From Promethearchaeati archaeon SRVP18_Atabeyarchaeia-1 (GTDB lineage: Archaea > Asgardarchaeota > Atabeyarchaeia > Atabeyarchaeales > Atabeyarchaeaceae): a DNA stretch of 64,000 nt. A program made the position numbers and the translations under genes. The stretch is taken from assembly GCA_037308085.1 (NCBI GenBank), contig CP147779.1, forward strand, positions 486,184 through 550,183, written 5' to 3'. Positions within the stretch are counted from its first letter, which is position 1, and each line of letters starts with the position of its first letter. Below, piece after piece: positions 1 to 64,000 of this stretch. Under the pieces are notes generated by a model. The model had not been told where the DNA came from. It worked only from the letters and a program-made list of their open reading frames with translations, and did no database searches.

Positions 1-99
1 TAAACGTTTCCAAATGCTTCCTAGCGAGAAGAAAGCGAAATAAGCGATTCCAGAAGTATTTGGAGTGCAGGCATAGAAGTCGGCAACCTATTTGCTGCA

Positions 100-837
100 T
101 TGAGGTGTGTGGCGAGAGTGACAATCAGAATAGCTTTGTATGATGACAAAGAGGACGTGAAGAACTGCCACTTCTTAACCGGCTTCCACGGAGTAGGGCT
201 GACCGGCTATATCACAGTCAACCATATTGTGAAGTCGCTACACGCACATCCTATTGGTTATGTAGAAACTCAACACCAGCCCGCTTTAGTTTCGCTGGCA
301 GAAGAAAGGATATCTTTTCCGTTCGAGATTTTCAGACACGACGACATTGTGATACTCTTCCCCAGGGTGCAACCCAAGCGGTCTGAAGTCAGGGAATTCA
401 CACGCGAGATGGTCAAATGGGTTACCGAGAATGAAATGAAGGATGCAGTATTAATCGGTGGGTTGGACAACAGATTCAAACAAGAGAATGCAACAATGAG
501 ATGTGTTCCCACAAGACCTTCACTTGACAGAGCGAAGACTTTGAATATCCCATTGCTGGAGGAAGCTCTTTTCGTCACCGGACCGCTGGCGCTGATGCTA
601 ACGTATTTTGAGATGAAGACCTTCCCCGCTATTGCATTATTGCCATACTCAGAGAGAGGCCGACCGGATCCCAGAGCTGCGGCCTTGGCGGTCAAGGAGA
701 TTAACAGCCTATTCTCCCTGAACGTCGACGATCTCGAGTTAATCAACGATGCGAAGAGAATAGAGGATGAAGTGACCAAGATAATAAACGGGCAAAAAGA
801 AAAGGCAGGCGACGATTCCCAGACAATGTACACTTAG
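100..837 (+). CDS. PAC2-family (proteasome assembly chaperone-like) protein
   Basis: 245-aa ORF with an N-terminal FLTGFHGVGLTGY motif, typical of the archaeal PAC2/DUF75 family. There is no early ATG, so the start is probably a TTG or GTG between 100 and 136. Confidence 0.55.
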   Translation: MRCVARVTIRIALYDDKEDVKNCHFLTGFHGVGLTGYITVNHIVKSLHAHPIGYVETQHQPALVSLAEERISFPFEIFRHDDIVILFPRVQPKRSEVREFTREMVKWVTENEMKDAVLIGGLDNRFKQENATMRCVPTRPSLDRAKTLNIPLLEEALFVTGPLALMLTYFEMKTFPAIALLPYSERGRPDPRAAALAVKEINSLFSLNVDDLELINDAKRIEDEVTKIINGQKEKAGDDSQTMYT

Positions 838-994
838 AGTTCTGTCCCTGACCGATTCTGCTTTTATCGAGGCACTTTTCCGTCGTCTCAGATCATACAA
901 CCCCACAACTTCTGAAACATCTGAAAACATTTATGAGACGAATGTTTCATTCAAACTGCTATCGTATTTTTCATCAAAAACGAGGTGATTAACA

Positions 995-2285
995 GTGGAA
1001 GAATACGCTGTCAAAGACTTAAGCCTAGCACCTCAAGGACATAGCAAAATAGATTGGGCGGAATCTCACATGCCAGTTCTCATGATAATTCGTGAACGAT
1101 TCGCAAAAGAGAAGCCACTGGCTGGCAAGAGAGTATCAGCTTGTCTTCACGTAACCAAAGAGACGGCCGTGCTAGCAAGGACGCTCCGCGCGGGTGGAGC
1201 CAAGGTCGCGCTGTGCGCATCCAATCCTTTGTCGACGCAAGACGATGTTGCAGCCGCTTTGGCCAACGAGGGTTTCAACGTATATGCTTGGAGAGGCCAG
1301 AATACAGAGGAATACTATGATTGCGTAAACAACGTGCTTAACTACGCCCCTAATATCACTCTGGACGACGGGGCTGACCTGATCACAAGCATTCACACGA
1401 AACGCCAAGAACTATTCAAAGGAGTGATAGGTGGATGCGAAGAAACTACTACTGGCGTAATCCGACTCAGGGCCATGGCAAAGCAGAAAGTCCTCAAATA
1501 CCCAGTGATAGCTGTCAATGATGCACAGACCAAATGGTTCTTTGACAACCGCTATGGAACTGGGCAAAGTAGCATCGACGGAATATTGCGGTCGACCTCG
1601 GTTCTACTTGCTGGAACAAAAGCAGTTGTCGCCGGGTACGGTTGGTGCGGGAGAGGGATAGCGACTCGATTGAAAGGTATGGGATGCAGGGTGATTATCT
1701 CTGAGGTAAACCCCCTAAGAGCTCTTGAAGCAGTGATGGATGGGTTTGACGTAATGCCCATGTCTGATGCAGCAAGACAAGCAAGACTTTTCGTGACGTC
1801 CACTGGAGACAAGAAGGTGATAACAAGGGAGCATATAGACGCCATGCAGGATGGATCAATACTTGCTAATGCTGGGCACTTCAACGTCGAAATATGGGTT
1901 CCTGACCTTGAGAGTTTGTCTGTAAAGAAGAGAGAGATAAGGTCGAACGTCGAGGAATACACCCTAAAGGATGGACGACGAATATACCTATTGGCTGAAG
2001 GGAGACTCGTCAATCTGGCTGCGGCTGAGGGGCACCCCAGTGTTTGCTTCAGCAGTAACTAGCTGGGCAACTGGACAGGTCATGGATATGAGCTTCTCAG
2101 ATCAAGCTCTCTCAGCTGAATACCTAGCTAAGGAAGGAAAAACACTGAAACCAGAGGTCTACCTTGTTCCGGCAAGAATAGACAATCTCGTCGCCGAATT
2201 GAAGTTGGAGTCGATGGGGATCAAGATAGACAAACTGACAGAGGAGCAGAAGGAGTACTCGCAAGGATGGACTGAGGGGACATAG
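995..2285 (+). CDS. ahcY: Adenosylhomocysteinase (SAH hydrolase), interrupted by a 34-nt BHB intron-like element at 2043..2076
   Basis: ORF 995..2062 reads as SAHH up to ...[12 protein letters not shown] frame 1971..2285 continues with [16 protein letters not shown]...[10 protein letters not shown]. Joining G2042 to A2077 gives GHPS-E-VMDMSF and a 418-aa product. GTG start at 995 with a GAGGTGAT Shine-Dalgarno (SD) sequence. Confidence 0.9.
2043..2076 (+). other. Candidate bulge-helix-bulge (BHB) intron inside the ahcY mRNA
   Basis: Outer helix A2034-C2036 / G2078-T2080. Bulge T2041 G2042 | T2043. Central 4-bp helix CCAG (2037-2040) / CTGG (2071-2074). Bulge A2075 C2076 | A2077. Inner helix TTGC (2044-2047) / GCAA (2067-2070). 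Cleavage after the second bulge nucleotide, the same position the tRNA-Arg and tRNA-Asn BHB models in this window require, removes 34 nt including an in-frame TAG. Confidence 0.7.
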
Positions 2286-2368
2286 TCTCCTCTCCCCCGT
2301 CTTTGTGGCACAGGATGGCGCTCAAGTAGATTTGCCCCGTTATCGCCAAAACACGGTGAGAAGTCAGT

Positions 2369-3016
2369 ATGGAAGAAAAAGACGGCCTCGGACGGGCACC
2401 CAACGCCAGCCCGACGAGAAGAGTCCATATAGCCGACATTTTTGCCACCGAGAATTCCGAACCGGCCCCTTCAAAGAATGAGCGGCTAGCCAACGTCAAG
2501 ATCTATGGGATAGTAATGGATAAGAGAGTTTTCCGCAGCGAAGGTAAGGTTGACTATGGAGTCATTTCAATCGATGACGGCAGCGGATTCTTGATCCAGA
2601 TAAAAACCTGGAGTGGCGAGACATCAGCAGTTGAAAAGATGGCAGTGGGAGATATGATTGACGTTGTAGGAAAAGTAAAGAAAAAGAATGCGGATGTCTA
2701 TGTTATTCCAAGTATAGTTCGCAAAATCGAAGACCCCAACTGGGAGACAGTAAGAGAACTGGAGATAATGAAGGATTCTCTGGTAGAGAGCAAGGCAAGA
2801 CTAACAAGGAGTGCGCCGCCTACACCTCATTCCAAAAGCATCGAATCAGAAATACTTGAAATAATAGAGGGGGGTAGCAACAGCGTCGGCGTCGAATACA
2901 AAGAACTGATAAAGCGCATCGAACACTCGAGTGAGGAAGAGATTAAAAAGACTCTGAAGGAACTACTTGATCAAGGAAAGATCTATGAGTCAAGGCCGAA
3001 TAGGTATAGAAAATGA
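2369..3016 (+). CDS. OB-fold plus C-terminal winged-helix protein (RPA32/Stn1-like architecture)
   Basis: The central region (VKIYGIVMD...ISIDDGSGFLIQIKTW...GDMIDVVGKV) looks like an OB fold. The C-terminus (ILEIIEG...EYKELIKRI...LLDQGKIYESRPNRYRK) looks like a winged helix-turn-helix (wHTH). Confidence 0.4.
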   Translation: MEEKDGLGRAPNASPTRRVHIADIFATENSEPAPSKNERLANVKIYGIVMDKRVFRSEGKVDYGVISIDDGSGFLIQIKTWSGETSAVEKMAVGDMIDVVGKVKKKNADVYVIPSIVRKIEDPNWETVRELEIMKDSLVESKARLTRSAPPTPHSKSIESEILEIIEGGSNSVGVEYKELIKRIEHSSEEEIKKTLKELLDQGKIYESRPNRYRK

Positions 3017-3044
3017 CGACTCGGAGCTGGAGGTAAGAAATCTT

Positions 3045-3458
3045 ATGGGCGAGTACGACTATGAGCATCTGCTTGACAGGGCAAGGTCTTCGGTCCCTGA
3101 AAAACTCTTTGCGAAGGATAGGTTTGACGTTCCATTGGCGTCAATCTTTCCAGAAGGAAGCAGGACGTTCGTTCTGAACTTTAAGGAAATCTGCGATACA
3201 TTAAATCGTGACCCAAACCAGCTGATGAAGTTCCTTCTTAGGGAGCTGGCCACATCAGGACTCGTTGAGGGTAACAGAGCCGTTTTTCAAGGCAAATTCT
3301 CTGACTCGACTCTTAATGATCTCATCAAGAGGTACACGAAGGACTATGTATTGTGCCCACTCTGTGGTCAGCCTGATACGACGCTGAAGAAGGAGGGGAG
3401 GGTAACCATTCTTGTGTGTGACGCGTGTGGGGCCAGAAACCCTGTGAGACCTACGTAG
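3045..3458 (+). CDS. eif2b: Translation initiation factor aIF2 beta
   Basis: YEHLLDRA...RFDVP...FVLNFKEICDTLNRDP..L.KFLLRELAT.G, plus a C-terminal CPLCGQPDT...CDACG zinc ribbon. Start chosen at MGEYDY; earlier in-frame ATGs overlap the upstream gene. Confidence 0.85.
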   Translation: MGEYDYEHLLDRARSSVPEKLFAKDRFDVPLASIFPEGSRTFVLNFKEICDTLNRDPNQLMKFLLRELATSGLVEGNRAVFQGKFSDSTLNDLIKRYTKDYVLCPLCGQPDTTLKKEGRVTILVCDACGARNPVRPT

Positions 3459-3489
3459 TTGACCCCATAGGTACGAATGAGGGAAAACT

Positions 3490-3786
3490 ATGGAGATATA
3501 CCTGAAGGAATTCCACTCAAAGGGAGATGTGGTCGTTGCGGCTTGCGACCCAGAACTCCTTGGAAAATGTTTCAAAGAAGGCAGACTAGTGTTAGACGTG
3601 AGAAAGGAGTTCTATGAAGGGTCCCTAGTAAGCGTTGAGGAGGCGCTAGCGGCAATAGAATCTTCAACGATAGCAAACATTGTCGGAGAGAAGATCGTAT
3701 TCAACGCAATCAAAGCAGGTCTCATTTGCGAGGAGAGCGTGCTAACAATCTCAAAAGTTCCACACGCTCAGAGGATTGTACTCTGA
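3490..3786 (+). CDS. DUF424-family protein
   Basis: 98-aa ORF (VVVAACDPELLGK...GEKIV..AIKAGLI) in its usual position next to aIF2 beta. Confidence 0.55.
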   Translation: MEIYLKEFHSKGDVVVAACDPELLGKCFKEGRLVLDVRKEFYEGSLVSVEEALAAIESSTIANIVGEKIVFNAIKAGLICEESVLTISKVPHAQRIVL

Positions 3787-3850
3787 TACGAGTATCCTTC
3801 AGTTGTGCCTCCACTTTTTCGTGTATGATGTCGCGACAGGTGAGCAAAGA

Positions 3851-4642
3851 ATGGCTAACCGAAAGCGGTTTTGCGTCGTCTGTGGTTCCGAAGAGACCCA
3901 GACCAATAGATTGTATAATGGCCTCTGCGGGAGATGCTCAGCAATCGAGAAACCCAGCGAAATCATCAACACGACTCCAACAATCAGACTATGTAAGATA
4001 TGCGGAAGTCTTGAAGAAAAGGGAAAGTGGATTGCTCCTAGCTCAGGGAAGCTGCAAGAAGATCTATCAACTCTATTGAGGAGAATGGCGACAAAGTTCG
4101 TCAGAGTTGAAAAAGAAGAGCGTGTCGAAGTATCAATTCCACAGATGCCGATTCCGATAGGCTCGAAAAGTGTACTCATACCTTTCTGCATTAGGACTAA
4201 GGGTGCCACCGGACAGCACGAGCATCCGCAACGAGAGTCCATGGCAAAAGTGAGGCTAACGCCCTCGATATGCTCTAACTGTACCCTGATGAAGCAGAAG
4301 TACTACGAGGCAACGCTCCAAGTCAGAACGTCCGACAAAAAGATGCGCCCAGAGGAAAGGGAGAACCTGTTGGGCAGAATAGATGCGTGGGTAGAAGAAG
4401 GGAGAAGAAAGGATAAACAAGCTTTTATATCAAAGTATGAAGATAAGCCTGAAGGATTCGACCTGTACTTGGGATCGCGTAGTCTAGCTTACTCGATTGC
4501 CTCGAAATTCAGAGCAATGAAAGGAACAAGCATCAAGGAAACATTCAAGATAGGAAATGTAGATAAGTCCACGGGCAAACGGAAGAGTAAAGCAACAATC
4601 CTGATAAGACTCCCCCCGCAAATAGTCGATGGTCCAGCTTAA
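3851..4642 (+). CDS. NMD3-family (60S export adaptor-like) protein
   Basis: N-terminal paired CxxC motifs (FCVVCGS...GLCGRC, CKICGS) with NMD3-like downstream sequence. Start at MANRKRFCVVCG. Confidence 0.6.
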   Translation: MANRKRFCVVCGSEETQTNRLYNGLCGRCSAIEKPSEIINTTPTIRLCKICGSLEEKGKWIAPSSGKLQEDLSTLLRRMATKFVRVEKEERVEVSIPQMPIPIGSKSVLIPFCIRTKGATGQHEHPQRESMAKVRLTPSICSNCTLMKQKYYEATLQVRTSDKKMRPEERENLLGRIDAWVEEGRRKDKQAFISKYEDKPEGFDLYLGSRSLAYSIASKFRAMKGTSIKETFKIGNVDKSTGKRKSKATILIRLPPQIVDGPA

Positions 4643-4747
4643 GAATGTGGGAAATCCACACATTATCAGAAGAATTAAAAACCTTGACCAACCATGTCTA
4701 GCCAGACAACCCTCACGCCAGACATGGCATGATCATGTTCAGGAGCG

Positions 4748-5074
4748 ATGGCATTGCCAAAGAAAACTAGAGGAGTTCAAGAACCCAGCTACGAAAGTGA
4801 AATCAAGCAAACCCGGATTCCCGGCAAGGGCGAAGTTGTTGGCGTGATTGTTCAACAACTTGGGTTTGATAGAGTAATGGTCAAGTGCGCCGACGGGTTT
4901 TCCCGCCTCTGCCGAATCCCAGGCAGGATGAAGAAACGGGTATGGCTTAGAGATGGAGACATCGTGTTGGTGGCTCCATGGGATTTCCAGTTTGAGAAAC
5001 GGGCTGACGTTGTATGGCGATACACTAGGTCCCAAGCCGAATGGCTCAAGAATAGGGGCTACCTGAAGCTCTGA
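4748..5074 (+). CDS. eif1a: Translation initiation factor aIF1A
   Basis: GEVVGVIVQQLGFDRVMVKCADGFSRLCRIPGRMKKRVWLRDGDIVLVAPWDFQ is the classic S1-like aIF1A core. Confidence 0.9.
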   Translation: MALPKKTRGVQEPSYESEIKQTRIPGKGEVVGVIVQQLGFDRVMVKCADGFSRLCRIPGRMKKRVWLRDGDIVLVAPWDFQFEKRADVVWRYTRSQAEWLKNRGYLKL

Positions 5075-5277
5075 GTCTGCTCCTGCATTTTCCTACCTTC
5101 CCTCTTATCACACTATTGCTCCTCTTTTCAGCAACTTCTTTTCATCTCTTCGCCTTGCCAGACGCGTCTGCAGGCGGAGACGTAGAATATTTAAGCGTCC
5201 GACTGGATCGCTTTCGTTGCACGTCCTCCCACCCATGAGGAGAGTGGGCATTTCCGCAGCCCAGAGGCGAATTACCC

Positions 5278-6063
5278 ATGGTAGGCGACGCTCTTGAGAA
5301 TCTTGAACGCAATAGAATAGACGCTCGAAACTTCAGAGTGAAGCGTAGCGAGGATCTCAAGACCATCGAAGGCGTTATCGATCAGTCTACTATGCTGGCG
5401 CTGTATAGTCTGATGAACAAGAACATCATTAAAGTAATTCATGGTGTTGTGGCAACAGGCAAAGAGTCAAACGTATATTGGGCTCAAGACGGTGCGGGAA
5501 AGAGCGCCGCTCTTAAGATCTATCGAACCTCGACGGCTGATTTTAGGCGGATGCGGGAGTATGTGATGGGAGATCCCCGCTTTGAGAGGATTAAACGTGG
5601 AACGCGCTCTCTGATATTCACCTGGGCCGAGAAGGAATTTAAGAACCTAATGATAGCCCAAGAGGCAGGTGTCCGCGTACCCAGACCAATCGCCGTGGAA
5701 AAAAATGTACTTGTAATGGAGTTCATAGGTAAGGAAGGTACGCCCGCCCCCAGAATGAAGGATAAGCCGCCCAGCAATCCTTCTGCCACATTCAAGAAGA
5801 TTCTTCGTTACGTGGACCTGTTATACAAGAAAGGCAAGATAGTGCATGCCGACCTCAGTGAGTACAACGTCTTGATGTGGAAGGGACCTGTAATAATAGA
5901 TGTTTCGCAGGCCGTGCACACGTCTCATCCAGCTTCTAAGGAGTACCTACAGAGGGACCTGCGCAACACAATAAAGTATTTCACTTCCCTTGGGGTTTCC
6001 ACCAAAAGCATCCCCCTCATCTATGAAGATATTACTGGTGAAAAAATGGAGAATTACGGTTAG
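5278..6063 (+). CDS. rio1: RIO-type serine kinase Rio1
   Basis: GVVATGKESNVY...ALKIYR...F..R..Y......W..KEF.NL...VP.P...NVLVMEFIG...VHADLSEYNVL. Sits in the conserved aIF1A-Rio1-KH gene order. Confidence 0.85.
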   Translation: MVGDALENLERNRIDARNFRVKRSEDLKTIEGVIDQSTMLALYSLMNKNIIKVIHGVVATGKESNVYWAQDGAGKSAALKIYRTSTADFRRMREYVMGDPRFERIKRGTRSLIFTWAEKEFKNLMIAQEAGVRVPRPIAVEKNVLVMEFIGKEGTPAPRMKDKPPSNPSATFKKILRYVDLLYKKGKIVHADLSEYNVLMWKGPVIIDVSQAVHTSHPASKEYLQRDLRNTIKYFTSLGVSTKSIPLIYEDITGEKMENYG

Positions 6064-6096
6064 TTCCCCCTACTTCGAAGGAATCGGTGTCTTAGT

Positions 6097-6675
6097 ATGC
6101 AAGCGAGAGAAGTAGTTAAGGTCCCACAGATAAGAGTGGGCGTAGTCATTGGAAAGAATGGCGAAATCAAGAGAAGGATCGAAGAGGAAACAAAGACAAA
6201 GGTCACTATAGACAGCAAAGAAGGCAACGTCACCATTGAGGCTTCTGAGACGACTGATGACCCACTTGCCGTTTGGAGAGCAAGAGATATTGTTGTCGCG
6301 ATAGCAAGAGGATTCAGCCCCAAGAAGTCTTTCAGATTGTTCGACGAGGACGAAGCGATGGAAGTGATAGACCTGACTGACTTTGTGGGGAGATCGGAGA
6401 ATGCCCTAAAGAGAATAAGAGGGAGGATAATCGGGGAAAACGGCAAGGCTAGACGCACAATAGAGGAGCTCACCGGCGTTAATATGTCAGTGTATGGGCG
6501 CACGGTCAGCCTTATTGGAGAATATGATCAGCTAACAGCGGCCAAGGAATCAATCATGCTTCTTATTCATGGAGCGCAGCATAGGACGGTCTATCGATTT
6601 CTCTATAGAAAGAGCAGGGAACTCAAGAAAGAGAGGCTTCAGTTATGGAAACCGGTGCAAGAAGCGAAAGGATAG
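6097..6675 (+). CDS. KH-domain RNA-binding protein (Dim2/Pno1-like)
   Basis: Two KH-like GxxG segments (VIGKNGEIKRRIE and IIGENGKARRTIE), directly downstream of rio1. Confidence 0.75.
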   Translation: MQAREVVKVPQIRVGVVIGKNGEIKRRIEEETKTKVTIDSKEGNVTIEASETTDDPLAVWRARDIVVAIARGFSPKKSFRLFDEDEAMEVIDLTDFVGRSENALKRIRGRIIGENGKARRTIEELTGVNMSVYGRTVSLIGEYDQLTAAKESIMLLIHGAQHRTVYRFLYRKSRELKKERLQLWKPVQEAKG

Positions 6676-6796
6676 CGACGTGCTACTCTTTATACTTGGC
6701 TGAAAATCCTTGACGATGGCTTTCCGAAAACCTTAATATTGCTCGCCGTTTCTACATATTTTGCAAAATCCGCGTCTGGGATTTCCCAGTGCACGC

Positions 6797-6943
6797 GCCG
6801 GGGTAGCTCAGCCAGGTAGAGCAGCGGGCTGTTAACCCGTCGGTCACACATGTCTAGTCGACGTGGACCACAGGTTCGAATGCTTGGAGGACATTGTCTG
6901 TCAACCATATCGTCCAAAGCCGAATTTCCTGTCCCCGGCGCCA
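6797..6943 (+). tRNA. tRNA-Asn(GUU) with two non-canonical introns and an encoded CCA
   Basis: Acceptor GCCGGGG/CCCCGGC. D arm GCTC..GAGC. Anticodon arm GCGGG-CTGTTAA-CCCGT. Intron 1 (about 24 nt) lies inside the T-stem, with BHB central helix GGTC/GACC and ACA bulges. Intron 2 (46 nt) lies at T-loop position 59/60, with a complete hBHBh' motif: ACAGG/CCTGT, TTCG/CGAA, and bulges AAT and TTT. The spliced T arm is ACAGG-TTCGAAT-CCTGT. Confidence 0.8.
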
Positions 6944-7010
6944 AGACGCGCATAGCCTGCCGACAAGACGGGCCATAACCGACGGCAGAATGACACAAGA
7001 CAGTACACGT

Positions 7011-7135
7011 GCTCCGGTAGTCTAGCCCGGTCATCCCTCTGGGTCCGAAAGGATAGAGGCCCTTCGAGCCTCCGACGCGGGAAGCCTTGCTCAAACAAGA
7101 AAGGCTCGCGAATCCGAATCCCGCCCGGAGCACCA
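7011..7135 (+). tRNA. tRNA-Glu(UUC)-like gene with a D-loop intron and an unresolved T-arm insertion; encoded CCA
   Basis: Acceptor GCTCCGG/CCGGAGC. D stem GTCT/GGAT with a 16-nt insertion after AGCCCGGTCA. Anticodon arm GAGGC-CCTTCGA-GCCTC. T stem GCGGG/CCCGC encloses about 38 nt. After any simple excision the loops read C33 and C55. Confidence 0.6.
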
Positions 7136-7314
7136 TTCATCGGCAAAGTGGTTCAGATGCCGTGGCTGACCTACACCTGCGAGAATAATCGCCACTATAC
7201 GAAGTGACCCGATGGAACTCCTTTCCCTAGAAGACTTCACAAACTTGGAACAGTAGTTTTAAATAGATAGGACTCGGGGGGAATACACAACGGACGGAGT
7301 GGCAGGAGGATTGC

Positions 7315-8055
7315 GTGTTGAAGAAAAGTCTTCTGATTACCTTTGCAGCACTAACGATTCTCCTAGTCGTCTCTGTGACCTCTTACACCTCGTCCGCGGC
7401 AGACGGCAATAAGCTGTATGGAGCACCCTCCCCGGCATACACCAAAGTCGGCGTGAAAGTAGGCGACTGGGCAGACTACTCAGTGAGCTCAAACCCGAAT
7501 TTCCCGGCTGACGGAATTCACTTGTGGTTCACAGCCATAAGTGGAACCATGGTCACATTCAGCTGGAGGACCCATTTTATCAATGAAACCGTGAGCACTA
7601 CAACGGGCACTGAAAACATTTCCCGACACGGTTCATTCGCCTATTTCTGGTTGGTCTGTCCGGACTTGGGAACAGGTGACCAGCTCGCCTTCAACAACCC
7701 GTATACGATAAACGGGACTTCCAGCATGTCTACCGGAGGCGAAGTTAGGTCAGTCAGCCACTTCAACATCAGCCACTCAGACATCCTTTACTTCCCTGGC
7801 GTTGACTATCTCGACATCTACTGGGACCAGGCGACTGGGCTTGGGGTCCTGAGTACCCACCACGAAGCCGCGGGCTGGTATAACTACACCTTAACTGGCA
7901 CATCTTTGTGGGGTCAAGGGATCCCAGTAGCATTCTTCGTCTTAGGTGTGGGCGCTGCTGCAGTCTTGATAGCAATTTCTTTGATCGTATTGCCAAGACG
8001 CGCAGCAAAGAGGATGGCCACCAAGCCAAAAGATCTGCCATCTGCTGGAAAGTGA
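7315..8055 (+). CDS. Hypothetical secreted protein with N-terminal signal/TM and C-terminal TM anchor
   Basis: GTG start after a GGAGGA SD. Hydrophobic N-terminus (LLITFAALTILLVVSV), a Ser/Thr/Asn-rich body, and a C-terminal helix (VAFFVLGVGAAAVLIAISLIVL) followed by basic residues. Confidence 0.5.
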   Translation: MLKKSLLITFAALTILLVVSVTSYTSSAADGNKLYGAPSPAYTKVGVKVGDWADYSVSSNPNFPADGIHLWFTAISGTMVTFSWRTHFINETVSTTTGTENISRHGSFAYFWLVCPDLGTGDQLAFNNPYTINGTSSMSTGGEVRSVSHFNISHSDILYFPGVDYLDIYWDQATGLGVLSTHHEAAGWYNYTLTGTSLWGQGIPVAFFVLGVGAAAVLIAISLIVLPRRAAKRMATKPKDLPSAGK

Positions 8056-8737
8056 AGGCGGAGGAGGAGAAGCTGGGTAAAGAGGCAAGCGATGCGGTGG
8101 ACAGGACAAAAGACAAAGTGCGCAGTGCACAGGGCAAGAGCGCCAAGAAAGTGGACGATAACGGTACGCCTACCGACTGAGCAGAAAACGAGGCAAGCAG
8201 CCGTCTCATTTTTCTGGGTATCCTCGCATCGCTTGATCACGACGTCCGCTGCGAGGAAGCCCACATCCATCTAGGGGTGGGCGGTTCATGGCGCTGGGAG
8301 TCACATATATGTGGCTTGTCCCCTGTTTTGGTAGAAGCGAGTCAGAGGGGGTGATAAGGGAATTTGACGAAGAACCTTGCATCTTATCGTGGAGGGATGA
8401 CGCTGGCAATAGCCGGTTTCATCTTTTCCCTGTTTGGTTTCTTGTCCGTTATGTTCAGCTCTGGATTGTCTTGGCTTCAAGGACTCCCGTTAATGGTTTT
8501 TGGTATTTCACTTGAGTTGCTGGGCATTGCCTATCGTCAATGACACGATGCCTAGCCATCGCCAAACGTATGCTGGATTAACTGGGAAGTCCAACTTTCT
8601 TTTTTTTACGTATTCTTCGGACTCCGTTTCAACTCGGTGTCTCAGTCTTGTGCCAATTCATTCTGCAGGGACGTTAAGACTATAAGCCAAAGAAGGTGTC
8701 ATTATGCTTGTCTAGTAGACGGAGGAGACGATTCGAT

Positions 8738-9214
8738 ATGAATGACAAGTTCCACATGGTTGGCACTAGAATTCCAGAGTTCAGCCTCCCGAATTCCAGA
8801 GGAGAGAACGTCAACATAAGGGATTTTGAAGGCAAGAAGAACGTCGTCATAATCCTGCTAAGGGGCATAAGCTGACCATACTGTAGAGGACACCTTGCCG
8901 GACTTGCAAGTGGCTACGAAGGGTTTGAGCAACTGAACGCAACGCTGTATCCTATTACCGCGGACAAATTAGAGAATGCTGAGAAAATGGAGGAAAAATA
9001 CGCCAAGGGAAGATATCCGGTGTTCTATGATCAGAGTAAGAAGGTTGCAGACATGTTGCACCAAGAGGTCATCATTCACAAGTTCGGGAGGATGCCGGCT
9101 CTACTGGTTGTAGACAAGAAGGGAATGGTTCGATACGCGCATTACGGCGAATCAATGAGGGACATTCCCAAGAACGAGGAGATATTCGGGGTGCTCAAGG
9201 AATTCGTGGATTAG
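8738..9214 (+). CDS. Peroxiredoxin-like (AhpC/TSA-redoxin, thioredoxin-fold) protein with in-frame TGA at 8873..8875; candidate selenoprotein, otherwise a nonsense pseudogene
   Basis: GGAGG SD 12 nt upstream of the ATG. Translation: MNDKFHMVGTRIPEFSLPNSRGENVNIRDFEGKKNVVIILLRGIS-TGA-PYCRGHLAGL...PALLVVDKKGMVRYAHYG... The TGA occupies the first Cys of the family (W)CPxC motif. There are no other stops or frameshifts over 158 codons. Confidence 0.6.
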
Positions 9215-9223
9215 AGATTTGGT

Positions 9224-9260
9224 GGGGTAAGACAGAAAAGACAGATGAAGTCTATACCCT
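9224..9260 (+). promoter_or_regulatory. 3' UTR hairpin; weak SECIS candidate for the TGA-containing redoxin gene
   Basis: Lower stem GGGTA (9225-9229) / TACCC (9255-9259). 5' internal loop AGACAGAAA contains GAA; the 3' side is a single A (9254). Upper stem AGAC (9239-9242) / GTCT (9250-9253). 7-nt apical loop. Confidence 0.2.
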
Positions 9261-9291
9261 TAACTTGGCCAAAGTGACCAGATCTCGACCT

Positions 9292-9807
9292 TCACCTTTT
9301 TTGGGGGCGCACTTCTGCCGCCCACGAGTCCTTCCCGTCTTGCTGTTGTAGTATTCTGTCCACGCATCTCCTCACATATACTTCTATTTCCCTGATGGAA
9401 CGTTCAAAAACCTCTACTGGTTTTTCCCAAAGATCTTCCATATCCCTATCGTCGGAAAAGCCGGCGCAATTCTTGATCGTGAGGATCTTCGCCTTGGTCT
9501 TTGGAAACATGCCCTCTAGTTCTGCCACCTGCTTCTTATCAAAAACCAAGATCAGATCAGCCGCCTCAACCAAGCTAACATTCACCTGTCTGGGCTTGTG
9601 ACGAGATAGATCAACGCCGTACTTTCGGGCCACCTCAACTATTTCCTGCGGTAATGGCTGACCTCTATACTCAAGTATTCCAGCCGATTCCACCTTTATG
9701 CTCGAGTTTCCAAGAAGTTTCTTAGTTATCCGTTCGGCGAACGGGCTTCTGAAGACATTTCCTGTACAAACGTATAGTATGCTCTTGATGGGCATTTGAA
9801 ACACCAT
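9292..9807 (-). CDS. Low-molecular-weight phosphotyrosine phosphatase / ArsC-family protein
   Basis: Active-site loop ILYVCTGNVFRSPFAE (CX5R-S). Start at either MVFQ (9807) or MPIK (9795). Confidence 0.75.
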   Translation of the reverse strand: MVFQMPIKSILYVCTGNVFRSPFAERITKKLLGNSSIKVESAGILEYRGQPLPQEIVEVARKYGVDLSRHKPRQVNVSLVEAADLILVFDKKQVAELEGMFPKTKAKILTIKNCAGFSDDRDMEDLWEKPVEVFERSIREIEVYVRRCVDRILQQQDGKDSWAAEVRPQKR

Positions 9808-9916
9808 CTTGGCGATTCTTACTTGTGGAAGGAACGATATAGCGTTTGATGGGTTGACACAGAGCTTTTTATTTAGTACATTGTATCTGGTTAATATCCA
9901 CTGTGGAGGGCTTTGC

Positions 9917-11362
9917 ATGAGTGCGGTGAAGAATTACGATCTTATTGTCGTCGGAACCGGCTCCGCTATGGCGATAGTGGACGCCATGATCAATGAGAAT
10001 ACTCACCTAAAAGTCGCGGTCATAGACAAGGATGATCCCGGCGGTATCTGCTTGACACGAGGCTGTATCCCATCAAAGCTACTTGTTTACCCCGCAGAGA
10101 TAGTGCGAACAATAGAGAGAGCAAATGAGTTTGGAATCGACGTGAACCTGAGGAAAGTGGATTTCGCCAAGGTTATGGAGAGAATGCGGTCCCACCTAGG
10201 TCCCGAGATTAAGATGATCAGAGAGGGGCTCTCCAGCGCTGCAAACATGGACTACTATCCCATTGCAGCTGAGTTCATCGCCCCGTACAAGTTGAAAGCT
10301 GGAAAAGACGTCATAACCTCGAAGATGATTATTCTCTGCACCGGGTCCAGACCCATGATACCCCCAATCAATGGGCTTGACAAGGTAGGCTATCTCACAA
10401 GCGACACACTGCTCGGAATCACTCGCCTGCCCGATAGCGTGATGATAGTAGGTGGTGGATTCATAGCTGCGGAGTATGGACACTTCTTCTCATCTATGGG
10501 CTCGAAAGTCACAATAATCGGTCGCGCACCACAATTCCTCCCGGAGGAAGAACCAGAGATCGGTGCTCTATCAAAAAGGGAGATGCAGAGACACATGACA
10601 ATCATCACAAACCACGAGGTTGTAGACGCCAACAAGACAGCTTCAGGAAAGAAGAAGCTCATAGTAGTAGATCGCTCGACCAAGAATAGGACCGAAGTTA
10701 TCGGCGACGAGATACTGGTGGCAGCCGGAAGAGCATCAAATTCGGATGTGCTTCATCCAGAGAAGGCTGGAATCGCCACAGATAAGAATGGATGGATCAT
10801 CGTCAACGAGCACCTCGAAACCAACCAGCCAAACATATGGGCTCTGGGTGACGCAGACGGCAAGTATCCCTTCAAACACAAAGCGAACTATGAGTCCCTA
10901 GTCTTATACCACAACGCTGTTTTGAAGGACAACATGAAGGCAGATTACCATGCAATTCCACACGCAATTTTCTCGTTCCCCGAGATTGCGAGTGTGGGGC
11001 TGAAGGAGAGAGAAGCAATAGAGAGACTTGGCGAAGATAAGATCCTCATTGGTATCCAGAGATACGAAGACACTGCAAAAGGAGAAGCCATGGGGGTTAA
11101 GGATTTCTTCGTCAAGGCAATCGTGGAAAAAGAAACCATGAAGATCCTGGGGGCGCACATCATCGGCCCAAGTGCATCCATTCTCATACAGGAGATAATA
11201 GACTTGATGTACACGCCACAGCAAAGCGCACTACCAATAACTCAAGGAATGCATATCCACCCAGCGCTCACCGAAGTGGTAGAAAGAGCCTTCGCAAACC
11301 TCATGTCTCCAGATCAGTATCACCACACTATCGAGGATCATTTCAAGCTGCCAACCCAGTGA
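9917..11362 (+). CDS. Class I pyridine nucleotide-disulfide oxidoreductase (dihydrolipoamide dehydrogenase / glutathione reductase family)
   Basis: N-terminal FAD motif DLIVVGTGSA. Redox disulfide GGICLTRGCIPSK. Second Rossmann fold VMIVGGGFIAAE. C-terminal interface HIHPALTEV. ATG at 9917 after a GGAGGG SD. Confidence 0.8.
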   Translation: MSAVKNYDLIVVGTGSAMAIVDAMINENTHLKVAVIDKDDPGGICLTRGCIPSKLLVYPAEIVRTIERANEFGIDVNLRKVDFAKVMERMRSHLGPEIKMIREGLSSAANMDYYPIAAEFIAPYKLKAGKDVITSKMIILCTGSRPMIPPINGLDKVGYLTSDTLLGITRLPDSVMIVGGGFIAAEYGHFFSSMGSKVTIIGRAPQFLPEEEPEIGALSKREMQRHMTIITNHEVVDANKTASGKKKLIVVDRSTKNRTEVIGDEILVAAGRASNSDVLHPEKAGIATDKNGWIIVNEHLETNQPNIWALGDADGKYPFKHKANYESLVLYHNAVLKDNMKADYHAIPHAIFSFPEIASVGLKEREAIERLGEDKILIGIQRYEDTAKGEAMGVKDFFVKAIVEKETMKILGAHIIGPSASILIQEIIDLMYTPQQSALPITQGMHIHPALTEVVERAFANLMSPDQYHHTIEDHFKLPTQ

Positions 11363-11654
11363 AACCCATCTCAACCATTGGAGCTACCTGCCGACTCAAC
11401 TGCTTTAGAAACACAAGATCACGTTCATCAACGCGTTCCGCGCAGAGACTAAAGAAGCAACCATCTGGCAGAAGTCCCCCTTCAGGTTCAGCTTCGAGGC
11501 GACCCTTTTTGCGAGCCTTTCAGAAAATAACCTCCGTGCGTTGACATCCAACTGAGTCGCCTGACCAATTCCATGCTTCTCCGTTGAAACCACCTTAAAT
11601 CCTCTTGACGTGAGGTTTCTGTCTTGGCGACTGCGGTCGGAGGTGGCAAGAAAG

Positions 11655-12176
11655 CTAGGCGATCTTTGAGGCGTCGACATCGATTCGGCATGGAGTTGGC
11701 AGTTTCATTGCAGCTCTGCGCAAGGCTTCCTTGGCGACTGGAGCCGCGTCGGATCTAACGCGGACTGTGACCAGTGGTTGTCCAACTCTCACTCTTGCTG
11801 CGCTTCCAATTGCCTTGCCGAAGGCTCGCTTCATTCCATCCTGTAACCTGTCAGCACCCGCAAAGGCCATCATCTTGTTCTCTCTGAGAATATGGTGAGG
11901 GTAAACCCTGATGAAGAGCTGGAAGTCTTCCTTCCCGATCTTCTTCGCCAAGTACTTGTTGGCTGCCTGTCTGGCTGCCTCAAGAGCCATATGCCTTATC
12001 TGCGCAGCCTCCTTAGCGAATATGGACAGCCGTACAGGATAATCACCTTCCTGCGCCGCTTTGTTCCCCATGGTGAAAATCGTTATCTTAGGCGGTGGTC
12101 CACCATGAATGTATTCTTTCCTGGTGTACGCCTGCTGCGAGATTTCTCTGTAACAATGTCCGGGGCGTTGAGGCAC
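11655..12176 (-). CDS. rpl10e: 50S ribosomal protein L10e (uL16)
   Basis: MPQRPGHCYREISQQAYTRKEYIHGGPPPKI... is the diagnostic L10e N-terminus. Confidence 0.9.
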   Translation of the reverse strand: MPQRPGHCYREISQQAYTRKEYIHGGPPPKITIFTMGNKAAQEGDYPVRLSIFAKEAAQIRHMALEAARQAANKYLAKKIGKEDFQLFIRVYPHHILRENKMMAFAGADRLQDGMKRAFGKAIGSAARVRVGQPLVTVRVRSDAAPVAKEALRRAAMKLPTPCRIDVDASKIA

Positions 12177-12280
12177 TCTATGTCACCTATCCAAACCCAA
12201 TTGATTCGATCTACAGATTAGAACACGTACTCCTCCAAAGCGCCTAGGAAGTATTGGGGTAGCTAGCTTCTGTGCCATAT

Positions 12281-12892
12281 TTAAGAGTTTTGTCCTTCCA
12301 GTGGTTCTCGCCTGCACCGAAGTTCCTCGTCTCTATAAATCTTGCTTGGTTCGGGACCAACTTGGTGCTGGTATTTCGATCCTCTATCTGGGTGTCCGTA
12401 TGGCCTTTCCGAAGGCGAGGACAACATCTCAAAAACTATTTGGCACACTCTCTGGCCCGGGTACAAGGCAACTGGCAACTTTCCCACATTCGACATCTCA
12501 AGCGTCAAATGCCCGTCGAAGCAGCTGTCGACGAACCCCGCTGTCGCATGGATCACGACAGCAATTCTACCCAAGCTTGAACGACCTTCAAGCCTTCCTA
12601 CAAGGTTGTTCGGAAGCTTCACCCGTTCCACCGTCGTCGCCAAAACAAACTCATAAGGATGAAGAATGAAGGGTTTCCCGTCCTCGACCTTTATTACCTC
12701 AGTATACTTTTCAAGATCCTTGTCGTTCAACGGATCTATGTAGGCCTTCTCCGAGGGCTTGAACACTCTAAACAGATTGCCGAGCCGTAGATCCACAGAG
12801 GAAGGTTGTATCTGCGTAGCCGGATCAAGAGGCTCTATGAGCAGCTCATTGGTTTTGAGGAGCTTCTTGATATCCCTATCAGAAAGGATCAA
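12281..12892 (-). CDS. dcd: dCTP deaminase
   Basis: MILSDRDIKKLL....LIEPLD...IQPSSVDLRLG...G.L.GRSSLGRIAVVIHATAGFVD. Confidence 0.85.
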   Translation of the reverse strand: MILSDRDIKKLLKTNELLIEPLDPATQIQPSSVDLRLGNLFRVFKPSEKAYIDPLNDKDLEKYTEVIKVEDGKPFILHPYEFVLATTVERVKLPNNLVGRLEGRSSLGRIAVVIHATAGFVDSCFDGHLTLEMSNVGKLPVALYPGQRVCQIVFEMLSSPSERPYGHPDRGSKYQHQVGPEPSKIYRDEELRCRREPLEGQNS

Positions 12893-13025
12893 CCCTCAAG
12901 GCGCCCTCCAACTTTGCTTGTCATTGATCGTTCTGCCTCTCATCCTTAGATCATCGGTCTCGACCTGCTTTTAAGATGTTTGTATGATAACTTACAGAAG
13001 CGATTTCCTCTTCATCCGCATGGCG

Positions 13026-14207
13026 CTATGTGAGATAGAGTTGCACAACATCCTTGTCCCGTAGAACGTGACCCGCCCCCACAAATTCCATGTCAAACTT
13101 GGCCGAGGGACCCATGACCTTTGCGTACTTGAATTGTTCTTGGAACACCTTGGGAAGTCTTCTCGCCAGATCAGCGACTGTCGCTTCCTTTTTCAGCACG
13201 ATGGGCTTCTCCGATGGTTTTTTCCTCGGCTCCTTAGTGTAGACCCTTATGACATCTAGAACCTTGAATACCTCACTCTTCAGCTCTTCTTTTCCTCGGT
13301 CCTTCTCAGCCGAGACAGCAACCAGAGGAAATCTGTGGTGGTACTTCTCCTCTAATGCTCTGTAATTCTCGGAGGATCCCGCAGAATCACCCTTTGTGCC
13401 TATCACAATTGTCTTCCTATAGGTCATTCTTGCGTCAATTGCCTCAAGGATTTCATTCTTTGTAGTCGGCTGATATAGCTGCACCTTGACGTTGTGCGAA
13501 TACTTGGACAATATTTCCTTCAGCTCATCAACATCATCCTTATAAAGTGGGACCCCAAAGATCTGGACGCCGCCACTACCAGTTTTCTCCAAACCAATTC
13601 TTGGAGGCTGCTCATTCAGACGTAACGATGCATTACCAAGTTCTTTCAGTACAGAATCCATCTGCAGAACCGCGTCTCGGGAGAGATCTATGACCACGGC
13701 TACGGCATCAGAGTTTCTGATAGCTCCGATTATCTGTGGACCTAAGCCCTTGCCAGATGCCATATCATCGTATATCGCCGGCAACTCGACTAACTGAATA
13801 AGTATATCCTCATAGTCCATCATCCCCGGCACAGGAATTCTAGTGTTGAAAGAGTGGGGAGACACCTCCGGCTTGGCATGCGTAAGCCAGCGCAAAACCG
13901 ATGAGCGACCAGTGGTTGTCAAGCCTACAAGCACAATCTGTCCCGCACCCTCTTTCTTTATGTGAAATGGGCTTGCCGCCGCCGACCCCTTCCTCATCGA
14001 GCGGCGCTTCTCAGCCTCACCCTCAAGCTTTGAGAGCTTTGACCTCAGCTGTCTTAGCAGCCTCTCCGTTCCCTTGTGCCTGGGGACCAAGGAGATGTAC
14101 TCCTTGAGAGAAGATATCTTCTCGCCAGGCGTCTGCGCTTCCATATATCTTCTTCTGGCAGCTAAGCACTGAGGCGACAGATTCGTTGGAATAGGCTTAT
14201 ACCCCAC
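13026..14207 (-). CDS. DRG/Obg-like protein with C-terminal TGS domain and degenerate GTPase motifs
   Basis: DRG-like layout: N-terminal helical region, a G domain, then a TGS domain (VYTKEP...VADLARRL....F.YAKV.G........VG..HVL.D.DVVQL). G1 reads GLTTTGRSS (Lys to Arg), G3 reads ELPA (not DxxG), and G4 TKGD is retained. Confidence 0.65.
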   Translation of the reverse strand: MGYKPIPTNLSPQCLAARRRYMEAQTPGEKISSLKEYISLVPRHKGTERLLRQLRSKLSKLEGEAEKRRSMRKGSAAASPFHIKKEGAGQIVLVGLTTTGRSSVLRWLTHAKPEVSPHSFNTRIPVPGMMDYEDILIQLVELPAIYDDMASGKGLGPQIIGAIRNSDAVAVVIDLSRDAVLQMDSVLKELGNASLRLNEQPPRIGLEKTGSGGVQIFGVPLYKDDVDELKEILSKYSHNVKVQLYQPTTKNEILEAIDARMTYRKTIVIGTKGDSAGSSENYRALEEKYHHRFPLVAVSAEKDRGKEELKSEVFKVLDVIRVYTKEPRKKPSEKPIVLKKEATVADLARRLPKVFQEQFKYAKVMGPSAKFDMEFVGAGHVLRDKDVVQLYLT

Positions 14208-14442
14208 GGCCCTTAGTACTTGCAGCCTCCCTCCGAATACTGAGAAAGACTTTCACTGGGCGCCCGAGAGCCCGAATTGAGCCCTGTTCTCTCTGCGGCT
14301 TCGGCGAGTCTGCAATCCCAAGACTAAGAGAGCGAGATACACATTAAAAAACCATACTGCCCACCCAGATTAAGACTGCGAAGAAATGGGTGGAGGCATG
14401 TCGCAGACAAGGCCAGTTCTTCTCGACTCGAGTGCCAGCCTT

Positions 14443-14832
14443 TCACCCGCTCAAATGGGCAAAAACGACTGCAATCCACGTGGAGTTCTCCCACGCAATA
14501 TGTACTCTATAAAAGCCTGCAGCGTAATTGAAACACACATCCACGTTTACAGGATACTCTCTATAGATCGTGCTTGTTATAGAACTTGAGCTGAAGTAAT
14601 ATGAGACTACATTCATCGAAGATTTTACGGTCACGGTGCTCGGAACGTAGATGTCTTTCTGAAATGCGTTCTGCCCGCTGTCATTCACCACCTTGTTTAC
14701 ACCATTGTCAATTGAATCTATCAAATCCTTAAACTGGGAATAGGCGTACTGGTCATGGACTTGAGTTATCCCTCCTTCGATCAGTGGCATACAAATCATC
14801 GAGGCAAGTAAAAGACCCACAAAAGTCAACAT
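14443..14832 (-). CDS. Hypothetical membrane-anchored or secreted protein
   Basis: N-terminal hydrophobic helix MLTFVGLLLASMICMPLIEGG followed by a Ser/Asn/Val-rich extracellular-looking body. No recognisable family. Confidence 0.35.
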   Translation of the reverse strand: MLTFVGLLLASMICMPLIEGGITQVHDQYAYSQFKDLIDSIDNGVNKVVNDSGQNAFQKDIYVPSTVTVKSSMNVVSYYFSSSSITSTIYREYPVNVDVCFNYAAGFYRVHIAWENSTWIAVVFAHLSG

Positions 14833-15087
14833 TACCTTCTCCAGACTGAGTTCCAAAGTGCCTTAACTCCTAGGTCGCTAGATTCTGAAGTCTCTACACT
14901 CGAATCCCAAACGAGGATATTTAAACGGCCGCGAAAGATTTCGCGTAGCTCAGGCGAGAACCCGTAGAAGATGACAGGAACTCCAAGTCGCGCCACCGTC
15001 GACGCGCGGAGCGGAGCCTGCAATTCTGCAAAAGGCTTAAAAGTGTGTAGATTCATTTTTCATCTCCACAGCGGAGGAAGAAATCGT

Positions 15088-15282
15088 TTGCCAGAGAAAG
15101 ACCTGATACCGAATCCGCGTTCTCGATTCCTTAGAGTGAAGTGCCTGGACTGTGGAAATGAGCAGATAGTATTCGGCTCATGTTCAACTCCCGCCAAGTG
15201 CGAGGTATGCAACAGACCGATAGTACAGCTGACGGGCGGAAAATCGAAGATTCTGGCGAAAATAATAGAGGTCCTGACCTAA
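15088..15282 (+). CDS. rps27e: 30S ribosomal protein S27e
   Basis: [46 protein letters not shown] start at 15088 preceded by a GGAGG SD (15073-15077). Confidence 0.85.
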
Positions 15283-15336
15283 GTGCTGGGATCCTCACAA
15301 GCGCGGAGCGTTCAGACCGATGGAGAGTCTTAGACT

Positions 15337-15615
15337 ATGAAGGCCCCAAGCGTTATGCGAGTCAACTGCCCACGGTGTAAGACACACACAGAGCATTCAG
15401 TGACCCTCTACAAAAAGGGGCGCGAAAGGGTCCTGTCCCAAGGGAGAAGAAGATACAACAGGAAACTGAGGGGATACGGTTCACAGCCTAAGCCTGAGCA
15501 GAAGAAATTCGCCAAAACAACCAAGAAAATGACAATGGTACTTAAATGCAAGAAATGCGGGTATACCCTCATGCGCAAGGGTATCAGGCTCAAGAAACTG
15601 GAAATAGGAACTTAG
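15337..15615 (+). CDS. rpl44e: 50S ribosomal protein L44e (eL42)
   Basis: VNCPRCKTHTEHSVTLYKKGRE...GRRRY.RK..GYG.Q.KP......KTTKK....L.C..C. Confidence 0.9.
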   Translation: MKAPSVMRVNCPRCKTHTEHSVTLYKKGRERVLSQGRRRYNRKLRGYGSQPKPEQKKFAKTTKKMTMVLKCKKCGYTLMRKGIRLKKLEIGT

Positions 15616-15672
15616 GGCGGCCTCAGAGGTCTGACAGGCGGTCGACCAGTCGACTTGGCTTCGGTTGGTTAC

Positions 15673-16263
15673 TCATCTTTCCGTTGTCTTCTGCGAGGAC
15701 TTCTCGAGAGTCCACCTTATCGTCGTCGAAATCTGTTTCTGCCTATTGTCTTCTCTGTAATTCGAAATGGTGATTTGCCTGAGTGTCCCATCACTGTTTT
15801 TGGCAATCTGATACGACATTTTCTCTTTGGCGCTTATTTTCCCACTCTTGATTAGTTCGTCGTCTTTCTCAATCATGTTGTTCAATATCTTCTTTATGAA
15901 GAAGGAGCTAAACGTTCCAGAATCCGCTGGGATCTTAACGTTCTCTGCGGGGACTATCGTGATTAAGGAACCACTGGTGGTCATCTCACCGAGTTTCATC
16001 CCGTCAGCACGTGACGTCAGTTCGATTCTTCCTCCTTCGGTCACTTCCTTCGCCGCCTTGATTTCTGGTCCTTGCTCTTCAGCCTTAGCCTTACTCTCCT
16101 TCAGCAAGTCAGCGGCTACCTTGAAGCTTGTTCGTGTCAACACGCTGTCGATTGCTTGTATGTAACCCCTGTAAAGAGCCACCTTCTCCTCGAGATCCTT
16201 CAGTCGCCTTTCCAAGTAGCTCTTCAAGCCTGCCAAGTGTTCAACATCAATTTCCTTGTTCAA
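15673..16263 (-). CDS. Hypothetical coiled-coil protein
   Basis: 196-aa ORF with an N-terminal heptad-like region (LKSYLERRLKDLEEKVALYRGYIQAID). No family recognised. Confidence 0.35.
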   Translation of the reverse strand: MNKEIDVEHLAGLKSYLERRLKDLEEKVALYRGYIQAIDSVLTRTSFKVAADLLKESKAKAEEQGPEIKAAKEVTEGGRIELTSRADGMKLGEMTTSGSLITIVPAENVKIPADSGTFSSFFIKKILNNMIEKDDELIKSGKISAKEKMSYQIAKNSDGTLRQITISNYREDNRQKQISTTIRWTLEKSSQKTTER

Positions 16264-16414
16264 GGGCTCAAGCCTCCAACGAGTAAGCAGTATCAGGATT
16301 TAACTTATAAGTATCCCGAAGCATTTAAGCAGAGTCCGATCTATCTACGATATTGCCCGAATGGTTTTGCGATTCGGTTTTTGAATTCACAGCGTGTATT
16401 TCAGATGATGAAAG

Positions 16415-17206
16415 ATGGTAAGAAAAAGAGAGGAATGGCCGGAGATTGGTGAATGCGTGATTGCCACGGTCCGGGAAATAGCACCCCATGGTGTATATGC
16501 GCTACTCGACGAATACGGTGACAAAGAAGGCTACATACACATAGGCGAGCTCTCGACTACATGGGTCAAGAACATTAGAGACTTCGCAAGAGAGAATCAG
16601 AAGATAGTCGCGAGGGTTCAGAGAGTTGATCAATCAAAGGGACACATTGACCTCTCACTGAAAAGGGCAACCGAGCAGGCACGACGCCAGAAGATCTACG
16701 AATGGAAGAGGGGGCAGAAGGCTCAGAACCTGCTGCAGATGGCGGCCGAGAAGCTTGGGAAAACGATGGACCAGGCTTACGAGGAGGCAGGCTGGAAGAT
16801 GGAGGATGCGTTCAATGAGATCTACCTAGGATTCGAGCAGGCGGTTGAGAGAGGCGAAGATGTACTGACAAAGGCGGGGGTGCCAGAGGATTGGGCCAAG
16901 GCCATAAAGCAGTGCGCAGATGCTTACATACAATTGCACAAAGTCAAGGTGGAACGCCTCTTAGAATTGAGGTGCTACAAATCGGATGGAATAGAGGCTA
17001 TAAGGCAGTCCTTGTTGAAGGCAATTAAGGAAACCAGCTCGAGTGATTTCGAAGTCAATGTTGCTCTCATAGGAACTCCGCGGTACAGAATAACAGTGAC
17101 AGCTAAGGACTACAAGATTGCTGAGAAGGAGATTGACAAGACCGTCGCAGTGGCACTTGACGAGCTAAGAGCCAACGGTGGAGAAGGAGCAGTCGTGAAA
17201 AGCTAG
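16415..17206 (+). CDS. eif2a: Translation initiation factor aIF2 alpha
   Basis: N-terminal S1 domain: WPEIGECVIATVREIAPHGVYALLDEYGDKEGYIHIGELSTTWVKNIRDF...VARVQRVD..KGHIDLSLKR. Confidence 0.9.
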   Translation: MVRKREEWPEIGECVIATVREIAPHGVYALLDEYGDKEGYIHIGELSTTWVKNIRDFARENQKIVARVQRVDQSKGHIDLSLKRATEQARRQKIYEWKRGQKAQNLLQMAAEKLGKTMDQAYEEAGWKMEDAFNEIYLGFEQAVERGEDVLTKAGVPEDWAKAIKQCADAYIQLHKVKVERLLELRCYKSDGIEAIRQSLLKAIKETSSSDFEVNVALIGTPRYRITVTAKDYKIAEKEIDKTVAVALDELRANGGEGAVVKS

Positions 17207-17214
17207 GCCCCCGT

Positions 17215-17445
17215 GTGGAGATGCGGCTTCGCATGCCAAAACTACTAAGAAAGTGTGCCCAATGTGGGAGATACACTCTTAAGAAAGATGCCTGCCCCTA
17301 TTGCGGCGGCAAGCTGACAATGCCCTATCCACCCAAATTCTCGCCTGTGGACAAGTACGGAGAATACCGCAGAAAATACAAAATGGAAGAAGCAACAGAG
17401 TCATCTAAGAAAGAACACGCTGAATCGCTAGAGCAACAAACTTGA
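17215..17445 (+). CDS. nop10: H/ACA RNP protein Nop10
   Basis: LRKCAQCGRYTLKKDACPYCGGKLTMPYPPKFSPVDKYGEYRRK. Sits in the conserved position after aIF2 alpha. The true start may be the internal MPKLL. Confidence 0.8.
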   Translation: MEMRLRMPKLLRKCAQCGRYTLKKDACPYCGGKLTMPYPPKFSPVDKYGEYRRKYKMEEATESSKKEHAESLEQQT

Positions 17446-17527
17446 GTATTGACAGTGATGTAGATCATTCTGGTCGCACAAAATAAATAAAGGATCAAGC
17501 AAAGCTAGAGGCCGAACCCGATCAGCC

Positions 17528-17944
17528 CTACTTCTTTTCGCTTGACTCCTTGACAAGCTTTGCGTAGGCCTTAGAGTTGAGTAGTTTGGCTTTGTCTGCA
17601 CCTACATCGGAGGACTTGATCTTTATGATCCACCCTTCTCCATAGGGATCCTCGTTGACCTTTTCTGGGGAATTCTCTAGCTCGCTGTTGATCTCTTCCA
17701 CCACTCCAGACATTGGCGCGTAGAGTTCAGATACCGCCTTGACCGATTCTATAGAACCAAACTCTGATCCCTGAGTCACTTGAGTTCCTTGCTTCGGTAG
17801 TTCAACGTACACTATGTCCCTCAAAGACTTCTGCGCGTAGTCTGTGATCCCCACTGTTACGAGATCCTCTTCGATCTTGGCATATTCATGATCCTTGGTA
17901 TACATCAACTCATCCGGAATATTGTAATCGCCAACCTTGACCAA
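17528..17944 (-). CDS. gcvH: Glycine cleavage system H protein (lipoyl carrier)
   Basis: YTKDHEYAKIE...VGITDYAQ..L.DIVYVELP..G......FGSIESVKAVSELYAPMSG.V.E.N..L...PE.VNEDPYGEGW, with the lipoyl-Lys in ESVKA. Confidence 0.85.
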   Translation of the reverse strand: MVKVGDYNIPDELMYTKDHEYAKIEEDLVTVGITDYAQKSLRDIVYVELPKQGTQVTQGSEFGSIESVKAVSELYAPMSGVVEEINSELENSPEKVNEDPYGEGWIIKIKSSDVGADKAKLLNSKAYAKLVKESSEKK

Positions 17945-18136
17945 GAGAAATACACTCCATAATTTCTAGATCGGAAAATATTGTGCTGAAATTTCACGTG
18001 TGCCAATAAACGCGGAGTGGGTATATAAGTCTAGCCATTTCATGCATCTAAGCCGAGAGTAGTTGACTCACGTTCAGTAGCCAGCTCTTCTCGAACGGAT
18101 TCCCATGCTCGGGATTTCAGTCCTTCTAGGCTCATT

Positions 18137-19474
18137 TCATGAGAACCCGCCAGAATCCGCCGTGCAACCTTCTCGAAGCTTGCTCTTAATGAGCCCCGCT
18201 ATCTCCTCTATCTTCATCTCCCACTCCTCTCTCTTCTCCATTGATCTCAGCTTGAGGACGCCCCTGCCTAATTCAGCTGGACCCACTATGACTACATATG
18301 GTATTCCAAGGGAGTCAGCATATTTCAACTGCCTCGCGATCTTCCTCTCCCCAATAAGGTCTGTCCTTACATGCAATCCTGACCTTCTGAGCTCCTGGGC
18401 TATTTTCAGAGCCTGTAGACTGGTCTTGTCGTCTACTGCGGAGACAAGGACCATTGTCTTGGTTCTTGGAAGTGAAACCATCTTGAGTTCTTTCATCACA
18501 TCGATGATTCTCTCAAGCCCGAAAGATATCCCCGTAGCCTCGACACTGACCCCGCCCAGGCTTCCAATCAGATCGTCGTATCTTCCTCCCCCCGATAAAC
18601 TACCGATCTTGGGCTCCGTCACGACTATTTCGTAGATCGGGCCGGTATAGTAGTCCAATCCCCTCGACAGACCAAGATCAACGGCGTAGGTCTTCTCGTC
18701 AACGCCCAGGTCAGCCAAGATGCCTATGAGTTCCCTTAGTTCCTCTACCCCCTCTGCTCCTGATGCATAGCCTCTCACGTTCTCTGCCACAGAGTCTAAC
18801 ACCTGAGATGGGTTGCCCTCGATCCTTACTAGTTCAAGGATTTTCTGGATCGAGTCGCTCGGGAATCCGCTTTCCTTCATGTTCCGCGCGAAACCTTCCA
18901 CGCCTATTTTGTCAGCTTTGTCCAAATTCCGCAAGACTTCGATTCTTCTGTTTTCATTGATACCCGCGAAGTCGCACATGGCGTCGAGTATCTTCCTGTT
19001 GTTTATCCTGATCCTAAAGTCTTTGAACCCTAATGTGCTGAAGACATCGACTGCCAGCATGATGAGCTCGGCATCAGCCAACATGCTCTTTGAGCCAACG
19101 ATATCGACGTCACATTGCCAAAACTCCCTATACCTTCCCTTCTGAGGGTTGTCATACCTCCAGACCCTTGAGATCTGGTACCTCTTGAAGGGTTTAGGCA
19201 GATGGGGATTCGATGCCATAACCCTGGAAAGAGGTACAGTCAAATCATATCTTAACGCCAGATCCCTTCCACCCCGGTCCTTGAATTCATAGATCAGCCT
19301 CTCCTCTTCGCCATATTTGCCCTTTAGCACCTCACCAAACTCAATCACGGGGGTCTCCATCGGGTCATACCCATATTCCTCAAAAACCCTTCTTATTGCC
19401 CCTATCACGTACTCCCTCACAATCATTTCTTCTGGCAAGAAGTCCCTCGTCCCTATAGGAGTCCTCAGCGCCAT
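18137..19474 (-). CDS. hisS: Histidyl-tRNA synthetase
   Basis: MALRTPIGTRDFLPEEM...RYDLTVPLSR...FKRYQISRVWRYDNPQKGRYREFWQCDVDIVG...GGGRYD, plus a C-terminal anticodon-binding domain. Start set at MALRT. Confidence 0.9.
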   Translation of the reverse strand: MALRTPIGTRDFLPEEMIVREYVIGAIRRVFEEYGYDPMETPVIEFGEVLKGKYGEEERLIYEFKDRGGRDLALRYDLTVPLSRVMASNPHLPKPFKRYQISRVWRYDNPQKGRYREFWQCDVDIVGSKSMLADAELIMLAVDVFSTLGFKDFRIRINNRKILDAMCDFAGINENRRIEVLRNLDKADKIGVEGFARNMKESGFPSDSIQKILELVRIEGNPSQVLDSVAENVRGYASGAEGVEELRELIGILADLGVDEKTYAVDLGLSRGLDYYTGPIYEIVVTEPKIGSLSGGGRYDDLIGSLGGVSVEATGISFGLERIIDVMKELKMVSLPRTKTMVLVSAVDDKTSLQALKIAQELRRSGLHVRTDLIGERKIARQLKYADSLGIPYVVIVGPAELGRGVLKLRSMEKREEWEMKIEEIAGLIKSKLREGCTADSGGFS

Positions 19475-19733
19475 TTTCTTCTTCCTTTCTCCAGCATTGT
19501 TGTCTTTCAAGGAAAAAACCCCACTTATCGCCACTTCGATCACGCGGCGAAGTGTCAGGAAAACCAGGGATCTGAGAAGCAGAGGCTCTCATTAATTTGA
19601 AACGAACGGTTTCTAACACAACTAAGATAAGTGTTTCCTCCCTTCTAAAACCTATGGGGAAAGTTGCTTCAAAGCCCTATCTGACTGTCCACCGACAGTC
19701 GCTAAGGCTAATGCCCCGTGAGGTAAAACACCA

Positions 19734-21431
19734 ATGACGAAGAAATTTGTTGTGGACACGTCTGCCGTTATTAGCGGAATGCTCTCAAGCATGATCAGCA
19801 GCGGAGGATTGGACAAGGATTCTAATGAACCACCTGAAATCCTTGTCCCGAAAACCGTCCTCGCAGATATTGAGCATCAATCAAACATGGGAAGAGCCTC
19901 TGGCCCAGTGGGTCTCGGTGAATTAAAGAAGCTACGAGAACTATCAGACCAAGGGCGGATTAGCCTGCAATTAGTGGGAGAAAGACCAACCCTTGAACAA
20001 ATCAGGGCGAGCGGAGGTGGAGAGTTGGATGAAGCCGTTCGAAACCAAGCTCGACTCAGCAATGCAACGCTTATTACAAGTGACACAGTTCAAGCCTCGA
20101 TGGCTCAAGTGGAAGGGATGCCAACCCGCTACATGGAGCCTACATGTGCCGCAAGGCTCGCAATCGAGAATTACTTTTCCTCCGACACCATGTCAGTCCA
20201 CCTAAAGGAGAACGCTGCACCTCTCGCAAAAAGGGGGAGACCAGGCAACTGGAAACTGGTCAAGGTCTCTGAAGAGGTGATGACGAAAGACAAGCTCGAA
20301 GCAATAGCCCTCGAGACCATCGACAGAGCCAGGTCAGCCCCTAACTGCTTCGTGGAAATAGATGAACCCGGCGCAACGGTAATCCAGGCAGGTGAATACC
20401 GGATTGCCATAGCGAGACCGCCATTCTCAGATGGGCTTGAGATCACCGCTGTCCACCCTCTGCTCAAAGTCAGCTTCGACGATTATGCACTCCCAGAGCA
20501 GCTCAAACAAAGGCTGGAAAAGCGGGCTGAGGGTGTTTTGGTGGCAGGACCACCAGGCGCCGGAAAAACCACCTTCGCAAGCGCGCTCGCAGAGTTCTAC
20601 TGGAAAAAGGGGAAGATAGTCAAGACGATCGAGAAACCAAGAGATCTGCAAGTACCAGACGAGGTTACGCAGTACACCGCACTAGACGGCAAAATAGAGA
20701 AGACCGCAAACCTCCTCCTTCTAGTCAGACCCGACTACTGCATCTATGACGAGCTGAGAAACGAAGAGGACTTCAAGATCTATGTGGATCTAAGACTCGC
20801 AGGAGTAGGAATGGTTGGCGTCGTCCACTCATCCAGTGCTATAGACGCGATACAAAGGATCCTCAATAGAGTAAGCCTGGGTCAGCTCTGCCAAGTAGTC
20901 GACACGGCCATATTCATAAAAGACGGCGGAATCAACAAAGTCTACAGCACACAAATCAAGGTACGCGTCCCTTCAGGCATGAGGGAGGCCGACCTAGCAA
21001 GGCCAGTAGTTGAAATAAAGGATTTCCTTACAAATTCAATAGAGTACGAGATCTACACCTTCAGCGACCAAGTAATAGTCGTACCAATCAAGCCAAAGGA
21101 GCCAAATAGACCCCCCGAAAGGAGACCCGTACAGAAAGCCTTCGACCGCAGAAGAGTCGCTGACCACAGATTCGGCCGAGACGAAATGATAGCAGGCGTA
21201 GCAGAAGGTTACAGGATCCCCACCCAAGTCCGGTTCTCCAACAACCGGATCACTATTACTGTTGAGCCAGTCTTCTCCAACAAGAACCTGAAGATCTATG
21301 CAGACGACAGGCTCCTCTTCTCAAGTGAGACCGATAGTCAAGGATCCATAAGCATCAGAAAAGACGTACCTACTGGCGAGAAGCTTCTAAAAGCGCTAAG
21401 GGAGAACGCCAACATATACGCCATGCTTTGA
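19734..21431 (+). CDS. PIN-domain plus P-loop ATPase (COG1855-type, PilT-family ATPase with KH-like C-terminus)
   Basis: N-terminal PIN-like segment (FVVDTSAVISG...). Walker A VLVAGPPGAGKTTFA. Walker B-like CIYDELRN. Confidence 0.7.
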   Translation: MTKKFVVDTSAVISGMLSSMISSGGLDKDSNEPPEILVPKTVLADIEHQSNMGRASGPVGLGELKKLRELSDQGRISLQLVGERPTLEQIRASGGGELDEAVRNQARLSNATLITSDTVQASMAQVEGMPTRYMEPTCAARLAIENYFSSDTMSVHLKENAAPLAKRGRPGNWKLVKVSEEVMTKDKLEAIALETIDRARSAPNCFVEIDEPGATVIQAGEYRIAIARPPFSDGLEITAVHPLLKVSFDDYALPEQLKQRLEKRAEGVLVAGPPGAGKTTFASALAEFYWKKGKIVKTIEKPRDLQVPDEVTQYTALDGKIEKTANLLLLVRPDYCIYDELRNEEDFKIYVDLRLAGVGMVGVVHSSSAIDAIQRILNRVSLGQLCQVVDTAIFIKDGGINKVYSTQIKVRVPSGMREADLARPVVEIKDFLTNSIEYEIYTFSDQVIVVPIKPKEPNRPPERRPVQKAFDRRRVADHRFGRDEMIAGVAEGYRIPTQVRFSNNRITITVEPVFSNKNLKIYADDRLLFSSETDSQGSISIRKDVPTGEKLLKALRENANIYAML

Positions 21432-21516
21432 AAAAGGAACCTCAGCCATGGACGATAAAGTTAAAATCCATTGACCGACCCTTCTGGCATCAGCAACTGC
21501 ACACACCAGCACCGCA

Positions 21517-21621
21517 GGGCCCGTGGCCTAGTCAGGATAGGGCGCCAGCCTCCTAACTCATTTCTCCCCGCAAACCGGAGAGAGCTGGTGGTCGAGGGTT
21601 CAATTCCCTCCGGGCCCGCCA
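21517..21621 (+). tRNA. tRNA-Arg(CCU) with canonical 37/38 intron (27 nt) and encoded CCA
   Basis: Acceptor GGGCCCG/CGGGCCC. Anticodon arm CCAGC-CTCCTA|intron|A-GCTGG. BHB: central helix CTCC/GGAG with bulges TAA and AGA. T arm GAGGG-TTCAATT-CCCTC. Confidence 0.9.
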
Positions 21622-21663
21622 CAACCACATATCAAGCCCTCACATGCGCTTTTCTTATGTAAC

Positions 21664-22188
21664 ATGTCTCCTTCTCACTCCGCCACCCCGAATATCTCAC
21701 ACCGCAAAGGATTCTACAAGATCCACATGGACAAACGCCAGAAAGAAATCTACGGCAGAAAACTAAAAGGAACAAACTACATGTTGCACTTGGGTCCAGA
21801 GCTGTTCAACAAAATGATGAGGAACCACACGAATAGCATGCAAAGGAAACGATGGGTCCCTTGTGAAAGAGAAGAGAGGATACGGAGAGCGAAAGAAGCT
21901 TGCACACTCGAGGAAGCTCGAAAAAGGACCAGATTACAGTACGAATGGAGGACGCTGACAAAGGAAGGGTTAGAAGAAGAGGTTCGGCAAATGCCGCTAA
22001 AGGAGATCGCAGGCAAATACAACGTGTCACAAACCCCCACCGTGGCGAGGAAATGCAGGAAACTCGGAATTCCGATACCAGAACGCGGTTACTGGACGAA
22101 GGTCTACTGGTCAAGAGTCAAATCGTTGGAAAGGAATAAGATAGAAAAAGGCGTCCAGCGAGAAAGTGAAACGAACTATCGTAATTGA
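21664..22188 (+). CDS. Hypothetical basic protein with HTH-like segment
   Basis: 174-aa Lys/Arg-rich ORF directly downstream of tRNA-Arg. Contains LKEIAGKYNVSQTPTVARKCRKLGIPIPERGYW. No family recognised. Confidence 0.35.
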   Translation: MSPSHSATPNISHRKGFYKIHMDKRQKEIYGRKLKGTNYMLHLGPELFNKMMRNHTNSMQRKRWVPCEREERIRRAKEACTLEEARKRTRLQYEWRTLTKEGLEEEVRQMPLKEIAGKYNVSQTPTVARKCRKLGIPIPERGYWTKVYWSRVKSLERNKIEKGVQRESETNYRN

Positions 22189-22715
22189 TAACGAGCGATG
22201 AAATAGATTACAGAAAAGGAGCGCCCTGGGCGGGACTACCGGGGATCATCGCGTGTTGTTCTTGGTTTTTGGGTGATTCCACTCGAACCCGCGTCCTAGG
22301 TTTTGTCCCTCTGCGTTGGGTGTGACAGACCTAGATGTTAACCGCCTCGTGGCCGTCTCACGGTGTGTGAGGAGGCTTGCACCACCAGGGCACCCTGCTT
22401 GCTGCTAGTACTACGTTTGTATGTCTTTTATTCTTTTTGAGGGTTGTTGCTCCTTGTCGGGGTGACATGCTTACCGGAACGAGTATTCTTGGAACGGAGG
22501 TCATCAAGCAGTCAGCGAACTTCGAGTCCAGGCTTCAGACTGGCTCAGGCAAGATCATGCATCTTCAAGAGTCGGTAGGAAAAGGGTTTGGCAAACAGGA
22601 ACGGCTCTTTCTGGAAAAGCGTGACGGTCACGTATCGACAAATGGAAGACATAGAACACGCCAAAATATATTTCTTGGATGCGCTCCTATTGTCTATGAG
22701 TTGGAGCGGACGCAG

Positions 22716-23930
22716 ATGGATGTTAACGATGTTGAAACTATAACTGTACTCGGCGCAGGTCACATGGGCCTGGCAATTGCGCAGGTCATCGCAATGTCAG
22801 GGTACCAAGTCAATCTAAGAGACTTGAACAAGGAAATACTTGACAGAAACATAGGTAGGATAAGATATATCCTTACAAGGTACGCCGAGAAAGGGGAGTA
22901 CCCAAAGAACAACATCGAACCCACTATGAAGAGAATAAAGCCCTTCACAGATTTGAAAGAGTCGACCAGAAACTCCCAGTACGTTATTGAGACCGTTCCA
23001 GAGCAACTCGAACTCAAACAGAAAGTCTTCAAAGATGTAGAGAAACTCGTCCCAGAGGACGTGATAATCTCAACCAACACGAGCGCCCTTCCCATAACAG
23101 AGATTCAGAGAGGAGCAAAGAAACCAAACAGAATCGTGGGAACACACTTTTTCAACCCACCTCAAAGAATCAAGCTAATTGAGATAGTATACGGCGCAAA
23201 GACAAGCGACGAAACTGTGAACTTCACACTGAAGCTCATGAAGAAAATAGATAGGGATCCAGTCGTGTGCAGGAAGGACATTCCAGGGTTCTTAGCTAAC
23301 AGAACAGTAACTACAATGCTGAATTTCTCGTCGTGGCTCGTAGATGCAGGCGAGTTCACATGCTCAGAGATAGACTCCGCCTTCCACTACAGGCTCGGAC
23401 AGCCAATGGGCACATTCGGCCTAAACGACTTCTTAGGATTAAGGACGACCTACTCAGTGCAGAAATTCATAGAGCAGAGAGAGCCGGAGTGCAAAGTTCC
23501 ACCAATGTGGGAGGAATTGGTGAAATCCGGGCACAACGGCGTCGACACTGGAAAAGGGTTCTACGAGTACCCCGACAAAGTCTGGAGAAAGCCCGAATCG
23601 TGGAGCGAGAAGATAGCAGACAGATACAACCCCAATTGGTCAATGCTCGTCGGAATAAACAGAATGGCACAAATCATAAACGACGGAGCGGCAACAACGG
23701 AAGAAGTTGACAAGGCAGTGAAAATCGGCTACCTAATGCCAGTCGGCTTACTGGAACTCGCTGATCAAATGGGCATAGACAACGTAGTAAAAGAGCTCGA
23801 AGCCTTGAAGAAGAGATTCGGAAGAATCGAAAGCATGAACTACATGCTAGAGCCGAATCCCCTCCTCAGAGAAAAAGTGAGGAAAGGAGAGTTAGGGTAC
23901 AAAACAAAGAAGGGATTCTACAAACACTAA
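22716..23930 (+). CDS. 3-hydroxyacyl-CoA dehydrogenase family protein
   Basis: Rossmann motif ITVLGAGHMGLAIAQVIA. Also IETVPE.LELK..VF......V..D.IISTNTSAL.I and GTHFFNPP. The 113 codons upstream in the ORF track have no family signal and overlap a structured GC-rich spacer. Confidence 0.8.
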   Translation: MDVNDVETITVLGAGHMGLAIAQVIAMSGYQVNLRDLNKEILDRNIGRIRYILTRYAEKGEYPKNNIEPTMKRIKPFTDLKESTRNSQYVIETVPEQLELKQKVFKDVEKLVPEDVIISTNTSALPITEIQRGAKKPNRIVGTHFFNPPQRIKLIEIVYGAKTSDETVNFTLKLMKKIDRDPVVCRKDIPGFLANRTVTTMLNFSSWLVDAGEFTCSEIDSAFHYRLGQPMGTFGLNDFLGLRTTYSVQKFIEQREPECKVPPMWEELVKSGHNGVDTGKGFYEYPDKVWRKPESWSEKIADRYNPNWSMLVGINRMAQIINDGAATTEEVDKAVKIGYLMPVGLLELADQMGIDNVVKELEALKKRFGRIESMNYMLEPNPLLREKVRKGELGYKTKKGFYKH

Positions 23931-24194
23931 CCAAATGATAATCGTCGTTGCCTTTCTCTTAAGATATTGGCTTGCCCCCCGTGATTTCGCGTGGACACAT
24001 TTCAGATGCTTTGCTTGGACTACCACAACTTCTTCACAGATGATCTGTGGGCCACTCAGCCATCCACCACAAATTCACGACCGCCAATTAAGTGTAGACC
24101 GACGACCATCCCGAGAATCAAGAAGAATGTCCAATTCATTATTCGTCTAATCCATCTTCAAACGGATTCGGGAATGACCTAGTCCGAAGCCTTA

Positions 24195-24380
24195 GGGGTT
24201 TCGAGCTCGAGCCTAAAGCACTTAGAAAGTGCGGGGAACTCAGAGTTCATAAGGAAGATCGCTTTGTCAGTTGCAGAAGTGCTCAAGAACGAGAGGCCCA
24301 TAAACCGACAATTTCGGGGATACGGAAAAGACTAGAACCCCAAATATGCCGGTCTACAGACCTGCAGCCTTCTTATCTTC
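24195..24380 (+). repeat. Island repeat copy A (long form)
   Basis: 5' block TCGAGCTCGAGCCTAAAGCA. Middle AGAGTTCATAAGGAAGATCGCTTTGTCAGTTGCAGAA. Core GGAAAAGACTAGAACC (24324-24339). Then TCTACAGACCTGCA and a pyrimidine tail. Confidence 0.7.
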
Positions 24381-24959
24381 GGGGCCGGAAATCGCTTCTC
24401 TCAACAAGCCATTGTACCTCGATTCCAGTGGTCTTTGTAGAAGAATAGGATCATGTCGTTCCAGTAGTTGCCAATGGCTGCAACTTAAGGACGCGGGCTA
24501 CGAAAAGAAAAAAAAGGAGAGCAATCAAGCAGATAATCTGATCTATTATCCTTATCCTGCTAGTCGACTACCGTAGGTGTTCCTTGACTTAGCTCACTGC
24601 TTCGCCTGCTTTGTGCGCTGCGTGGCCCACTGCCTTGCCAGTCTTCTTCCCCGCTTTCTTCACTGCTTTGCCTGTCTTCTTCGTCGTCGACTTGGTCTTT
24701 CTAGATACCTTCTTAGCCTTCTTCCCAAATCCAAATGGGCTCGTTCTTGATCACCTAACATGAGTATATCTGCCCTCAAGCAGATAAGGCTATGGAGTCA
24801 GCTATCCACCGATGAAGCTTGTGGACCTGCAACTCAGGATATTATTTTATTGCCTATCCAGAATACCGTGCGCCTAAGTCAATCTCGTGTTGCCCTTCTC
24901 AGCTTCAGACAGATGAAAATCTCACATATATTGCCTGCGACCGTAGTTTCGTGAAGTTG

Positions 24960-25020
24960 AACTAGGGAAAAGACTAGAACCACAAGAATCTGTCCTTTTA
25001 GACCCACATACTTCTTTTTT
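24960..25020 (+). repeat. Island repeat copy B (short form)
   Basis: GGGAAAAGACTAGAACCACAAGAATCTGTCCTTTTAGACCCACATACTTCTTTTTT. Confidence 0.7.
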
Positions 25021-25423
25021 GGCGACTAATCCCCGGGCAGAGTCGGTGATACAGCCTTCTCTCAAAAATCGGACAGCATTCAAAGGCAGTTTTTTATAAG
25101 TGGTTCAAGTCTCACGGGCTGGTCGCAGGCATTCTTCCGTTTGTGATATCTGGCGCCAGATAATTCGTTGCGTGCGAACACGTTAAAATGTTCACGTGGC
25201 AAACCAGTGTCCTGATCGGACGAGTGGTGTAAGGTCGAAATGGGCGCAAAAAACGAGAAAGGAAGCGAAAACGTTGCCCCTCCCGCGCCTGCCATCAAGA
25301 AGGGGAGCGAAACGGTGAGAAAGAAGAAGCAAATAAAGCGGACTCTGGAAAAGATAAAGGAACCCTACCCTAGACACGAGAAAAAAATGAAGTATTCTAG
25401 TAATTGCTTCATTTACCGGGCGC

Positions 25424-25741
25424 CTATTTCTTCATTTCCTTTTGCTTCAGCTTCTTATCCCGGTTCGCGACGTATGCGTCTGCCGCCTTCTTATTAAGCT
25501 TACGAAGCTCCGTGGCTATAAGGTCAGACAGTTTTGCCGTAGTGACGTCTACCATGTTAGCTACTTTCTTGGCGATATCTTTGGCTACCTGTGCTGCCTG
25601 TTTGGCCGTCGCGCCGGCTTTCTCAACTGCAGCCACAATCTTGGATTCTGAGAATTCCTCTATTCTTCCATCTCTCTTCTTCACTTTCACCATGTCAACC
25701 ATATCCTTGCTTGACTGCTCTTGTAAGAGAAAGGGTTGCAT
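25424..25741 (-). CDS. Stand-alone ATP-cone domain protein
   Basis: VKVKKRDGRIEEFSESKIVAAVEKAGATAKQAAQVAKDI...V....L.DLI...L matches the ATP-cone pattern seen at NrdR and RNR N-termini. Confidence 0.55.
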   Translation of the reverse strand: MQPFLLQEQSSKDMVDMVKVKKRDGRIEEFSESKIVAAVEKAGATAKQAAQVAKDIAKKVANMVDVTTAKLSDLIATELRKLNKKAADAYVANRDKKLKQKEMKK

Positions 25742-25927
25742 TAAATACCTTGTGCCAACAGAGAACCTCTCACTAAAGAACTGAAGAGGTCGCCATTACT
25801 ACAGGCATGTCTGCCCCCGCATGGAACAGAATCGAACCCACTACGCCGTCGATCTTCCGCATGACCCTCCCCCAAAACGCTAGGCCAAGCAAGAAGAATA
25901 TCGGCAAGAGGACACTTCCAGCCAAGA

Positions 25928-26206
25928 ATGAATGAAGAGTTTGGGCGCCCGTACACTCTGCTTGGAGTCAAGTTTGGCCCAGGACTAATCATCGCCTCCT
26001 TACCATTCGCATTCGCACACGTTTTGAATCCTTTCAATCCATTTGCCGGTCGCTTCGATCTAGCCCCGTGGTGGGGTCTATTCACCTTCTTTGTCGGACT
26101 ATTCTTCGGACTCATCAGGGAAAAAACAGGTAGCATACTGGCATCAGGAATAGCGCACCGGCTCTCAGATGCAGTGGGACAAGGATCTATGCTCGCCTTC
26201 TCCTAG
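25928..26206 (+). pseudogene. Short CPBP (CAAX/Abi) intramembrane protease-like fragment
   Basis: 92 aa with EEFGR, FAFAH and GIAHRLSD motif remnants. Only about 2-3 helices, with no upstream continuation (a stop lies at 25862). Confidence 0.4.
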
Positions 26207-26360
26207 CAACACAAAGTTCCTTATTGCTCCATAGGGCCACATTCTTCAATTTGACCACCGGTACGTAGTCTTAGCGCTCATACTGGTGATCGCATGTATT
26301 TCAATGCTAAGGGATAACAGAGGTGCCCAAGACCGAGGTAGGTTGCAGCTGAGTTCCTGT

Positions 26361-27308
26361 TCAGGTCATGACGCCTATAGCGAAGAATGTGAAAATGAAG
26401 GCGTCTTGGACGAAGTGGATTGTCCATGCCCAGAAGAACCCCTTGGTCTCCAGCAGGCTCTTGCCTAGGAACCATCCCAGAAAGGTCGAAAGAATGACAC
26501 CTATTATGCTATTTGGTACACCATAGAAGTGACCGAGCCCAAAGTAAATGGCGGTGATTAAGAGTGCCTGGTGCTTGCCAAGGACTTTCCAGAGTTCCGA
26601 GAGGGGCGCAGCCCTTAATGTGAATTCCTCGTTAAATGCGTTAATCGCAGCGATCAGCACGGCAACCGGAATCAAAGGTAGTCCATTTACGAAGTCATTC
26701 AACGTAGGCCTTGTTGCCATAAACAGGTAAGCGAGCGTAACTACGCTAAAGACTACCGCAAAAATAGATCCTATCTTGACCCACGTATCTGTTTCCTTGC
26801 TGTTAATTAGCTTGGACGGCTCAACAGGCGCATTGATTTTGCCCTTGATGAGGAAGAAGTCTGGGCGTCGGCGTCCCAACAGCACCAGAAACACAATTAT
26901 GATCAATGCGGGCGTGAGTCTTAGAAGATGAATTCCGACTGACAAGGGCGTCTGATTCTGCAACACTGGGCCCAGGGAACTATCGCGAACGACAAGGAGC
27001 AAACCCCAATTCCAGCCACCTCCGTACCCGCACAAGAATATTATCAGTAGGATCACGAGAAATGGTCTAAGCGGCCGCAACGATGAGGAAGCAAAGGCAA
27101 GAGCAAGCAGTACTATCAGCCCGACAGTTGGCACCCACGGCCACCAATCCATAACCCCGGGCGCAACTGAGTTCCAGAAAACTACTGCAAGAGTACTCAC
27201 AAGCAATGTCGCTACCCAAGCGACAACAAGTGAGCCCCGATTTGGAGTTATATCTGCTTTCTCGACTTGCTTCTTCATCATATTCTCCACTATGAAGGGG
27301 TCCTCCAT
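26361..27308 (-). CDS. CPBP-family intramembrane metalloprotease (CAAX protease / Abi)
   Basis: Polytopic membrane protein carrying NEEFTLRAAP (EExxxR), AIYFGLGHFYG (FxxxH) and WTIHFVQD (HxxxD/N). Confidence 0.7.
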   Translation of the reverse strand: MEDPFIVENMMKKQVEKADITPNRGSLVVAWVATLLVSTLAVVFWNSVAPGVMDWWPWVPTVGLIVLLALAFASSSLRPLRPFLVILLIIFLCGYGGGWNWGLLLVVRDSSLGPVLQNQTPLSVGIHLLRLTPALIIIVFLVLLGRRRPDFFLIKGKINAPVEPSKLINSKETDTWVKIGSIFAVVFSVVTLAYLFMATRPTLNDFVNGLPLIPVAVLIAAINAFNEEFTLRAAPLSELWKVLGKHQALLITAIYFGLGHFYGVPNSIIGVILSTFLGWFLGKSLLETKGFFWAWTIHFVQDAFIFTFFAIGVMT

Positions 27309-27524
27309 GGATCTTGCTTGGGTGTCTTTATCTAGAGACTATTTAAAACTTGTCACAAGAATCAAGGCATCTAATGGCTTACTGGGTCTAGGCGTCCATC
27401 AGTCTCAATTGAGTCGGTTGTAGTGGCTTCTTCGGCGCGGGATCAAAAAGGGATCAGGTGTTTACCCGAAGTAACTAGCGAACTAATCATTCTTGGTGAG
27501 CTAGTCGCAGAACCAAGTCTGAGG

Positions 27525-27705
27525 GTCTTGAGATCGATCCTAAAGCAATGGTGCTGTGCGGGTACATAAGAGTTCGTGAGGACATTGGCTCTATCGGTAA
27601 GAGGGTGTTAGAGAAAGAGAGGTCTGGTAGGACACGAGTTCGGGGACACAGAAAAGACTAGAAGCACAAGAATCTATCCTTACAGACTTACATTCTTCTT
27701 TTTTT
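27525..27705 (+). repeat. Island repeat copy C (long form)
   Basis: GAGATCGATCCTAAAGCA...GTGCGGGTACATAAGAGTTCGTGAGGA...TTCGGGGACACAGAAAAGACTAGAAGCACAAGAATCTATCCTTACAGACTTACATTCTTCTTTTTTT. Confidence 0.7.
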
Positions 27706-27889
27706 GGTTTGATATCGTCTCCCTAGCAGATCGTGCAGTGAGCATGTGTGAAGAATGGAGTAGGAGCATAGTGTAACGGTAACTGCGGCGACCCACACTC
27801 AACAGCGTCCATTAATGCTAAATAGCGCCTTGTACTCAGTGCTTGCACTGCAACTATCCAGAAGAACGAAGGAGGAGAAGGGAAGAGGC

Positions 27890-28207
27890 ATGTGCGCTAA
27901 TCTGATAGTGATAGCTTGGGTACCGCAAAACAAGGCAAGCAAGATAGCTGAAGTGTTCGCTAAGAATCCAACTATCAAGGGAGTCAAGAGAGTGGGCAAA
28001 TGTCCCTATGCAACTCCAACCGATCGCGGCGTAAGGATCATAGACATATTCGAAGTTGAAGACACAAAAGTTGCCGAGGCGATCAGAGAGATAACCAAAT
28101 GGGAACAGCCATACGCGAATGCGGTTCCGGAGATGTCCTACTCGCTTGAGCCTCTATTGACGCCAGAAGAGGCTTTCGTGGCAATAGGGATGCAGCCTCC
28201 AAAGTAG
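27890..28207 (+). CDS. Hypothetical small protein (cassette ORF)
   Basis: 105-aa ORF (MCANLIVIAWVPQNKASKIAEVFAK...) with a GGAGG-rich leader. No family recognised. Confidence 0.4.
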   Translation: MCANLIVIAWVPQNKASKIAEVFAKNPTIKGVKRVGKCPYATPTDRGVRIIDIFEVEDTKVAEAIREITKWEQPYANAVPEMSYSLEPLLTPEEAFVAIGMQPPK

Positions 28208-28272
28208 ACTTCGATCCCTGTAAACAGAGAACCACCCAATGAAAGACTATCTAGAACCACCCTTCTTTTTCT
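28207..28272 (+). repeat. Island repeat copy D (condensed and degenerate)
   Basis: GACTTCGATCCCTGTAAACA...GAAAGACTATCTAGAACCACCCTTCTTTTTCT. Confidence 0.5.
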
Positions 28273-28299
28273 ACTCTCTATTCTCGTTAGCCCTTATTG

Positions 28300-28446
28300 C
28301 ACGGGCGTGTGAGACACATAGGATTTCGGAGTTCATGAAGAAGCTCGCTTTGCAGGTTGCGAACGCGTCGGAGAATGAGATGCCTAAACAGGAGAAAAGA
28401 CTAGAACCACGAATATGAGTGGTTAGAGACCTACAACCTTTTTTTT
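28300..28446 (+). repeat. Island repeat copy E
   Basis: GGAGTTCATGAAGAAGCTCGCTTTGCAGGTTGCGAA...ATGCCTAAACAGGAGAAAAGACTAGAACCACGAATATGAGTGGTTAGAGACCTACAACCTTTTTTTT. Confidence 0.75.
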
Positions 28447-28584
28447 GACGGGCGAAGAGACACTGGCGGGTTATATCATAATATAGGATAGAACACTATG
28501 TCACTTGACTCATCGTTTGAAGCCATTATTGTGATCTCCCAATATTCTTGGCAGTGCAGGCTGATGGAAAAGGGGATTGTCCGC

Positions 28585-28881
28585 ATGAAGGCGAAGCTTA
28601 AGGACATAATATCCATTGTCAAGGCGCTTGAAGGACAAATAAGGAAAGAGTACAAGGCAGAGGTCATTGGAATTTTCGGTTCCTATGCACGGGGGGAACA
28701 GCAGGCGAGTAGTGATGTGGACATGCTCGTGAAGTTTCTGGAAGGAGCAACTCTGTTTGACTTTGTTGGTCTTGGAGATTTTCTTGAGGATAAACTCAAC
28801 GTGAAGGTAGACGTTGTCTCGGAGAGAGCAATAAGGGTGGAGTTGCGGGACCAGATACTGAAAGAGGTCGTGACAGTTTGA
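28585..28881 (+). CDS. MNT-type nucleotidyltransferase (MntA-like antitoxin of an MNT/HEPN pair)
   Basis: GIFGSYARGEQQASSDVDMLV is the minimal nucleotidyltransferase GS...DxD motif. The stop overlaps the downstream HEPN gene start (TTGA). Confidence 0.8.
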   Translation: MKAKLKDIISIVKALEGQIRKEYKAEVIGIFGSYARGEQQASSDVDMLVKFLEGATLFDFVGLGDFLEDKLNVKVDVVSERAIRVELRDQILKEVVTV

Positions 28882-29216
28882 AGAGGGACATAAAGCTCTT
28901 TGTCAAAGACATAATCTCTGCTATGGACTCAATTGAGAAATTTGTCAGCGGTATGACTATTGACGAGATTCAAAAGGATGACAAGACCTCTAGTGCTGTG
29001 ATTAGGAAGTTTGAAATCATCGGAGAGGCGACAAAACATATTCCAGACGCGTTGAGAATTAAACACTCCGAGATTCCCTGGAGCAGAATGTCAGGAATGA
29101 GAGACAGACTGGTTCATGCTTATCTTGGGATAGACTATAGGCTTGTGTGGGATGCCATTAAGATCGATATACCGAATCTCAAGCCCAAATTCGAAAGGAT
29201 CTTGGTCGATCTTTAG
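28878..29216 (+). CDS. HEPN-domain (DUF86/HepT-like) toxin
   Basis: RDRLVHAYLGIDYRLVW contains the Rx4-6H HEPN motif. Length (112 aa) and pairing with an MNT gene are typical. Confidence 0.8.
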   Translation: MKRDIKLFVKDIISAMDSIEKFVSGMTIDEIQKDDKTSSAVIRKFEIIGEATKHIPDALRIKHSEIPWSRMSGMRDRLVHAYLGIDYRLVWDAIKIDIPNLKPKFERILVDL

Positions 29217-29254
29217 GATGGACAAGGGTTAGGATTAGACCCTTAGCACCAAGA

Positions 29255-29389
29255 ATTTGCTTCGAGCCCAAGCTTTCTGAAGAAGCCCACATTGTAGGTT
29301 GCAAACGCATTGAGGAATGAAATGCCTAAACAGGAGAAAAGACTAGAACCACAAACATGTGTGGTTAGAGACCTACACATCCTTTTTCT
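29255..29389 (+). repeat. Island repeat copy F
   Basis: TTCGAGCCCAAGC...TGAAGAAGCCCACATTGTAGGTTGCAAACGC...ATGCCTAAACAGGAGAAAAGACTAGAACCACAAACATGTGTGGTTAGAGACCTACACATCCTTTTTCT. Confidence 0.75.
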
Positions 29390-29597
29390 GCGACTACGAA
29401 TAATCTTCTATTTCGAAACCCGCCCTGTAATTGAGACGGGCGATCATATACAAGTATTCTGGCCAGGAAGTATTATATGCCAAGGCGCACGCCTACACAA
29501 CAGTTCCAGTCTATATAGGTTTACATAGGTGTAGGTCATACAAATTTAGGTATAACTGAAAGACTCTACGGTCTCAGGAGCCACAGGTACAAGGAGG

Positions 29598-30014
29598 TTG
29601 TCGAAAGCGCTAAGAACCTATTCACTCAGCCATAACCAGGGCGAAGCACTTAGCGGTTTAATGGCAGCCTACAACACCACCCTCAATCCCATACTGCAGT
29701 GCGTCTGGCAGACGACAGAGTGGAAGCGGCACCAGATCAAAGGCGAGAAGCAGTACAGGCTCTACCCCATCTTCAGAAAGGATAACGCGTTCAGGCGGGA
29801 GCTGAGGAATAGGCACCTAGCGAGATGGAGCTACGCTGCTCACTGGGTTGACTCCGCCATGAAGACAGCCTTCAGCATCATGGCATCGTGGAAAAGGAAT
29901 TACGACAAAGGTGAGAGAAGGAGAACATGTCCACGTGCGGGGAGGCTCTTTTTGCGGGTCAAGCAGACACTCCTCAAACTTGAGGGGGACACGCTCAGGA
30001 TCACCGTGAAGTGA
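29598..30014 (+). pseudogene. Possible N-terminal fragment of an IS200/IS605-type OrfB/TnpB-like protein
   Basis: 138-aa ORF (TTG start, AAGGAGG SD). Its flavour is TnpB N-terminal-like (RTYSLSHNQGE...AHWVDSAMKTAFSIMASWKRNYDKG.RR..P......LRVKQTLLKLEGDTLRI). It stops far short of the RuvC and Zn-finger parts. Confidence 0.35.
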
Positions 30015-30071
30015 AAAAGAAGCCCTAGCGCTTGTAACCTAGTAGAACGTGACAAGGGAGACAGTTGAGAA

Positions 30072-30743
30072 TTGGCGAAATCAAGTTCTAATATTGGATT
30101 GCTTAGAAAAGCGTCATTATGGATCTGCGTAGCTGGCATCTGGCAACTTCTTCCAGTCATCGGGTTCATGATCCTAGTGTTCGGAATGCTCTACACGATA
30201 TCAACTATGATACCGATCCCTATAGAGGCACTCCACTCGATCTCTAACTCGTACTTGCTAGCATCCGCTATACTGTGGATCACGATACCGATTACCATCA
30301 TTCTTGGCTACTACTCGTACAAAGTTGGCGTCCTTTATGGTTTCGGCTCACTCAAATTGACAGGGATCTGTAACATTATCATGACACTAGCCTACCCTGT
30401 TCTCTTCATTGGGTTGAGCCAATTCGTTCAAATGTTATCCTCGATCTTACCGTCGCCACCAGTTGACTATCCTCAGTTAATGCAAGGCTGGATAGGCTTA
30501 CTTCTGATCGGAGGAGTGTTCGTTTGCTTCTTTGGCCTCATTTCGCTCATAGCGTTCATATTTGGTTCTTCCGCTATGAAGAAGAATTCTGGCATTGGAA
30601 AGTTCGGGAAGGCAATGTGGTTATCAATCGTGGGGCTGCTAATATGGTTCCTGATCCCCATTGCAGTAGCCGAATTTGGGTCCGGACTTAGAAAGCTATC
30701 GAGACCTAATACAGCAAGACCAACTGGTGCGGCGAAACAGTAA
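30072..30743 (+). CDS. Hypothetical polytopic membrane protein
   Basis: 223 aa with about 6 predicted hydrophobic helices and a basic C-terminal tail. Confidence 0.5.
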   Translation: MAKSSSNIGLLRKASLWICVAGIWQLLPVIGFMILVFGMLYTISTMIPIPIEALHSISNSYLLASAILWITIPITIILGYYSYKVGVLYGFGSLKLTGICNIIMTLAYPVLFIGLSQFVQMLSSILPSPPVDYPQLMQGWIGLLLIGGVFVCFFGLISLIAFIFGSSAMKKNSGIGKFGKAMWLSIVGLLIWFLIPIAVAEFGSGLRKLSRPNTARPTGAAKQ

Positions 30744-30789
30744 ACTCCCAGATCCGCAACAAAACGACTGATTTGTCCTCCCAAGCTCA

Positions 30790-30936
30790 GAGTCGAGCCC
30801 TTGACGACTAGAATCTCTCTCTAGCCTAGGTTTTCAGAAACACCCGCTTTCTGGATTGAGATGCGCGGACAGGAGAAAAGACTAGAACCACAAACATGTG
30901 TAGTCCTCTGAAATCTAAGTAAAACCCTTTTTTTCT
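30790..30936 (+). repeat. Island repeat copy G
   Basis: AGTCGAGCCC...CGCTTTCTGGATTGAGATGCGCGGACAGGAGAAAAGACTAGAACCACAAACATGTGTAG...AAAACCCTTTTTTTCT. The 30-nt core is identical to copy F. Confidence 0.75.
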
Positions 30937-31150
30937 GGCTGCACACGCGTCTCGTCGTTTGGTAGCTAGCTGACAAAGTGAAGCTAGTTCCTACGGAGAA
31001 GATCAGGAGACTTGGCGCGCGTTGTGACCGAAGATCACCCGCTGCTAGGAAGTATCATATATCGTAGCGCACGCGATATCAATGGTTATATATTTGGCTC
31101 ATATGCAAGTACCGTAATCATCCCGGTTTTGAAGGAAGAGGAGATTCAGG

Positions 31151-31717
31151 ATGTCAAGAACTGAGTCCGAAAATGGTTCAGAAGCCTGGAAGAAATTCCT
31201 GGGAAAACACTGGAGCATAGTTGCCATGTTTGTAGTGGCAGGTCTTCTTGCATTTGTAGGCGCAGTTTGCGTCTTCTTATGGTTCGTTGGGAATGCTCAA
31301 TCGACAGGCATCGTACCTGCGGCTTTGGGTCTTTGGACAATGGGAAGCGTAGTGACTTTCATTTTGTATTTGGTCTTCTGGGAGCTTCTTCTTATTGGGA
31401 TCCCTGTGGCCTTAGTCGCAGTGGCTGGTTGGCAATGGTGGAAAAGGCTACCTGATAAGGAGAAGAGGGAATATCACCCCTTTGGCAAACGCTCACGTGC
31501 AAGACGCGGTGGAAGTGGAATACCCCTATTGTTCTTCGTTGCGTTCTGCATCAAGGTCTTTATCGATGGAAACTGGAACGTTGCCATTGCTACTTGGACC
31601 TTGAACTATGTTGTAAATTCGATTATCGCAATACTGATCTGGACGGCAATTATTTTCGGAATTCCTATCGCTATAGGGCTCGTCTGGTGGATACACCATC
31701 AAGTTAAGAAGCCCTAA
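31151..31717 (+). CDS. Hypothetical membrane protein
   Basis: 188 aa with about 4 hydrophobic helices and a basic loop (KRSRARRGG). Confidence 0.5.
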   Translation: MSRTESENGSEAWKKFLGKHWSIVAMFVVAGLLAFVGAVCVFLWFVGNAQSTGIVPAALGLWTMGSVVTFILYLVFWELLLIGIPVALVAVAGWQWWKRLPDKEKREYHPFGKRSRARRGGSGIPLLFFVAFCIKVFIDGNWNVAIATWTLNYVVNSIIAILIWTAIIFGIPIAIGLVWWIHHQVKKP

Positions 31718-31966
31718 CTTCTTTCTTGCTTGCATTGGTCAGATTTTCAGAATCGTTGAAATTCAGAAGGCGGAACTACTGATGAGTGAACGCACTATAC
31801 TGAGAAAGTTGGGAGCCGACACCCACATAAATGAGACATCGACATGCAGAGATCAAGGAAAATCCCGGATTCAGCAAGACAGAGTGGGCTCTGTAGCGTA
31901 TAAGAAATCTGAAACATGAGGGTTTCCTAGCGCTGGGATTCAATACACTAGAGTTGTGGTTGAGCT

Positions 31967-32899
31967 ATGAAAAGAATAAGGTTTGGGGTTCAAGCCTTGC
32001 AAGGCATGCCTGACTACGCTAGCCTCAAGAAGGTCGTGCTAGAGTGTGAGCGCCTCAAATTTGATTCAGTGTGGGTATATGATCATCTTCACTTTAGCTA
32101 TGGGCCTACACTTGAATGCTGGACGGTTCTAGGGGCGCTGGCAGAAGCGACCAAGAGCATAAGAATTGGCCCACTGGTGACGTGCAACGCATACCGCTAT
32201 CCCTCTATTCTGGCTAAGGTGGCGGCGACAGTGGATATGATCTCTAATGGGCGCCTGAACTTTGGAATAGGCGCAGGTTGGCTTAAGGAAGAAGCGATAG
32301 CATACGGCATACCATTTCCGAGAGGCCGCGAACGCGTTGAAATGCTGGACGAAGCACTGACAATAATAAGACAGCTATGGACCAAAGATAAAGCTGAATT
32401 CAAAGGCAAATACTACTCACTTAGTAGTGCAGTCTGCCTTCCCAAACCAACTCAGACACCTCATCCACCCATCCTTGTTGGCGGAGGCACAGGTACAAAA
32501 ATGCTCAGAGTCATCGCTAAGCACGCTGACGCTTGGGACATGGGATTCGAAACCTCAGAAGAGATCAAAGGGGACCTTGCCAAGTTAAAGGAGGCTTGCA
32601 GTGAGGTAGGTAGAGATCCGAATACAATTGAGAACACATACCAAAGCAGAGTTATAATAGCCGATGAGGATGAAGATGCATTTGCACGGGCGGAGAAGTG
32701 GCGAGAAGAGCGACATGGAAAAAAGGACGATCCGGACTGGAAAACCGCCATAGTTGGTTCCCCGAAGAAATGCATCGACCAGTTGAAATCCTTGGTAGAT
32801 GTTGGCATAACCAGTTTCAATCTGCTCTTTCCAGACGTTTTGAAGCTTGAACCTCTACGCCTCTTCTCCGGCGAAGTGATTCCCGATTTCCAAGAATAG
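31967..32899 (+). CDS. LLM-class (luciferase-like) F420/flavin-dependent oxidoreductase
   Basis: FDSVWVYDHL...IRIGPLVTCNAYRYPSILAKVAATVDMISNGRLNFGIGAGW...PKP.Q.PHPPILVGG.G. Confidence 0.8.
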   Translation: MKRIRFGVQALQGMPDYASLKKVVLECERLKFDSVWVYDHLHFSYGPTLECWTVLGALAEATKSIRIGPLVTCNAYRYPSILAKVAATVDMISNGRLNFGIGAGWLKEEAIAYGIPFPRGRERVEMLDEALTIIRQLWTKDKAEFKGKYYSLSSAVCLPKPTQTPHPPILVGGGTGTKMLRVIAKHADAWDMGFETSEEIKGDLAKLKEACSEVGRDPNTIENTYQSRVIIADEDEDAFARAEKWREERHGKKDDPDWKTAIVGSPKKCIDQLKSLVDVGITSFNLLFPDVLKLEPLRLFSGEVIPDFQE

Positions 32900-33189
32900 T
32901 CATTTGCTCTCTCTGCAGGCTATTTCTCGGATATGCTTACTAGGTTCTGGCTGGCGTACAGAGTAGATCAGTGCGCAATTCGGTTTCTGGTGGCTTTGGA
33001 TTGGGCTCCAATAGCAGCTACGCGACGCAAAGAAAACATCATCCAAGGAGCGCTGAACATTAGTCGTACATTCTTTATCGCTGCCGACCTCTAGACGCGA
33101 ATCGTCCAGGAATGAGACGCCCAAAGAGTAGAAAAGAATATAAGGAATTCACTTTATCCGTAAGCTAATGCGGGTGGAAAGACCTGCTT

Positions 33190-33406
33190 GGGCCCGTAGC
33201 TCAGTCAGGTAGAAGGAAGAAATGAGTACCTACCTATAGCGCCGGACTCTTAGAGGAACTGTTTCCCCTTAGAGGGTGAGGCTTTTAGACGCCAGCTGAT
33301 TGCCTAGAGATTAAGCCATCGAAGAGCAGCGTAAGGAAACCCGGTGGCCGGGGGTTCGATAGCGAGTTGTTTGATGGACAAGCCGAGATTCCCCTCGGGC
33401 CCGCCA
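33190..33406 (+). tRNA. tRNA-Lys(CUU) with three introns (D arm, canonical 37/38 of about 86 nt, T loop) and encoded CCA
   Basis: Acceptor GGGCCCG/CGGGCCC. The D stem GCTC/GAGC is split by about 25 nt (helix GGTAG/CTACC). Anticodon CCGGA-CTCTTA|about 86 nt|A-CCCGG. The T arm GGGGG-TTCGAT|about 29 nt|T-CCCCT. Confidence 0.75.
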
Positions 33407-33436
33407 CATTTGCATGAGCTGAACCGCCGTTGTGCT

Positions 33437-33712
33437 ATGTCCGAATCGAGACGGAGGCGTGACCGCGTGTCTGTAGACGAGACGAAGAAGATTCTTGATC
33501 ACGAAATGGTTCCCAGGCACCAAATTCTGACGGAAGAGGAGAAAGAGGCGCTACTCAAGAAGTACAATATCAAGGCTGAATGGCTTCCTCTGATTAAGTC
33601 CTCTGACGCTGCTGTGCGTGCTATAGGTGGCAAGGCGGGGAACATAATTAAGATAATGAGGAGAAGCGCTACAGCAGGCGAGCATGCCATTTTCTATAGA
33701 TATGTCGTATAG
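33437..33712 (+). CDS. rpoH: DNA-directed RNA polymerase subunit H (Rpo5)
   Basis: HEMVPRHQILTEEEKEALLKKYNIKAEWLPLIKSSDAAVRAIGGKAGNIIKIMRRSATAGEHAIFYRYVV. The upstream part of the ORF-track ORF overlaps the tRNA-Lys 3' end, so the start is set at MSESRR. Confidence 0.85.
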   Translation: MSESRRRRDRVSVDETKKILDHEMVPRHQILTEEEKEALLKKYNIKAEWLPLIKSSDAAVRAIGGKAGNIIKIMRRSATAGEHAIFYRYVV

Positions 33713-33748
33713 GGTTAGCGCCAGCAATGCGAGGAGGTTTCGCGTCTA

Positions 33749-36700
33749 TTGAGCAAGGAGTTTCTCGATCCATGGGTTGTCATGCAGGCTTTTATCGACG
33801 AAGGTATTCTTGCGAGCCAACACCTGGACTCGTATAACGACTTCGTTGAGAACAGGCTTCAGCAGATCGTTGATGAAGTCGGGAAGATAGAGCCAGATAT
33901 TGAGGGGTACTACATAAAGCTCGGCAAGATCGAGATTGGAATGCCGACGGTCAAGGAAGCTGACGGCTCCACGAAGGAAATACATCCCATGGAGGCGCGA
34001 ATACGAAACCTAACCTATTCGGCTCCGATCTACCTTGAGATGACTCTAGTCCATAAGGATGAGAGGACAGGTATTGAGGTTGAGGACAAGCCTTCCAAGG
34101 AGTACATCGGTAGGCTCCCGATAATGTTGAAGTCCGTGAAGTGCCCCCTGTCCAAGATGTATGCTGAGGAACTGATTAAGATCGGGGAAGACCCAAATGA
34201 CCCTGGAGGCTATTTCATCGTCAACGGCTCAGAAAGAGTTATTGTGATCCAGGAGGATCTAGCCTCAAACAGGATTCTAATTGAAGAGGGCTCTGCTGGA
34301 GCGTACTCCCATATCGCGAAGGTCTTCTCGACCTCCCGAGGATTCAGAGCCCCCGTTACTCTTGAGAGAAGGCGCGAAGGATCCCTTCGCCTTTCTTTCC
34401 CTTCCGTTCCAGGTAAAATCCCTCTGGCCATATTGATGCGGGCGTTGGGGTTGGTGACTGACAAGCAGATCAGTGAAGCCGTTTCGGACGATCCCGACGT
34501 TGTCCGTGAGCTCATTCCGACGCTTCACGAAGCCGATGTCGTTGTCGACCAAAGCGCAGCCTTGGACTACATTGGGCGCAGAGTCGCAGTAGGGCAGACC
34601 ATCGAGTATCGGCAGAAGCGAGCTGAACAGGTTCTTGACAAGTATCTTCTCCCTCACATAGGAACGAGCTCAAATGACCGGCTAAAGAAGACCTACTACC
34701 TAGGGCAGATGGCTGAGAGGTTAATTGAGCTTTCACTCCACAAACGTGAGGCCGACGACAAGGACCATTATGCCAACAAGAGGCTGAAACTGGCTGGGGA
34801 TCTCCTCGTCAGCCTATTCAGAGTCGCTTTCCTCAACTTGTGCAGAGACATTAAGTACCAAATTGAGAGAAATGCGATTCGCGGTCGTGTTCCAAGCATC
34901 CACACGGCTGTAAGGGCAGATGTCATAACTGAGAGGCTTCGGCACGCCCTCGCCACAGGAAACTGGGTCGGCGGGAAGGCCGGAGTGAGCCAACTCCTTG
35001 ACCGCAACAACTACCTTTCATCATTAAGTCACCTTAGAAGAATAATATCTCCCTTAAGTCGAAGCCAACCCCACTTCGAGGCAAGGGACCTCCACCCCAC
35101 ACACTGGGGCAGAGTGTGCCCCAGCGAAACCCCAGAGGGCCCGAACTGTGTGGCGCCGGAGACGCTGGTTACGCTTTCAGGAGGTGCCGTCTGCCGCATC
35201 GACAACCTGGAGAAGGATGAGGTTTGGCGTAGCACTAGTCTGATGTCTTCGACTTGGGATGTGACGGATCGGCCAAGTGTGAACGCTATCCACCCACTGG
35301 TGGCGCGGTTCATAAAGAATAGGACCAGTGAAGCGACATCGAGGTTGTATCGTATTACAACTGACACAGGACGTTCTATACTTGCGACACCAGAACATCC
35401 ATTCTATACTGATCAAGGTCGCATTGACGCAAAGCTTCTTGGGCCCGGGATGAGAGTTGCAGTCCTTCCAGCGGCAACCGAGCGTCCTGATTGGAGTGCA
35501 CAAGTCACAGACGGTGAGGCTCTCCTCGACGAAAAAGCAATATTGGCATCGTGCCCACCCTACTCGCATAAAGAGACCCATGTCAACTTCCTGAAGCAAT
35601 TAGGTCTGATACCGCTGCGGAGGACGAATCCGCACTACCGCATCTTGCTTCGCCTACTGGGATTCTTGTTCGGTGATGGTCACATGTCGATGAGGATCCG
35701 CGCTGGATCGTCTGGAAAGCCAAAATCTGACGTCTCCGTTCATTTCATAGGTAGACCTGAAGACCTCAATGATATCCGCAATGACCTTGCTATCATCGGA
35801 TTCAGGACTTCTGAGATAACAACATCAGAATGCACATCAGTGCTACCTGATCGGATTATACATGGCTTTACTCATCAAACCATTTGCTACCAGATGCCAT
35901 TTTGGATCCTCATGAGAGCCTTGGGCGCGCCAGCCGGTGACAAGGTGACACAAGCATTCTCCGTTCCCACGTGGATCCACAACTCATCAAATGCTGAGGT
36001 TCGTGAATTCTTGGCGGCCTTGTTTGGATGCGAGATGCTCAAACCTCTCGTAGACAAAAGGACAGGAAAGACTTTTGTCGCCCCGATGTTCAAGATGGCG
36101 AAGGAACTCTCGCTATTGGATTCATTGAATCGCTTCTTCGAAGACATTCGGCGACTATCTGAGAGATTCGGGATCAAGTTCCCTGAGAAAGCCGTCGTTC
36201 CGAAGGAGATTTTCACACGAAAAGATGGCATGATTACAAAGAAGTTGCAACTGAATTTCAGCGGCACTGATCAAAGTCTAGCTCTGCTATGGGGTAAGAT
36301 CGGCTACACTTATAGCAAGAGGAAAGAATGCCTTGCACAACGAGGATTCGGCTATATTCGAAGCAGATCTATTGATGCGGCTGCCCGGCGGAAGATAGCG
36401 GAGCATGTAATGAAAAGACAAGAGTATTTGCGAGGGACTCCCACCGAAAAAGCAAAGTCAATACTCAACGAACTGGAGCTAAAAGGAGCAAATGATGGGA
36501 TTCGGTTGCACGACATCGTCAACTGGCTCAAGAAGCGCGCTGACCCCACTAGAGTTCGCGCCTCTGCGCTTGACACCCCGACATTCGACCAATGGATCTC
36601 AAGAGCCTGCAGAGGACTGGACGGTAATGCAGGTCTGGTTTGGGAGAGAATAGAGGCGACACATGAAGAACAAGCCAGATCCGTCCCCGCAGTGGAAGAT

Positions 36701-38701
36701 GTGACGATGGCTGATGAAAACCATAATTTCTTTGCAAACGGATTCCTAACTGGGAACTGCGGCTTGGTCAAAAACCTTGCTTTAATGGCTTACATCTCTG
36801 TCGGTATTGATGATAGTCAGGTCGCGGCTAAGTTATTCGATCTTGGGGTCGCATCGATCGAGGCTACTAGGAAGGAGGGCGCGAAGAAAGGCGCTAAGAT
36901 CTTTCTTAATGGCCGTCTGGTCGGCTATCACAAGGATCCAGTCAGGTTCAGGACGCAGCTGGTTGCCCTCCGGCGCAGAGGCGAGATCAGCAACGAGGTG
37001 AATGCTGCATACTACGCTGATGCGGAAGAGGTTCAGATCAACTGTGACGCGGGCAGGGTTCGACGTCCCCTCTTCATTGTGGAGAATGGCCGGCCGAAGC
37101 TCACTCTTGAACACATAGAGAAACTGCGTAACCGCGAGTGGAGATTCGGCGATCTCGTGAGAAGTGCGATCATCGAGTATCTCGATGCCGAGGAGGAGGA
37201 GAATGCTTACGTCGCGATTGGACCGGAGTCGTTGACATCTGAGCATAACTACATGGAGCTTGCCGCTTCATCTGTCCTAGGTATTTGCGCCTCAGTTATC
37301 CCGTATCCTCAACATAATCAGTCACCTAGGAATACTTACGAGGCGGGAATGGCTAAGCAGGCGCTGGGGCTTTTCAGTGCAAACTACAGGCTTAGGGTTG
37401 ATACTCGCTCTCATGTACTCCACTACCTCCAGATGTCTTTGGTCAAGACGAAGGCTATGGACGCGATCAAGTACATAAAGCGCCCAGCTGGGCAGAACTT
37501 CGTCGTGGCTATACTATCCTTGTCCGGGTACAACATGGAAGATGCCCTGATAATGAATAAATCCTCTGTAGAGAGAGGGCTATCCCGTTCAACCTTCTTC
37601 CGTTGCTATGAAGCTGAGGAAAGAAAATACCCTGGCGGCCAGGAAGATAGGTTTGAGATTCCAGACAAAACCGTGAGAGGATATCGCGCAGCAGAGGTTT
37701 ACCGGCATCTGGGCGAAGATGGCATAATTGAGCCAGAGACCGATGTCACAGGTGGAGACGTCCTTATCGGAAGAACAAGTCCTCCCCGCTTCCTAGAGGA
37801 ATACACCGAGTTTGAGGTGCCAAGTCCTACTAGGAGAGAGACCTCCACTAATCTCAGGTATGGTGAAGCCGGCACTGTTGACACGGTCATCCTTGGTGAG
37901 ACGGTCGAAGGAAATCGCCTGGTTAAAGTGAAAGTCCGCGACTCAAGAGTGCCTGAGCTTGGAGACAAATTCGCTTCACGCCACGGTCAGAAAGGCATTC
38001 TAGGTCTGCTTGTCCCCCACGAAGACATGCCCTTCACCGAGGACGGAATCGTACCTGACCTTGTTATCAACCCTCACGCGATACCATCAAGAATGACCAT
38101 AGGCCAACTGATAGAATCAATCGCTGGGAAGGTTGGTTCACTGTCCGGGCGGTATGTTGATGGGACAGCGTTCTCAGGCGAGAAGGTTCCAGCCCTTTAC
38201 CAAGAGCTACACAAATTGGGCTTTAAGTACAATGGCAAAGAAGTAATGTATAATGGCATAACTGGCGAGAAGTACGACGTTGACATATTCATAGGTGTAG
38301 TGTACTATCAGAAACTCCATCATATGGTTGCTGACAAACTGCACGCCCGGGCGAGGGGCCCTGTTCAAATACTGACCAGGCAGCCGACAGAAGGGCGCGC
38401 CAGAGAAGGAGGCCTCAGGTTTGGGGAGATGGAGAGAGACTGCCTGATAGGACACGGGGCAACACTTCTCTTGAAGGAGCGGTTGCTTGAGGAATCTGAT
38501 AAGTGCGTCGTCCTGATATGCGAGAATTGCGGTATGCTTGCAGCGTACGATCGAAGCCGGGACAGATACTACTGCAGAGTATGCGGAGATAAGGGCAGGA
38601 TCTCGAGGGTTGAAATGTCCTACGCATTCAAGCTACTGCTTCAGGAACTTGTAAGTCTGGGCATAGCTCCGAGGTTGCTCCTCAAAGAGCGTGCATCATA
38701 G
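33749..38701 (+). CDS. rpoB: DNA-directed RNA polymerase subunit B (unsplit), intein-containing
   Basis: Full-length Rpo2 homology (1113 aa without the intein). TTG start after a GAGGAGG SD. C-terminal Zn ribbon CENCGM...CRVCG. Confidence 0.95.
35147..36757 (+). mobile_element. Intein (537 aa) with LAGLIDADG homing-endonuclease domain in rpoB
   Basis: The host sequence reads ...SETPEGPN|[10 protein letters not shown]...[12 protein letters not shown]|CGLVKNLAL... The intein starts with Cys1 and ends with Asn, followed by a +1 Cys. Block [19 protein letters not shown] motifs [11 protein letters not shown] and [11 protein letters not shown]. Confidence 0.85.
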
Positions 38702-38721
38702 AGCGGAGGTGTATCTACGCC

Positions 38722-41700
38722 TTGTCATCGCGCGTTCCAAAGATCATTGAGAAGATCAGATTTGGATTCTTGTCACCAGACGAGATCAGAAAACTCTCAG
38801 TAACTAGGATAATTACGGCCGACACATATGATGAGGATGGGTTGCCAATAGACTCAGGCCTAATGGACTCCAGACTCGGCACGGTTGAGCCTGGGAGAAG
38901 ATGCAAGACTTGCGGTAACCGCGTGGGAGACTGCCCAGGGCACTTCGGTCACATCGAGCTAGCGAGGCCAGTAATACATGTTGGATTCAACAAGTTGATC
39001 TACAAAGCATTGAGGGTGACCTGTAGGAAGTGCAGCAGGGTTCTGCTCAAAGACGAGGAGCTGGAGAAGTTCAAGAAGGAAATGGAGTCATGGGAGAAAA
39101 CCTGGAACACGCTAAGCGAAGATATTACCGATGAGGTTGTGAAGCGCGCTATCCGTGTGGCTGAGTGTCCCCATTGTCAAGAGGCCCAACGCAAGATAGG
39201 CTTCGAGAAGCCCACCTCCTATACTGAGGAGACTGAAGCGGGACCAGTGAGGCTCACCCCGAGCGACATTAGAGACAGGCTGGAGCGAATTCCAGATGAA
39301 GACGAAAAGCTGTTGGGCATCAATCCGAAGCATGCCAGACTTGAATGGACGGTTCTGACTGTCCTCCCAGTCCCTCCGATAACTGTCCGTCCATCAATCA
39401 CGCTGGAGTCCGGCGTGAGGTCCGAAGATGATTTGACGCACAAGCTGGTGGATGTTGCAAGAATAAACCAGAGGCTTAAGGAGAACATTGATGCCGGTGC
39501 CCCGCAACTCATCGTTGAAGATTTGTGGGAGCTACTGCAGTATCACGTGATAACCTATTTTGATAATGAAGTATCGGGTATACCGCCCGCGCGGCACAGG
39601 TCCGGACGGGCGCTGAGAACCTTGGCTCAGCGCCTCAAAGGCAAAGAAGGTCGATTTAGGAGCAACCTCTCGGGGAAGCGCGTTGACTTCTCAGCCAGAA
39701 CAGTCATCTCTCCAGATCCAAACATCAGCATCAATGAAGTAGGCGTGCCTTACGATGTGGCCAAGATCCTCACCATCCCAGAAAGGATAACTAATTGGAA
39801 CATCGAAGAGGAGAAGCGCCTAGTCAGAAACGGTCCAGACAAGCACCCAGGCGCGAACTACGTGATCCGCCTAGACGGCAGAAGAGTGGATCTGAGGTTT
39901 GTAAAGGATCTCGACTCAATTGCAGATACCATCGAACCAGGATTCATAGTGGAACGCCACCTCAAAGAAGGCGACACCGTTCTATTCAACAGGCAACCAT
40001 CACTTCACAGAATGTCCATCATGGCCCATGAAGTTCGAGTCATGCCGTTCAAGACTTTTAGGCTGAACCTCTGCGTCTGCCTATCTGGAGACACCGAACT
40101 GTACACCGATCTCGGCAGAGTTCCTATTGCTGGGCTTGCCAGAGACAACCTTGACTGCGCGCCGCTTTCCTGCGACTGGCAGAAGAACAAGGAAGCGTAC
40201 TTCTCTGGAATAGCCAGTCTTCACGTCGTTGATCCCAAGAGGCTAGGCCTGAAGTCGTACCAGATCACAACCGAGAACGGGCGAGTCATAAGAGCCACAG
40301 CGGAACATCCATTCTACACTATGCGCGGAATTGTCAAGGCGGGAGAATTGAAATGCGAAGACTCGGTAGTAGTCTATCCAATTGAAATCCCGCTTGCAGG
40401 TGGATGCCCTGACATTCTCACTCAAGAACAAATCATAAATGCCTTACCCGACCACACTTACACGCGCTATACAGTGACTCAACTCAATGCCATGGGTCTC
40501 ACCGATGTATCAGCCGACTCAGGCAAACAAATCCGGCTTGCCAGCCTTGTTGGGCATCTGTTTGGAGATGGCACTCTCCTTATTGGAGAAGAAGGTGGCC
40601 GCGTTGTTTTCCGCGCCGCAGATATGAAGGACATTCGCAGTCTCTGGGAGACTGCCCAAAGCCTCAATCTTAGCCCGACGGCCATCGAAGAATCCAAGCC
40701 AGGGGAGTTCAATATTACTCGTGCTGATGGCAAGATACTAAAACCGCGAGGCAAGACGTACATCTTCGAAGTTAGGCGGAAACCCGTTGCGGTAGCTTTC
40801 AAGGCATTGGGCGTGCCTGAGGGCGATAAGGTAGCTCAGGAGTACAGGGTTCCGAAATGGCTGAACGATGCTCCAAAAATGGCTAGACGCGCTTTCCTTA
40901 GGGCATATTTCGGGTGCGAACTCTCTACACCCCGCCTTCACACTAGCTCAGGTTCCAAGTTTAACCAGCCTGTTTTCAAGATTACTAAGGTCGAGGGTTT
41001 GTCTGTTGAGCTCTTCTTGCAGGATATTCAAGCATTACTAGACGATTTTGGCGTTCATTTATCTTCAATTACATCGGAAGACGGCAACCTAAGGAAAGAG
41101 GGTAGGAAATCCATTACCTATGTCTGTAACTTCGCCGACAACGATGACAACCTCTTAGCTCTTTTCAAAAGAATTGGCTATGAGTTTGATCACAAGAAAG
41201 AGGAACTTGCTCGGCTTGCAAGTGAATACATAACAGCCAAGAATAGAGCCAAAGCTAAGGCATCTGCGCACCTCGAAACGGCGCTTGCCCTCAGAAAGCA
41301 AGGACTTACCTATGAAGCCATTGCCAAAGCGATTGGTCATTATTCATGGGCCACTGTTGCCTCTTGGCTGTGGAACGACCGTACAGCTGCAGGATTGCCA
41401 GCCAATTTCCCTGATTTCTACACTTGGAGAAAGTCTGCGGCAAAAGGGCTGAAACAGGGTTTCGCGTGGGACAGGATAACCAACATTGAGGAAATCGAAC
41501 TACAACGCGCGTATGATATCACGACTACCGATAGTAACCACAACTTTGTTGCCGCAGAGTTCCTCACGAAAAATTGCCCGCCGTATAACGCTGATTTTGA
41601 TGGGGACGAGATGAATTTGCATGTTCCTCAGAGTGAGGAGGCGCGTGCTGAGGCGAAGATTCTGATGCGTGTGCAGGAGCAGATTCTCTCACCTAGGTAT

Positions 41701-42876
41701 GGTGGACCAATTATCGGTGGGATACAGGACTACATATCGGCTGCGTATTTGCTTACCAAGAGAGGGACCTATCTGACGCGGAAAGAGGTCAGCTCTCTCG
41801 CTCTGGCGGGAGGAATAAAGGAAGAACTCCCTGATCCTGAGACGAAGGACCCGGCTAGGTGGAGCGGCAAACAGATAATTAGCACGCTCCTTCCTAAGGA
41901 CATGAACTACACGTGGAAGGCTAAGATATGCCACAAGTGCGATGAATGCAAGAAGGAAGATTGTGATTATGACGCGTACTGCGTCGTCAAGGATGGGAAG
42001 TTGGTGTCCGGCGTATTCGACAAGAACGCGTTCGGTGCAGGGGTTCCTGAAAGTATCTTTCACTCAATAGTGAAAAACTATGGTAGCGACGCAGCCAGGG
42101 TTTTTCTCGACTCCATCACGAGGCTCCTTCTTTCTTTCATAACACTCAAGGGCTTCACAATGGGCATAGACGATGTCGAACTTAAAGAGGAAGCTGTGAA
42201 CAGGATTAGAGAGATCTTGGACGAGGGGCAACGCAAAGTCGATCAGCTGATCGGGATCTACAAGAGAAGCGAGATGGAAACCCTCCCAGGTCGCACTCTT
42301 GAAGAAACCCTCGAGATGAGAATAATGCAGGAACTCTCAGAAGCGAGAGACGGAGCAGGCGACATAGCCGACCAGTACCTTGGTATGAAAAATCACGCCG
42401 TAATCATGGCCAGAAGTGGAGCCAGAGGAGATAGGCTCAACCTAGCCCAGATGGCAGCCTGCGTCGGGCAACAATCAGTTCGAGGAGCGCGCATAATGAG
42501 GGGGTACCAGGACCGAAGCCTTTCGCACTTCAAATCAGGCGATCTCGGCTCCGAAGCTAGGGGGTTTGTCTCAAACTCCTATCGCTCCGGACTTACACCT
42601 ATTGAGTTCTTTTTCCATGCGATGGGAGGAAGGGAAGGACTCGTCGATACGGCAGTTCGCACTTCAACGAGTGGCTACATGCAGCGTCGTCTGATCAACG
42701 CTCTACAGGACATCAAGGTGGAGTACGACGGCACAGTTAGAACTTCGGTGGGCCGGATAGTCCAGTTTCAGTATGGCGAGGATGGAGTTGACCCGTCCAA
42801 GAGTTATCATGGACACGCGGTGGACATAGACGCGATACTGAAAAGAAATCTTGGCGAGAAATTCAAGAAGCGGTGA
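38722..42876 (+). CDS. rpoA1: DNA-directed RNA polymerase subunit A' (Rpo1N), intein-containing
   Basis: Rpo1 N-terminal homology (885 aa without the intein), including the zinc motifs and NADFDGDEMN. TTG start after a GGAGGTG SD. Confidence 0.95.
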   Translation: MSSRVPKIIEKIRFGFLSPDEIRKLSVTRIITADTYDEDGLPIDSGLMDSRLGTVEPGRRCKTCGNRVGDCPGHFGHIELARPVIHVGFNKLIYKALRVTCRKCSRVLLKDEELEKFKKEMESWEKTWNTLSEDITDEVVKRAIRVAECPHCQEAQRKIGFEKPTSYTEETEAGPVRLTPSDIRDRLERIPDEDEKLLGINPKHARLEWTVLTVLPVPPITVRPSITLESGVRSEDDLTHKLVDVARINQRLKENIDAGAPQLIVEDLWELLQYHVITYFDNEVSGIPPARHRSGRALRTLAQRLKGKEGRFRSNLSGKRVDFSARTVISPDPNISINEVGVPYDVAKILTIPERITNWNIEEEKRLVRNGPDKHPGANYVIRLDGRRVDLRFVKDLDSIADTIEPGFIVERHLKEGDTVLFNRQPSLHRMSIMAHEVRVMPFKTFRLNLCVCLSGDTELYTDLGRVPIAGLARDNLDCAPLSCDWQKNKEAYFSGIASLHVVDPKRLGLKSYQITTENGRVIRATAEHPFYTMRGIVKAGELKCEDSVVVYPIEIPLAGGCPDILTQEQIINALPDHTYTRYTVTQLNAMGLTDVSADSGKQIRLASLVGHLFGDGTLLIGEEGGRVVFRAADMKDIRSLWETAQSLNLSPTAIEESKPGEFNITRADGKILKPRGKTYIFEVRRKPVAVAFKALGVPEGDKVAQEYRVPKWLNDAPKMARRAFLRAYFGCELSTPRLHTSSGSKFNQPVFKITKVEGLSVELFLQDIQALLDDFGVHLSSITSEDGNLRKEGRKSITYVCNFADNDDNLLALFKRIGYEFDHKKEELARLASEYITAKNRAKAKASAHLETALALRKQGLTYEAIAKAIGHYSWATVASWLWNDRTAAGLPANFPDFYTWRKSAAKGLKQGFAWDRITNIEEIELQRAYDITTTDSNHNFVAAEFLTKNCPPYNADFDGDEMNLHVPQSEEARAEAKILMRVQEQILSPRYGGPIIGGIQDYISAAYLLTKRGTYLTRKEVSSLALAGGIKEELPDPETKDPARWSGKQIISTLLPKDMNYTWKAKICHKCDECKKEDCDYDAYCVVKDGKLVSGVFDKNAFGAGVPESIFHSIVKNYGSDAARVFLDSITRLLLSFITLKGFTMGIDDVELKEEAVNRIREILDEGQRKVDQLIGIYKRSEMETLPGRTLEETLEMRIMQELSEARDGAGDIADQYLGMKNHAVIMARSGARGDRLNLAQMAACVGQQSVRGARIMRGYQDRSLSHFKSGDLGSEARGFVSNSYRSGLTPIEFFFHAMGGREGLVDTAVRTSTSGYMQRRLINALQDIKVEYDGTVRTSVGRIVQFQYGEDGVDPSKSYHGHAVDIDAILKRNLGEKFKKR
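40078..41574 (+). mobile_element. Intein (499 aa) with LAGLIDADG homing-endonuclease domain in rpoA1, four residues upstream of the NADFDGD catalytic loop
   Basis: ...FRLNLCV|CLSGDTELYT...HNFVAAEFLTKN|CPPYNADFDGDEMN... Block B ATAEHPFYT. LAGLIDADG motifs LVGHLFGDGTL and RAFLRAYFGCE. Confidence 0.85.
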
Positions 42877-44073
<1,197 letters not shown>

Positions 44074-44136
44074 CTGACCCATCCCAGCGCCGATCTCAAC
44101 AGATAATTCATCCTATGAGAATGGAAGTGTGATGAA

Positions 44137-44496
44137 ATGCCGCGAAGTAGTAGAGAAGAGAGTACTGAGAGCCTAGATAAACAGGACATATCGAAATCCA
44201 TACGGATTGCAGTCAAGACGGGGGTAGTCGTTATCGGATTTGAGAGCACACTCAAGGCGATCAAGAAAGGAAAAGCCAGGCTTGTCATAGTGGCGAGGAA
44301 TCCCGACGAAGATCTCAGAAAGCAGATCGAGTACTACAGTGGGCTGTCTCAGATACCAGTGTACGAATTCAAATCTTCATCATGGGATCTTGGGTCGACT
44401 TGTGGCAAGCCCTTCATGATTTCGGCTATGGCCATCCAGGAACCCGGGGATTCCAACATTATTCAAATAGCAGCTGGAGGACGCAGGAATGAATAG
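44137..44496 (+). CDS. rpl30e: 50S ribosomal protein L30e
   Basis: IRIAVKTGVVVIGFESTLKAIKKGKARLVIVARN...IEYYSGLSQIPVYEF..SS.DLG..CGKPF. Sits in the conserved position after rpoA2. Confidence 0.85.
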   Translation: MPRSSREESTESLDKQDISKSIRIAVKTGVVVIGFESTLKAIKKGKARLVIVARNPDEDLRKQIEYYSGLSQIPVYEFKSSSWDLGSTCGKPFMISAMAIQEPGDSNIIQIAAGGRRNE

Positions 44497-44926
44497 TGGA
44501 GTTAAACTAACGACAGACGAGATTCAGTACATAAGGCTGTTCGAGGGAGTCACAGGAGCGGTCGCCAAGGATGTTGTAGTCGATGAGAAGAGCAACAGAG
44601 TGATATTTGTAATAAAGGCTGGCGACATCGGGTTGGCCATAGGAAGGAAAGGCTCTAATGTGAAGCGGGTCGAAGATCAATTGCGCAAGGAAGTTGAGAT
44701 CGTCGAATATTCAGAATCAGCAGAGGATTTTGTGAAGAACACTCTCGCTCCGGCGCACATAAAATCAGTAAAGGTAACCGAGAGGAAGGAAGGGCATAGA
44801 GCTGCGATAGTCACGGTGGAACCGAAGGATCGTGGATTAGCAATAGGGAAGAATGGTAAGAATGTCGCACGAGCGAGGCTTCTCGTTAACAGGCACTTTG
44901 GCATAAACGATGTTGTAATAACCTAA
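44489..44926 (+). CDS. nusA: Archaeal NusA-like transcription termination/antitermination factor (two KH domains)
   Basis: IQYIRLFEGVTGAVAKDVVVD...IGLAIGRKGSNVKRVE...GLAIGKNGKNVARARLL. Confidence 0.85.
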   Translation: MNSGVKLTTDEIQYIRLFEGVTGAVAKDVVVDEKSNRVIFVIKAGDIGLAIGRKGSNVKRVEDQLRKEVEIVEYSESAEDFVKNTLAPAHIKSVKVTERKEGHRAAIVTVEPKDRGLAIGKNGKNVARARLLVNRHFGINDVVIT

Positions 44927-44974
44927 GCAATCCGGATTTAGGCTGAAGAAAGATAAATAAAGGATTCGCGGTTA

Positions 44975-45583
44975 ATGAATGCAACGGATATTCCTAGCTT
45001 TTGTGTGGTGACTGATTTGTCCGAAATAAAGCTCTTTGGTCGCTGGAGCTACAAAGACATAAAAGTCAATGATGTTGGTCTCAAGAGATACATCTCGCTT
45101 CGCCCAGTATACGCGCCACATACTGAAGGTCGTCACGAACACAGGAAATTCCACAAATCAGACGTTCCTATAGTTGAACGCCTGGTGAACCGTCTCATGA
45201 AGACAGGCAAGAATACCGGGAAGAAGCATCTGGCAACCAATATTGTTAAGGCGGCATTTGAGATCATCGAGCTCAAAACTCACGAGAACCCAATCAAGAT
45301 TCTGGTTCAGGCAATAGAGAATGCGTCACCGAGAGAGGAAACAACAAGGATCAGCTACGGCGGCATTGTGTATCACCAGTCCGTTGATGTTGCGCCACAG
45401 CGCCGAATTGACATAGCAATAAGATTGATCATGGAAGGGACATGGTCTGCCTCCTTCAAGAATCCGAAGACGATAGAGGAATGCTTAGCTGACGAGATCA
45501 TAGGGGCTGCCACGAAAGCTCCGAAGTCTTATGCTATGTCGAAGAAGGACGAAAAAGAGCGTATAGCCTTCTCGGCTAGATAG
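44975..45583 (+). CDS. rps7: 30S ribosomal protein S7 (uS7)
   Basis: IKLFGRWSYKDIKVNDVGLKRYISL.P...PHTEGRH....F.K....IVERLVNRLM..G.NTGKK..A..IV..AFEII. Confidence 0.9.
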   Translation: MNATDIPSFCVVTDLSEIKLFGRWSYKDIKVNDVGLKRYISLRPVYAPHTEGRHEHRKFHKSDVPIVERLVNRLMKTGKNTGKKHLATNIVKAAFEIIELKTHENPIKILVQAIENASPREETTRISYGGIVYHQSVDVAPQRRIDIAIRLIMEGTWSASFKNPKTIEECLADEIIGAATKAPKSYAMSKKDEKERIAFSAR

Positions 45584-45620
45584 GGACTCGACTGGCTCCT
45601 CCCCCAACTTTGCTGTTTCT

Positions 45621-46283
45621 CTACCCTTTCTCCTTCTCTTTCTTGGATTTCCCTGACGGCGCACTGGTCTCGAGTTCACTTCTCAACTGGTCGAGTTCTT
45701 TTTCAACTTCCTTCCGCTCAACACTCTTGTCCGAAGAGGGAACCTTAGGGAGCTGACCACCTTCTTCCAGAGCAACCTCAGCTTCCAACTTCTCAAGCTC
45801 GCCATCGACGCTAGGTTCGCCTTCGTCCACTGCAAGCCCAGAACTCAGAATCTCAGATGTCTGCTCAACCTCGCGCATCAGTGACTCAGTCTTGGCGATC
45901 TGCTCAACTGACCTCTCGACATCGACCAGCTTCTGGGCGCGAGAAAGCTCACCAGCTGCAAGGTTAAGGGCTTGATACATTTCGACATCGTCATGAGAAC
46001 CTTCAATAGCCGTTATTGAGTCTTCTAGACTAGCTCTCATGCGGTCATACCTATTCATAAGAGTTTGACATCTCTGCCATCTGCCAAGGTAGAACTTACC
46101 CGCCGTCTTGTTCCTGTGTCTGATACTCTCCTTGGCTTTTTCATAGTACTCCATCGCCTGCCTCTCGAAACCACGGCTCCTAAAGGTCAGCTTGTTTACT
46201 GTTGATCTTATCTGTGCGACGCTCTCATCCTTGCTCTTCTTCTTACCGAAGATCCTCCCGATAATGTCGCTCAAATCAACCAC
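45621..46283 (-). CDS. ESCRT-III/Snf7 (CdvB-like) family protein
   Basis: 220-aa helical protein. It has a basic N-terminal helical hairpin (..AMEYYEKAKESIRHRNKTAGKFYLGRWQRCQTLMNRYDRMRASLEDSI), a middle region (..EMYQALNLAAGELSRAQKLVDVERSVEQI..) and an acidic C-terminal tail, as in Snf7/Vps proteins. Confidence 0.55.
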   Translation of the reverse strand: MVDLSDIIGRIFGKKKSKDESVAQIRSTVNKLTFRSRGFERQAMEYYEKAKESIRHRNKTAGKFYLGRWQRCQTLMNRYDRMRASLEDSITAIEGSHDDVEMYQALNLAAGELSRAQKLVDVERSVEQIAKTESLMREVEQTSEILSSGLAVDEGEPSVDGELEKLEAEVALEEGGQLPKVPSSDKSVERKEVEKELDQLRSELETSAPSGKSKKEKEKG

Positions 46284-46322
46284 TCAACTATCTAACTGGA
46301 CAGACTAGACGGAATACTGCCT

Positions 46323-46931
46323 CTAGACTTTCGATTCCTTGAGTTTCTTAATCTGCTTCTCAAGCTCTGACTCTTTTCCACTGGGTACGGGAAGAGAGGT
46401 TGTTGCTTCAACTTCAGCATCTATTTGTCCCATGGCCTGATTCACGTCTTCCGGGGTCACGACAGTTGAACCAACGGCTCTGTCGACGCTACTCTCAGTG
46501 ACTTCCTGTGCGAGCTCGACATGTTGAAATTCCTTGTCAATATCATCAACCATGGTCGCAATATCGGGGATATTCACGGACACCCTCAAGTCCTTGAGGG
46601 TCGTTCTCATGCTTCCAAGAATATCGGCTATGTCATGAGCCATCTGACTCTGGCGAAGCCTGAACAACATACCTTCTATCCTAAGGCGGTACATATCGAT
46701 TCCTAAAGCCCATTTCTGGTAACGAACGTACTGCTCGGCATACATTCTAGCGGCAGAATCATTGCCTTCCTTCCTGTACTGCAGGGCTTTTTCTCTATTG
46801 CGCCTGTATTCAGCTTCGAGTTGCCGACGCTGGAAATCCATTTTCTTGCAGAACACGTCTATATTGACTATTAGGCGACGATAGTCTGATCCCTTGATCC
46901 ACTGGGTAAAACGCTTAAGCACAGATGGCAA
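46323..46931 (-). CDS. ESCRT-III/Snf7 (CdvB-like) family protein, second paralog
   Basis: 202 aa with the same architecture (..RNREKALQYRKEGNDSAARMYAEQYVRYQKWALGIDMYRLRIEGMLFRLRQSQ..ILGSMRTTLKDL...MVDDIDKEFQ..) and an acidic C-terminus. Confidence 0.55.
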   Translation of the reverse strand: MPSVLKRFTQWIKGSDYRRLIVNIDVFCKKMDFQRRQLEAEYRRNREKALQYRKEGNDSAARMYAEQYVRYQKWALGIDMYRLRIEGMLFRLRQSQMAHDIADILGSMRTTLKDLRVSVNIPDIATMVDDIDKEFQHVELAQEVTESSVDRAVGSTVVTPEDVNQAMGQIDAEVEATTSLPVPSGKESELEKQIKKLKESKV

Positions 46932-47163
46932 AGAATCCCACCACCCATATCAGACGGAATCCTCGAAAATAAACCTTTTTCCGACGGTAATGTTCGTCCA
47001 TCAAAGAACTAATTGAGCAATTTGCAATATAAGGTCTTGCGAACAAACAAACTTCATTAGAGACCCAATCACTCTTAGTCGCAATGACGCGAAAAAGACT
47101 TCAGAACAGAAGCTGGTACAACATCTCGGGCGGAAATGAAACAGGCAGAGTGAGTAAGCCGAA

Positions 47164-47790
47164 ATGAAAAGAGCTGCAGCAATACTGGCAGGAGGGGAAT
47201 CAAGTCGCCTTCCGAACAAGCCACTGGTTCTCCTCGCGAGGAAGCCCATGATCCTGTACACAATAGATAGGTGTAAGAAGATGGCTGATGAGTTGCTGGT
47301 TGTTGCGAACTCTGAGGAACAGTCTGACGCGATTCGGACCGCTATAGGCGAAGTGAAAAACCTGAGGATTGTGATCGACCGGAAGGAAGGCTTCTTCAGC
47401 CCGCTACTGGGGGCTCGCACCGCATTCGAGAATTCGAAAAGCGAGCTGACCCTCCTGCTCCCCTGTGACGCACCACTTGTAAGGGAATCAGTACTCGAGT
47501 TGCTTTTCACCGTAATTGATGACCGAGATGCCGTAATCCCCAGGCACCCCAATGGTCAAATAGAGCCACTTCACGCGGTCTATAGAACACGTGTCTCGCT
47601 CAAAGCCGTCTCCGATGCCCTCTCGTCCGGCAAGAGATCCATGAGAGATCTTATAATGAAGCTCAGTATAGTCTACATGTCAACTAAGGTGGTTAGACAG
47701 CTGGACCCGGACTTAGATAGTTTTGCCAACGTGAACACCCAAGATGAACTGAAGAGCGTAGAGCAGAAACTCACTCGCAGTGTGTTGTAG
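47164..47790 (+). CDS. mobA: MobA-like molybdenum cofactor guanylyltransferase
   Basis: AAILAGGESSRLP-NKPL, FFSPLLGARTA, LLLPCDAPLV, IEPLHAVY and FANVNTQDEL follow the MobA motif order. Confidence 0.7.
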   Translation: MKRAAAILAGGESSRLPNKPLVLLARKPMILYTIDRCKKMADELLVVANSEEQSDAIRTAIGEVKNLRIVIDRKEGFFSPLLGARTAFENSKSELTLLLPCDAPLVRESVLELLFTVIDDRDAVIPRHPNGQIEPLHAVYRTRVSLKAVSDALSSGKRSMRDLIMKLSIVYMSTKVVRQLDPDLDSFANVNTQDELKSVEQKLTRSVL

Positions 47791-47798
47791 GTGTTTCC

Positions 47799-48572
47799 AT
47801 GAGAACCGGCAACGCTGAACTAAGGGTCGAAATAATGGGCATTGAGGGGATACCAGAGATAAAGAGTGGGGACGACCTATCAAGGATCGTATCTCAGGCT
47901 GCTGAAAAGCAGGGGACGCCACTCAAGGAACGCGACATAATTGTAGTGACGAGCAAGATTGTTTCACTAGCAGAAGGAAAGACCGTTGATTTACGGTCAG
48001 TAGAACCTTCACACCTCGCCAAGCGGATAGCAACCGAGTCGGAAAAAGACCCAAGGCAAGTAGAGGTGATCCTGAGAGAAGCCAAGTCTATAGTACGTAT
48101 GTCAAGAAACCACTTGATAGTCGAAACCAAGCACGGGTTTGTGTGCGCAAATGCCGGGGTAGACAAGTCGAACGTAAAGGGAGAGAACATGGTCGCGACG
48201 CTGCCTGACGACCCAGACCGCTCGTGCAAGAGAATCAGAGACGGCATAAGAAAGCTATCCGGAATCGACGTGGCTGTCGTCTTGGCCGACACTTTCGGAA
48301 GATCTCTAAGGAGAGGAGTTGCCAACGTTGCGATTGGGGTTGCAGGTCTAGCCCCCATCTTGGACTTGCGCGGAACCTCTGACATGTACGGCTACAAACT
48401 CCGCGTGACCCAAATAGCGGTCGCAGATGAGCTCGCGTCTTCTGCGGAGCTTGTTATGGGTAAGACGAATTGGATACCAGCTGTAATAATCCGCGGCTAC
48501 AAGTACGAGAAAAATGAGGACGCGACGGCAAAGATCCTTGCACTTCCAGAAGAAGAAGACATTTTCAGGTAA
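47799..48572 (+). CDS. cofE: Coenzyme F420:L-glutamate ligase (CofE)
   Basis: IVVTSKIVSLAEGK...ETKHGFVCANAGVDKSNV....LP.DPD.S...IR..I....G.DVAVVLADTFGR..R.G..NVAIGVAGL. Confidence 0.8.
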   Translation: MRTGNAELRVEIMGIEGIPEIKSGDDLSRIVSQAAEKQGTPLKERDIIVVTSKIVSLAEGKTVDLRSVEPSHLAKRIATESEKDPRQVEVILREAKSIVRMSRNHLIVETKHGFVCANAGVDKSNVKGENMVATLPDDPDRSCKRIRDGIRKLSGIDVAVVLADTFGRSLRRGVANVAIGVAGLAPILDLRGTSDMYGYKLRVTQIAVADELASSAELVMGKTNWIPAVIIRGYKYEKNEDATAKILALPEEEDIFR

Positions 48573-48802
48573 CCTCTTCCCAAAGCTTGAAGCTCCCGTG
48601 CTTTCCGTTTCGTTCGCCCTGTCTCCGCCCCTCGCCGGGTCGGTGGTTCTGGAAAGCCAGTTACGGAAGTTGCGACTCTTGGGCTTTCTTGCGTCGCATG
48701 TCTTCAGCCCGCTCACCTCGTCAGACGCGGTGGGTTACACCTCGCGCCTCGGCACTCCGAGGCAACCATCCAAAGCCCCGCCCCTTAGGACGGGGGAGTT
48801 CT

Positions 48803-49723
48803 CTACCTTTGCAGCAGCATGGAGCAGTAACCGACTATCGCATCTCTTGATCCTTGAGTATCATAGGATGTGGCGTACTTGACCAGTTCGGCCTTGGAGA
48901 CGCCCAGTTGCTTGGCAGCAGTTATCGCTACCGCGACCGGCGCATATCCACACATTGTCAAATGTTTTTCGCTGACAAGTCGAAGAAGCTTTTTCTCATC
49001 CAAGTTCTTGATAGCCTCTATCACTTCCGCGTCGGTGTCTTTCACCCAGCTCACAACTTTTTCGATTGGAGTCATTCCCACGGGCGCGTAGCCATAGTGG
49101 ATTCCGTAGTGAGTTAAATCGGTACTTGCTATGACAGCTACGTCTCTATTCATTTCGACGACCGTGCTGGCAATCGCTTCACCTATTTCAGCACAGGTTT
49201 CCAAGTCTCCCAAGGATGTTGCTATAGGGACGATCTGAAGCCGCTCACCATACAGGGACTGGAGGAATGGCAACTGAACTTCTAAAGAATGCTCGTCCTC
49301 ATGAACTGACGCATCGTCGGCGATTATGGCGCCGTGCTTCAGTAGAGTATCGGAGAATTCTTCATCAATCTCAACGTCACCTAGAGGGGTGCGCCACAGT
49401 CCACGCTTCATGATTGCGACGCCAGCACCTAGCCCATGTACTGGACCCACCAATACGAATGTTCGAGGCACCCCGTCGACCGCCATCCGATAGTATAACG
49501 ATGCCGCAACAGGCCCAGAATAAATGTATCCAGCGTGGGGAACGACCCCCGCAATGATCCTCCTAGCACCTTCTTGATTTACCTTGGGATGCATCTTTGG
49601 GCCGTAAGGACTCATGTAGCAGTTCTCAATAGCTCGAAGTAGAGAATCCTTGTCACCCGGATAGAAGCCAATCGCACACGGCATCCTCACTTGCTTTGAA
49701 GCTTTTCCTCCCAATTTGGCCAA
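48803..49723 (-). CDS. MEMO1-family protein (AmmeMemoRadiSam system protein B)
   Basis: GFYPGDKDSL......C, VVPHAGYIYSGPVAA, EHSLEVQLPFLQ and STDLTHYG. Confidence 0.8.
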   Translation of the reverse strand: MAKLGGKASKQVRMPCAIGFYPGDKDSLLRAIENCYMSPYGPKMHPKVNQEGARRIIAGVVPHAGYIYSGPVAASLYYRMAVDGVPRTFVLVGPVHGLGAGVAIMKRGLWRTPLGDVEIDEEFSDTLLKHGAIIADDASVHEDEHSLEVQLPFLQSLYGERLQIVPIATSLGDLETCAEIGEAIASTVVEMNRDVAVIASTDLTHYGIHYGYAPVGMTPIEKVVSWVKDTDAEVIEAIKNLDEKKLLRLVSEKHLTMCGYAPVAVAITAAKQLGVSKAELVKYATSYDTQGSRDAIVGYCSMLLQR

Positions 49724-49939
49724 GTTTTACGACCTCCTATTCGAATCTTGCACGACCAAATGTAGCCTTTAGAATATGCCCAGAATACTAGGATCCAATC
49801 TAAAATAAATCCTTATTTAACTCCATGGAGACGCAACGCCCTCTTGTAGTTGATGCCCTGTTTCCTCGCCCAATCGGATTGTCATATTTAACCACTCGCC
49901 ATATACGGACCTACTTAGTGTCAAATCTCTCTATTGTTG

Positions 49940-50479
49940 CTACTCTCTGCGGGACTTCGCGACCCTTCTCTTCAGCTTCGTGCCACATATTGGGCAAACG
50001 TCCGACTCGGACGAGGCCGGATATTCCCTGAAGCACGCCGGGCAGGCGAGTCTCCAAACATAGCGATTGCGAATGCCCCTCTCAACGTACGGGAGGTATC
50101 CTATATTCAACATCCTAGCGAGATTCTGCAAAGCGTAGTCGTCGGAGACTAGAATGGGTTGATGGCCACCATCTCTTAGCTGCAGTGAAAGCGCGAGCAG
50201 AGACTTGTCGGTTGTTGAGACAGAGACGTCTCCGGTCTTCAAAACCGTCTCGTCGACTCTTTGAACGTATGATTCTTCTGGGGCGACGACCTCGATCGAT
50301 GTCTCGCTAAGAAGCGGCAGCTGAGTTGCCGAGTCGACCATGCCCCCTGGCAGTTCGCCAATGACGTTTGGAGTGGTGAATTGCCTAGCATTCGATAGAT
50401 GGCTTGAGAAACCGCTCAAGATCGCGCATGTATCGAGTACAATAATAGGCACGCCTTTCTCTCCATGTTTGGATTTCAA
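49940..50479 (-). CDS. nob1: Nob1-like PIN-domain endonuclease with C-terminal zinc ribbon
   Basis: N-terminal PIN domain (IIVLDTCAILSG...ILVSDDYALQNLA). C-terminal CPACFREY...CPICGTKL. Confidence 0.75.
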   Translation of the reverse strand: MKSKHGEKGVPIIVLDTCAILSGFSSHLSNARQFTTPNVIGELPGGMVDSATQLPLLSETSIEVVAPEESYVQRVDETVLKTGDVSVSTTDKSLLALSLQLRDGGHQPILVSDDYALQNLARMLNIGYLPYVERGIRNRYVWRLACPACFREYPASSESDVCPICGTKLKRRVAKSRRE

Positions 50480-50553
50480 GTTTCAAAGTACCGTCCGTTT
50501 CCTGTTTTCAGGGTAAAGTGATCGGATAGAATGCAGTCCGATTTGGCAGACTT

Positions 50554-51375
50554 CTATTTCGTGGAGCTAATGTTTAGCCTGCGTTTTAGGCGCTCGTAGA
50601 AATTAAGCCCTGTCCTCAGAATTGAGACTTTGCTCCTTGACTTCGATATCCTAATCTCTCTTACACCTGACAGGCGGGATTGGTATTCCCCGTCAACCAA
50701 AGTCATCAAATCGCCTTCGGTTATCACTTTGATCATGATAATCGAATCAGACGGAACTATGTAGGGCTTGAAATTTGTCGAAAGGGCGCAGATAGGAACT
50801 ATCATTATTGCCTCGAGACGTGGATCGATTATGTTTGCGCCGGCACTCAGCGCATAAGCCGATGCTCCCGTATTCGTCGATATGATTACGCCATCAAGCT
50901 TGTCTCTGGCTATCAAGACATCATCTACGTAGACTTCCACCTCAATTGGATGAGATGGAAGAGGACAGCCCACTCTGAATTCATTCATGGCAAAAGGCGT
51001 GTCGAGGTTACTCTCTAGGCTGAAGCACTCGTCCTTCGAGAATCTGCCGGCAAGGAGCTTATCCAAGGCTTTTAGAGCCTGGTTCCAGTCCTCATCACAA
51101 AGAAATCCCACCGTTCCCATCCTGATGGGGAAAATCGGAACCTTTCCGCCCGTCATATGAAAGGCACGTAATACGGTGCCGTCCCCTCCAATAGTCACAA
51201 TAAGATCAACCTTGAAATCAACTGTAGCCTTGTCCTTTGACCTTAAGATGTTGGCAAGTTCTTTTTCGTACCTGACCGATAATCCCTTGCCCTCCAGGTA
51301 AGAGCCTATTTCCCTAGCTAGTCTTGTCGCTTCTTCTTTGTCTAGCCTTGAGATCAGCGCGACGCTACTGAACAA
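50554..51375 (-). CDS. nadK: NAD kinase
   Basis: DLIVTIGGDGTVLRA plus a C-terminal NADK fold (ISTNTGASAYALSAG..I). The ORF track starts at 51471. An internal TTG at 51375 preceded by AGGTGG gives a typical 273-aa product. Confidence 0.8.
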   Translation of the reverse strand: MFSSVALISRLDKEEATRLAREIGSYLEGKGLSVRYEKELANILRSKDKATVDFKVDLIVTIGGDGTVLRAFHMTGGKVPIFPIRMGTVGFLCDEDWNQALKALDKLLAGRFSKDECFSLESNLDTPFAMNEFRVGCPLPSHPIEVEVYVDDVLIARDKLDGVIISTNTGASAYALSAGANIIDPRLEAIMIVPICALSTNFKPYIVPSDSIIMIKVITEGDLMTLVDGEYQSRLSGVREIRISKSRSKVSILRTGLNFYERLKRRLNISSTK

Positions 51376-51559
51376 GATTTGAGACCACCTTGAACGAATC
51401 GGAGAATTGGGAGAATTTGACTCCTGCAATCCAAAGAAAAAAGCGAGCTTGTCTATGACCCATACGTCCACTTAATGACTTGATCGAATGCTTATATTAC
51501 TTGCCTAAACGGTTCTGTCAAGTCTATCGTTGACTTATATGTCGGAAACGGCTGTAAGT

Positions 51560-51845
51560 GTCTAAGCACTTCCTCATTCCCACGGCATGTGGCTTACCTA
51601 GCTGAATGCGGGAGAGGAACAAAGGCAGGATACAGACGCAGGGCTGCGGTTCAGCCTGCTGGGAGTGGTAGGTGAAGCGATGGTAACGGCACCCCCGTTC
51701 CGAAGGAAGGGTAATCCGTTTAGTCGATGCCACCCAGTTGAGTCTTCAACCGAAGACTTGGCAGAACCCTAAACGAAACTGAACATGTCTTAAGGCGAAA
51801 CTCTTAAGAAGGTTGACTTCCAATGCCTTTGGCAGTGCAGTATGG
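51560..51845 (+). ncRNA. rnpB: Candidate RNase P RNA (divergent type A-like)
   Basis: J3/4-like GAGGAA (51614-51619). P4-like long-range pairing CAAAGGCA (51620-51627) / TGCCTTTG (51824-51831). P2-like GCACTTCC (51566-51573) / GGCAGTGC (51831-51838). P3-like CATTC/GAATG. CR-II/III-like GGTAGGTGAAGCGATGGTAACGGCACC (51667-51693). GCCACCCAG follows. A TATA-like CTTATATG lies about 25 nt upstream. Confidence 0.55.
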
Positions 51846-51883
51846 ATCAAGGTTTGAGTTCTCAGCGAGTTCTGGAAGTGACC

Positions 51884-52282
51884 ATGTTGAGCAAGAAGCC
51901 CGTTGAAGCTGGAAGTCTGAAAGAGGGCAACTACGTGATAATAGATGAAGAGCCAAGCAAAATAGTCAGTATAGAAAAAGGAAAAACTGGAAAGCATGGC
52001 CACGCAAAAGCTCACATTGTTGCAGTAGGCATTTTCAACAACCAGAAACGGAGCCTTGTTCTTCCAGTAGATTCCACGGTCTATGTTCCAATAATTGACA
52101 AGCGGACTGCGCAGGTCATTTCAGTTTCGCAGAATGCATTAATGTTAATGGATATGGAGACATATCAGAACTTTGACGTAGACAAATCAGACGTTGAAAT
52201 AAGTGAGAATCTTGAGGTAGGGAACCAAGTCGAATACTGGGATGTCCTGGGAAAGAAGAGGGTAATGCGATCAAAAGGCTAA
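51884..52282 (+). CDS. eif5a: Translation initiation factor aIF5A
   Basis: SLKEGNYVIIDEEPSKIVSIEKGKTGKHGHAKAHIVAVGIF contains the hypusine-loop KTGKHGHAK. Start set at MLSKKP, because the longer ORF overlaps the RNase P RNA candidate. Confidence 0.9.
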   Translation: MLSKKPVEAGSLKEGNYVIIDEEPSKIVSIEKGKTGKHGHAKAHIVAVGIFNNQKRSLVLPVDSTVYVPIIDKRTAQVISVSQNALMLMDMETYQNFDVDKSDVEISENLEVGNQVEYWDVLGKKRVMRSKG

Positions 52283-52311
52283 GACGTTAGTGGGTGGAAA
52301 CCGGCACAACC

Positions 52312-52713
52312 TTACTTCTCCAGAACCTCCTCGATCTTGTTAGCGTATTCTTTGAGGATCCGAATCACCAATCCTAGGTTTTCCTCTTCAGATCCCGCAC
52401 CTATGAGCAACAATCTCGGCCCCGCGCTTGTTAGAATAGTATAACCGCCAGCACCCCTTACAATTACCTGCCGCAACGGTGCCTGCTCCATCCTCTCCGC
52501 ACTCATCTCGCCCATGCTAAGCATCGCTGCAGATAGAGCAGCCAGCAGATCAGGATCAACATCCTTTCGCGCAAAGAAGGCGACTCTTCGTCCTTCCCTG
52601 GTGATCAAAGCGATAGCCTCGAGATCGATGTCGTTAGAGATCTTCTCAAGCAATTTCCCTATGCTTTTTTCCATCTCCTTGTCAAATAAAGAGTTACTGG
52701 AGTTGCTCATCAA
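52312..52713 (-). CDS. Roadblock/LC7 (MglB-like) domain protein
   Basis: 133 aa. ...LEAIALITREGRRVAFFA.....D.LLAALSAAMLSMGE........L..VIVRGAGGYTIL...G...LL is the typical Robl/LC7 pattern. Confidence 0.7.
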   Translation of the reverse strand: MMSNSSNSLFDKEMEKSIGKLLEKISNDIDLEAIALITREGRRVAFFARKDVDPDLLAALSAAMLSMGEMSAERMEQAPLRQVIVRGAGGYTILTSAGPRLLLIGAGSEEENLGLVIRILKEYANKIEEVLEK

Positions 52714-52937
52714 GATTCACCCACGTAAATATTATATGTTCTATCTTATATTTAGAAGGGTATACTCACTTCGACTAAGTGTGGCCACTCTGGGTCCGTA
52801 TCGGGTTAATCCTAGATGCCAGACTTATGGTGGTGAAGATTCATCTTTCTTTGGCTTCCGGGTCAAGGAAACTAATGAAGAGATTTGACCGTACTTGTTC
52901 AGAACATGAGAAACTCTGGAGTTTAGAGGGAATATCT

Positions 52938-54305
52938 TTGTCAGTCTTCCAGAAACTTGGCGAATCGCTTCATGCTGCGCTTAGGAAACTCAGCGGGTCA
53001 GGCCTAGTCGATGAAAAAGCCATAAAGGAACTCACCAGGGACCTCCAGCGTGCCCTTCTCCAGTCTGATGTGAATGTTCAATTAGTCCTCGAATTATCCA
53101 AAAGAATTGAGGACAGGGCTCTCTCGGAGAAATTGCCTCCCGGGATTACCAGAAGAGAGCATATAACAAAAGTCGTTTATGACGAGCTAACGTGGATACT
53201 AGGCGAGAAGAATGTACCCTTAGAACTAAGCCCTTCAAAGCCAAACGTGGTAGTCCTAGTTGGCATTCAGGGATCAGGAAAAACGACAACCATCGGCAAA
53301 ATGGCGAAACTGTTAAAGAAAGATTACAGGACAGCAATTGTAGCTGGGGACACTTTCCGAGTCGGAGCCTATGAACAGCTTAGGCAGATTGCCGAGCAGA
53401 TTGGAGTTCCAATCTACGGGAACCCGAACGAAAAGAATTCACTCAAATTGATAAAAGCTGGCGTGGAGGACTTTAGGAAGCAGGAATTCCAGCTAATCCT
53501 TGTGGATACTGCTGGCAGACACAAGGAAGAAAGCTCTTTGATGAAGGAAATGAGAGAGATTGTTACAGCGATCAAACCTGATGAAGTGATCTTGGTACTC
53601 GACGGAACGGTCGGGCAACAGGCAGCATCACAAGCTCAAGTCTTCAAAGAGAACACGAATATAGGCTCAATCTTGGTGACCAAGCTCGACGGATCAGCCA
53701 AAGGAGGAGGCGCACTCTCTGCAGTAGCAGCAACGGGTGTACCAATCAAGTTCGTTGGTACTGGGGAAAAGATGGACGACCTTGAGAAGTTCAATCCTCC
53801 GAGTTTCGTCGGAAGGCTCCTAGGCATTCCCGATATCGAAGGTCTAGTGGAGAAAGTCAGAGAAGCGGAAGTGGCCCCGACAAAGGGACAAGTGCAGACC
53901 TTCCTTAAAGGGAAATTCACTCTTCTGGATTTTCTCGAACAGATAAAGAACGTCAGCAAAATAGGGACGCTAGATAAGATCGCTGGGTATATGGGTCTAG
54001 GACCAAAAATGCCCAAAGAGGCTCAGGAAATCGCAGAGGCTAGGATAGCGAAGTGGAAAGCTGCGATGCAATCAATGACAAGAGAGGAACTTAACGATCC
54101 GAAAATGATAAGTGGTTCGAGAACAACCCGCATCGCAAGGGGATCTGGGACTACACCAAGAGACGTGAAGGAACTTCTCAAGCAGTTCTATGCCTCTCAG
54201 AAGATGATGAAATCTTTTGGGCGTAAGAGAGGTGTGCCTAAGATACCCGGGGTTCCTCCGGATTTGATGAAGGGTCAACGTTTCATGAAGGATGAACGAA
54301 GTTGA
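52938..54305 (+). CDS. srp54: Signal recognition particle protein SRP54
   Basis: N domain FQKLGESLHAALRKL. G domain VLVGIQGSGKTTTIGKMA, DTAGR and TKLDGSAKGGGALS. Met-rich M domain. TTG start proposed at 52938; an ATG at 52875 is also possible. Confidence 0.9.
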   Translation: MSVFQKLGESLHAALRKLSGSGLVDEKAIKELTRDLQRALLQSDVNVQLVLELSKRIEDRALSEKLPPGITRREHITKVVYDELTWILGEKNVPLELSPSKPNVVVLVGIQGSGKTTTIGKMAKLLKKDYRTAIVAGDTFRVGAYEQLRQIAEQIGVPIYGNPNEKNSLKLIKAGVEDFRKQEFQLILVDTAGRHKEESSLMKEMREIVTAIKPDEVILVLDGTVGQQAASQAQVFKENTNIGSILVTKLDGSAKGGGALSAVAATGVPIKFVGTGEKMDDLEKFNPPSFVGRLLGIPDIEGLVEKVREAEVAPTKGQVQTFLKGKFTLLDFLEQIKNVSKIGTLDKIAGYMGLGPKMPKEAQEIAEARIAKWKAAMQSMTREELNDPKMISGSRTTRIARGSGTTPRDVKELLKQFYASQKMMKSFGRKRGVPKIPGVPPDLMKGQRFMKDERS

Positions 54306-54898
54306 GGTCTTTCATTCTAATTATGGAGGAATTTCCTGAGATTAATAGGCGGGAAATAGATAGAGGCGTGATGAGTCAAGACGCAGTCACCCTCGCTGAC
54401 TGTGTTCGTTCCTCTCTGTTTACTTCTCGCGGTGTCAGGAAAGATACCAAGGTAATAGTTTATCCACTGGGATCCAAGAGTAGACTAATACGAATTGAAG
54501 GCGACAAGCTCAGGTACATGGGACCAGACGAGAGATCGGTCTCGATACTGCTTTCAATGTCAGCTACAAGACTGGCTACTGAGGGAACTGGAAACGAGAT
54601 CTCCTCCCCAGGAATTACAGTAGTCAGGAAAAGCGAATCGCTTGCCGGACTCAAAGGAGACAGTCTTGTCGTTTTCCGAAGTTCAGAGGGATCTGATCAG
54701 AGGGCAGTAAGGCTCGGCGAGAATGTTGCGTGTCTTTGTGCACTAGACTGTGAACGGGGTTTTGGTGATATCGGTGACTTCTTGGAGGTTAACGGTAAAT
54801 CTCCAATAGCGGTGAAGACCCATGCTCAGATAGACAAAGCCATTCTCATCATGAACAATGAACTTGACAGGCAATATGCTAATGAAAGAAGCAAGTGA
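54302..54898 (+). CDS. trmY: tRNA (pseudouridine54-N1)-methyltransferase TrmY-like (SPOUT, DUF358)
   Basis: MRSFILI...DCVRSSLFTSRGVRKDTKV..........IRIEGDKLRYMGPDERSVSILL parallels archaeal TrmY. The TTG start overlaps the srp54 stop. Confidence 0.6.
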   Translation: MRSFILIMEEFPEINRREIDRGVMSQDAVTLADCVRSSLFTSRGVRKDTKVIVYPLGSKSRLIRIEGDKLRYMGPDERSVSILLSMSATRLATEGTGNEISSPGITVVRKSESLAGLKGDSLVVFRSSEGSDQRAVRLGENVACLCALDCERGFGDIGDFLEVNGKSPIAVKTHAQIDKAILIMNNELDRQYANERSK

Positions 54899-54936
54899 TG
54901 TAGGAAATCAACGGCGTAAACGAGGTGTGTCGGGCG

Positions 54937-56277
54937 ATGGAAATCATCGACAAGACGCTGAAGCTCCTGGAGAACTATCCTCTCTGTGACAACTGCCTTG
55001 GAAGGCAATTCGCCTTGTTGGGAGTCGGTCTTGACAATAAGTCAAGAGGTAAGACCTTGAAGAATGTCCTTCTAATGCGGGCCCATCTTCTAATGGAGAA
55101 TGAGGGTAGTAGAGATGAAGCGACGAGGGTTCTCAGAATCCTGGCGAGCAAAGGCAACTATGAGCCGGCAGTAAGGACTCTGGAGAAACTTGTTATAGCT
55201 CAAGAGGGAAAGAGTGAGAAATGCTTCATATGTTCGAACATCCTGGACGGCTTGGACGAACTTGCGGGAATAGCTAGGGACTCTTTGACCGGTTTGGACT
55301 TCAAGACTTTTCTCGTTGGCTCAACGATCCCGCCTGACGTAATGGAACGAGAGGATCAAATAAGAAGCACTGCAAGTTCTAACTGGTGCGAATCTCTCAA
55401 GCGGGAAGTGAACAGAGAAATCGGCAAGAGACTAAAGCTACTTGTGGATAAGGAGCCGAACTTCGACTCCCCAGATCTGACGATTTCGGTCAGCCCTTTC
55501 AATAAAAATGTCTTAGTCAGGTCTAACCCACTTTTCATTGGCGGACGATACAGGAAGCTCGTAAGAGGTATTCCACAAGCCACCTGGCTCTGCAGGAAGT
55601 GCAGAGGATCTGGTTGCCCCGACTGTAACTGGTCTGGCAGGATGTACGAAAACTCAGTCCAAGATTTCGTTTCCAAGCCGTTCCTGGAGGCGACAAACGG
55701 AGCAGAATGCAAGTTCCATGGTGCAGGGCGGGAAGACATCGACGCTAGGATGCTTGGAAGCGGTCGGCCGTTCATCTTGGAGGTTAAGGAACCCAAAACG
55801 AGATCTGTTGACTTCCAAGCAGTTGCTGAGAGAATCCGCAACGATTCACAGGATCGCGTGGAGGTACTCGATCTCAGACCCTCATCCCGCGACGAACTTA
55901 GGAAAATAAAGACGATGGCCACGAAAGCTGAAAAGACGTATCGAGCCATTGTAGCTGTTGAAAGAGACGTCTCCGAAGAGGACGTCAAAAGGCTAACCGC
56001 CGATTTATCTGGCGCACTAATCAAGCAGAGAACCCCCCTAAGAGTCTTGCATAGGAGGGCGGACAAAGTCAGAATAAAGAAAGTCTACAACCTCCAAATC
56101 AATTTGATTTCTCCACGCAAGATGGAGGTCACCGTAACGACGCAAGGAGGACTTTACGTCAAGGAACTAGTGAGCGGGGACGAAAATAGAACTGCACCAA
56201 GTTTCTCACAAATACTCGCGATGAGAGCAGATTGCCAAGAGCTTGACGTCGTCGACGTAGCTGATCAGTTTATATAG
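54937..56277 (+). CDS. pus10: tRNA pseudouridine synthase Pus10 (Psi54/Psi55)
   Basis: N-terminal zinc/THUMP-like region (PLCDNCLGRQFA, CFICS, CRKCRGSGCPDC). Catalytic region GAGREDIDARMLGSGRPFILEV. Then LHRRADKVR.K.VY. Confidence 0.8.
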   Translation: MEIIDKTLKLLENYPLCDNCLGRQFALLGVGLDNKSRGKTLKNVLLMRAHLLMENEGSRDEATRVLRILASKGNYEPAVRTLEKLVIAQEGKSEKCFICSNILDGLDELAGIARDSLTGLDFKTFLVGSTIPPDVMEREDQIRSTASSNWCESLKREVNREIGKRLKLLVDKEPNFDSPDLTISVSPFNKNVLVRSNPLFIGGRYRKLVRGIPQATWLCRKCRGSGCPDCNWSGRMYENSVQDFVSKPFLEATNGAECKFHGAGREDIDARMLGSGRPFILEVKEPKTRSVDFQAVAERIRNDSQDRVEVLDLRPSSRDELRKIKTMATKAEKTYRAIVAVERDVSEEDVKRLTADLSGALIKQRTPLRVLHRRADKVRIKKVYNLQINLISPRKMEVTVTTQGGLYVKELVSGDENRTAPSFSQILAMRADCQELDVVDVADQFI

Positions 56278-56404
56278 CCTTAGAAACTTATTTATGGAGC
56301 AAAATACCGGAGCGCCGAAACATCTATCATAATCGCCGGATGATCATCGTCCGTCAAGCTGCGGAACGACACTGACTTCACCTTGGAACCGAGGTAGGTA
56401 ATTT

Positions 56405-56695
56405 ATGAAAGGCACAAGAGGGTACAAGAACGGAACAAGAAAACTTCTGCGAAAGCACATCCGAAGCAAGGGTATGATCCCATTGGGAAGGATGCTTCGC
56501 GAATACTCGCCTGGTGAGAAGGTTAACATAATAATAGACTCAAGCATTGCAAAGGGACAACCACACAAGAGATTCCACGGAAAAGTGGGGGAAATAACGG
56601 AGAAGAGAGGAAGAGCATACGTAGTGCTGGTCAAAGACGGTAATCTTGAGAAGCAGGTGATAGCGAGACCAGAACATCTGGTTCCCCACAAGTAG
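56405..56695 (+). CDS. rpl21e: 50S ribosomal protein L21e
   Basis: MKGTRGYKNGTRKLLRKH.R.KG..PL.R.L.EY..GEKV.I.ID.S..KG.PH.RFHGK.G. Confidence 0.9.
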   Translation: MKGTRGYKNGTRKLLRKHIRSKGMIPLGRMLREYSPGEKVNIIIDSSIAKGQPHKRFHGKVGEITEKRGRAYVVLVKDGNLEKQVIARPEHLVPHK

Positions 56696-56697
56696 AG

Positions 56698-57048
56698 GTG
56701 ACTTATTTGCCCAAGGAAGTGCTTGACGAAAGATCTGTAACCCTCGAAGAAGTCCAAGAGCTGCTGAAGGAGAACGAAAAGAGGGGAGAATTGAGTTACA
56801 TTCAGAGAGTAACACTGGACTATGCGATCAAGTTCTCTCAGCTTACTTTGGAGAATGCCAAGAAGCTAGTTGATGAACTTCGCGCGGAGTTTAATTTCGA
56901 TCTTGACACAGCGATACAGATCGCCAATTGCCTGCCTGCCTCTCTCAGTGAACTCAGGACCTTTATGGTCGGAACAAAGGAGAACGCGTTAGGTCAAGAG
57001 GAACTTGTGAAAATACTCGAGAAGATTAACAAAACAGCCTCCCGTTAA
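56698..57048 (+). CDS. rpoF: DNA-directed RNA polymerase subunit F (Rpo4)
   Basis: VTLEEVQELLKENEKRGELSYIQRVTLDYAIKFSQL. Sits in the conserved L21e-rpoF-DUF655-ksgA order. Confidence 0.75.
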   Translation: MTYLPKEVLDERSVTLEEVQELLKENEKRGELSYIQRVTLDYAIKFSQLTLENAKKLVDELRAEFNFDLDTAIQIANCLPASLSELRTFMVGTKENALGQEELVKILEKINKTASR

Positions 57049-57084
57049 GATATCCGTCACAGCTTGAGGGATGAGGGGGATATC

Positions 57085-57666
57085 ATGTACTCGACTGCCA
57101 GGAAATTCGAGGAAGTCGCTTATGTTCTCGATTTTCTGTTGCAGGGTCATCCAAGTGAGAGGATGCCCTCCTACCAAAGGGAGCAACTTGTCCAAGCCAT
57201 TGGAGAGCAATATTTCACACTTCTTGAACTTACCCCAAGGAGAGACGCGCAATTCACCGCGAGAGAGCGCCTTCTCATAGGAAAGGACGGCAATCAGAAG
57301 ATTGACCACGTTAGAGGCCGTATCCAGTACGATGACTTGACCGCTGGGGCCAAGAATGAGCTACCAGAAGTCGTCGAGAACATAATAGGCGCTGGGGAAG
57401 AGCGATTCACAAGATTCTTCAATACTGCTGGTCCAATAACCACAAGATTACACCAGCTTCAACTCCTCCCAGGCGTTGGCAAGAAAACCATGTGGGATAT
57501 TCTTGACGAAAGAAAGAAGAAGCCGTTTTCCGGCTTTCAGGATCTAGTTGGTCGTGTGCGCATTCAAGACCCGAAGAAGACAATCGCCAAGAGAGTACTG
57601 ATGGAACTCCAGAGTGAGGACAAGTATCAGATTTTCACTTGGAAATACAAAGCGCCTCAGCAGTAG
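57085..57666 (+). CDS. DUF655-family protein (helix-hairpin-helix-like)
   Basis: EEVAYVLDFL..G.............QAIGEQYFTLLEL.P........ER..IG..........I.Y.DLT..AK.ELP.VVE.II...E.RF..FFN.A.PIT.R.H.L.LLPG.GKK. Confidence 0.7.
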   Translation: MYSTARKFEEVAYVLDFLLQGHPSERMPSYQREQLVQAIGEQYFTLLELTPRRDAQFTARERLLIGKDGNQKIDHVRGRIQYDDLTAGAKNELPEVVENIIGAGEERFTRFFNTAGPITTRLHQLQLLPGVGKKTMWDILDERKKKPFSGFQDLVGRVRIQDPKKTIAKRVLMELQSEDKYQIFTWKYKAPQQ

Positions 57667-57700
57667 CCCGAAGAAGAGAAGAATTCCCGATGAGAGAACA

Positions 57701-58531
57701 ATGCAACCTAACCCACTCTCGGTCCGCAGAATTTTGACTGATAATAGGATAAGACCAACTAAGAGGAAGGGGCAACACTTCATATTAGATCAGGGCCTCG
57801 TTGAGAAAGAAGTCGGTTACGCCGAACTGAGAGCGTCTGATCGTGTTTTCGAAATCGGAGCGGGTCTGGGAGCGCTCTCGATGGCAATAGCGGCCAGGGG
57901 CAACGAGTTAGTCAGCATCGAGATAGACAGCAGGCTAGTCAAACTACTTTCGGCAACACTCAAGGAGCAAAGAAACCTTTCACTAGTTAGGGCAGACGCA
58001 CTTACCTTCGAACCGAGAGGGATCAACAAGATCATATCTAATATACCATACAACTTGTCTTCTAGCATCACCTTCAAAATCCTTGAATCAGAATTCGAGA
58101 CGGCGATTCTCACCTATCAGGTCGATTTCGCAAGGAGAATGATCGCCAAACCGGGATCGAAGGATTACAGTAGGCTTAGCGTGAATGTCTACTATAGAGC
58201 GGACGCAGAGATCATGGACAAGATACCGAGAAGTGCTTTCTATCCCATGCCATCTGTCGATTCTGCAATTGTGAGGTTACGGCGCCGGGAGACCCCTTTT
58301 TCCGTTGACGACGAGGGATTCTTCTTCAAGCTGTTGCGCGGGCTTTTCCCCTACCGGAACCAATTGCTGACCAAGGTAATGAAACGCTTTCTTAGGCTCA
58401 ACAGCTATGCCAACCTTGACGCCCTGAGAATAATGAAGGACGCAGGTGTAGATGACGATCGAATAAGGAACCTTCAGCCAGAATCGATCGCAAGGCTCTC
58501 AAATGTGCTATTTAATTCGGTTAATCGCTGA
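57701..58531 (+). CDS. rsmA: 16S rRNA (adenine1518/1519-N6)-dimethyltransferase RsmA/KsgA (Dim1)
   Basis: KRKGQHFILD, VFEIGAGLGALS, and ISNIPYNLSS (NxPY). Confidence 0.85.
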   Translation: MQPNPLSVRRILTDNRIRPTKRKGQHFILDQGLVEKEVGYAELRASDRVFEIGAGLGALSMAIAARGNELVSIEIDSRLVKLLSATLKEQRNLSLVRADALTFEPRGINKIISNIPYNLSSSITFKILESEFETAILTYQVDFARRMIAKPGSKDYSRLSVNVYYRADAEIMDKIPRSAFYPMPSVDSAIVRLRRRETPFSVDDEGFFFKLLRGLFPYRNQLLTKVMKRFLRLNSYANLDALRIMKDAGVDDDRIRNLQPESIARLSNVLFNSVNR

Positions 58532-59161
58532 TCTATTTCTTCCCAGCCTTGGAGGGTCCACTTGTTGCGCCGACAGAACCAAGAGTTTGTCGAAGAAAAT
58601 CTTCTTAGATCTCACCGTGGAGACTTCCATTCCCCTAATCCGAAGCCTTCTGATTGTCTTCTTAGCGCCACTGGACGGGTGAACGATAAGCGCTACCCCC
58701 CCTGCCTGTAGACGTCCAGACAGCTCATCGATGAATCTATCTATTACCACTCTTCCCCGTGGCCCACCTGCCCATGCCTTCTCCAGCCAACCTGCCCTGT
58801 ACTCGGAGGACTTTGTTCGCAGGTAAGGAGGATTGAACAAGACAATATCAAACAAAACACCTTCCCTAAGAGAGCTGAACAGGTCACCAGTGATCACACT
58901 CACCAAACCTGTTAAGCCATTCAACCGTACGTTTTTGGACGCGCATCTTGACGCATGTGGGTTTATGTCTATCGCCACAATTCTTCGCGCCCCGAGAAGT
59001 GCAGCCCTAATTGCTTGGATTCCCGTTCCAGTACCCATATCCAGAACCTGGCTACCTTTCTCCACCTTAATGCTTTCTTCCAGAAGAAACGAGTCATCAC
59101 TTGGAGAATATACTTCCTCATCCGAAAGGATTCTTGGATTCGGTCCTGAGTATTGCGCCAA
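58508..59161 (-). CDS. HemK/PrmC-related (Mtq2-like) N5-glutamine methyltransferase
   Basis: YSPSDDSFLL, VLDMGTGTGIQAI and the catalytic FNPPY. Confidence 0.7.
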   Translation of the reverse strand: MAQYSGPNPRILSDEEVYSPSDDSFLLEESIKVEKGSQVLDMGTGTGIQAIRAALLGARRIVAIDINPHASRCASKNVRLNGLTGLVSVITGDLFSSLREGVLFDIVLFNPPYLRTKSSEYRAGWLEKAWAGGPRGRVVIDRFIDELSGRLQAGGVALIVHPSSGAKKTIRRLRIRGMEVSTVRSKKIFFDKLLVLSAQQVDPPRLGRNRSAINRIK

Positions 59162-59183
59162 TGTTTAAACAGACTGCCCCCGT

Positions 59184-59816
59184 TCACTGAGTCTTTACAG
59201 TTTTCACCTCCGATGCGGCTCCGCGAGCTATGAGGACCAAAGCGTTTTCCTTTGGCAACGCAACGATGTCCTCCTGCTGAAATGGGCCATATTCCTCCAA
59301 GTCCACGCCGACCAGCTTTGGCATAGGTTGGAGCATGCGAAGCAACATCATTTCCGAGGATTCTCCCACATCAGTCGCAGTGTGCTCCTCCTCCCTGGGA
59401 ATGCTGATTGCCGTCCTTCCTTCTCCGCGCGGCGATTGCATCCGTTGTTGCACATAGTTACTCAAATCCCTGCGCAGATCTTCAATTAGTGATGTCTCTC
59501 CTGCAAGTAGGTTGGGAGCGATCTGCGCCGAGTCTTCAAGAGACAGTGACACGATCTTCTTGGCCCTGGTCTTGAGCAGAGTCCTTAGCATGAATTCCGT
59601 GTACTCTATCTCACGTTTCTTGGCTTGCTCCGTACTAGTGTCCTCGCCCCGTGTAGAGAGTGAAGACTTCAGATTTGATAGGTACACAGTAGCTCTCTCG
59701 AAAAAGTCGGACGGAAGAGGCTGGATGGCTTCCGAGTTTTTCTCGCGCTTCCAAGCATCAAAGATCTCCCCGTACAAGCTAATCCCAACCTTGTCAGTCA
59801 TCAGGATAGGAGGCAT
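59184..59816 (-). CDS. GINS complex subunit (Gins51-like)
   Basis: IQPLPSDFFERATVYLSNLK...EIEYTEFMLRTLLKTRAKKI, plus a C-terminal B-domain-like VDLEEYGPFQQEDIVALPKENALVLIARGAA. Adjacent to PCNA. Confidence 0.6.
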   Translation of the reverse strand: MPPILMTDKVGISLYGEIFDAWKREKNSEAIQPLPSDFFERATVYLSNLKSSLSTRGEDTSTEQAKKREIEYTEFMLRTLLKTRAKKIVSLSLEDSAQIAPNLLAGETSLIEDLRRDLSNYVQQRMQSPRGEGRTAISIPREEEHTATDVGESSEMMLLRMLQPMPKLVGVDLEEYGPFQQEDIVALPKENALVLIARGAASEVKTVKTQ

Positions 59817-59836
59817 TCCTCCTATTTCTGAGAAAC

Positions 59837-60604
59837 CTATTCGGCCTCACGCCTAGGTGCCAAGAAATAGGTTATGCGTCCGCCGCTTGAGATCCCTAGA
59901 TCTACTCTGAGTGGCATATTTGTGGAAAACTGAAGAGAAGCCGTTTCAGAGATCGAACTGGCTTTCATCATGTCGTTCAGGTAATTGAGAGCGTATATGG
60001 CATTTGACTCCTCCTTAACCTCCAATTCAAGCAGCGCTTCACTCCCCTTCCTGAACTCGATGAGTGCGTCCCCTGTATCGCCCGAGGCCTGCATTGTCAG
60101 CATATCCGGTTTCACAATTATCTTCACCTGGTCGCTAACTACGCCAGCATCCTTGATCGCCTCGCCAATAGCCTCAGTTGTTAGCTTTGCCGTCACATTG
60201 AACTCGACGCGAGGCGTCGGTAGCTCCTCCGACCCAAGATCTAGAAGTGATTGGCTGAAAGTTCTTGTTGATTTCCCGCGAAACCGAACAAGAAGTTTAT
60301 TGCTCTTGTCATCATGAACTAATTCAAGTGAATCACCCGAACCAGCGCGCCTCATGATTTTCCCCATTTCTTCCAGGTTTATCCCCATCTTCATCTCTGA
60401 GCTACATTGATACTCTTCAAAGGCATCTTTTGAAAGCTCAAAGTCGACCATCGCTACGCGAACGGGGTCCATTGCCCGCATCTTCAGGGCCGCTGGCGTG
60501 ACCATGAAGTTGGCTTGTTCCACCAATGTCGAGAGTGCTTCGATAACAGATCGCCACAGTTTTGCATCAGAGAGTACTGCTCTAAACAAATACAATTCCT
60601 CCAA
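59837..60604 (-). CDS. pcn: DNA polymerase sliding clamp PCNA
   Basis: FRAVLSDAKLWRSVIEALSTLVEQANFMVTPAALKMRAMDPVRVAMVDFEL....FEEY.C; 255 aa. Confidence 0.9.
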   Translation of the reverse strand: MEELYLFRAVLSDAKLWRSVIEALSTLVEQANFMVTPAALKMRAMDPVRVAMVDFELSKDAFEEYQCSSEMKMGINLEEMGKIMRRAGSGDSLELVHDDKSNKLLVRFRGKSTRTFSQSLLDLGSEELPTPRVEFNVTAKLTTEAIGEAIKDAGVVSDQVKIIVKPDMLTMQASGDTGDALIEFRKGSEALLELEVKEESNAIYALNYLNDMMKASSISETASLQFSTNMPLRVDLGISSGGRITYFLAPRREAE

Positions 60605-60666
60605 CTATCTTAGATGAGCCACAATCCATTTAAAGCCACAATAGTTTTGTGGAAACACTAATATAA

Positions 60667-61017
60667 TTATTTCCCGTGCTGGTCGTATGCGTTTACCCGC
60701 TTCTTTACTTGCTGCATTTCGTTGTAGATCTCAAAGTCAAAGTTGCTCATATCTTGGATGACTATTGGATCAATTTCTGGCATGTCACTATTCTCTTTTG
60801 CCGAAAAGTGTCCTATGACGCGTAGCTTCTGACCTTCTTTGTATTTACAGATGGATCTCACCAAAGCCCTGCCGCCCCCATCCCCTATTATGAAGGGATT
60901 CGTTTCAATAACCTGTGCGTAAACTCTAATGATCCGATCTGAATTGGAAACCTGCCCGATTTTCTTCACGATAGAAGCGCGACTGGATTTAGACAAAAGA
61001 ATGCGGGTCCCCCCCAT
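60667..61017 (-). CDS. Hypothetical OB-fold-like small protein
   Basis: 116 aa. VYAQVIETNPFIIGDGGGRALVRS...GQKLRVIGHF suggests an OB barrel. The family is uncertain. Confidence 0.3.
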   Translation of the reverse strand: MGGTRILLSKSSRASIVKKIGQVSNSDRIIRVYAQVIETNPFIIGDGGGRALVRSICKYKEGQKLRVIGHFSAKENSDMPEIDPIVIQDMSNFDFEIYNEMQQVKKRVNAYDQHGK

Positions 61018-61044
61018 CAGCTAATTCCCAAGAAAGCTCTGCGG

Positions 61045-61386
61045 TCAATATTCTCTCCACGTGTGCTTGCACTTAAGGCATCTGAAGAACAGCGTAGAAC
61101 CTTCATCTGCTGCCCTAGTCTGAACCTGCCAGTAGGCCGCCAAGTTGTTATGGCATTTTGGGCAGTCCACTTTGGCGGTAGGCATAGTAGCAAGATCCTT
61201 GGAATCACCTTCGACTACAGTTATCTTGTCGCGAGGCGTGTGCTTAATGCTCTCGTGCAGGACGTATGACTCTGGTTTGCTATTATCCTGTTCCGTGTAG
61301 CCACATTTGCGACACGCAAGTATCGTTTCCGATGCGTCCTTTCTTGGCATTAGAAGAGCCCCACATTTTGGACAGAAGCGTACCAT
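61045..61386 (-). CDS. tfs: Transcription factor S (TFS) / RpoM
   Basis: N-terminal Zn ribbon FCPKCGALLMP...CRKCGY. C-terminal CPKC......YWQVQTRAADEGSTLFFRCLKCKHTWREY, with the acidic hairpin. Confidence 0.9.
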   Translation of the reverse strand: MVRFCPKCGALLMPRKDASETILACRKCGYTEQDNSKPESYVLHESIKHTPRDKITVVEGDSKDLATMPTAKVDCPKCHNNLAAYWQVQTRAADEGSTLFFRCLKCKHTWREY

Positions 61387-61448
61387 AATACACACCTCGA
61401 AGTATGCGCACTCGACACAGCGAAGCCACTATCGTGGGCACTGCAACC

Positions 61449-61937
61449 TCACATAGAACCAATGCCCGGGCAAGAGTTATGGGTTTTTTGCTGATCACCG
61501 TCAACGGATCGAAGGTCAAGATTTTGCATTATTCTCTTCAACAAATTGGCAAACCCTCTGATGGCTGAGACCTCCTCCTTCTTTCGATCCCGCAAGTCAT
61601 CCTCCTTGAATTCTGATGCTACAACGCTTGCTGCATCTTCAATGTCGATTATCTTGTTCAGCCATGCCGATGCTATGATCGATTCGACAATGTCACCCAT
61701 CTGATCGGAGCCTGCTCTCTTAGGCGCAATCTTCCGAAATCCGGCCTCAGTCAATGCTAGCGACAGAACTTTGTCGGAGGCTCTCATACCTTCTGGTCTT
61801 CTCAAGACAAAGGAGATCGCGAGCGAAAGCACGAGATTTGTTATGCTATCACCCAGTCTGGCTAGACCTTTGTCATTTACTAGCGATCTAGGTGTTATAA
61901 CGCCAGATAGGGAATCCCTCTTCATCTGGAGACTCAT
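61449..61937 (-). CDS. Hypothetical protein with RNase III-like signature
   Basis: GLARLGDSITNLVLSLA resembles the RNase III xxLGDxxL motif, and a second helix GDIVESIIASAW resembles the catalytic-domain end. Weak call. Confidence 0.35.
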   Translation of the reverse strand: MSLQMKRDSLSGVITPRSLVNDKGLARLGDSITNLVLSLAISFVLRRPEGMRASDKVLSLALTEAGFRKIAPKRAGSDQMGDIVESIIASAWLNKIIDIEDAASVVASEFKEDDLRDRKKEEVSAIRGFANLLKRIMQNLDLRSVDGDQQKTHNSCPGIGSM

Positions 61938-61958
61938 CAGCGACTCTTCCTGATAATA

Positions 61959-62258
61959 TCACTTCTGTGATTCGACAGCTTTGGAGAATTTTTCGCTGAA
62001 CTCCCCAACTAGAGAGGCCATTTTAGATGACGCCTCGCCCAGTGTCTTCATTGCGTTCTTGCCGTCAGTCTTCAGAGCTAGGCGTGCGGCCAATTTCATC
62101 GGATGATCAATCACATAGCTGGCAAAGAGCACCTTATCGTCATCAAGAAGAGTATCGCGCAAAAGATTAAGGAGAGTGTGTCCTTCACCTTCTATGACGA
62201 CTTCCAAGTTATATTCCCCTTGATTTGTCGCGGTCACTTTCATGAGTTCTTCCTCCAT
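61959..62258 (-). CDS. rpoL: DNA-directed RNA polymerase subunit L (Rpo11)
   Basis: LEVVIEGEGHTLLNLLRDTLLDDDKVLFASYVIDHPM....L.LKTDG. Confidence 0.85.
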   Translation of the reverse strand: MEEELMKVTATNQGEYNLEVVIEGEGHTLLNLLRDTLLDDDKVLFASYVIDHPMKLAARLALKTDGKNAMKTLGEASSKMASLVGEFSEKFSKAVESQK

Positions 62259-62830
62259 TAGAAGAAGGGTTTACCATAATTCAGAGATAGTTTTCTTTCT
62301 TCAACATTGTAGCACGCCGGACATGAAAGCCTTGAGCCGCTTAACGCCAAAGGCGTGCCACAGCGTGAGCAAAGAGTGTAGAGAACCCCCAGGGTGCTTC
62401 CAGCGGTGGATAGCTGGTAAGGAAGATGCGATGCGTTGACTATCCTTGCCCTAACCACATCCCCTGGCTTGAACACCGAATCCATGCTGTCCGTGTATTC
62501 ATCGCTCACCTGTGATATGTGTATCAAGCCAGACGCCGACGTAGAAAGGCTCTGGCCTCTTATCCTCGCTATGCTAACCTCTGCCACCTGCTTATGGACG
62601 AACACAATCTTGCCTATTACTATATCTCCGTTATTAGGAGGAATGGGCTTGTTCAATCGCCTAAATACTTTGACTTTCTTCTCGACTTTGTCAACAAGGA
62701 TCACGCCAATCCTCGAAGAGAATATTGTGCCACCCTCTTCATAGGTTCCTTCTGAAGGCACGTACTCTTCAATGACGCCGATCCTGTCTCCCGGAACCAC
62801 TAGGTCTCCAGTACTCGCTTTTGCATTCAT
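62258..62830 (-). CDS. csl4: Exosome complex RNA-binding protein Csl4
   Basis: LVVPGDRIGVIEEY.P.EGTYE..G.I.S...G. S1 domain GDIVIGKIV.V....A.V.I. C-terminal Zn ribbon CSRCGTPL...LSCPAC. Confidence 0.85.
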   Translation of the reverse strand: MNAKASTGDLVVPGDRIGVIEEYVPSEGTYEEGGTIFSSRIGVILVDKVEKKVKVFRRLNKPIPPNNGDIVIGKIVFVHKQVAEVSIARIRGQSLSTSASGLIHISQVSDEYTDSMDSVFKPGDVVRARIVNASHLPYQLSTAGSTLGVLYTLCSRCGTPLALSGSRLSCPACYNVEERKLSLNYGKPFF

Positions 62831-63153
62831 ACGACTATTCCCCCGCTTAAGGCAACATGAACATATGTCAGTGAAACAGTCTATAGAGTAGAACTACTCG
62901 CTTCTCCTTAATGATTTCCCTCTCTGAAGCTAATGAATCTTTTTCACATCAACCATGAGAACAAGCCGAGCAAAAGGAAACAAGACCCTCTGCTCCGTCC
63001 CGTTCGGAAAATCCTGTTAGATGCAAAACTACCAACTATCCTCAAAACATATATGTCATTTGATCATTGCACTAATAAATCTAGTGGAGAACGGTTCTGT
63101 TAACTTGTTGGGTGATCGCTCTGGCTGTTAACCGTCGGGTGATGTTGAACGCA

Positions 63154-63684
63154 TCATAGCCTTGGTAGAATCTTTTCCCTTACGACTTTCTCTAGCTCAC
63201 TCGATTTGTCATAATCTTGCTCTGTGGTCTCGATCGTAGCTATGGCCCTGCCTTGCATCAAAGCGTCTTTCTCAGCCAAGTTATGAGTATTGGTCTTTCT
63301 GAAATATATAATGAAAACTTTGAAATGTTTCTCAAGCTCATCTATTGGGTTGAGAATGCACGCTTTGTTTATTTTCTTCCCTTGTCTTCTGTTGCCGAAC
63401 ATAGTGAATGGGATAATCAAAATGTATGGTTTGCTTGTTGCTTCTCTATTACATTCATCTATTCGTCTTTGAATGTTTTCTTGAACCTTATCAACATCAC
63501 AGAATGGTGATTGTTCTTGTGGTGAACCAAAGTTAACAGCACATACTATCTTGCCTTTGAATTTCCTTTCAACAAAGAAATCTGGGTTAGGAGAATCTTC
63601 TTCAATCCCAAAGAAACTTCTCATAGTAGTTGTTTTTCCGCTTTTAATCCCACCACAAAGAATGACGATGCTATTCGTATTTCC
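63154..63684 (-). pseudogene. P-loop NTPase gene lacking a start codon, probably 5'-truncated
   Basis: The reading frame extends upstream of the tracked Met as GNTNSIVILCGGIKSGKTTTM-RSFF... (Walker A GxxxxGKT). There is no ATG, GTG or TTG between the upstream TGA (63685-63687) and the P-loop. An IS6-like transposase gene ends 26 nt away. Confidence 0.45.
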
Positions 63685-63712
63685 TCAACAAAACTATGAT
63701 AGGAGACAGTCT

Positions 63713-64000
63713 TTAGCTTAAGGGTTTTCTATCCTGTTGGCTTGCGTTTTGGATGATTGTTAGCCACTTGTTGTCTCCTTTGACTTTGATTCCACACCTG
63801 TCTGCGGGCGTTTCTCCGTCTAAGGCTTCGTGTGGTCTAACGTAGTTGTGGAATATTTGATAGCCTTTGATGGCTGGCGTGTCTTTCTTCTTCAGCCCGC
63901 GCATGACTTTCTCCCTGTCTCTGACTTCGCCGTTCATTCTCTCCATCTTGTTATTATTGAGATCTCCCCTAGCACTAATGTGCTGAATATGCTTAGTTCT
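63713..64000 (-). mobile_element. IS6-family-like DDE transposase gene, C-terminal part (open to the window edge)
   Basis: The frame is open from the window end: ...HISARGDLNNNKMERMNGEVRDREKVMRGLKK...FHNYVRPHEALDGETPA. This matches the NNxxER...MRGxK...Y(N)xxRPHxxL tail of IS6-type DDE transposases. Confidence 0.6.

Follow-up and report, generated by a model that had tools for sequence, protein, structure and literature searches.

How a complete enzyme could be made from the ahcY gene (S-adenosylhomocysteine (SAH) hydrolase) of this Asgard archaeon is the question raised by its interruption at 2042/2043 (+ strand) in the 64-kb window, the whole stretch of DNA analysed here. The 5′ part of the gene and the downstream ORF containing VMDMSF lie in different frames (Table 1). 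Orthologous 355-aa gene calls match Pfam AdoHcyase / AdoHcyase_NAD, the basis for exon 1, and counterparts of exon 2, called in relatives as proteins of 65-68 aa, match PF05221 AdoHcyase. Excision of 2043-2076 gives a 1257-nt CDS of 418 aa in which GHPS-E-VMDMSF is restored. The frame break, the removal of 34 nt and the resulting Glu codon, split by the intron between G and AG inside the strongly conserved GHPSEVMD motif, all agree with an earlier sequence-only reading of this locus. The archaeal tRNA splicing endonuclease (EndA) cleaves bulge-helix-bulge (BHB) motifs in any context, and ahcY very probably holds an mRNA intron of this type, removed by EndA and an RNA ligase.

Table 1 Features of the interrupted ahcY gene and of the tRNA introns in the window.
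Feature	Position	Strand	Details
ORF	995..2062	+	5′ part of ahcY, open in exon-1 frame
ORF	1971..2285	+	Different frame from 995..2062; contains VMDMSF
ahcY exon 1	995..2042	+	GTG start, 349 full codons plus G opening split Glu codon
BHB intron (predicted)	2043..2076	+	34 nt, TTTGCTTCAGCAGTAACTAGCTGGGCAACTGGAC
ahcY exon 2	2077..2285	+	AG finishing Glu codon, 68 codons, stop 2283-2285
TAG stop, exon-1 frame	2060..2062	+	Inside intron; translation of unspliced mRNA would halt at 355 aa
Complete strict hBHBh′ motif	2034..2080	+	Sequence and BHB scan; 0 G.U among 10 core pairs
Outer helix h	2034-2036 / 2078-2080	+	ACC / GGT; 3 bp, paired in 11/11 sequences
Central helix H	2037-2040 / 2071-2074	+	CCAG / CTGG; 4 bp, paired in 11/11 sequences
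Bulge 1	2041-2043	+	TGT; predicted cut after 2042
Bulge 2	2075-2077	+	ACA; predicted cut after 2076
Inner helix h′, first part	2044-2046 / 2068-2070	+	TTG / CAA; 3 bp
Inner helix h′, second part	2048-2053 / 2062-2067	+	TTCAGC / GCTGGG; 6 bp including two G.U; C2047 bulged
Hairpin loop	2054-2061	+	8 nt
tRNA-Asn(GUU) introns	6848-6871 and 6881-6926		BHB, archaeal tRNA type
tRNA-Arg(CCU) intron	21556-21582		BHB, archaeal tRNA type

In the proposed pre-mRNA structure, exonic ACC-CCAG (His/Pro/Ser codons) would pair with intronic CTGG and exonic GGT (Glu/Val codons), with the intron hairpin stacked on this exon-intron pairing, giving a strict hBHBh′ in which four base pairs separate the two 3-nt bulges. 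EndA would cut each bulge behind its second base, at 2042/2043 and at 2076/2077, and RtcB would ligate ...CCAGTG to AGGTCATGG, recreating the GAG (Glu) codon and shifting the frame by one. The predicted ligated exon junction is GGGCACCCCAGTG joined to AGGTCATGGATATG, and that of a circularised intron would be ...CAACTGGAC joined to TTTGCTTCAG.... Spliced mRNA would encode the 418-aa SAH hydrolase, while unspliced mRNA would be read to the conserved in-frame TAG, yielding 355 aa without the C-terminal 69 residues. The letters of this TAG (T35, A36, G37) are invariant in alignment A1, and it is still in frame in the 31-nt variant L162. Searches for spliced cDNA or protein were weak tests: a junction-spanning 109-aa protein query gave only fragments with ≤72% identity, and exact look-up of five spliced proteins in a protein collection, likewise a weak test, gave no match.

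Comparison of ahcY loci in related genomes, which the sequence-only reading had proposed, identified 10 relatives with the insert. The 11 distinct sequences (window plus relatives) share the insert at one site, 34 nt long except for 31 nt in L162, both lengths being 1 mod 3; the insert is present in L001 and L161-L173 and missing from L081 and L082. Intron-bearing loci were retrieved via truncated protein calls (a metagenome contig scan gave intron-less relatives only) and come from NCBI, JGI, ENA and Logan assemblies, representing at least 8 samples, four sources and independent metagenomes. The intron-less L081 and L082 read GGGCAYCCCAGCGAGGTTATGGAC, exactly the predicted spliced junction, and a one-base shift of either boundary leads to a peptide that differs from theirs; the excision boundaries are thus fixed independently by homologs that show the ligated sequence. 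Among 173 ahcY loci from diverse taxa, a frame-breaking insert occurs only in this clade. The intron-bearing sequences are monophyletic in a quick neighbour-joining tree (calculated without support values), as sister to intron-less Njordarchaeota sequences, and a single gain of the intron in the clade's ancestor, with long retention afterwards, is probable. Within the window the intron sequence occurs once, and among 185,579 species genomes it was found only in ahcY of LC30, and a mobile or repeated element was rejected on these grounds.

The ahcY intron has two 3-nt bulges on opposite strands with a 4-bp helix between them, and flanking helices h and h′ (98% of h′ cells paired) complete the strict hBHBh′ motif. 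The outer and central helices and the bulges are as originally described, but the inner helix first proposed (TTGC/GCAA plus two G.U pairs) is less well supported, comparative data favouring 3 bp, a bulged C2047 and 6 bp. In a 251-nt context H is predicted to pair with a probability of 0.9 and h′ with one of 0.91-0.94. Counting against the motif, h has only 3 bp and a modest predicted pairing probability (0.32-0.39), and in 10/11 sequences the minimum free energy fold adopts a slightly shifted register that beats the strict BHB by 1-5 kcal/mol. Folding energy relative to shuffles is not exceptional (z = 0.16), a measure that is uninformative for so short an element. A BHB scan, a type of search suggested earlier, finds the ahcY motif, but minimal 3+4+3-bp BHBs number 146 and 153 on the two strands vs ~134 per strand in shuffles, and a scan for BHBs fusing two ORFs returned ~90 candidates, mostly spurious. 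On its own, then, the motif does not exceed chance expectation, and the decisive support is comparative: both cuts of a BHB would fall exactly at the homolog-defined boundaries by chance at ~1.5e-5 per position pair (estimated from shuffle counts).

Across the 11 sequences 98.9% of pair cells are kept, vs 10-42% in slid controls. Compensatory changes on both sides were found at three inner-helix pairs, with a covariation score above all 500 shuffles, although these pairs are confined to one subclade (L162, L163, L165) and may reflect few events; the helix halves within exons are invariant for coding reasons and so unable to show covariation. In the bulges, exonic G2042 and A2077 are invariant, intronic 2043, 2075 and 2076 vary, and base 2041 varies between T and C only (synonymous), a pattern that is a marker of the predicted splice sites. 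Exon 1 has a median dN/dS of 0.038 and exon 2, read in the post-splice frame, one of 0.061 (dS saturated). These ratios place exon 2 under strong purifying selection in its shifted frame, and no further frameshifts or stops were found in exon 2 of the relatives. Intron identity to relatives is 76-91% vs 30-47% at four-fold sites, suggesting that the intron itself is also under purifying selection. The original proposal, a canonical BHB intron whose removal by endonuclease and ligase is required for the full-length enzyme, is supported by the match of the cut sites to intron-less homologs, by a conserved site and frame-shifting length in 11 sequences, inner-helix covariation and purifying selection, and by the exclusion of frameshift, decay and artefact as general explanations (see below).

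Two tRNA genes in the window, detected by Rfam and by ARAGORN with the intron option (ARAGORN default settings found none), provide an internal reference for the cut rule. Cutting after the second bulge base matures tRNA-Arg(CCU), and two such excisions give a correct tRNA-Asn(GUU), bearing out the claim that ahcY shares this rule with both; applied to ahcY, it would give a functional mature RNA (418-aa ORF, junction identical to intron-less relatives). Since tRNA-Arg and the two-intron tRNA-Asn mature by this rule, the organism must have working BHB splicing that accepts non-canonical positions. Pfam scans found no EndA or RtcB gene in the 64-kb window. An (alpha-beta)2 EndA bearing a broad-specificity L1 loop has been reported for Asgard archaea (PMC5829648), and this report and the intron-bearing tRNAs together suggest that the host has both EndA and RtcB. 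From the structure, cut sites, conservation, covariation and constraint described above we infer that these enzymes act on ahcY mRNA in vivo.

Other readings of the interruption were also considered. If ahcY were a split gene, with the 355-aa and roughly 67-aa ORFs translated separately and assembling into active enzyme without splicing, both ORFs would be expected among the gene calls, as they are (the second beginning at a conserved ATG that encodes the Met of VMDMSF), and purifying selection would act on both parts, as it does. However, this Met is also conserved in intron-less homologs, so that the ATG is no evidence for a translation start, and the break would fall within GHPSEVMD. Conserved BHB geometry, covariation and conservation of the intron sequence are left unexplained, as is the invariance of G2042/A2077, which form a Glu codon only after splicing, beside variable intronic neighbours, and we regard separate translation as very unlikely. 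Cleavage by EndA without productive ligation, the element serving mRNA cleavage or decay (down-regulation), appears highly improbable. The ability of EndA to cut BHBs in any context would allow it, and HVO_1309 of Haloferax was first described as cleavage without demonstrated ligation (PMC10485636), but exon 2 has dN/dS ~0.06 in a frame reached only by exact excision, and the junction restores the conserved Glu. A second ahcY copy was not seen in the window, and LC30 is present once among the best 80 of 577 ahcY matches in genome contigs.

Programmed ribosomal frameshifting or translational bypassing across the 34 nt is extremely unlikely. The exon-2 frame of the window is open back to 1968, and here one +1 shift ahead of the TAG could be enough to bring the two frames together, but in 7/11 sequences the frame-0 TAG at +30 comes ahead of an exon-2-frame stop at +34 or +46, which makes joining by one shift impossible there, and an open path is not conserved. 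Frameshifting would also turn Ser-Glu into an 11-12-residue insert within the conserved motif, inspection by eye revealed no matching take-off/landing codons for bypassing, and the junction falls within a codon. It is scarcely credible that the 34-nt insertion has turned ahcY into a pseudogene or is an error of sequencing or assembly. Automatic annotation does give a truncated 355-aa product, but the insert is found at the identical site in independent assemblies (at least 8 samples, four sources), its length stays 1 mod 3 with no other disruptions, dN/dS is 0.04-0.06 with dS saturated, and the intron is conserved far beyond neutral sites. Assembly artefact and decay in relatives, named in the sequence-only reading as outcomes that would overturn it, are contradicted by the independent assemblies and the intact exon 2. 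A self-splicing group I or group II intron was rejected (34 nt, whereas a ribozyme core takes up hundreds of nucleotides), with no Rfam match in the intron region at E ≤ 1, and an intein was rejected as well.

The window yielded no second BHB intron within a CDS. A codon-usage filter picked out pairs of neighbouring ORFs with coding potential, and the L21e / Rpb4-like, Rpb11-like / RNase III-like and L7Ae-family (PF01248) / NusA pairs were each rejected as split genes, being two separate genes. An AhpC/TSA gene interrupted by TGA is the sole exception among these pairs.

Documented archaeal mRNA BHB cases are cbf5 in Crenarchaeota and HVO_1309 in Haloferax (PMC10485636, PMC2738675), and the papers surveyed on archaeal mRNA introns do not mention adenosylhomocysteinase as a BHB intron host, in keeping with the novelty originally claimed for an ahcY mRNA intron. 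A 2023 review considered that further mRNA BHB cases were probably still to be found (PMC10485636). As splicing of this kind inside a CDS is documented in Archaea for essentially cbf5 alone, ahcY would be the second gene family with it, and neither Asgard archaea nor a central metabolic enzyme would have provided an earlier case. With a strict BHB, covariation and long-term retention under selection, comparative support is unusually clean, and the intron would offer a natural mRNA substrate for assaying Asgard EndA and RtcB. As tRNA-type introns are rare in archaeal protein-coding genes, gene callers truncate the ahcY enzyme; database entries for the clade are all the 355-aa truncated product, and automated annotation and metabolic reconstruction consequently under-call a functional methyl-cycle enzyme. 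The intron is conserved far above neutral expectation, loop positions and TAG included, which is compatible with regulation but not specific to it. That splicing is conditional, gating full-length SAH hydrolase through EndA/RtcB activity or through a factor or metabolite acting on the conserved A-rich loop, seems doubtful, as does the corresponding role for the conserved in-frame TAG of securing a clean 'off' product. If splicing were conditional, relief of SAH inhibition of methyltransferases would be gated along with the enzyme, and the Asgard archaea, which are the nearest known relatives of eukaryotes, would possess an equivalent of the regulated unconventional splicing of the XBP1/HAC1 type.

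Among known systems, archaeal tRNA introns, including those of the window, share with the ahcY intron the motif geometry, the second-base cut rule, a similar size (24-46 nt) and presumably the same enzymes. In ahcY, however, the host RNA is an mRNA and removal would alter the reading frame rather than the anticodon loop; codons make up part of the helices, so that the exon halves are constrained by the protein sequence. The mRNA BHB of Haloferax volcanii HVO_1309 was described by Schwarz et al. 2020 (PMC7714728; reviewed in PMC10485636). As proposed for ahcY, the archaeal splicing endonuclease acts there on an mRNA; the product is mainly spliced RNA, and the host is a euryarchaeon with an alpha2 enzyme. 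This element is reportedly located in the 5′ UTR, outside the coding sequence. In eukaryotes, XBP1/HAC1 mRNA undergoes unconventional cytoplasmic splicing by IRE1 and RtcB or Trl1; the 26-nt XBP1 intron is removed by a protein endonuclease and a tRNA-pathway RNA ligase, and the frame shift gives the active protein. IRE1 and its paired stem-loop motif are unrelated to EndA/BHB, and XBP1/HAC1 is a proven stress-regulated switch, the likeness of ahcY being one of analogy only.

The BHB intron of cbf5 pre-mRNA, known from Crenarchaeota (Desulfurococcales, Sulfolobales; 16-44 bp; Watanabe et al. 2002; Yokobori et al. 2009, PMC2738675), is similar in being a short ORF-less intron within a gene that encodes a protein (31-34 nt in ahcY), with exon-intron junctions forming a BHB-type motif, a codon interrupted in a conserved active-site region, lineage-specific presence/absence (for ahcY, one clade among the 173 loci), routine mis-annotation as a frameshift or truncated gene and an (alpha-beta)2 endonuclease in the host lineage. 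cbf5 encodes an RNA pseudouridine synthase in TACK archaea, whereas ahcY encodes a methyl-cycle enzyme in an Asgard archaeon, a member of another archaeal kingdom, and cbf5 motifs are described as relaxed (PMC10485636), in contrast to the strict hBHBh′ of ahcY. Splicing of cbf5 was demonstrated by RT-PCR and in-vitro cleavage, while that of ahcY is predicted by comparison. Gene and insertion site are not homologous to those of cbf5, and with ahcY as host and an intron sequence found, among the species genomes, only in LC30 ahcY, this would be an independent instance of the cbf5-like kind.

Deletion of exactly 2043–2076 joins the two reading frames of ahcY, encoding S-adenosylhomocysteine hydrolase, into a 1257-nt CDS for a 418-aa protein containing GHPS-E-VMDMSF, in which the Glu codon is formed by G2042 plus A2077-G2078. 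The sequence-only reading, which proposed a 34-nt bulge-helix-bulge (BHB) intron with this product, was correct in coordinates and arithmetic. Intron-less homologs L081 and L082 (81–82% protein identity) read GGGCAYCCCAGCGAGGTTATGGAC at the junction, obtained here only by excising 2043–2076; a one-base shift of either boundary gives Ser-Gln-Val or Ser-Val-Val, not Ser-Glu-Val. The exact junction, conservation of the site, covariation and selection on exon 2 support the proposed identity, and the element is very probably a spliced BHB intron. In vivo, the tRNA splicing endonuclease (EndA) would cut the ahcY pre-mRNA and the RNA ligase RtcB would join the exons.

Coordinates of the ahcY intron, its BHB and other features of the window.
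Feature	Position	Strand	Details
ahcY ORF, first part	GTG 995 to TAG 2060–2062	+	ORF reading
ahcY ORF, second part	open 1968/1971 to 2285	+	other frame; VMDMSF and remainder of enzyme
Excised segment	2043–2076	+	34 nt, TTTGCTTCAGCAGTAACTAGCTGGGCAACTGGAC
BHB outer helix	ACC 2034–2036 / GGT 2078–2080	+	from sequence
BHB central helix	CCAG 2037–2040 / CTGG 2071–2074	+	4 bp; from sequence
BHB bulges	TGT 2041–2043, ACA 2075–2077	+	3 nt, opposite strands; from sequence
BHB inner helix		+	intronic; TTG/CAA, bulged C2047, TTCAGC/GCTGGG, 8-nt loop; from comparative data
tRNA-Asn(GUU)	6797–6939	+	BHB introns 6848–6871 (24 nt) and 6881–6926 (46 nt), non-canonical positions
tRNA-like gene	7011–7135	+	125 nt; acceptor GCTCCGG/CCGGAGC, then ACCA
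AhpC/TSA (redoxin-fold) gene	8738–9214	+	single in-frame TGA 8873–8875
tRNA-Arg(CCU)	21517–21618	+	27-nt intron 21556–21582, canonical 37/38 position
Overlapping ORF pair	28498–29216	+	by eye resembles nucleotidyltransferase/HEPN pair
ORF after this pair	29598–30014	+	by eye resembles N-terminal part of TnpB-type transposon protein
RNA polymerase subunit B gene	33749–38701	+	1650 aa; intein, ~residues 511–1001 (Pfam Intein_splicing)
RNA polymerase A' gene	38722–42876	+	1384 aa; intein, ~residues 509–950 (Pfam Intein_splicing)
Adjoining Snf7/ESCRT-III genes	45621–46283 and 46323–46931	-	consistent with Asgard origin of window

The ten core pairs of the BHB include no G.U and are followed by six more inner pairs; two G.U pairs lie in the TTCAGC/GCTGGG section in the window sequence. 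Outer helix, central helix and bulges stand as originally drawn, while the inner helix was redrawn with C2047 bulged. Taken alone, the motif is no more than chance: a scan of the window for hBHBh' motifs of minimal size (3+4+3 bp, no more than two G.U) gave 146 on one strand and 153 on the other vs about 134 per strand in dinucleotide shuffles, and the fold energy of 2026–2090 is ordinary (−17.9 kcal/mol, z = 0.16). It is the match of the BHB cuts with independently fixed boundaries that is far beyond chance, a BHB in exact register with a given position pair having an estimated probability of ~1.5e-5 (134 shuffle matches/roughly 9 million position pairs).

The nearest full-length relatives of the spliced protein (81–82% identical, 418–421 aa; one named Candidatus Njordarchaeota) are uninterrupted, and every member of a closer set (84–89% identical) has a gene call of 330, 354 or 355 aa (78–83% query coverage), i.e. 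cut at the same place. DNA comparison of the closer-set loci plus the MAG ‘Promethearchaeati archaeon LC30’ (an Asgard archaeon) revealed an insert at the identical ahcY site in every one of them, LC30 included, giving ten further distinct sequences (NCBI, JGI, ENA and Logan assemblies; at least eight samples), and the sister group lacks it; the comparison of related loci proposed in the sequence-only reading supports the intron. Its length is 34 nt except in relative L162, where a 3-nt loop deletion leaves 31 nt; both values are 1 mod 3. Nearby gene order is conserved (beta-CASP nuclease, PAC2, ahcY, OB-fold protein, eIF2-beta, DUF424). In a local tblastn search with the spliced protein (173 ahcY loci, diverse archaea and bacteria) the frame-breaking insert was confined to this clade. 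A neighbour-joining tree, built quickly and lacking support values, unites the intron-bearing sequences in one clade whose sister is the Njordarchaeota group that has no intron; on these sequences one gain would suffice, as would one loss in that sister group. Within the window the intron sequence occurs only once, and among 185,579 species-representative genomes it matches only LC30 ahcY, ruling out a repeat or mobile element.

In an alignment of the 11 distinct intron-bearing sequences, the strict BHB keeps 98.9% of pair cells vs 10–42% with partners slid 1–3 columns, and its covariation score lies above 500/500 column shuffles. Three inner-helix pairs change on both sides (e.g. C2050-G2065 to A-U in L162, L163 and L165), all from one subclade and thus perhaps reflecting few events; exon-borne helix halves are uninformative here because their invariance is coding constraint. 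RNAalifold and single-sequence MFE favour a register in which one pair is displaced by three bases, joining column 16 to 45; this pair breaks in the two sequences that carry a synonymous AGC codon, while the BHB-register pair 19/45 is intact in 11/11. In ten of the 11 sequences the strict BHB is 1–5 kcal/mol worse than the MFE; in the remaining one (L170) it slightly outscores the MFE as reported. Pairing probabilities (251-nt context) are 0.9–0.94 for central and inner helices and 0.32–0.39 for the outer helix. Among the bulge bases, the exonic G2042 and A2077 never vary, and only splicing makes them the first two positions of the Glu codon; the intronic 2043, 2075 and 2076 are free to vary, and base 2041, a synonymous third position of Ser, is T/C only. 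BHB bulges are not known to require a particular sequence, so this pattern marks the splice sites independently. Across 2054–2062 (+; alignment columns 29–37) the intron loop is partly invariant (A32, A33, T35, A36) and the in-frame intronic TAG is kept in 11/11, including the 31-nt variant; this may be due to selection for a premature stop when unspliced mRNA is translated, to a binding site, or to structural constraint only. A regulatory role for the intron is speculation.

Synonymous sites are saturated between the window and its relatives (dS 1.8–2.6 in exon 1 where computable, most pairs not being computable; 0.94 in exon 2 vs L161; four-fold site identity 0.30–0.47), with dN of 0.05–0.14. 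Median dN/dS is 0.038 in exon 1 and 0.061 in exon 2, whose frame is reached only after excision. In every relative with a long enough contig, exon 2 stays open as far as a stop codon at the corresponding position. The intron is 76–91% identical to the window's copy, far above neutral sites, indicating that the intron RNA itself is constrained.

Decay or an assembly artefact is contradicted by recurrence of the insert across samples, low dN/dS, an open exon 2 and the conserved intron. Programmed frameshifting could, on paper, join the frames in the window, but in seven of the 11 sequences a frame-0 TAG precedes a stop in the exon-2 frame, so that no single shift can join them, and 11–12 foreign residues would be placed within a conserved motif. 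Ribosomal bypassing of the 34 nt is disfavoured by inspection, as no matching take-off/landing codons were seen by eye and the junction falls within a codon. Separate translation of two polypeptides from the two ORFs is very improbable, as it accounts neither for the RNA-level conservation nor for the fact that the bases of the split Glu codon do not vary. BHB cleavage without ligation fits poorly with exon 2 being strongly constrained in the frame that splicing produces.

Pfam scans found no EndA or RtcB gene within the 64-kb window. The cut rule that the sequence-only reading took to be shared with tRNA-Arg and tRNA-Asn yields tRNAs accepted by ARAGORN, so a working BHB splicing system accepting non-canonical positions must exist. 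For tRNA-Asn, ARAGORN sees a 77-nt tRNA only once both introns are removed, and the unspliced gene scores 28.8 bits in Rfam, just under the 29-bit threshold. In tRNA-Arg(CCU) an intronic hairpin, UCUCC/GGAGA, is an alternative to the central helix CUCC/GGAG formed by the exons, and no clear inner helix could be drawn. The tRNA-like gene is tRNA-Arg(CCG) according to ARAGORN with the intron option, its intron(s) not being resolvable by a strict BHB scan. Asgard archaea are reported to have an (alpha-beta)2 EndA with a broad-specificity L1 loop (PMC5829648), and some Asgard lineages to have very intron-rich tRNA sets (PMC11291895).

With inteins in the RNA polymerase B and A' genes, protein, tRNA and probable mRNA splicing come together in this region. 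The TGA in the AhpC/TSA gene (...LLRGIS-U-PYC-RGHL..., UxxC motif) lies between Pfam AhpC-TSA matches to profile positions 1–31 and 39–123, in the interval 32–38 that neither match covers, and the product is likely a selenocysteine protein, judging from sequence. A long hairpin with AUGA in the 3′ UTR (9214–9286; z = −2.1) may be a SECIS element, although Rfam gave no SECIS match.

Endonuclease-spliced introns within archaeal protein-coding sequences are described for cbf5 of Desulfurococcales and Sulfolobales (PMC2738675); splicing of an mRNA BHB is described for Haloferax HVO_1309 as well. A 2023 review lists cbf5 and HVO_1309 as the two genes known and expects others (PMC10485636). The novelty suggested earlier holds in a full-text literature search, which returned no report of such an intron for ahcY, Njordarchaeota or Asgard mRNAs, and a collection of 15 billion proteins has none of the spliced 418/419-aa proteins (window plus four relatives), only their 355-aa truncations. 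The ahcY intron would add a new gene class and the Asgard archaea to the known range of a rare phenomenon and correct systematic mis-annotation of ahcY in this clade; its interest is real but bounded, no new mechanism being revealed. Every structural feature of BHB introns that could be tested was found in the element. Like the cbf5 intron it is short, lacks an ORF, lies within a conserved motif and is lineage-specific, but the two are not homologous, since gene and lineage differ. By analogy, the small, frame-shifting ahcY intron also resembles XBP1/HAC1 unconventional splicing, where removal of a small intron by a protein endonuclease together with a ligase of tRNA type shifts the frame.

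Follow-up and report, generated by a model that had tools for sequence, protein, structure and literature searches.

Does the in-frame TGA at positions 8873–8875 of this locus end a short peptide, or is it read as selenocysteine (Sec) within a longer redox protein? The locus lies in a stretch of 64,000 nucleotides of Atabeyarchaeia DNA, hereafter the window, which we analyzed together with homologous loci from other genomes. Judged from sequence comparisons, the TGA almost certainly encodes selenocysteine. We consider it very probable that the gene, here called prxL, is an Asgard peroxiredoxin-like (PrxL) selenoprotein gene, with a predicted product of 158 residues in the peroxiredoxin (Prx)/BCP fold, whose UGA would be read as Sec under the direction of an element in the 3′ UTR at 9213–9287. 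In the proposed mechanism, the UGA would be decoded by an archaeal/eukaryote-like system comprising tRNA-Sec and EFsec, and the structured element located right after the stop codon would direct this decoding. Actual insertion of Sec at the UGA is what we infer from the observations described below.

The prxL coding sequence occupies positions 8738–9214 of the plus strand, from an ATG start codon (8738–8740) to a TAG stop codon (9212–9214), and a GGAGG ribosome-binding motif can be read in the sequence at 8721–8725, 12 nt 5′ of the ATG. Its 158 sense codons are interrupted by one internal stop, the TGA, in the context ...LLRGIS-TGA-PYCRGH..., just as described in the first-pass annotation, which had been made from the letters of the window alone. 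Based on the translation, on Pfam and on 85 homologous genes, the predicted product of 158 residues, including Sec46, was assigned to the Prx/redoxin fold; with Cys placed at the TGA, the Pfam matches were AhpC-TSA (4.6e-21) and Redoxin (8.3e-17). The TGA, predicted to encode Sec46, takes the first position of a U-P-Y-C redox box, and the TGT at 8882–8884 encodes Cys49, the sole Cys of the protein, which presumably acts as the resolving partner of Sec46. The earlier placement of the TGA at the first Cys of a CPxC-type motif was borne out by the best PDB sequence match, the thioredoxin-family protein 3hdc (E 1e-7), in which W-C-P-Y-C aligns with S-U-P-Y-C and the second Cys of the CxxC aligns with Cys49. 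Reading the frame also confirmed that no start codon lies between the TGA and 8987, where the first downstream ATG, GTG or TTG of the prxL frame is found. Since TGA ends 15 of the window’s 40 stop-to-stop ORFs with 200 or more codons, this codon is a normal stop and the standard code applies in the window, in agreement with the first reading. The further TGA-interrupted selenoprotein ORFs envisaged in the first-pass annotation did not turn up within the 64-kb window: the TGA at 8873 was the only one in a convincing redox context among the 149 TGA sites flanked on each side by 30 or more open codons.

Two genes adjoin prxL, a convergent LMWPc gene (ArsC-like phosphatase; 9292–9918, minus strand) and a class-I pyridine-nucleotide disulfide oxidoreductase gene (Pyr_redox_2; 9809–11362, plus strand). 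Together they form a possible redox neighborhood. An operon or functional link between prxL and these neighbors was nevertheless rejected, because the arrangement is syntenic in locus L002 only and is missing from the other loci.

Homologs were collected by scanning one genome per GTDB species, which yielded 80 loci; with the addition of tandem copies and of loci found earlier, the set comprised 85 genes. The codon aligned to 8873–8875 was TGA in 83 of these genes and GAT (Asp) in the remaining two, a distribution that puts the prxL TGA far from chance. The Asgard hosts were Atabey-, Freya-, Jord-, Hermod-, Thor-, Hel-, Hod- and Odinarchaeota, Borrarchaeum and many Promethearchaeota, and 11 bacterial hosts belonged to the Anaerolineae/Chloroflexota. 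The homolog of Atabeyarchaeum deiterrae was 84% identical to the window protein, and the Anaerolineae homologs (L072–L082), which were 38–45% identical, kept the TGA at the same column. Codon changes between the window gene and its counterpart in L002 numbered 18 synonymous and 5 non-synonymous before the TGA, and 16 synonymous and 5 non-synonymous in the 37 codons from the TGA to the first downstream ATG. As the changes are predominantly synonymous upstream and downstream of the TGA, both parts are translated in this frame. Both halves of the prxL ORF are under purifying selection.

The 3′ UTR of prxL contains a SECIS-like element (9213–9287, plus strand), a three-way junction whose 5′ end lies within the stop codon and which was delineated both by a covariance model (R1) and by the minimum free energy (MFE) fold. 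The 5′ strand of its outer stem, GAGAUUUGGU (9214–9223), pairs with ACCAGAUCUC at 9277–9286. The main SECIS hairpin (9224–9260) consists of a 10-bp stem, from which one A bulges out, and a 16-nt apical loop, AGAAAAGACAGAUGAA (9234–9249), which is A-rich on its 5′ side and carries AUGA at 9245–9248. It is followed by a small second hairpin, ACUU-GGCCA-AAGU (9263–9275), for which the consensus is AACUU-AGCCA-AAGUU. Shortly after the element, a T6 run at 9297–9302 likely serves as an archaeal oligo-T terminator; among 70 homologous 3′ UTRs, 44 had a run of at least five T within 20 nt past the element.

The R1 model, built from 57 copies of the element, matched 9213–9287 with 45.3 bits (E 9e-7), and this was its single match in 64 kb. 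Over the homologous loci (L001–L069) it identified 72 copies, all directly after TGA-containing genes, and the element, about 75 nt long, was present for every Asgard TGA gene with an available and detected 3′ UTR. R1 found no copy behind the two Asp paralogs (L044 and L021:3643–4119) or behind the bacterial genes. Hence, the covarying RNA element is specific to TGA-containing genes. Its consensus has an outer stem of GAUUUGG/CCAAAUC and a main hairpin of 9–10 bp, the A-rich loop of which carries (A/G)UGA near its 3′ end. In the alignment of the 72 elements, 95.6% of cells were paired and compensatory changes were observed in 17 of 22 pairs; none of 500 shuffles reached the observed covariation and pairing, and slid controls paired at 36–53%. 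Compensatory changes were located in the outer stem (L002, L024, L057 and L058), in nine of the ten stem pairs of the main hairpin across homologs, and in the small second hairpin, where a G-C to C-G swap occurred in 13 sequences. When the window copy was folded alone, the MFE structure was the same three-way junction, at −25.1 kcal/mol (z −4.17), and 0 of 200 shuffles were as stable. An alternative pairing, between the 3′ CCAAAUC and the 3′ strand of the main hairpin, was rejected because the compensatory changes support the outer stem. The covariance search of the prxL 3′ UTR proposed at the outset was thus answered by R1 and by none of the Rfam models: Rfam scans of the whole window at the gathering threshold, and of 8700–9400 with E up to 10, returned no SECIS match. 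With standard tools, an earlier study had the same outcome (Mariotti et al, 2016; PMC4989117).

The only close homologs that do not carry Sec have Asp (GAT) at the Sec position, in the context ..GLMD[PL]FCQ.. (L044 885–1358 and L021:3643–4119; P0004 and P0007), and the gene in L044 is a paralog from Helarchaeota Hel_GB_A. Cys-containing orthologs, which the first-pass annotation had proposed seeking at this position, were encountered only as distant Halobacteria sequences (C-P-K-C and similar) in the family alignment of Huang et al, 2024 (PMC11227280), the nearest non-Sec homologs being those with Asp. A sister group (L051, L054–L068) has U-P-Y-A/S with no resolving Cys, often beside a U-P-F-C copy. 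Tandem copies were present in L030 (1795–2268 and 3001–3477), L018 and L037, with the 3′-UTR element after each copy. In Borrarchaeum weybense, a second copy (L023 2326–2805) carries TGA codons at 2461 and 2470, the two positions of the redox box (U-G-H-U), as well as its own 3′-UTR element, and it matches truncated Sifarchaeia entries of Huang et al, 2024. A 45%-identical homolog with TGA from an uncultured archaeon (L071 2–520; CAZEPC010000389.1) is followed by a different hairpin, with a GAAAA...GAGAG loop, and not by the three-way junction. Asgard-type genes with the Asgard 3′-UTR element were also present in two records labeled as bacterial MAGs, L021 (DATKTP010000126.1, ‘Deferrimicrobium sp.’) and L051 (DATKTW010000112.1, ‘Nanopelagicaceae bacterium’); these contigs are probably mis-binned or mis-labeled.

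The representation of this gene in public databases calls for a warning, as it is carried there either as fragments of 75–106 aa or as a full-length protein with a false Trp. The protein search returned full-length relatives in which W or D aligns with the TGA, plus many C-terminal fragments of 75–106 aa. For the entries with Trp at the Sec position (P0001–P0003, P0005 and P0006), the underlying DNA was TGA (for example L001 306–308), and the deposited W-containing protein disagreed with the table-11 translation. These two observations point to a gene caller that switched to code 4 on short contigs. The ‘peroxiredoxin’ entries of 75–106 aa (P0008–P0022) are calls truncated after the in-frame TGA, and automatic annotation gives the same name to the 75-aa ORF at 8987–9214 of the window.

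Four other readings of the TGA were weighed against these data. A pseudogene or a sequencing error, in which a Cys codon (TGC or TGT) was mutated or misread to TGA and the gene is dead, would fit the lone in-frame stop in an otherwise intact ORF, which resembles a fresh nonsense mutation. The same TGA, however, is shared by 83 of 85 homologous genes in 80 species-level genomes from two domains, the ratio of synonymous to non-synonymous changes is about 3 to 1 on either side, and a dedicated RNA element co-varies with it; we regard this reading as effectively refuted. The annotated 75-aa ‘peroxiredoxin’ could instead be taken at face value, with the locus giving two products, a 45-residue peptide ending at the TGA and a separate C-terminal protein starting at 8987. 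This deserves practically no credence in view of the 37 codons between the TGA and 8987, which are themselves under purifying selection (16 synonymous, 5 non-synonymous) and offer no start codon ahead of 8987, and in view of the 75-aa fragment itself, which would be without the whole N-terminal half of the Prx fold, active site included.

A reassigned code, with TGA read as Trp or Gly throughout the organism, would account for the W at the aligned position of P0001–P0003, P0005 and P0006, but the DNA under each W is TGA, the protein differs from the table-11 translation in the manner of code-4 gene calling on short contigs, and 15 of the 40 long ORFs in the window end in TGA; the chance that this reading holds is negligible. 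Slightly less far-fetched, and still highly improbable, is read-through of the UGA in which a near-cognate tRNA (Cys, Trp or Arg) inserts a standard amino acid, or some other role for the element, such as mRNA stability or regulation. Such a role would sit well with an element that has no canonical AUGA/GA core flanking its stem and that no Rfam SECIS model matches. On the other hand, the element is confined to TGA genes and lost in the Asp paralogs, it has its apical-loop family, and apparently its architecture, in common with the canonical lokiSECIS found in the sister PrxL subfamily, the redox-active CxxC site occupied by the TGA is typical for Sec, the bacterial homologs have a bSECIS-like hairpin, and the full Sec machinery is reported for this genome (PMC11291895). 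The selenoprotein put forward as a candidate in the first-pass annotation is, in turn, backed by the conservation of the TGA, by purifying selection, by the covarying 3′-UTR element and by the bacterial in-CDS hairpin.

The finding had been expected to be notable if the lineage had no described Sec machinery, which is not the case. For complete Atabeyarchaeia and Freyarchaeia genomes, EFsec, tRNA-Sec, PSTK, SecS and SPS have been reported, as have the selenoproteins HdrA, a ‘peroxiredoxin family protein (Prx-like)’ with UXXC, SPS and VhuU (Valentin-Alvarado et al, 2024; PMC11291895). Within the 64-kb window, no Sec machinery genes were found, and neither ARAGORN nor Rfam detected a tRNA-Sec. 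The only tRNA in the window (21517–21618, plus strand), found by Rfam and missed by ARAGORN, has an intron of about 29 nt and the anticodon loop CUCCUAA; it was rejected as a tRNA-Sec on the basis of its anticodon, which identifies it as tRNA-Arg(CCU). A search for a second selenoprotein gene with the published Jordarchaeia VhuD sequence gave no match assignable to the same genome.

PrxL was described as one of five selenoprotein families of Lokiarchaeota, in UxxC and UxxU forms, with no Cys outside the redox box, and the family has never been characterized experimentally (Mariotti et al, 2016; PMC4989117). It is one of five widespread Asgard selenoprotein families (PMC4989117; PMC11227280) and is present in 43% of Sec-using Asgard archaea (Huang et al, 2024; PMC11227280). 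The dataset of Huang et al, 2024, in whose supplement Sec is written as X, holds the subfamily of the window protein (..LLRGITXPYCRGHVA.., ..LFRNINXPYCRWHAA.. and ..LFRSKSXPYAKAHSE..), and the window protein is 68% identical over 154 residues to its entry Jordarchaeia_GCA_019056875_U. The PrxL family is already published as an Asgard archaeal selenoprotein, and the prxL of the window has very probably been published for this genome as well. The present result is a re-detection, from raw sequence, of published PrxL in a lineage, and in all likelihood a genome, for which Sec machinery and selenoproteome were described in 2024, and its weight as a discovery is small.

The protein fold was assessed with an AF2 model of the homolog P0001 (pLDDT 91.4). 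Foldseek placed this model closest to BCP/AhpE proteins, with TM values of 0.84–0.87 to Sulfolobus Bcp1 and Bcp4 and M. tuberculosis AhpE. Residue 46 is located at the N-terminus of helix 47–58 (α1), after the strand formed by residues 35–40. In the alignment with Sulfolobus Bcp1 (3drn), Sec46 falls on the Thr of the Prx TxxC motif and Cys49 on the position of the peroxidatic Cys. Typical peroxiredoxins (BCP/PrxQ, AhpE) have the same overall fold, and the prxL alignment shows no variation at the Arg of the G-R-x-P...D segment, but the Pro and Thr of the PxxxTxxC motif are replaced by Arg42 and Sec46. With regard to TlpA/ResA-type oxidoreductases, the C-P-Y-C box of 3hdc corresponds residue for residue to U-P-Y-C, in what is a weak match, whereas the structural neighbors of the P0001 model are Prx/BCP proteins and not TlpA. 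No signal peptide or membrane anchor was recognized in PrxL by sequence inspection. The U-P-Y-A sister group, which has no Cys, argues that Sec and not Cys49 is the essential residue. Sec46 would likely act as the nucleophile and then form an Se-S (selenenylsulfide) bond with Cys49, which may be reduced by an external thiol system or reductant. PrxL would accordingly act as a thiol-disulfide oxidoreductase or a peroxidase-type redox enzyme.

At the gene level, the window gene is no different from published Asgard PrxL: it has the same fold, a UxxC box with Sec at the first Cys, no Cys outside this box and a 3′-UTR SECIS beside the stop codon. The SECIS of its subfamily, however, departs from the published lokiSECIS (AUGA + 9 bp + 11 nt + GA). 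For comparison, we used 72 metagenome loci (L085–L154) of the sister PrxL subfamily (FFRGNW-U-SHC and U-xx-U), including contigs of the Loki’s Castle LAZR assembly. Their UTRs contain the published lokiSECIS, consisting of AUGA, a 9-bp stem, an 11-nt loop such as AAAAAAAUGAG, and then GA; by eye only, it was judged to be set within an outer stem together with a small hairpin (AACCU-UGCCA-AGGUU). A pattern search for the AUGA/GA core matched 59 of 66 sister-subfamily UTRs versus 1 of 75 UTRs from the subfamily of the window gene, the latter being at shuffle level (about 2 expected).

The lokiSECIS has AUGA 5′ and GA/AA 3′ of the main stem (Mariotti et al, 2016), whereas the corresponding flanks are Watson-Crick paired in the window copy as well as in its subfamily. 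Its 11-nt loop ends in (A)G, whereas the 16-nt loop of the window copy ends in AA and has the AUGA inside the loop. The likenesses to lokiSECIS comprise the place in the 3′ UTR, a main stem of 9–10 bp, the A-rich start of the loop, (A/G)UGA or GAG at the 3′ end of the loop, and the enclosing pair of outer stem and small 3′ hairpin that the canonical PrxL lokiSECIS has as well. Loki-clade members have loops of 11–12 nt (AAAAAAAUGAG), which fit lokiSECIS, and in the window’s subfamily the Atabey/Frey/Jord-type members have a longer loop of the form GAAAA-N(4–8)-AUGA; one apical-loop family is common to this subfamily and the canonical lokiSECIS of the sister subfamily. The element does not conform to the euryarchaeal SECIS of the Methanococcus type, with its GC-rich 10-bp stem, GAA/A asymmetric bulge and 3-bp G-C upper stem: no upper G-C stem or second helix was predicted in the MFE or consensus structure, and the loop has GAAAA and AUGA motifs.

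A speculative reading, which we hold to be unlikely, is that this PrxL subfamily (MKDKF...U-P-[YF]-C/A) may have a SECIS class of its own that has so far been described too little, a three-way junction in which the AUGA/GA kink-turn core at the base of the main stem would be swapped for Watson-Crick pairs and, in Atabey/Frey/Jord-type members, a GA...UGA motif would sit atop the stem in a K-loop-like manner. If the genes are still Sec-decoded, the Asgard Sec-insertion machinery can do without the canonical core at the canonical place. To our knowledge, SBP2 is not found in Asgard archaea, so a distinct class, if real, would bear on the origin of the eukaryotic SECIS/SBP2 system. A non-canonical architecture of this kind could help to define what the Asgard Sec machinery recognizes and may be of specialist interest.

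The bacterial Prx-like thiol:disulfide oxidoreductase selenoproteins (Zhang and Gladyshev, 2008, cited in PMC4989117) belong to the same family and have the same TGA column, but they differ in having a hairpin in the CDS 20 nt after the TGA and no 3′-UTR element. In the Anaerolineae homologs, the CDS contains a conserved 6-bp hairpin with the loop AGUU, which begins 20 nt past the TGA and includes one covarying pair; the example in L078 (3115–3164), CGCGC-AGUU-GCGCG, looks like a bacterial SECIS. No in-CDS hairpin was found 20 nt past the TGA in the archaeal genes. Placement of SECIS elements is known to be domain-specific, in the CDS in bacteria and in the 3′ UTR in archaea (summarized in PMC4989117). 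Based on the bacterial in-CDS hairpin on one side and the Asgard 3′-UTR element on the other, PrxL appears to be a single selenoprotein family with domain-specific recoding signals.

Follow-up and report, generated by a model that had tools for sequence, protein, structure and literature searches.

The 64-kb window analyzed here, that is, the whole stretch of 64,000 nucleotides, belongs to Atabeyarchaeum deiterrae, an Asgard archaeon. Since the Atabeyarchaeia-1 genome (2,808,651 nt) from which it derives was manually curated and validated with long reads (PMC11291895), the array described below is unlikely to have arisen through misassembly. This array occupies the interval from a 3-hydroxyacyl-CoA dehydrogenase gene to the tRNA-Lys gene plus the rpoH-rpoB-rpoA operon. 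Its right border, tRNA-Lys(CTT) (33190-33406, + strand), was already present in the initial annotation of this DNA and is real, although ARAGORN called it only once its three introns had been spliced out by hand; multi-intron tRNAs have been reported in this lineage (PMC11291895).

Pfam analysis of the island identified, between copies B and C of the repeat considered below, a block on the - strand (25424-27308) with an ATP-cone protein (25424-25741, -), a CPBP fragment (25928-26206, +), and a CPBP/Rce1-like protease (26361-27308, -). A hypothetical ORF of 130 amino acids (27815-28207, +; 105 amino acids from the ATG at 27890) lies between copy C and copies D/E, and is followed by an MNT/HEPN toxin-antitoxin cassette (28452-29225, +) that opens with a TATA-like leader and encodes MNT (28585-28881, +; 98 amino acids with the start taken from P0122; Pfam NTP_transf_2) and HepT (28878-29216, +; Pfam HepT-like). 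A promoter-like motif, D8 (GCCAGGAAGTATTATATGCCAAGGCGCACGC; 29462-29492, +), forms the left edge of a 1.55-kb segment (29494-31043, +) that is missing in the near-strain L117 and comprises a 138 amino acid ORF, the gene of a 223 amino acid membrane protein, and copy G. This block had been read as a TnpB fragment plus membrane protein; the TnpB assignment of the smaller ORF (29598-30014) was unconfirmed by Pfam, NCBIfam, and PDB. A second copy of D8 (31044-31074, +; 24/31 nt identical) is located 5' of the first gene of the last block (31151-32899, +), which encodes a 188 amino acid membrane protein and an F420-dependent LLM oxidoreductase. TATA-like promoters of their own seem to be present in the cassettes, whose cargo includes secreted or membrane proteins as well as toxin-antitoxin pairs, a GNAT, and a TIR-domain protein. 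Neither a tyrosine or serine recombinase nor an HUH nuclease was found in the window or in related loci. The earlier statement that the window contains no integrase is thus upheld, all ORFs of at least 250 amino acids having been scanned or annotated as housekeeping.

The core sequence GAAAAGACTAGAASCAC occurs six times in the window, always on the + strand (24325, 24967, 27651, 28394, 29336, and 30875), against a mean of 0.47 matches in shuffled sequence, and none of 100 shuffles attained six. An nhmmer search with a family profile of 21 members detected seven copies in the 64-kb window, all on the + strand and all within 24205-33146, with none outside the island. The repeat first noticed in this DNA is therefore genuine, with an amended inventory: six of the seven copies originally listed are strong (A, B, C, E, F, and G), D is doubtful, and a truncated copy, H, had been overlooked. 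Copy A (24195-24384; nhmmer 24205-24383, E = 4e-32), the leftmost of the window array, is a long form with modules 1-3, core, block 2, and a weak T-run. Copy B (24958-25024; E = 8.5e-17) is a short form with a degenerate module 3, core, block 2, and T6, and lies inside a 1.5-kb gene-free stretch (23931-25423, without a called gene; Logan contigs). Copy C (27525-27707; nhmmer 27532-27707, E = 5.9e-28), again a long form, comes after the minus-strand CPBP gene in window order and is hence not in a 3'UTR position. At 28207-28272 (+), just past the 105/130 amino acid ORF, reading of the sequence for copy D finds only CTAGAACCAC and CCTTCTTTTTCT. This stretch was undetected by the family profile even at E<=50, and may at best be an internally deleted remnant, with CTAGAACCAC fused straight to CCTTCTTTTT.

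Copies E (28295-28451; modules 2-3, core, block 2, and T8; E = 2e-39) and F (29226-29393; long form; nhmmer 29236-29393, E = 7.9e-41) form the left border and the 3' end of the MNT/HEPN cassette, respectively, and are 85% identical over 113 nt. The leader found 3' of the T-run of copy E is common to L121b, L126up, and L183. The identical core noted between copies F and G is also real, with a size of 33 nt. Copy G (30792-30939; E = 1e-24) matches the family up to ...ACATGTGTAG, its right half is unrelated (TCCTCTGAAATC...) and ends in T7, and by this alignment it is a hybrid site. Copy H (33060-33146; E = 3.4e-14) consists of a left half only, module 3 plus GAGTAGAAAAGA; family sequence stops at GAAAAGA (33137), 52 nt 5' of tRNA-Lys, and is followed by the TATA-like ATATAAGG and then by the tRNA-Lys leader. 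As this half-site lies 3' of the 188 amino acid gene and the LLM oxidoreductase, the last block is not without a repeat, contrary to what had been annotated.

Across the family, the repeat measures 55-190 nt. Two invariant blocks of 13 and 12 nt, GGAGAAAAGACTAGAA and TTAGAGACCTACA, lie about 16 nt apart and are followed by oligo-T, all full copies ending in T5-T8. The spacer between the blocks, formerly described as 8-14 variable nucleotides, is fixed in length, with an indel in copy G only. The left part (modules 1-3, about 100 nt) is optional and variably truncated; alignments bear out the upstream blocks that had been proposed, and these modules are conserved among repeats next to unrelated genes. 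Conservation is at the nucleotide level, as suggested before: indels between copies are not multiples of three and break the frames, the repeats matched no protein family, and a composite translated query against 5.8 billion sequences gave no protein hit at E<=10.

The repeats also showed no conserved fold, in answer to the single-strand folding check that had been suggested. Minimum free energy z-scores were near 0 (-0.95 to +1.56 on the + strand), RNAalifold predicted no base pairing at all, either in 22 core regions or in 10 long forms, and an Rfam search gave no match; these results do not support a structured RNA. Copies E, F, and that of L018 contain an 11-6-11 pseudo-dyad (CTAGAACCACA-AACATG-TGTGGTTAGAG) with 9/11 positions symmetric. 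Across the family, 67% of the cells of this sole candidate dyad were paired, no better than in shuffles, and there was no covariation. R''/R' boxes were matched partly and in some copies only, in line with the initial failure to find a conserved R''/R' palindrome. The repeats fail as canonical attC sites on the lack of a conserved single-strand fold and of dyad covariation, on these partial boxes, and on the apparent TATA-like promoters of the cassettes.

Members of the repeat family also occur in five further archaeal contig sets: L018 (labelled as an Asgard MAG), with one copy; L113, L117, and L126/L127, with two each; and L121, a 27-kb contig with nine copies in 17 kb, all on one strand, between which genes run both ways. 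This comparison rests on only about six loci, the comparison loci being short-read metagenome contigs, and assemblers break at repeats and could in principle mis-join there. In each of five loci (7, 9, 2, 2, and 2 copies) all copies share the same strand (P = 7.6e-6 under random orientation). Four cassette genes or pairs of L121 are oriented against the repeats (C_GCAxxG, HepT/MNT, a TnpB C-terminal fragment, and HicB), and 5 of about 20 copies (wC, L121f, L121g, L121h, and L117a) come after opposite-strand genes, so that the repeats are not simply the 3'UTRs of upstream genes.

The order of cassettes differs between genomes. Repeats enclose the MNT/HEPN cassette at three loci (E..F of the window, b..c of L121, and one in L126), and no two of these share an upstream or a downstream neighbour. 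An alpha/beta-hydrolase cassette is found 3' of a repeat after LLM (L117), ICMT (L018), or MNT/HEPN (L126), and its own 3' end has no repeat, just a T-run and AATCTCAAA. Some cassettes are separable from repeats, as MNT/HEPN and LLM homologues (79-86% identity) occur without them in L120, L122-L125, L182, and L183. Identity of the core region is 0.71 within and 0.72 between genomes, many copies have their nearest relatives in other genomes, and repeat subtypes are common to several genomes. The repeats thus show no concerted evolution, as expected if units move between genomes.

Comparison of strains and MAGs, proposed earlier as a check, revealed whole-block differences at repeats, including in the near-strain L117 (96.3% identity to the window across 2.1 kb; LLM protein 99%). 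L117 positions 749-921 correspond to window 29324-29493 (95%) and positions 890-2990 to window 31044-33144 (96%). L117 has different genes 5' of copy F, lacks 29494-31043, and carries, at the position of half-site H, a full repeat followed by the alpha/beta-hydrolase cassette; its differences from the window thus coincide exactly with copies F/G and H. Breakpoints map inside the repeat or at its edges, at three positions and not at one nucleotide: at ...CAGGAGAAAAGA (wF/L117a and wH/L117b), within block 2 (wE/L126up, wF/L126dn, and wG), and immediately 3' of the T-run (L183). These three classes agree less well with one site-specific crossover than with events that are homology-guided or mixed.

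On balance, we favor an integron-like (CALIN-like) chromosomal array of mobile gene cassettes, in which the repeats form conserved end-modules and are not attC sites. Of the interpretations initially offered, that of cassette-array recombination sites is thereby kept in part, strict polarity and block-level differences agreeing with it and membership in attC failing. Each unit would begin with an AT-rich leader that is TATA-like, continue with one to three accessory genes (among others for toxin-antitoxin pairs, membrane proteins, a hydrolase, or an acetyltransferase), and close with a repeat. The repeats would serve as the recombination substrate: recombination between direct repeats would insert, delete, or reorder whole units, and could do so through a recombinase acting in trans from another place in the genome, or through exchange with incoming DNA that is guided by homology. 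The oligo-T plausibly acts as a terminator, which would end rightward transcription and insulate each unit as well as the essential operon downstream. An archaeal chromosome here holds small accessory-gene blocks that behave like an integron array, with a repeat unlike the integron site.

A terminator role alone would explain much of the pattern, because about 15 of 20 copies are in the 3'UTR position of a co-oriented gene. The repeats could then be portable 3'UTR/terminator modules that travel with accessory genes, recombination being a passive by-product of their similarity. We regard this as unlikely, with a real share of the probability nonetheless: T5-T8, an archaeal termination signal, closes every full copy, a terminator per unit is sensible for cassettes with TATA-like leaders of their own, and neither a fold nor a recombinase was found. 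Against it, five copies follow opposite-strand genes, copy B is surrounded by gene-free sequence, and polarity tracks the array rather than the gene. A T-run would moreover suffice for termination, which leaves unexplained the two invariant blocks at fixed spacing, the roughly 100 nt of upstream modules conserved at unrelated genes, half-site H, and hybrid G. The related proposal of a small RNA gene family, about 180 nt long and each member with its own oligo-T terminator, agrees with nucleotide-level conservation, the lack of a protein match, and the T-runs; it is highly improbable given the folding and Rfam results and the many copies that lack the 5' part and hence any shared promoter. The initial suggestion of small RNA or terminator modules is partly supported, through the plausible terminator role.

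The adjoining tRNA-Lys, the direct orientation of all repeats, and half-site H, which is joined to unrelated DNA in an attR/attB-like manner and is occupied in L117, are partly compatible with the proposed scars of serial integration. Integrase-bearing elements would have integrated serially 5' of tRNA-Lys, duplicated att, and decayed to remnants, and the host lineage is known to harbor elements of 1.3-40 kb that integrate and excise (PMC11529989). We consider this quite improbable: the units measure 0.6-3 kb, with no integrase remnant detected in the island genes that were scanned, and turn up again in different orders in other genomes, the L121 array has no tRNA called among its annotated genes, and repeat subtypes are shared by several genomes. 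Unlike the multicopy repeat, each integrated element published for this genome is a unique sequence (PMC11529989). A non-autonomous mobile element (MITE-like or HUH-mobilised ssDNA), with strand-biased intergenic insertion and an orientation shared per replichore, would account for a multicopy, intergenic, lineage-restricted, length-variable repeat with a common 3' end, and TnpB genes or fragments are present in L018 and L121. Elements of the IS200/IS605 type are known to insert with a strand bias. This origin is very improbable, since the repeats have no conserved terminal inverted repeats or subterminal hairpins, do not resemble the flanks of the intact L018 TnpB, are arrayed and not dispersed, with none elsewhere in the window, and provided no orthologous filled-versus-empty site pair among the loci compared.

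The preferred cassette-array reading can be set beside several known systems. REP/BIME repeats are multicopy, extragenic, often 3' of genes, and can affect transcript ends and serve as recombination substrates. The array repeats share the first three traits, whereas REPs are short hairpins found genome-wide and the array repeats are unstructured, clustered, and strictly polar. Vibrio cholerae repeats (VCRs) exceed 100 nt, are conserved in sequence, and punctuate a chromosomal array rich in toxin-antitoxin pairs. The repeats of our array are likewise long, conserved, and placed between toxin-antitoxin cassettes, but VCRs fold as long imperfect palindromes and are homogeneous per genome, whereas the array repeats have no fold and are no more alike inside a genome (0.71) than across genomes (0.72). 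Xer modules (IMEX elements and Acinetobacter plasmid pdif) are small, often toxin-antitoxin modules that lie between short recombination sites and depend for their movement on a recombinase that the host encodes elsewhere. The pseudo-dyad of three copies may recall such sites, although it is not kept family-wide, and pdif orientation alternates whereas the array repeats are all direct. Tandem integrated elements with att repeats at a tRNA also show direct repeats, tRNA adjacency, and a border half-site; in the array, by contrast, units lack an integrase and recur elsewhere in other orders, and the repeat is not part of the tRNA gene.

CALINs and archaeal integrons differ from the array in that its repeat lacks the conserved single-strand hairpin, L boxes, extrahelical bases, and consistent R''/R' boxes of attC, and is built of two blocks at fixed spacing with oligo-T plus an upstream part of about 100 nt. 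Its cassettes appear to have their own promoters, and its breakpoints do not fall at the single position between G and TT. They resemble it in their tandem small gene blocks, each closed by a same-orientation repeat, in genes that are mostly co-oriented with a minority reversed, and in a cargo with many toxin-antitoxin pairs, acetyltransferases, and secreted or membrane proteins; in CALINs, an adjacent integrase is likewise absent and blocks are reshuffled between genomes. Archaeal integrons are enriched in Asgard archaea (Ghaly et al., 2022; PMC9668308), so that the array host belongs to the phylum where they are commonest, and their reported cargo matches that of the array (PMC9668308).

Our analysis identified a family of polar, modular repeats in the window, all of whose copies lie on the + strand. 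The 17-nt core of the repeat, GAAAAGACTAGAASCAC, has six + strand matches in the 64-kb window, all within 24325-30891, whereas dinucleotide-preserving shuffles gave a mean of 0.47 matches and none of 100 shuffles reached six. A search profile of 21 family members (window cut-off, E<=1e-3) recovered seven copies and none besides: A (24205-24383), B (24958-25024), C (27532-27707), E (28295-28451), F (29236-29393), G (30792-30939) and H (33060-33146), the last represented by its left half only. The repeat family described in the initial annotation was thus borne out, with corrections. A doubtful copy D (28207-28272) gave no profile match even at E<=50 and is at most an internally deleted remnant, and the last gene block, which had been described as lacking a repeat after it, has the overlooked half-copy H at that position.

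Alignment showed the repeat to be built of modules, including an optional upstream part (modules 1 and 2, ~100 nt, and module 3, GAATGAGATGCCYAAASAGGA), block 1 (GGAGAAAAGACTAGAA), a spacer of constant length (~16 nt), block 2 (TTAGAGACCTACA), a few bases, and a terminal run of 5-8 T that is seen in all full copies. Copy H stops at GAAAAGA (33137) and is followed by ATATAAGG and the leader of a tRNA-Lys gene. The idea that the short forms are cut off sharply at GAAAAGA on their 5' side was dropped, since degenerate remnants of module 3, such as TAAACAGG, persist in them. Copies A and B lie in a 1.5-kb stretch without a called gene (23931-25423), in which a stop-free frame of 116 codons, without a start codon, spans copy A; this stretch may be a decayed cassette.

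Scans of genome and metagenome collections with the 17-mer returned mostly single chance matches. The real loci were contig L018, which is labelled Promethearchaeati (the kingdom of the Asgard archaea), with one long-form copy between genes for an ICMT-type methyltransferase and an alpha/beta-hydrolase, and contig L113, in which two copies flank a gene encoding a DUF4382 secreted protein; two scans of viral contigs yielded no true repeat copy. Further loci were reached by walking out from the window proteins, namely L117, a near-strain (LLM oxidoreductase 99% identical; DNA 96.3% identical over 2.1 kb), L126/L127, with two copies, and L121, a 27-kb contig with nine copies within 17 kb. The comparison covers only about six loci, on contigs from short-read metagenomes, whose assemblers visibly break at these repeats.

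In all five multi-copy loci (7, 9, 2, 2, and 2 copies) the repeats occupy one strand per locus (P = 7.6e-6 under random orientation), including the seven copies spread over 9 kb in the window and the nine over 17 kb in L121. As in integrons and CALINs, sites of the same orientation recur at cassette-sized intervals (0.6-6.8 kb), each after a cassette. The genes between the L121 copies point both ways, with a C_GCAxxG protein, a HepT/MNT pair, a C-terminal TnpB fragment, and a HicB-like antitoxin encoded on the opposite strand, indicating that polarity is a property of the array and not of the single gene. About 15 of 20 copies sit after a co-oriented gene and five do not, and the oligo-T run is in the correct position for a terminator in about 15 of 20 copies and in the wrong orientation in five, an archaeal terminator being taken as five or more T on the sense strand directly past a gene. 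Repeat subtypes are common to several genomes, and the identity of the core region (0.71 within versus 0.72 between genomes) reveals no homogenisation.

Comparison among these genomes showed cassettes in different neighborhoods. The MNT/HEPN toxin-antitoxin pair is located between two repeats in three genomes (copies E and F in the window, b and c in L121, and the upstream and downstream copies, L126up and L126dn, in L126). Its upstream neighbors are a hypothetical ORF, an SBF transporter, and an unknown gene, respectively, and its downstream neighbors are an unconfirmed "TnpB" ORF, a 109-aa ORF, and a hydrolase cassette. The leader after the T-run (GACGGGCGAAGAGAC...GGTTATATCATAATATAG) is common to the three instances and also to L183, a contig without the repeat, and TATA-like sequence motifs (GGTTATATCATAATATAG, GGAAGTATTATATGCC) occur 20-110 nt past the T-runs in copies E, F, G, and L126up. 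These motifs may be promoters belonging to the cassettes themselves; the ORFs of integron cassettes mostly lack a promoter and rely on Pc. In a similar way, an alpha/beta-hydrolase cassette with its own conserved leader is preceded by a repeat in three contexts, being placed after the LLM gene in L117, the ICMT gene in L018, and MNT/HEPN in L126. A plain T-run closes this cassette, and the ACCAATCTCAAA or ACCAGCCTCAAA after it (L117 3978-4040; L018 4617-4680) echoes GCTAATCTCAAA after the left-end T-run, so that a short direct repeat flanks the cassette.

The near-strain L117 differs from the window at three points inside 4 kb. Upstream of its F-like copy, two minus-strand genes stand in place of MNT/HEPN; the segment corresponding to window 29494-31043 (a 138-aa ORF, a 223-aa membrane-protein gene, and copy G) is missing; and at the position of half-site H stands a complete repeat, with the hydrolase cassette after it. 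The ends of the 29494-31043 segment fall within a 31-nt direct repeat of promoter-like look, D8 (GCCAGGAAGTATTATATGCCAAGGCGCACGC; 29462-29492 and 31044-31074; 24/31 nt identical). D8 marks both ends of the 1.55-kb segment absent from L117 and represents a breakpoint of another type, without relation to the main repeat. The 138-aa ORF had been annotated as a TnpB fragment, an assignment that found no backing in Pfam, NCBIfam, or PDB.

The cargo of the cassettes includes toxin-antitoxin pairs, a GNAT acetyltransferase, a TIR-domain protein, a CAAX-type protease and methyltransferase, and membrane or secreted proteins, and such cargo has been reported for bacterial and archaeal integron cassettes (PMC9668308). 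Both enzymes of CAAX-type processing are present as cargo, split between the window, which encodes an Rce1-like CPBP protease and a 92-aa fragment of a second one (25928-26206 and 26361-27308), and L018, which encodes the ICMT-family methyltransferase (2907-3452). Two archaeal contigs, L120 and L124, carry dense toxin-antitoxin islands with close MNT homologues (several MNT/HEPN, PIN, MazE, and DUF2283/DUF4258 pairs) and without the repeat, showing that the same cargo exists outside the repeat system.

Core-anchored pairwise alignments, together with the comparison with L183, placed the junctions in three classes. Junction J1 lies at ...CAGGAGAAAAGA in the pairs F/L117a and H/L117b: copy F equals L117a from GGAGAAAAGA rightwards, with unrelated sequence to the left, and copy H equals L117b as far as GAAAAGA, with an unrelated right side. 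Junction J2 lies inside block 2. Between copy E and L126up, which share the downstream cassette, near-identity begins at AGACCTACAACC; F and L126dn, which share the upstream cassette, diverge past ...CTTAC; and copy G is family-like through TGTGTAG and unrelated thereafter. Junction J3 is the first base past the T-run, where the homology between L183 and the window over the MNT/HEPN leader begins. Thus, the breakpoints cluster in a stretch of ~60 nt and not at one nucleotide, and the three classes do not show a single integron-like crossover point. Whole blocks differ between genomes at the repeats, with boundaries at three positions instead of one. Such a spread would be expected of homology-guided exchange in the two invariant blocks, and it could also come from a mixture of site-specific and secondary events.

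Conceptual translations of the repeat are protein-like in places (KRLEPQ..DL; EF.KKLAL.VA; the 116-codon open frame over copy A). A protein-coding remnant was nevertheless rejected because the reading frame varies among copies, the L018 copy having a 2-nt indel relative to E. The window has no intact paralogue, and among 5.8 billion sequences a composite query of all conceptual repeat peptides had no protein match at E<=10. An sRNA family also finds little support: searches of Rfam over 20-36 kb gave no match to the repeats at the gathering score or at E<=1, MFE z-scores for both strands of the seven copies were near 0 except for the minus strand of copy A (-3.1), and RNAalifold predicted no base pairs in 22 aligned core regions or in 10 long forms. 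By these measures, the repeats have no conserved single-strand fold of the attC type, with R and L stems and extrahelical bases. A MITE-like element is a further reading with little support, as the copies are clustered rather than dispersed and show none of the conserved inverted repeats or hairpins of MITE or IS200-IS605 elements. A derivation from a TnpB transposon, with the repeat as its right end or as the scaffold of its guide RNA, was also rejected, because the repeat is unlike the surroundings of the intact TnpB of L018 and the 138-aa ORF of the window has no database support as TnpB.

The attC boxes R'' (RYYYAAC) and R' (GTTRRRY) are absent from the site ends. The nearest candidates, CTAGAAC (4/7 positions) and GTTAGAG (6/7), lie 14 nt apart and internal to the element, away from its ends, and about half of the copies have CTTACAG, TTTATAG, or TCTACAG in place of GTTAGAG. 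A hairpin ACCACA/TGTGGT, considered as an attC-like or RNA structure, was rejected as confined to E/F-type copies; it has uncompensated breaks in L121a, c, d, e, and g and takes another register in L121f and h. Core sites of Xer/dif type have two conserved inverted 11-bp arms with 6-8 bp between them. Here the consensus is partly symmetric (CT..AA..ACA N6 TGT..TT..AG) and pairing is no better than in shuffles, with 66.9% of paired cells in the 11-6-11 dyad CTAGAACCACA-N6-TGTGGTTAGAG versus 66.0 +/- 1.5%, and the arms of individual copies, counted by hand, have from 5 to 9 of 11 symmetric positions.

No match to intI or Phage_integrase was found among the window ORFs of at least 250 aa, nor in L018, L113, L117, and L121. 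These window ORFs comprise housekeeping genes (AdoHcy hydrolase, NMD3, RIO kinase, PCNA, GINS, SRP54, Pus10, RNA polymerase subunits, ribosomal proteins, and two Snf7 paralogues), cassette genes, and one ORF without a family match (7315-8055); as none has a recombinase assignment, the absence of an integrase gene from the window, already noted in the initial annotation, is confirmed at this size. A LAGLIDADG+HTH protein was rejected as the associated enzyme, its homologue being restricted to the window, as a truncated 174-aa ORF, and to L113, with none in L018, L117, L121, or L126. The 174-aa ORF (21664-22188), beside a tRNA-Arg gene, matches an L113 protein of LAGLIDADG type (306 aa) over the C-terminal half of the latter, with 45% identity, and a second L113 protein (419 aa) has LAGLIDADG_3 and HTH_17; the two L113 genes (1840-2760; 6757-8016) are 0.5-2.5 kb from repeat copies. 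In L115, from a more distant genome (LLM 74% identical), positions 558-7500 hold a gene for a 457-aa tyrosine recombinase, about nine small genes, and the LLM gene, with no repeats of this or another family; this region is probably an ordinary integrated element.

Taken together, the observations are best explained by a cassette array in the chromosome of an Asgard archaeon, integron-like in organization and with a boundary element other than attC. Its units would consist of a leader, one or more genes, and a repeat. Units would be inserted, deleted, and reordered with the polar repeat as substrate, and the oligo-T of the repeat would probably stop rightward transcription. In its behavior the array resembles a CALIN or sedentary integron. 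The repeats, however, differ from attC in fold, boxes, and single crossover, and no integrase was found in the window or related loci; the initial interpretation as cassette-array sites holds for their behavior and not for membership in the attC family. The main rival, a portable terminator or 3'UTR element, accounts for the T-run and for the position of the majority of copies, but leaves unexplained the polarity of whole arrays, the invariant blocks at fixed spacing, and half-site H. The latter, along with the tRNA border, is consistent with att scars of serial integrations, a history that small integrase-free units recurring elsewhere do not fit.

Within the cassette-array reading, we tentatively consider the possibility that Atabeyarchaeia have a previously undescribed system of cassette capture and shuffling, in which a dsDNA site is read by a recombinase encoded elsewhere in the genome, in parallel to integrons and independently of IntI/attC. 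The recombination site of such a system would be unstructured, polar, and ~55-90 bp long, with two invariant blocks at fixed spacing and oligo-T. If the repeats are true recombination sites, attC-independent capture and reordering of accessory genes would take place in archaea close to the eukaryotic ancestor, in the core chromosome and adjoining the RNA polymerase operon, and such gene flow would escape integron finders, which depend on the attC fold. The defined site of ~55 nt could be used as bait in a hunt for the recombinase, in a host that already has published complete genomes, long reads, and metatranscriptomes. On a conservative reading, the repeats would be portable terminator modules that offer patches of homology through which cassettes are exchanged, and this would help to account for the turnover of hypervariable islands in this lineage.

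The host, Atabeyarchaeum deiterrae (Atabeyarchaeia-1), is an Asgard archaeon of wetland soil with a complete, manually curated, and long-read-validated genome, and most tRNA genes are reported to have introns, often several and at non-canonical positions (PMC11291895). The tRNA-Lys(CTT) gene at the array edge (33190-33406), which has three introns, two of them at non-canonical positions, fits these multi-intron tRNAs; it was missed by ARAGORN and Rfam when unspliced, and ARAGORN calls it once the three introns are spliced out by hand, in agreement with the tRNA-Lys initially placed there. The tRNA-Arg(CCT) gene (~21517-21621) has one intron. A survey of mobile elements in the host genome describes 14 that are integrated, with sizes of 1.3-40 kb and each unique in sequence (PMC11529989); the words "cassette" and "direct repeat" are absent from its text, and we found no description of this repeat family.

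Beyond the array, the rpoB (33749-38701, 1650 aa) and rpoA' (38722-42876, 1384 aa) genes are oversized, and the precomputed annotation of the corresponding Logan contig gives Intein_splicing matches for both. The minus strand encodes a tandem pair of Snf7 (ESCRT-III) paralogues (45621-46931), downstream of the gene for S7, which comes after the RNA polymerase operon. Finally, the cumulative GC skew over the window (1-64000) rises steadily to ~58 kb, close to the PCNA and GINS genes, and declines from there on; this turn could reflect gene orientation or a replication landmark, and would be relevant if a Xer/dif-type mechanism is considered.
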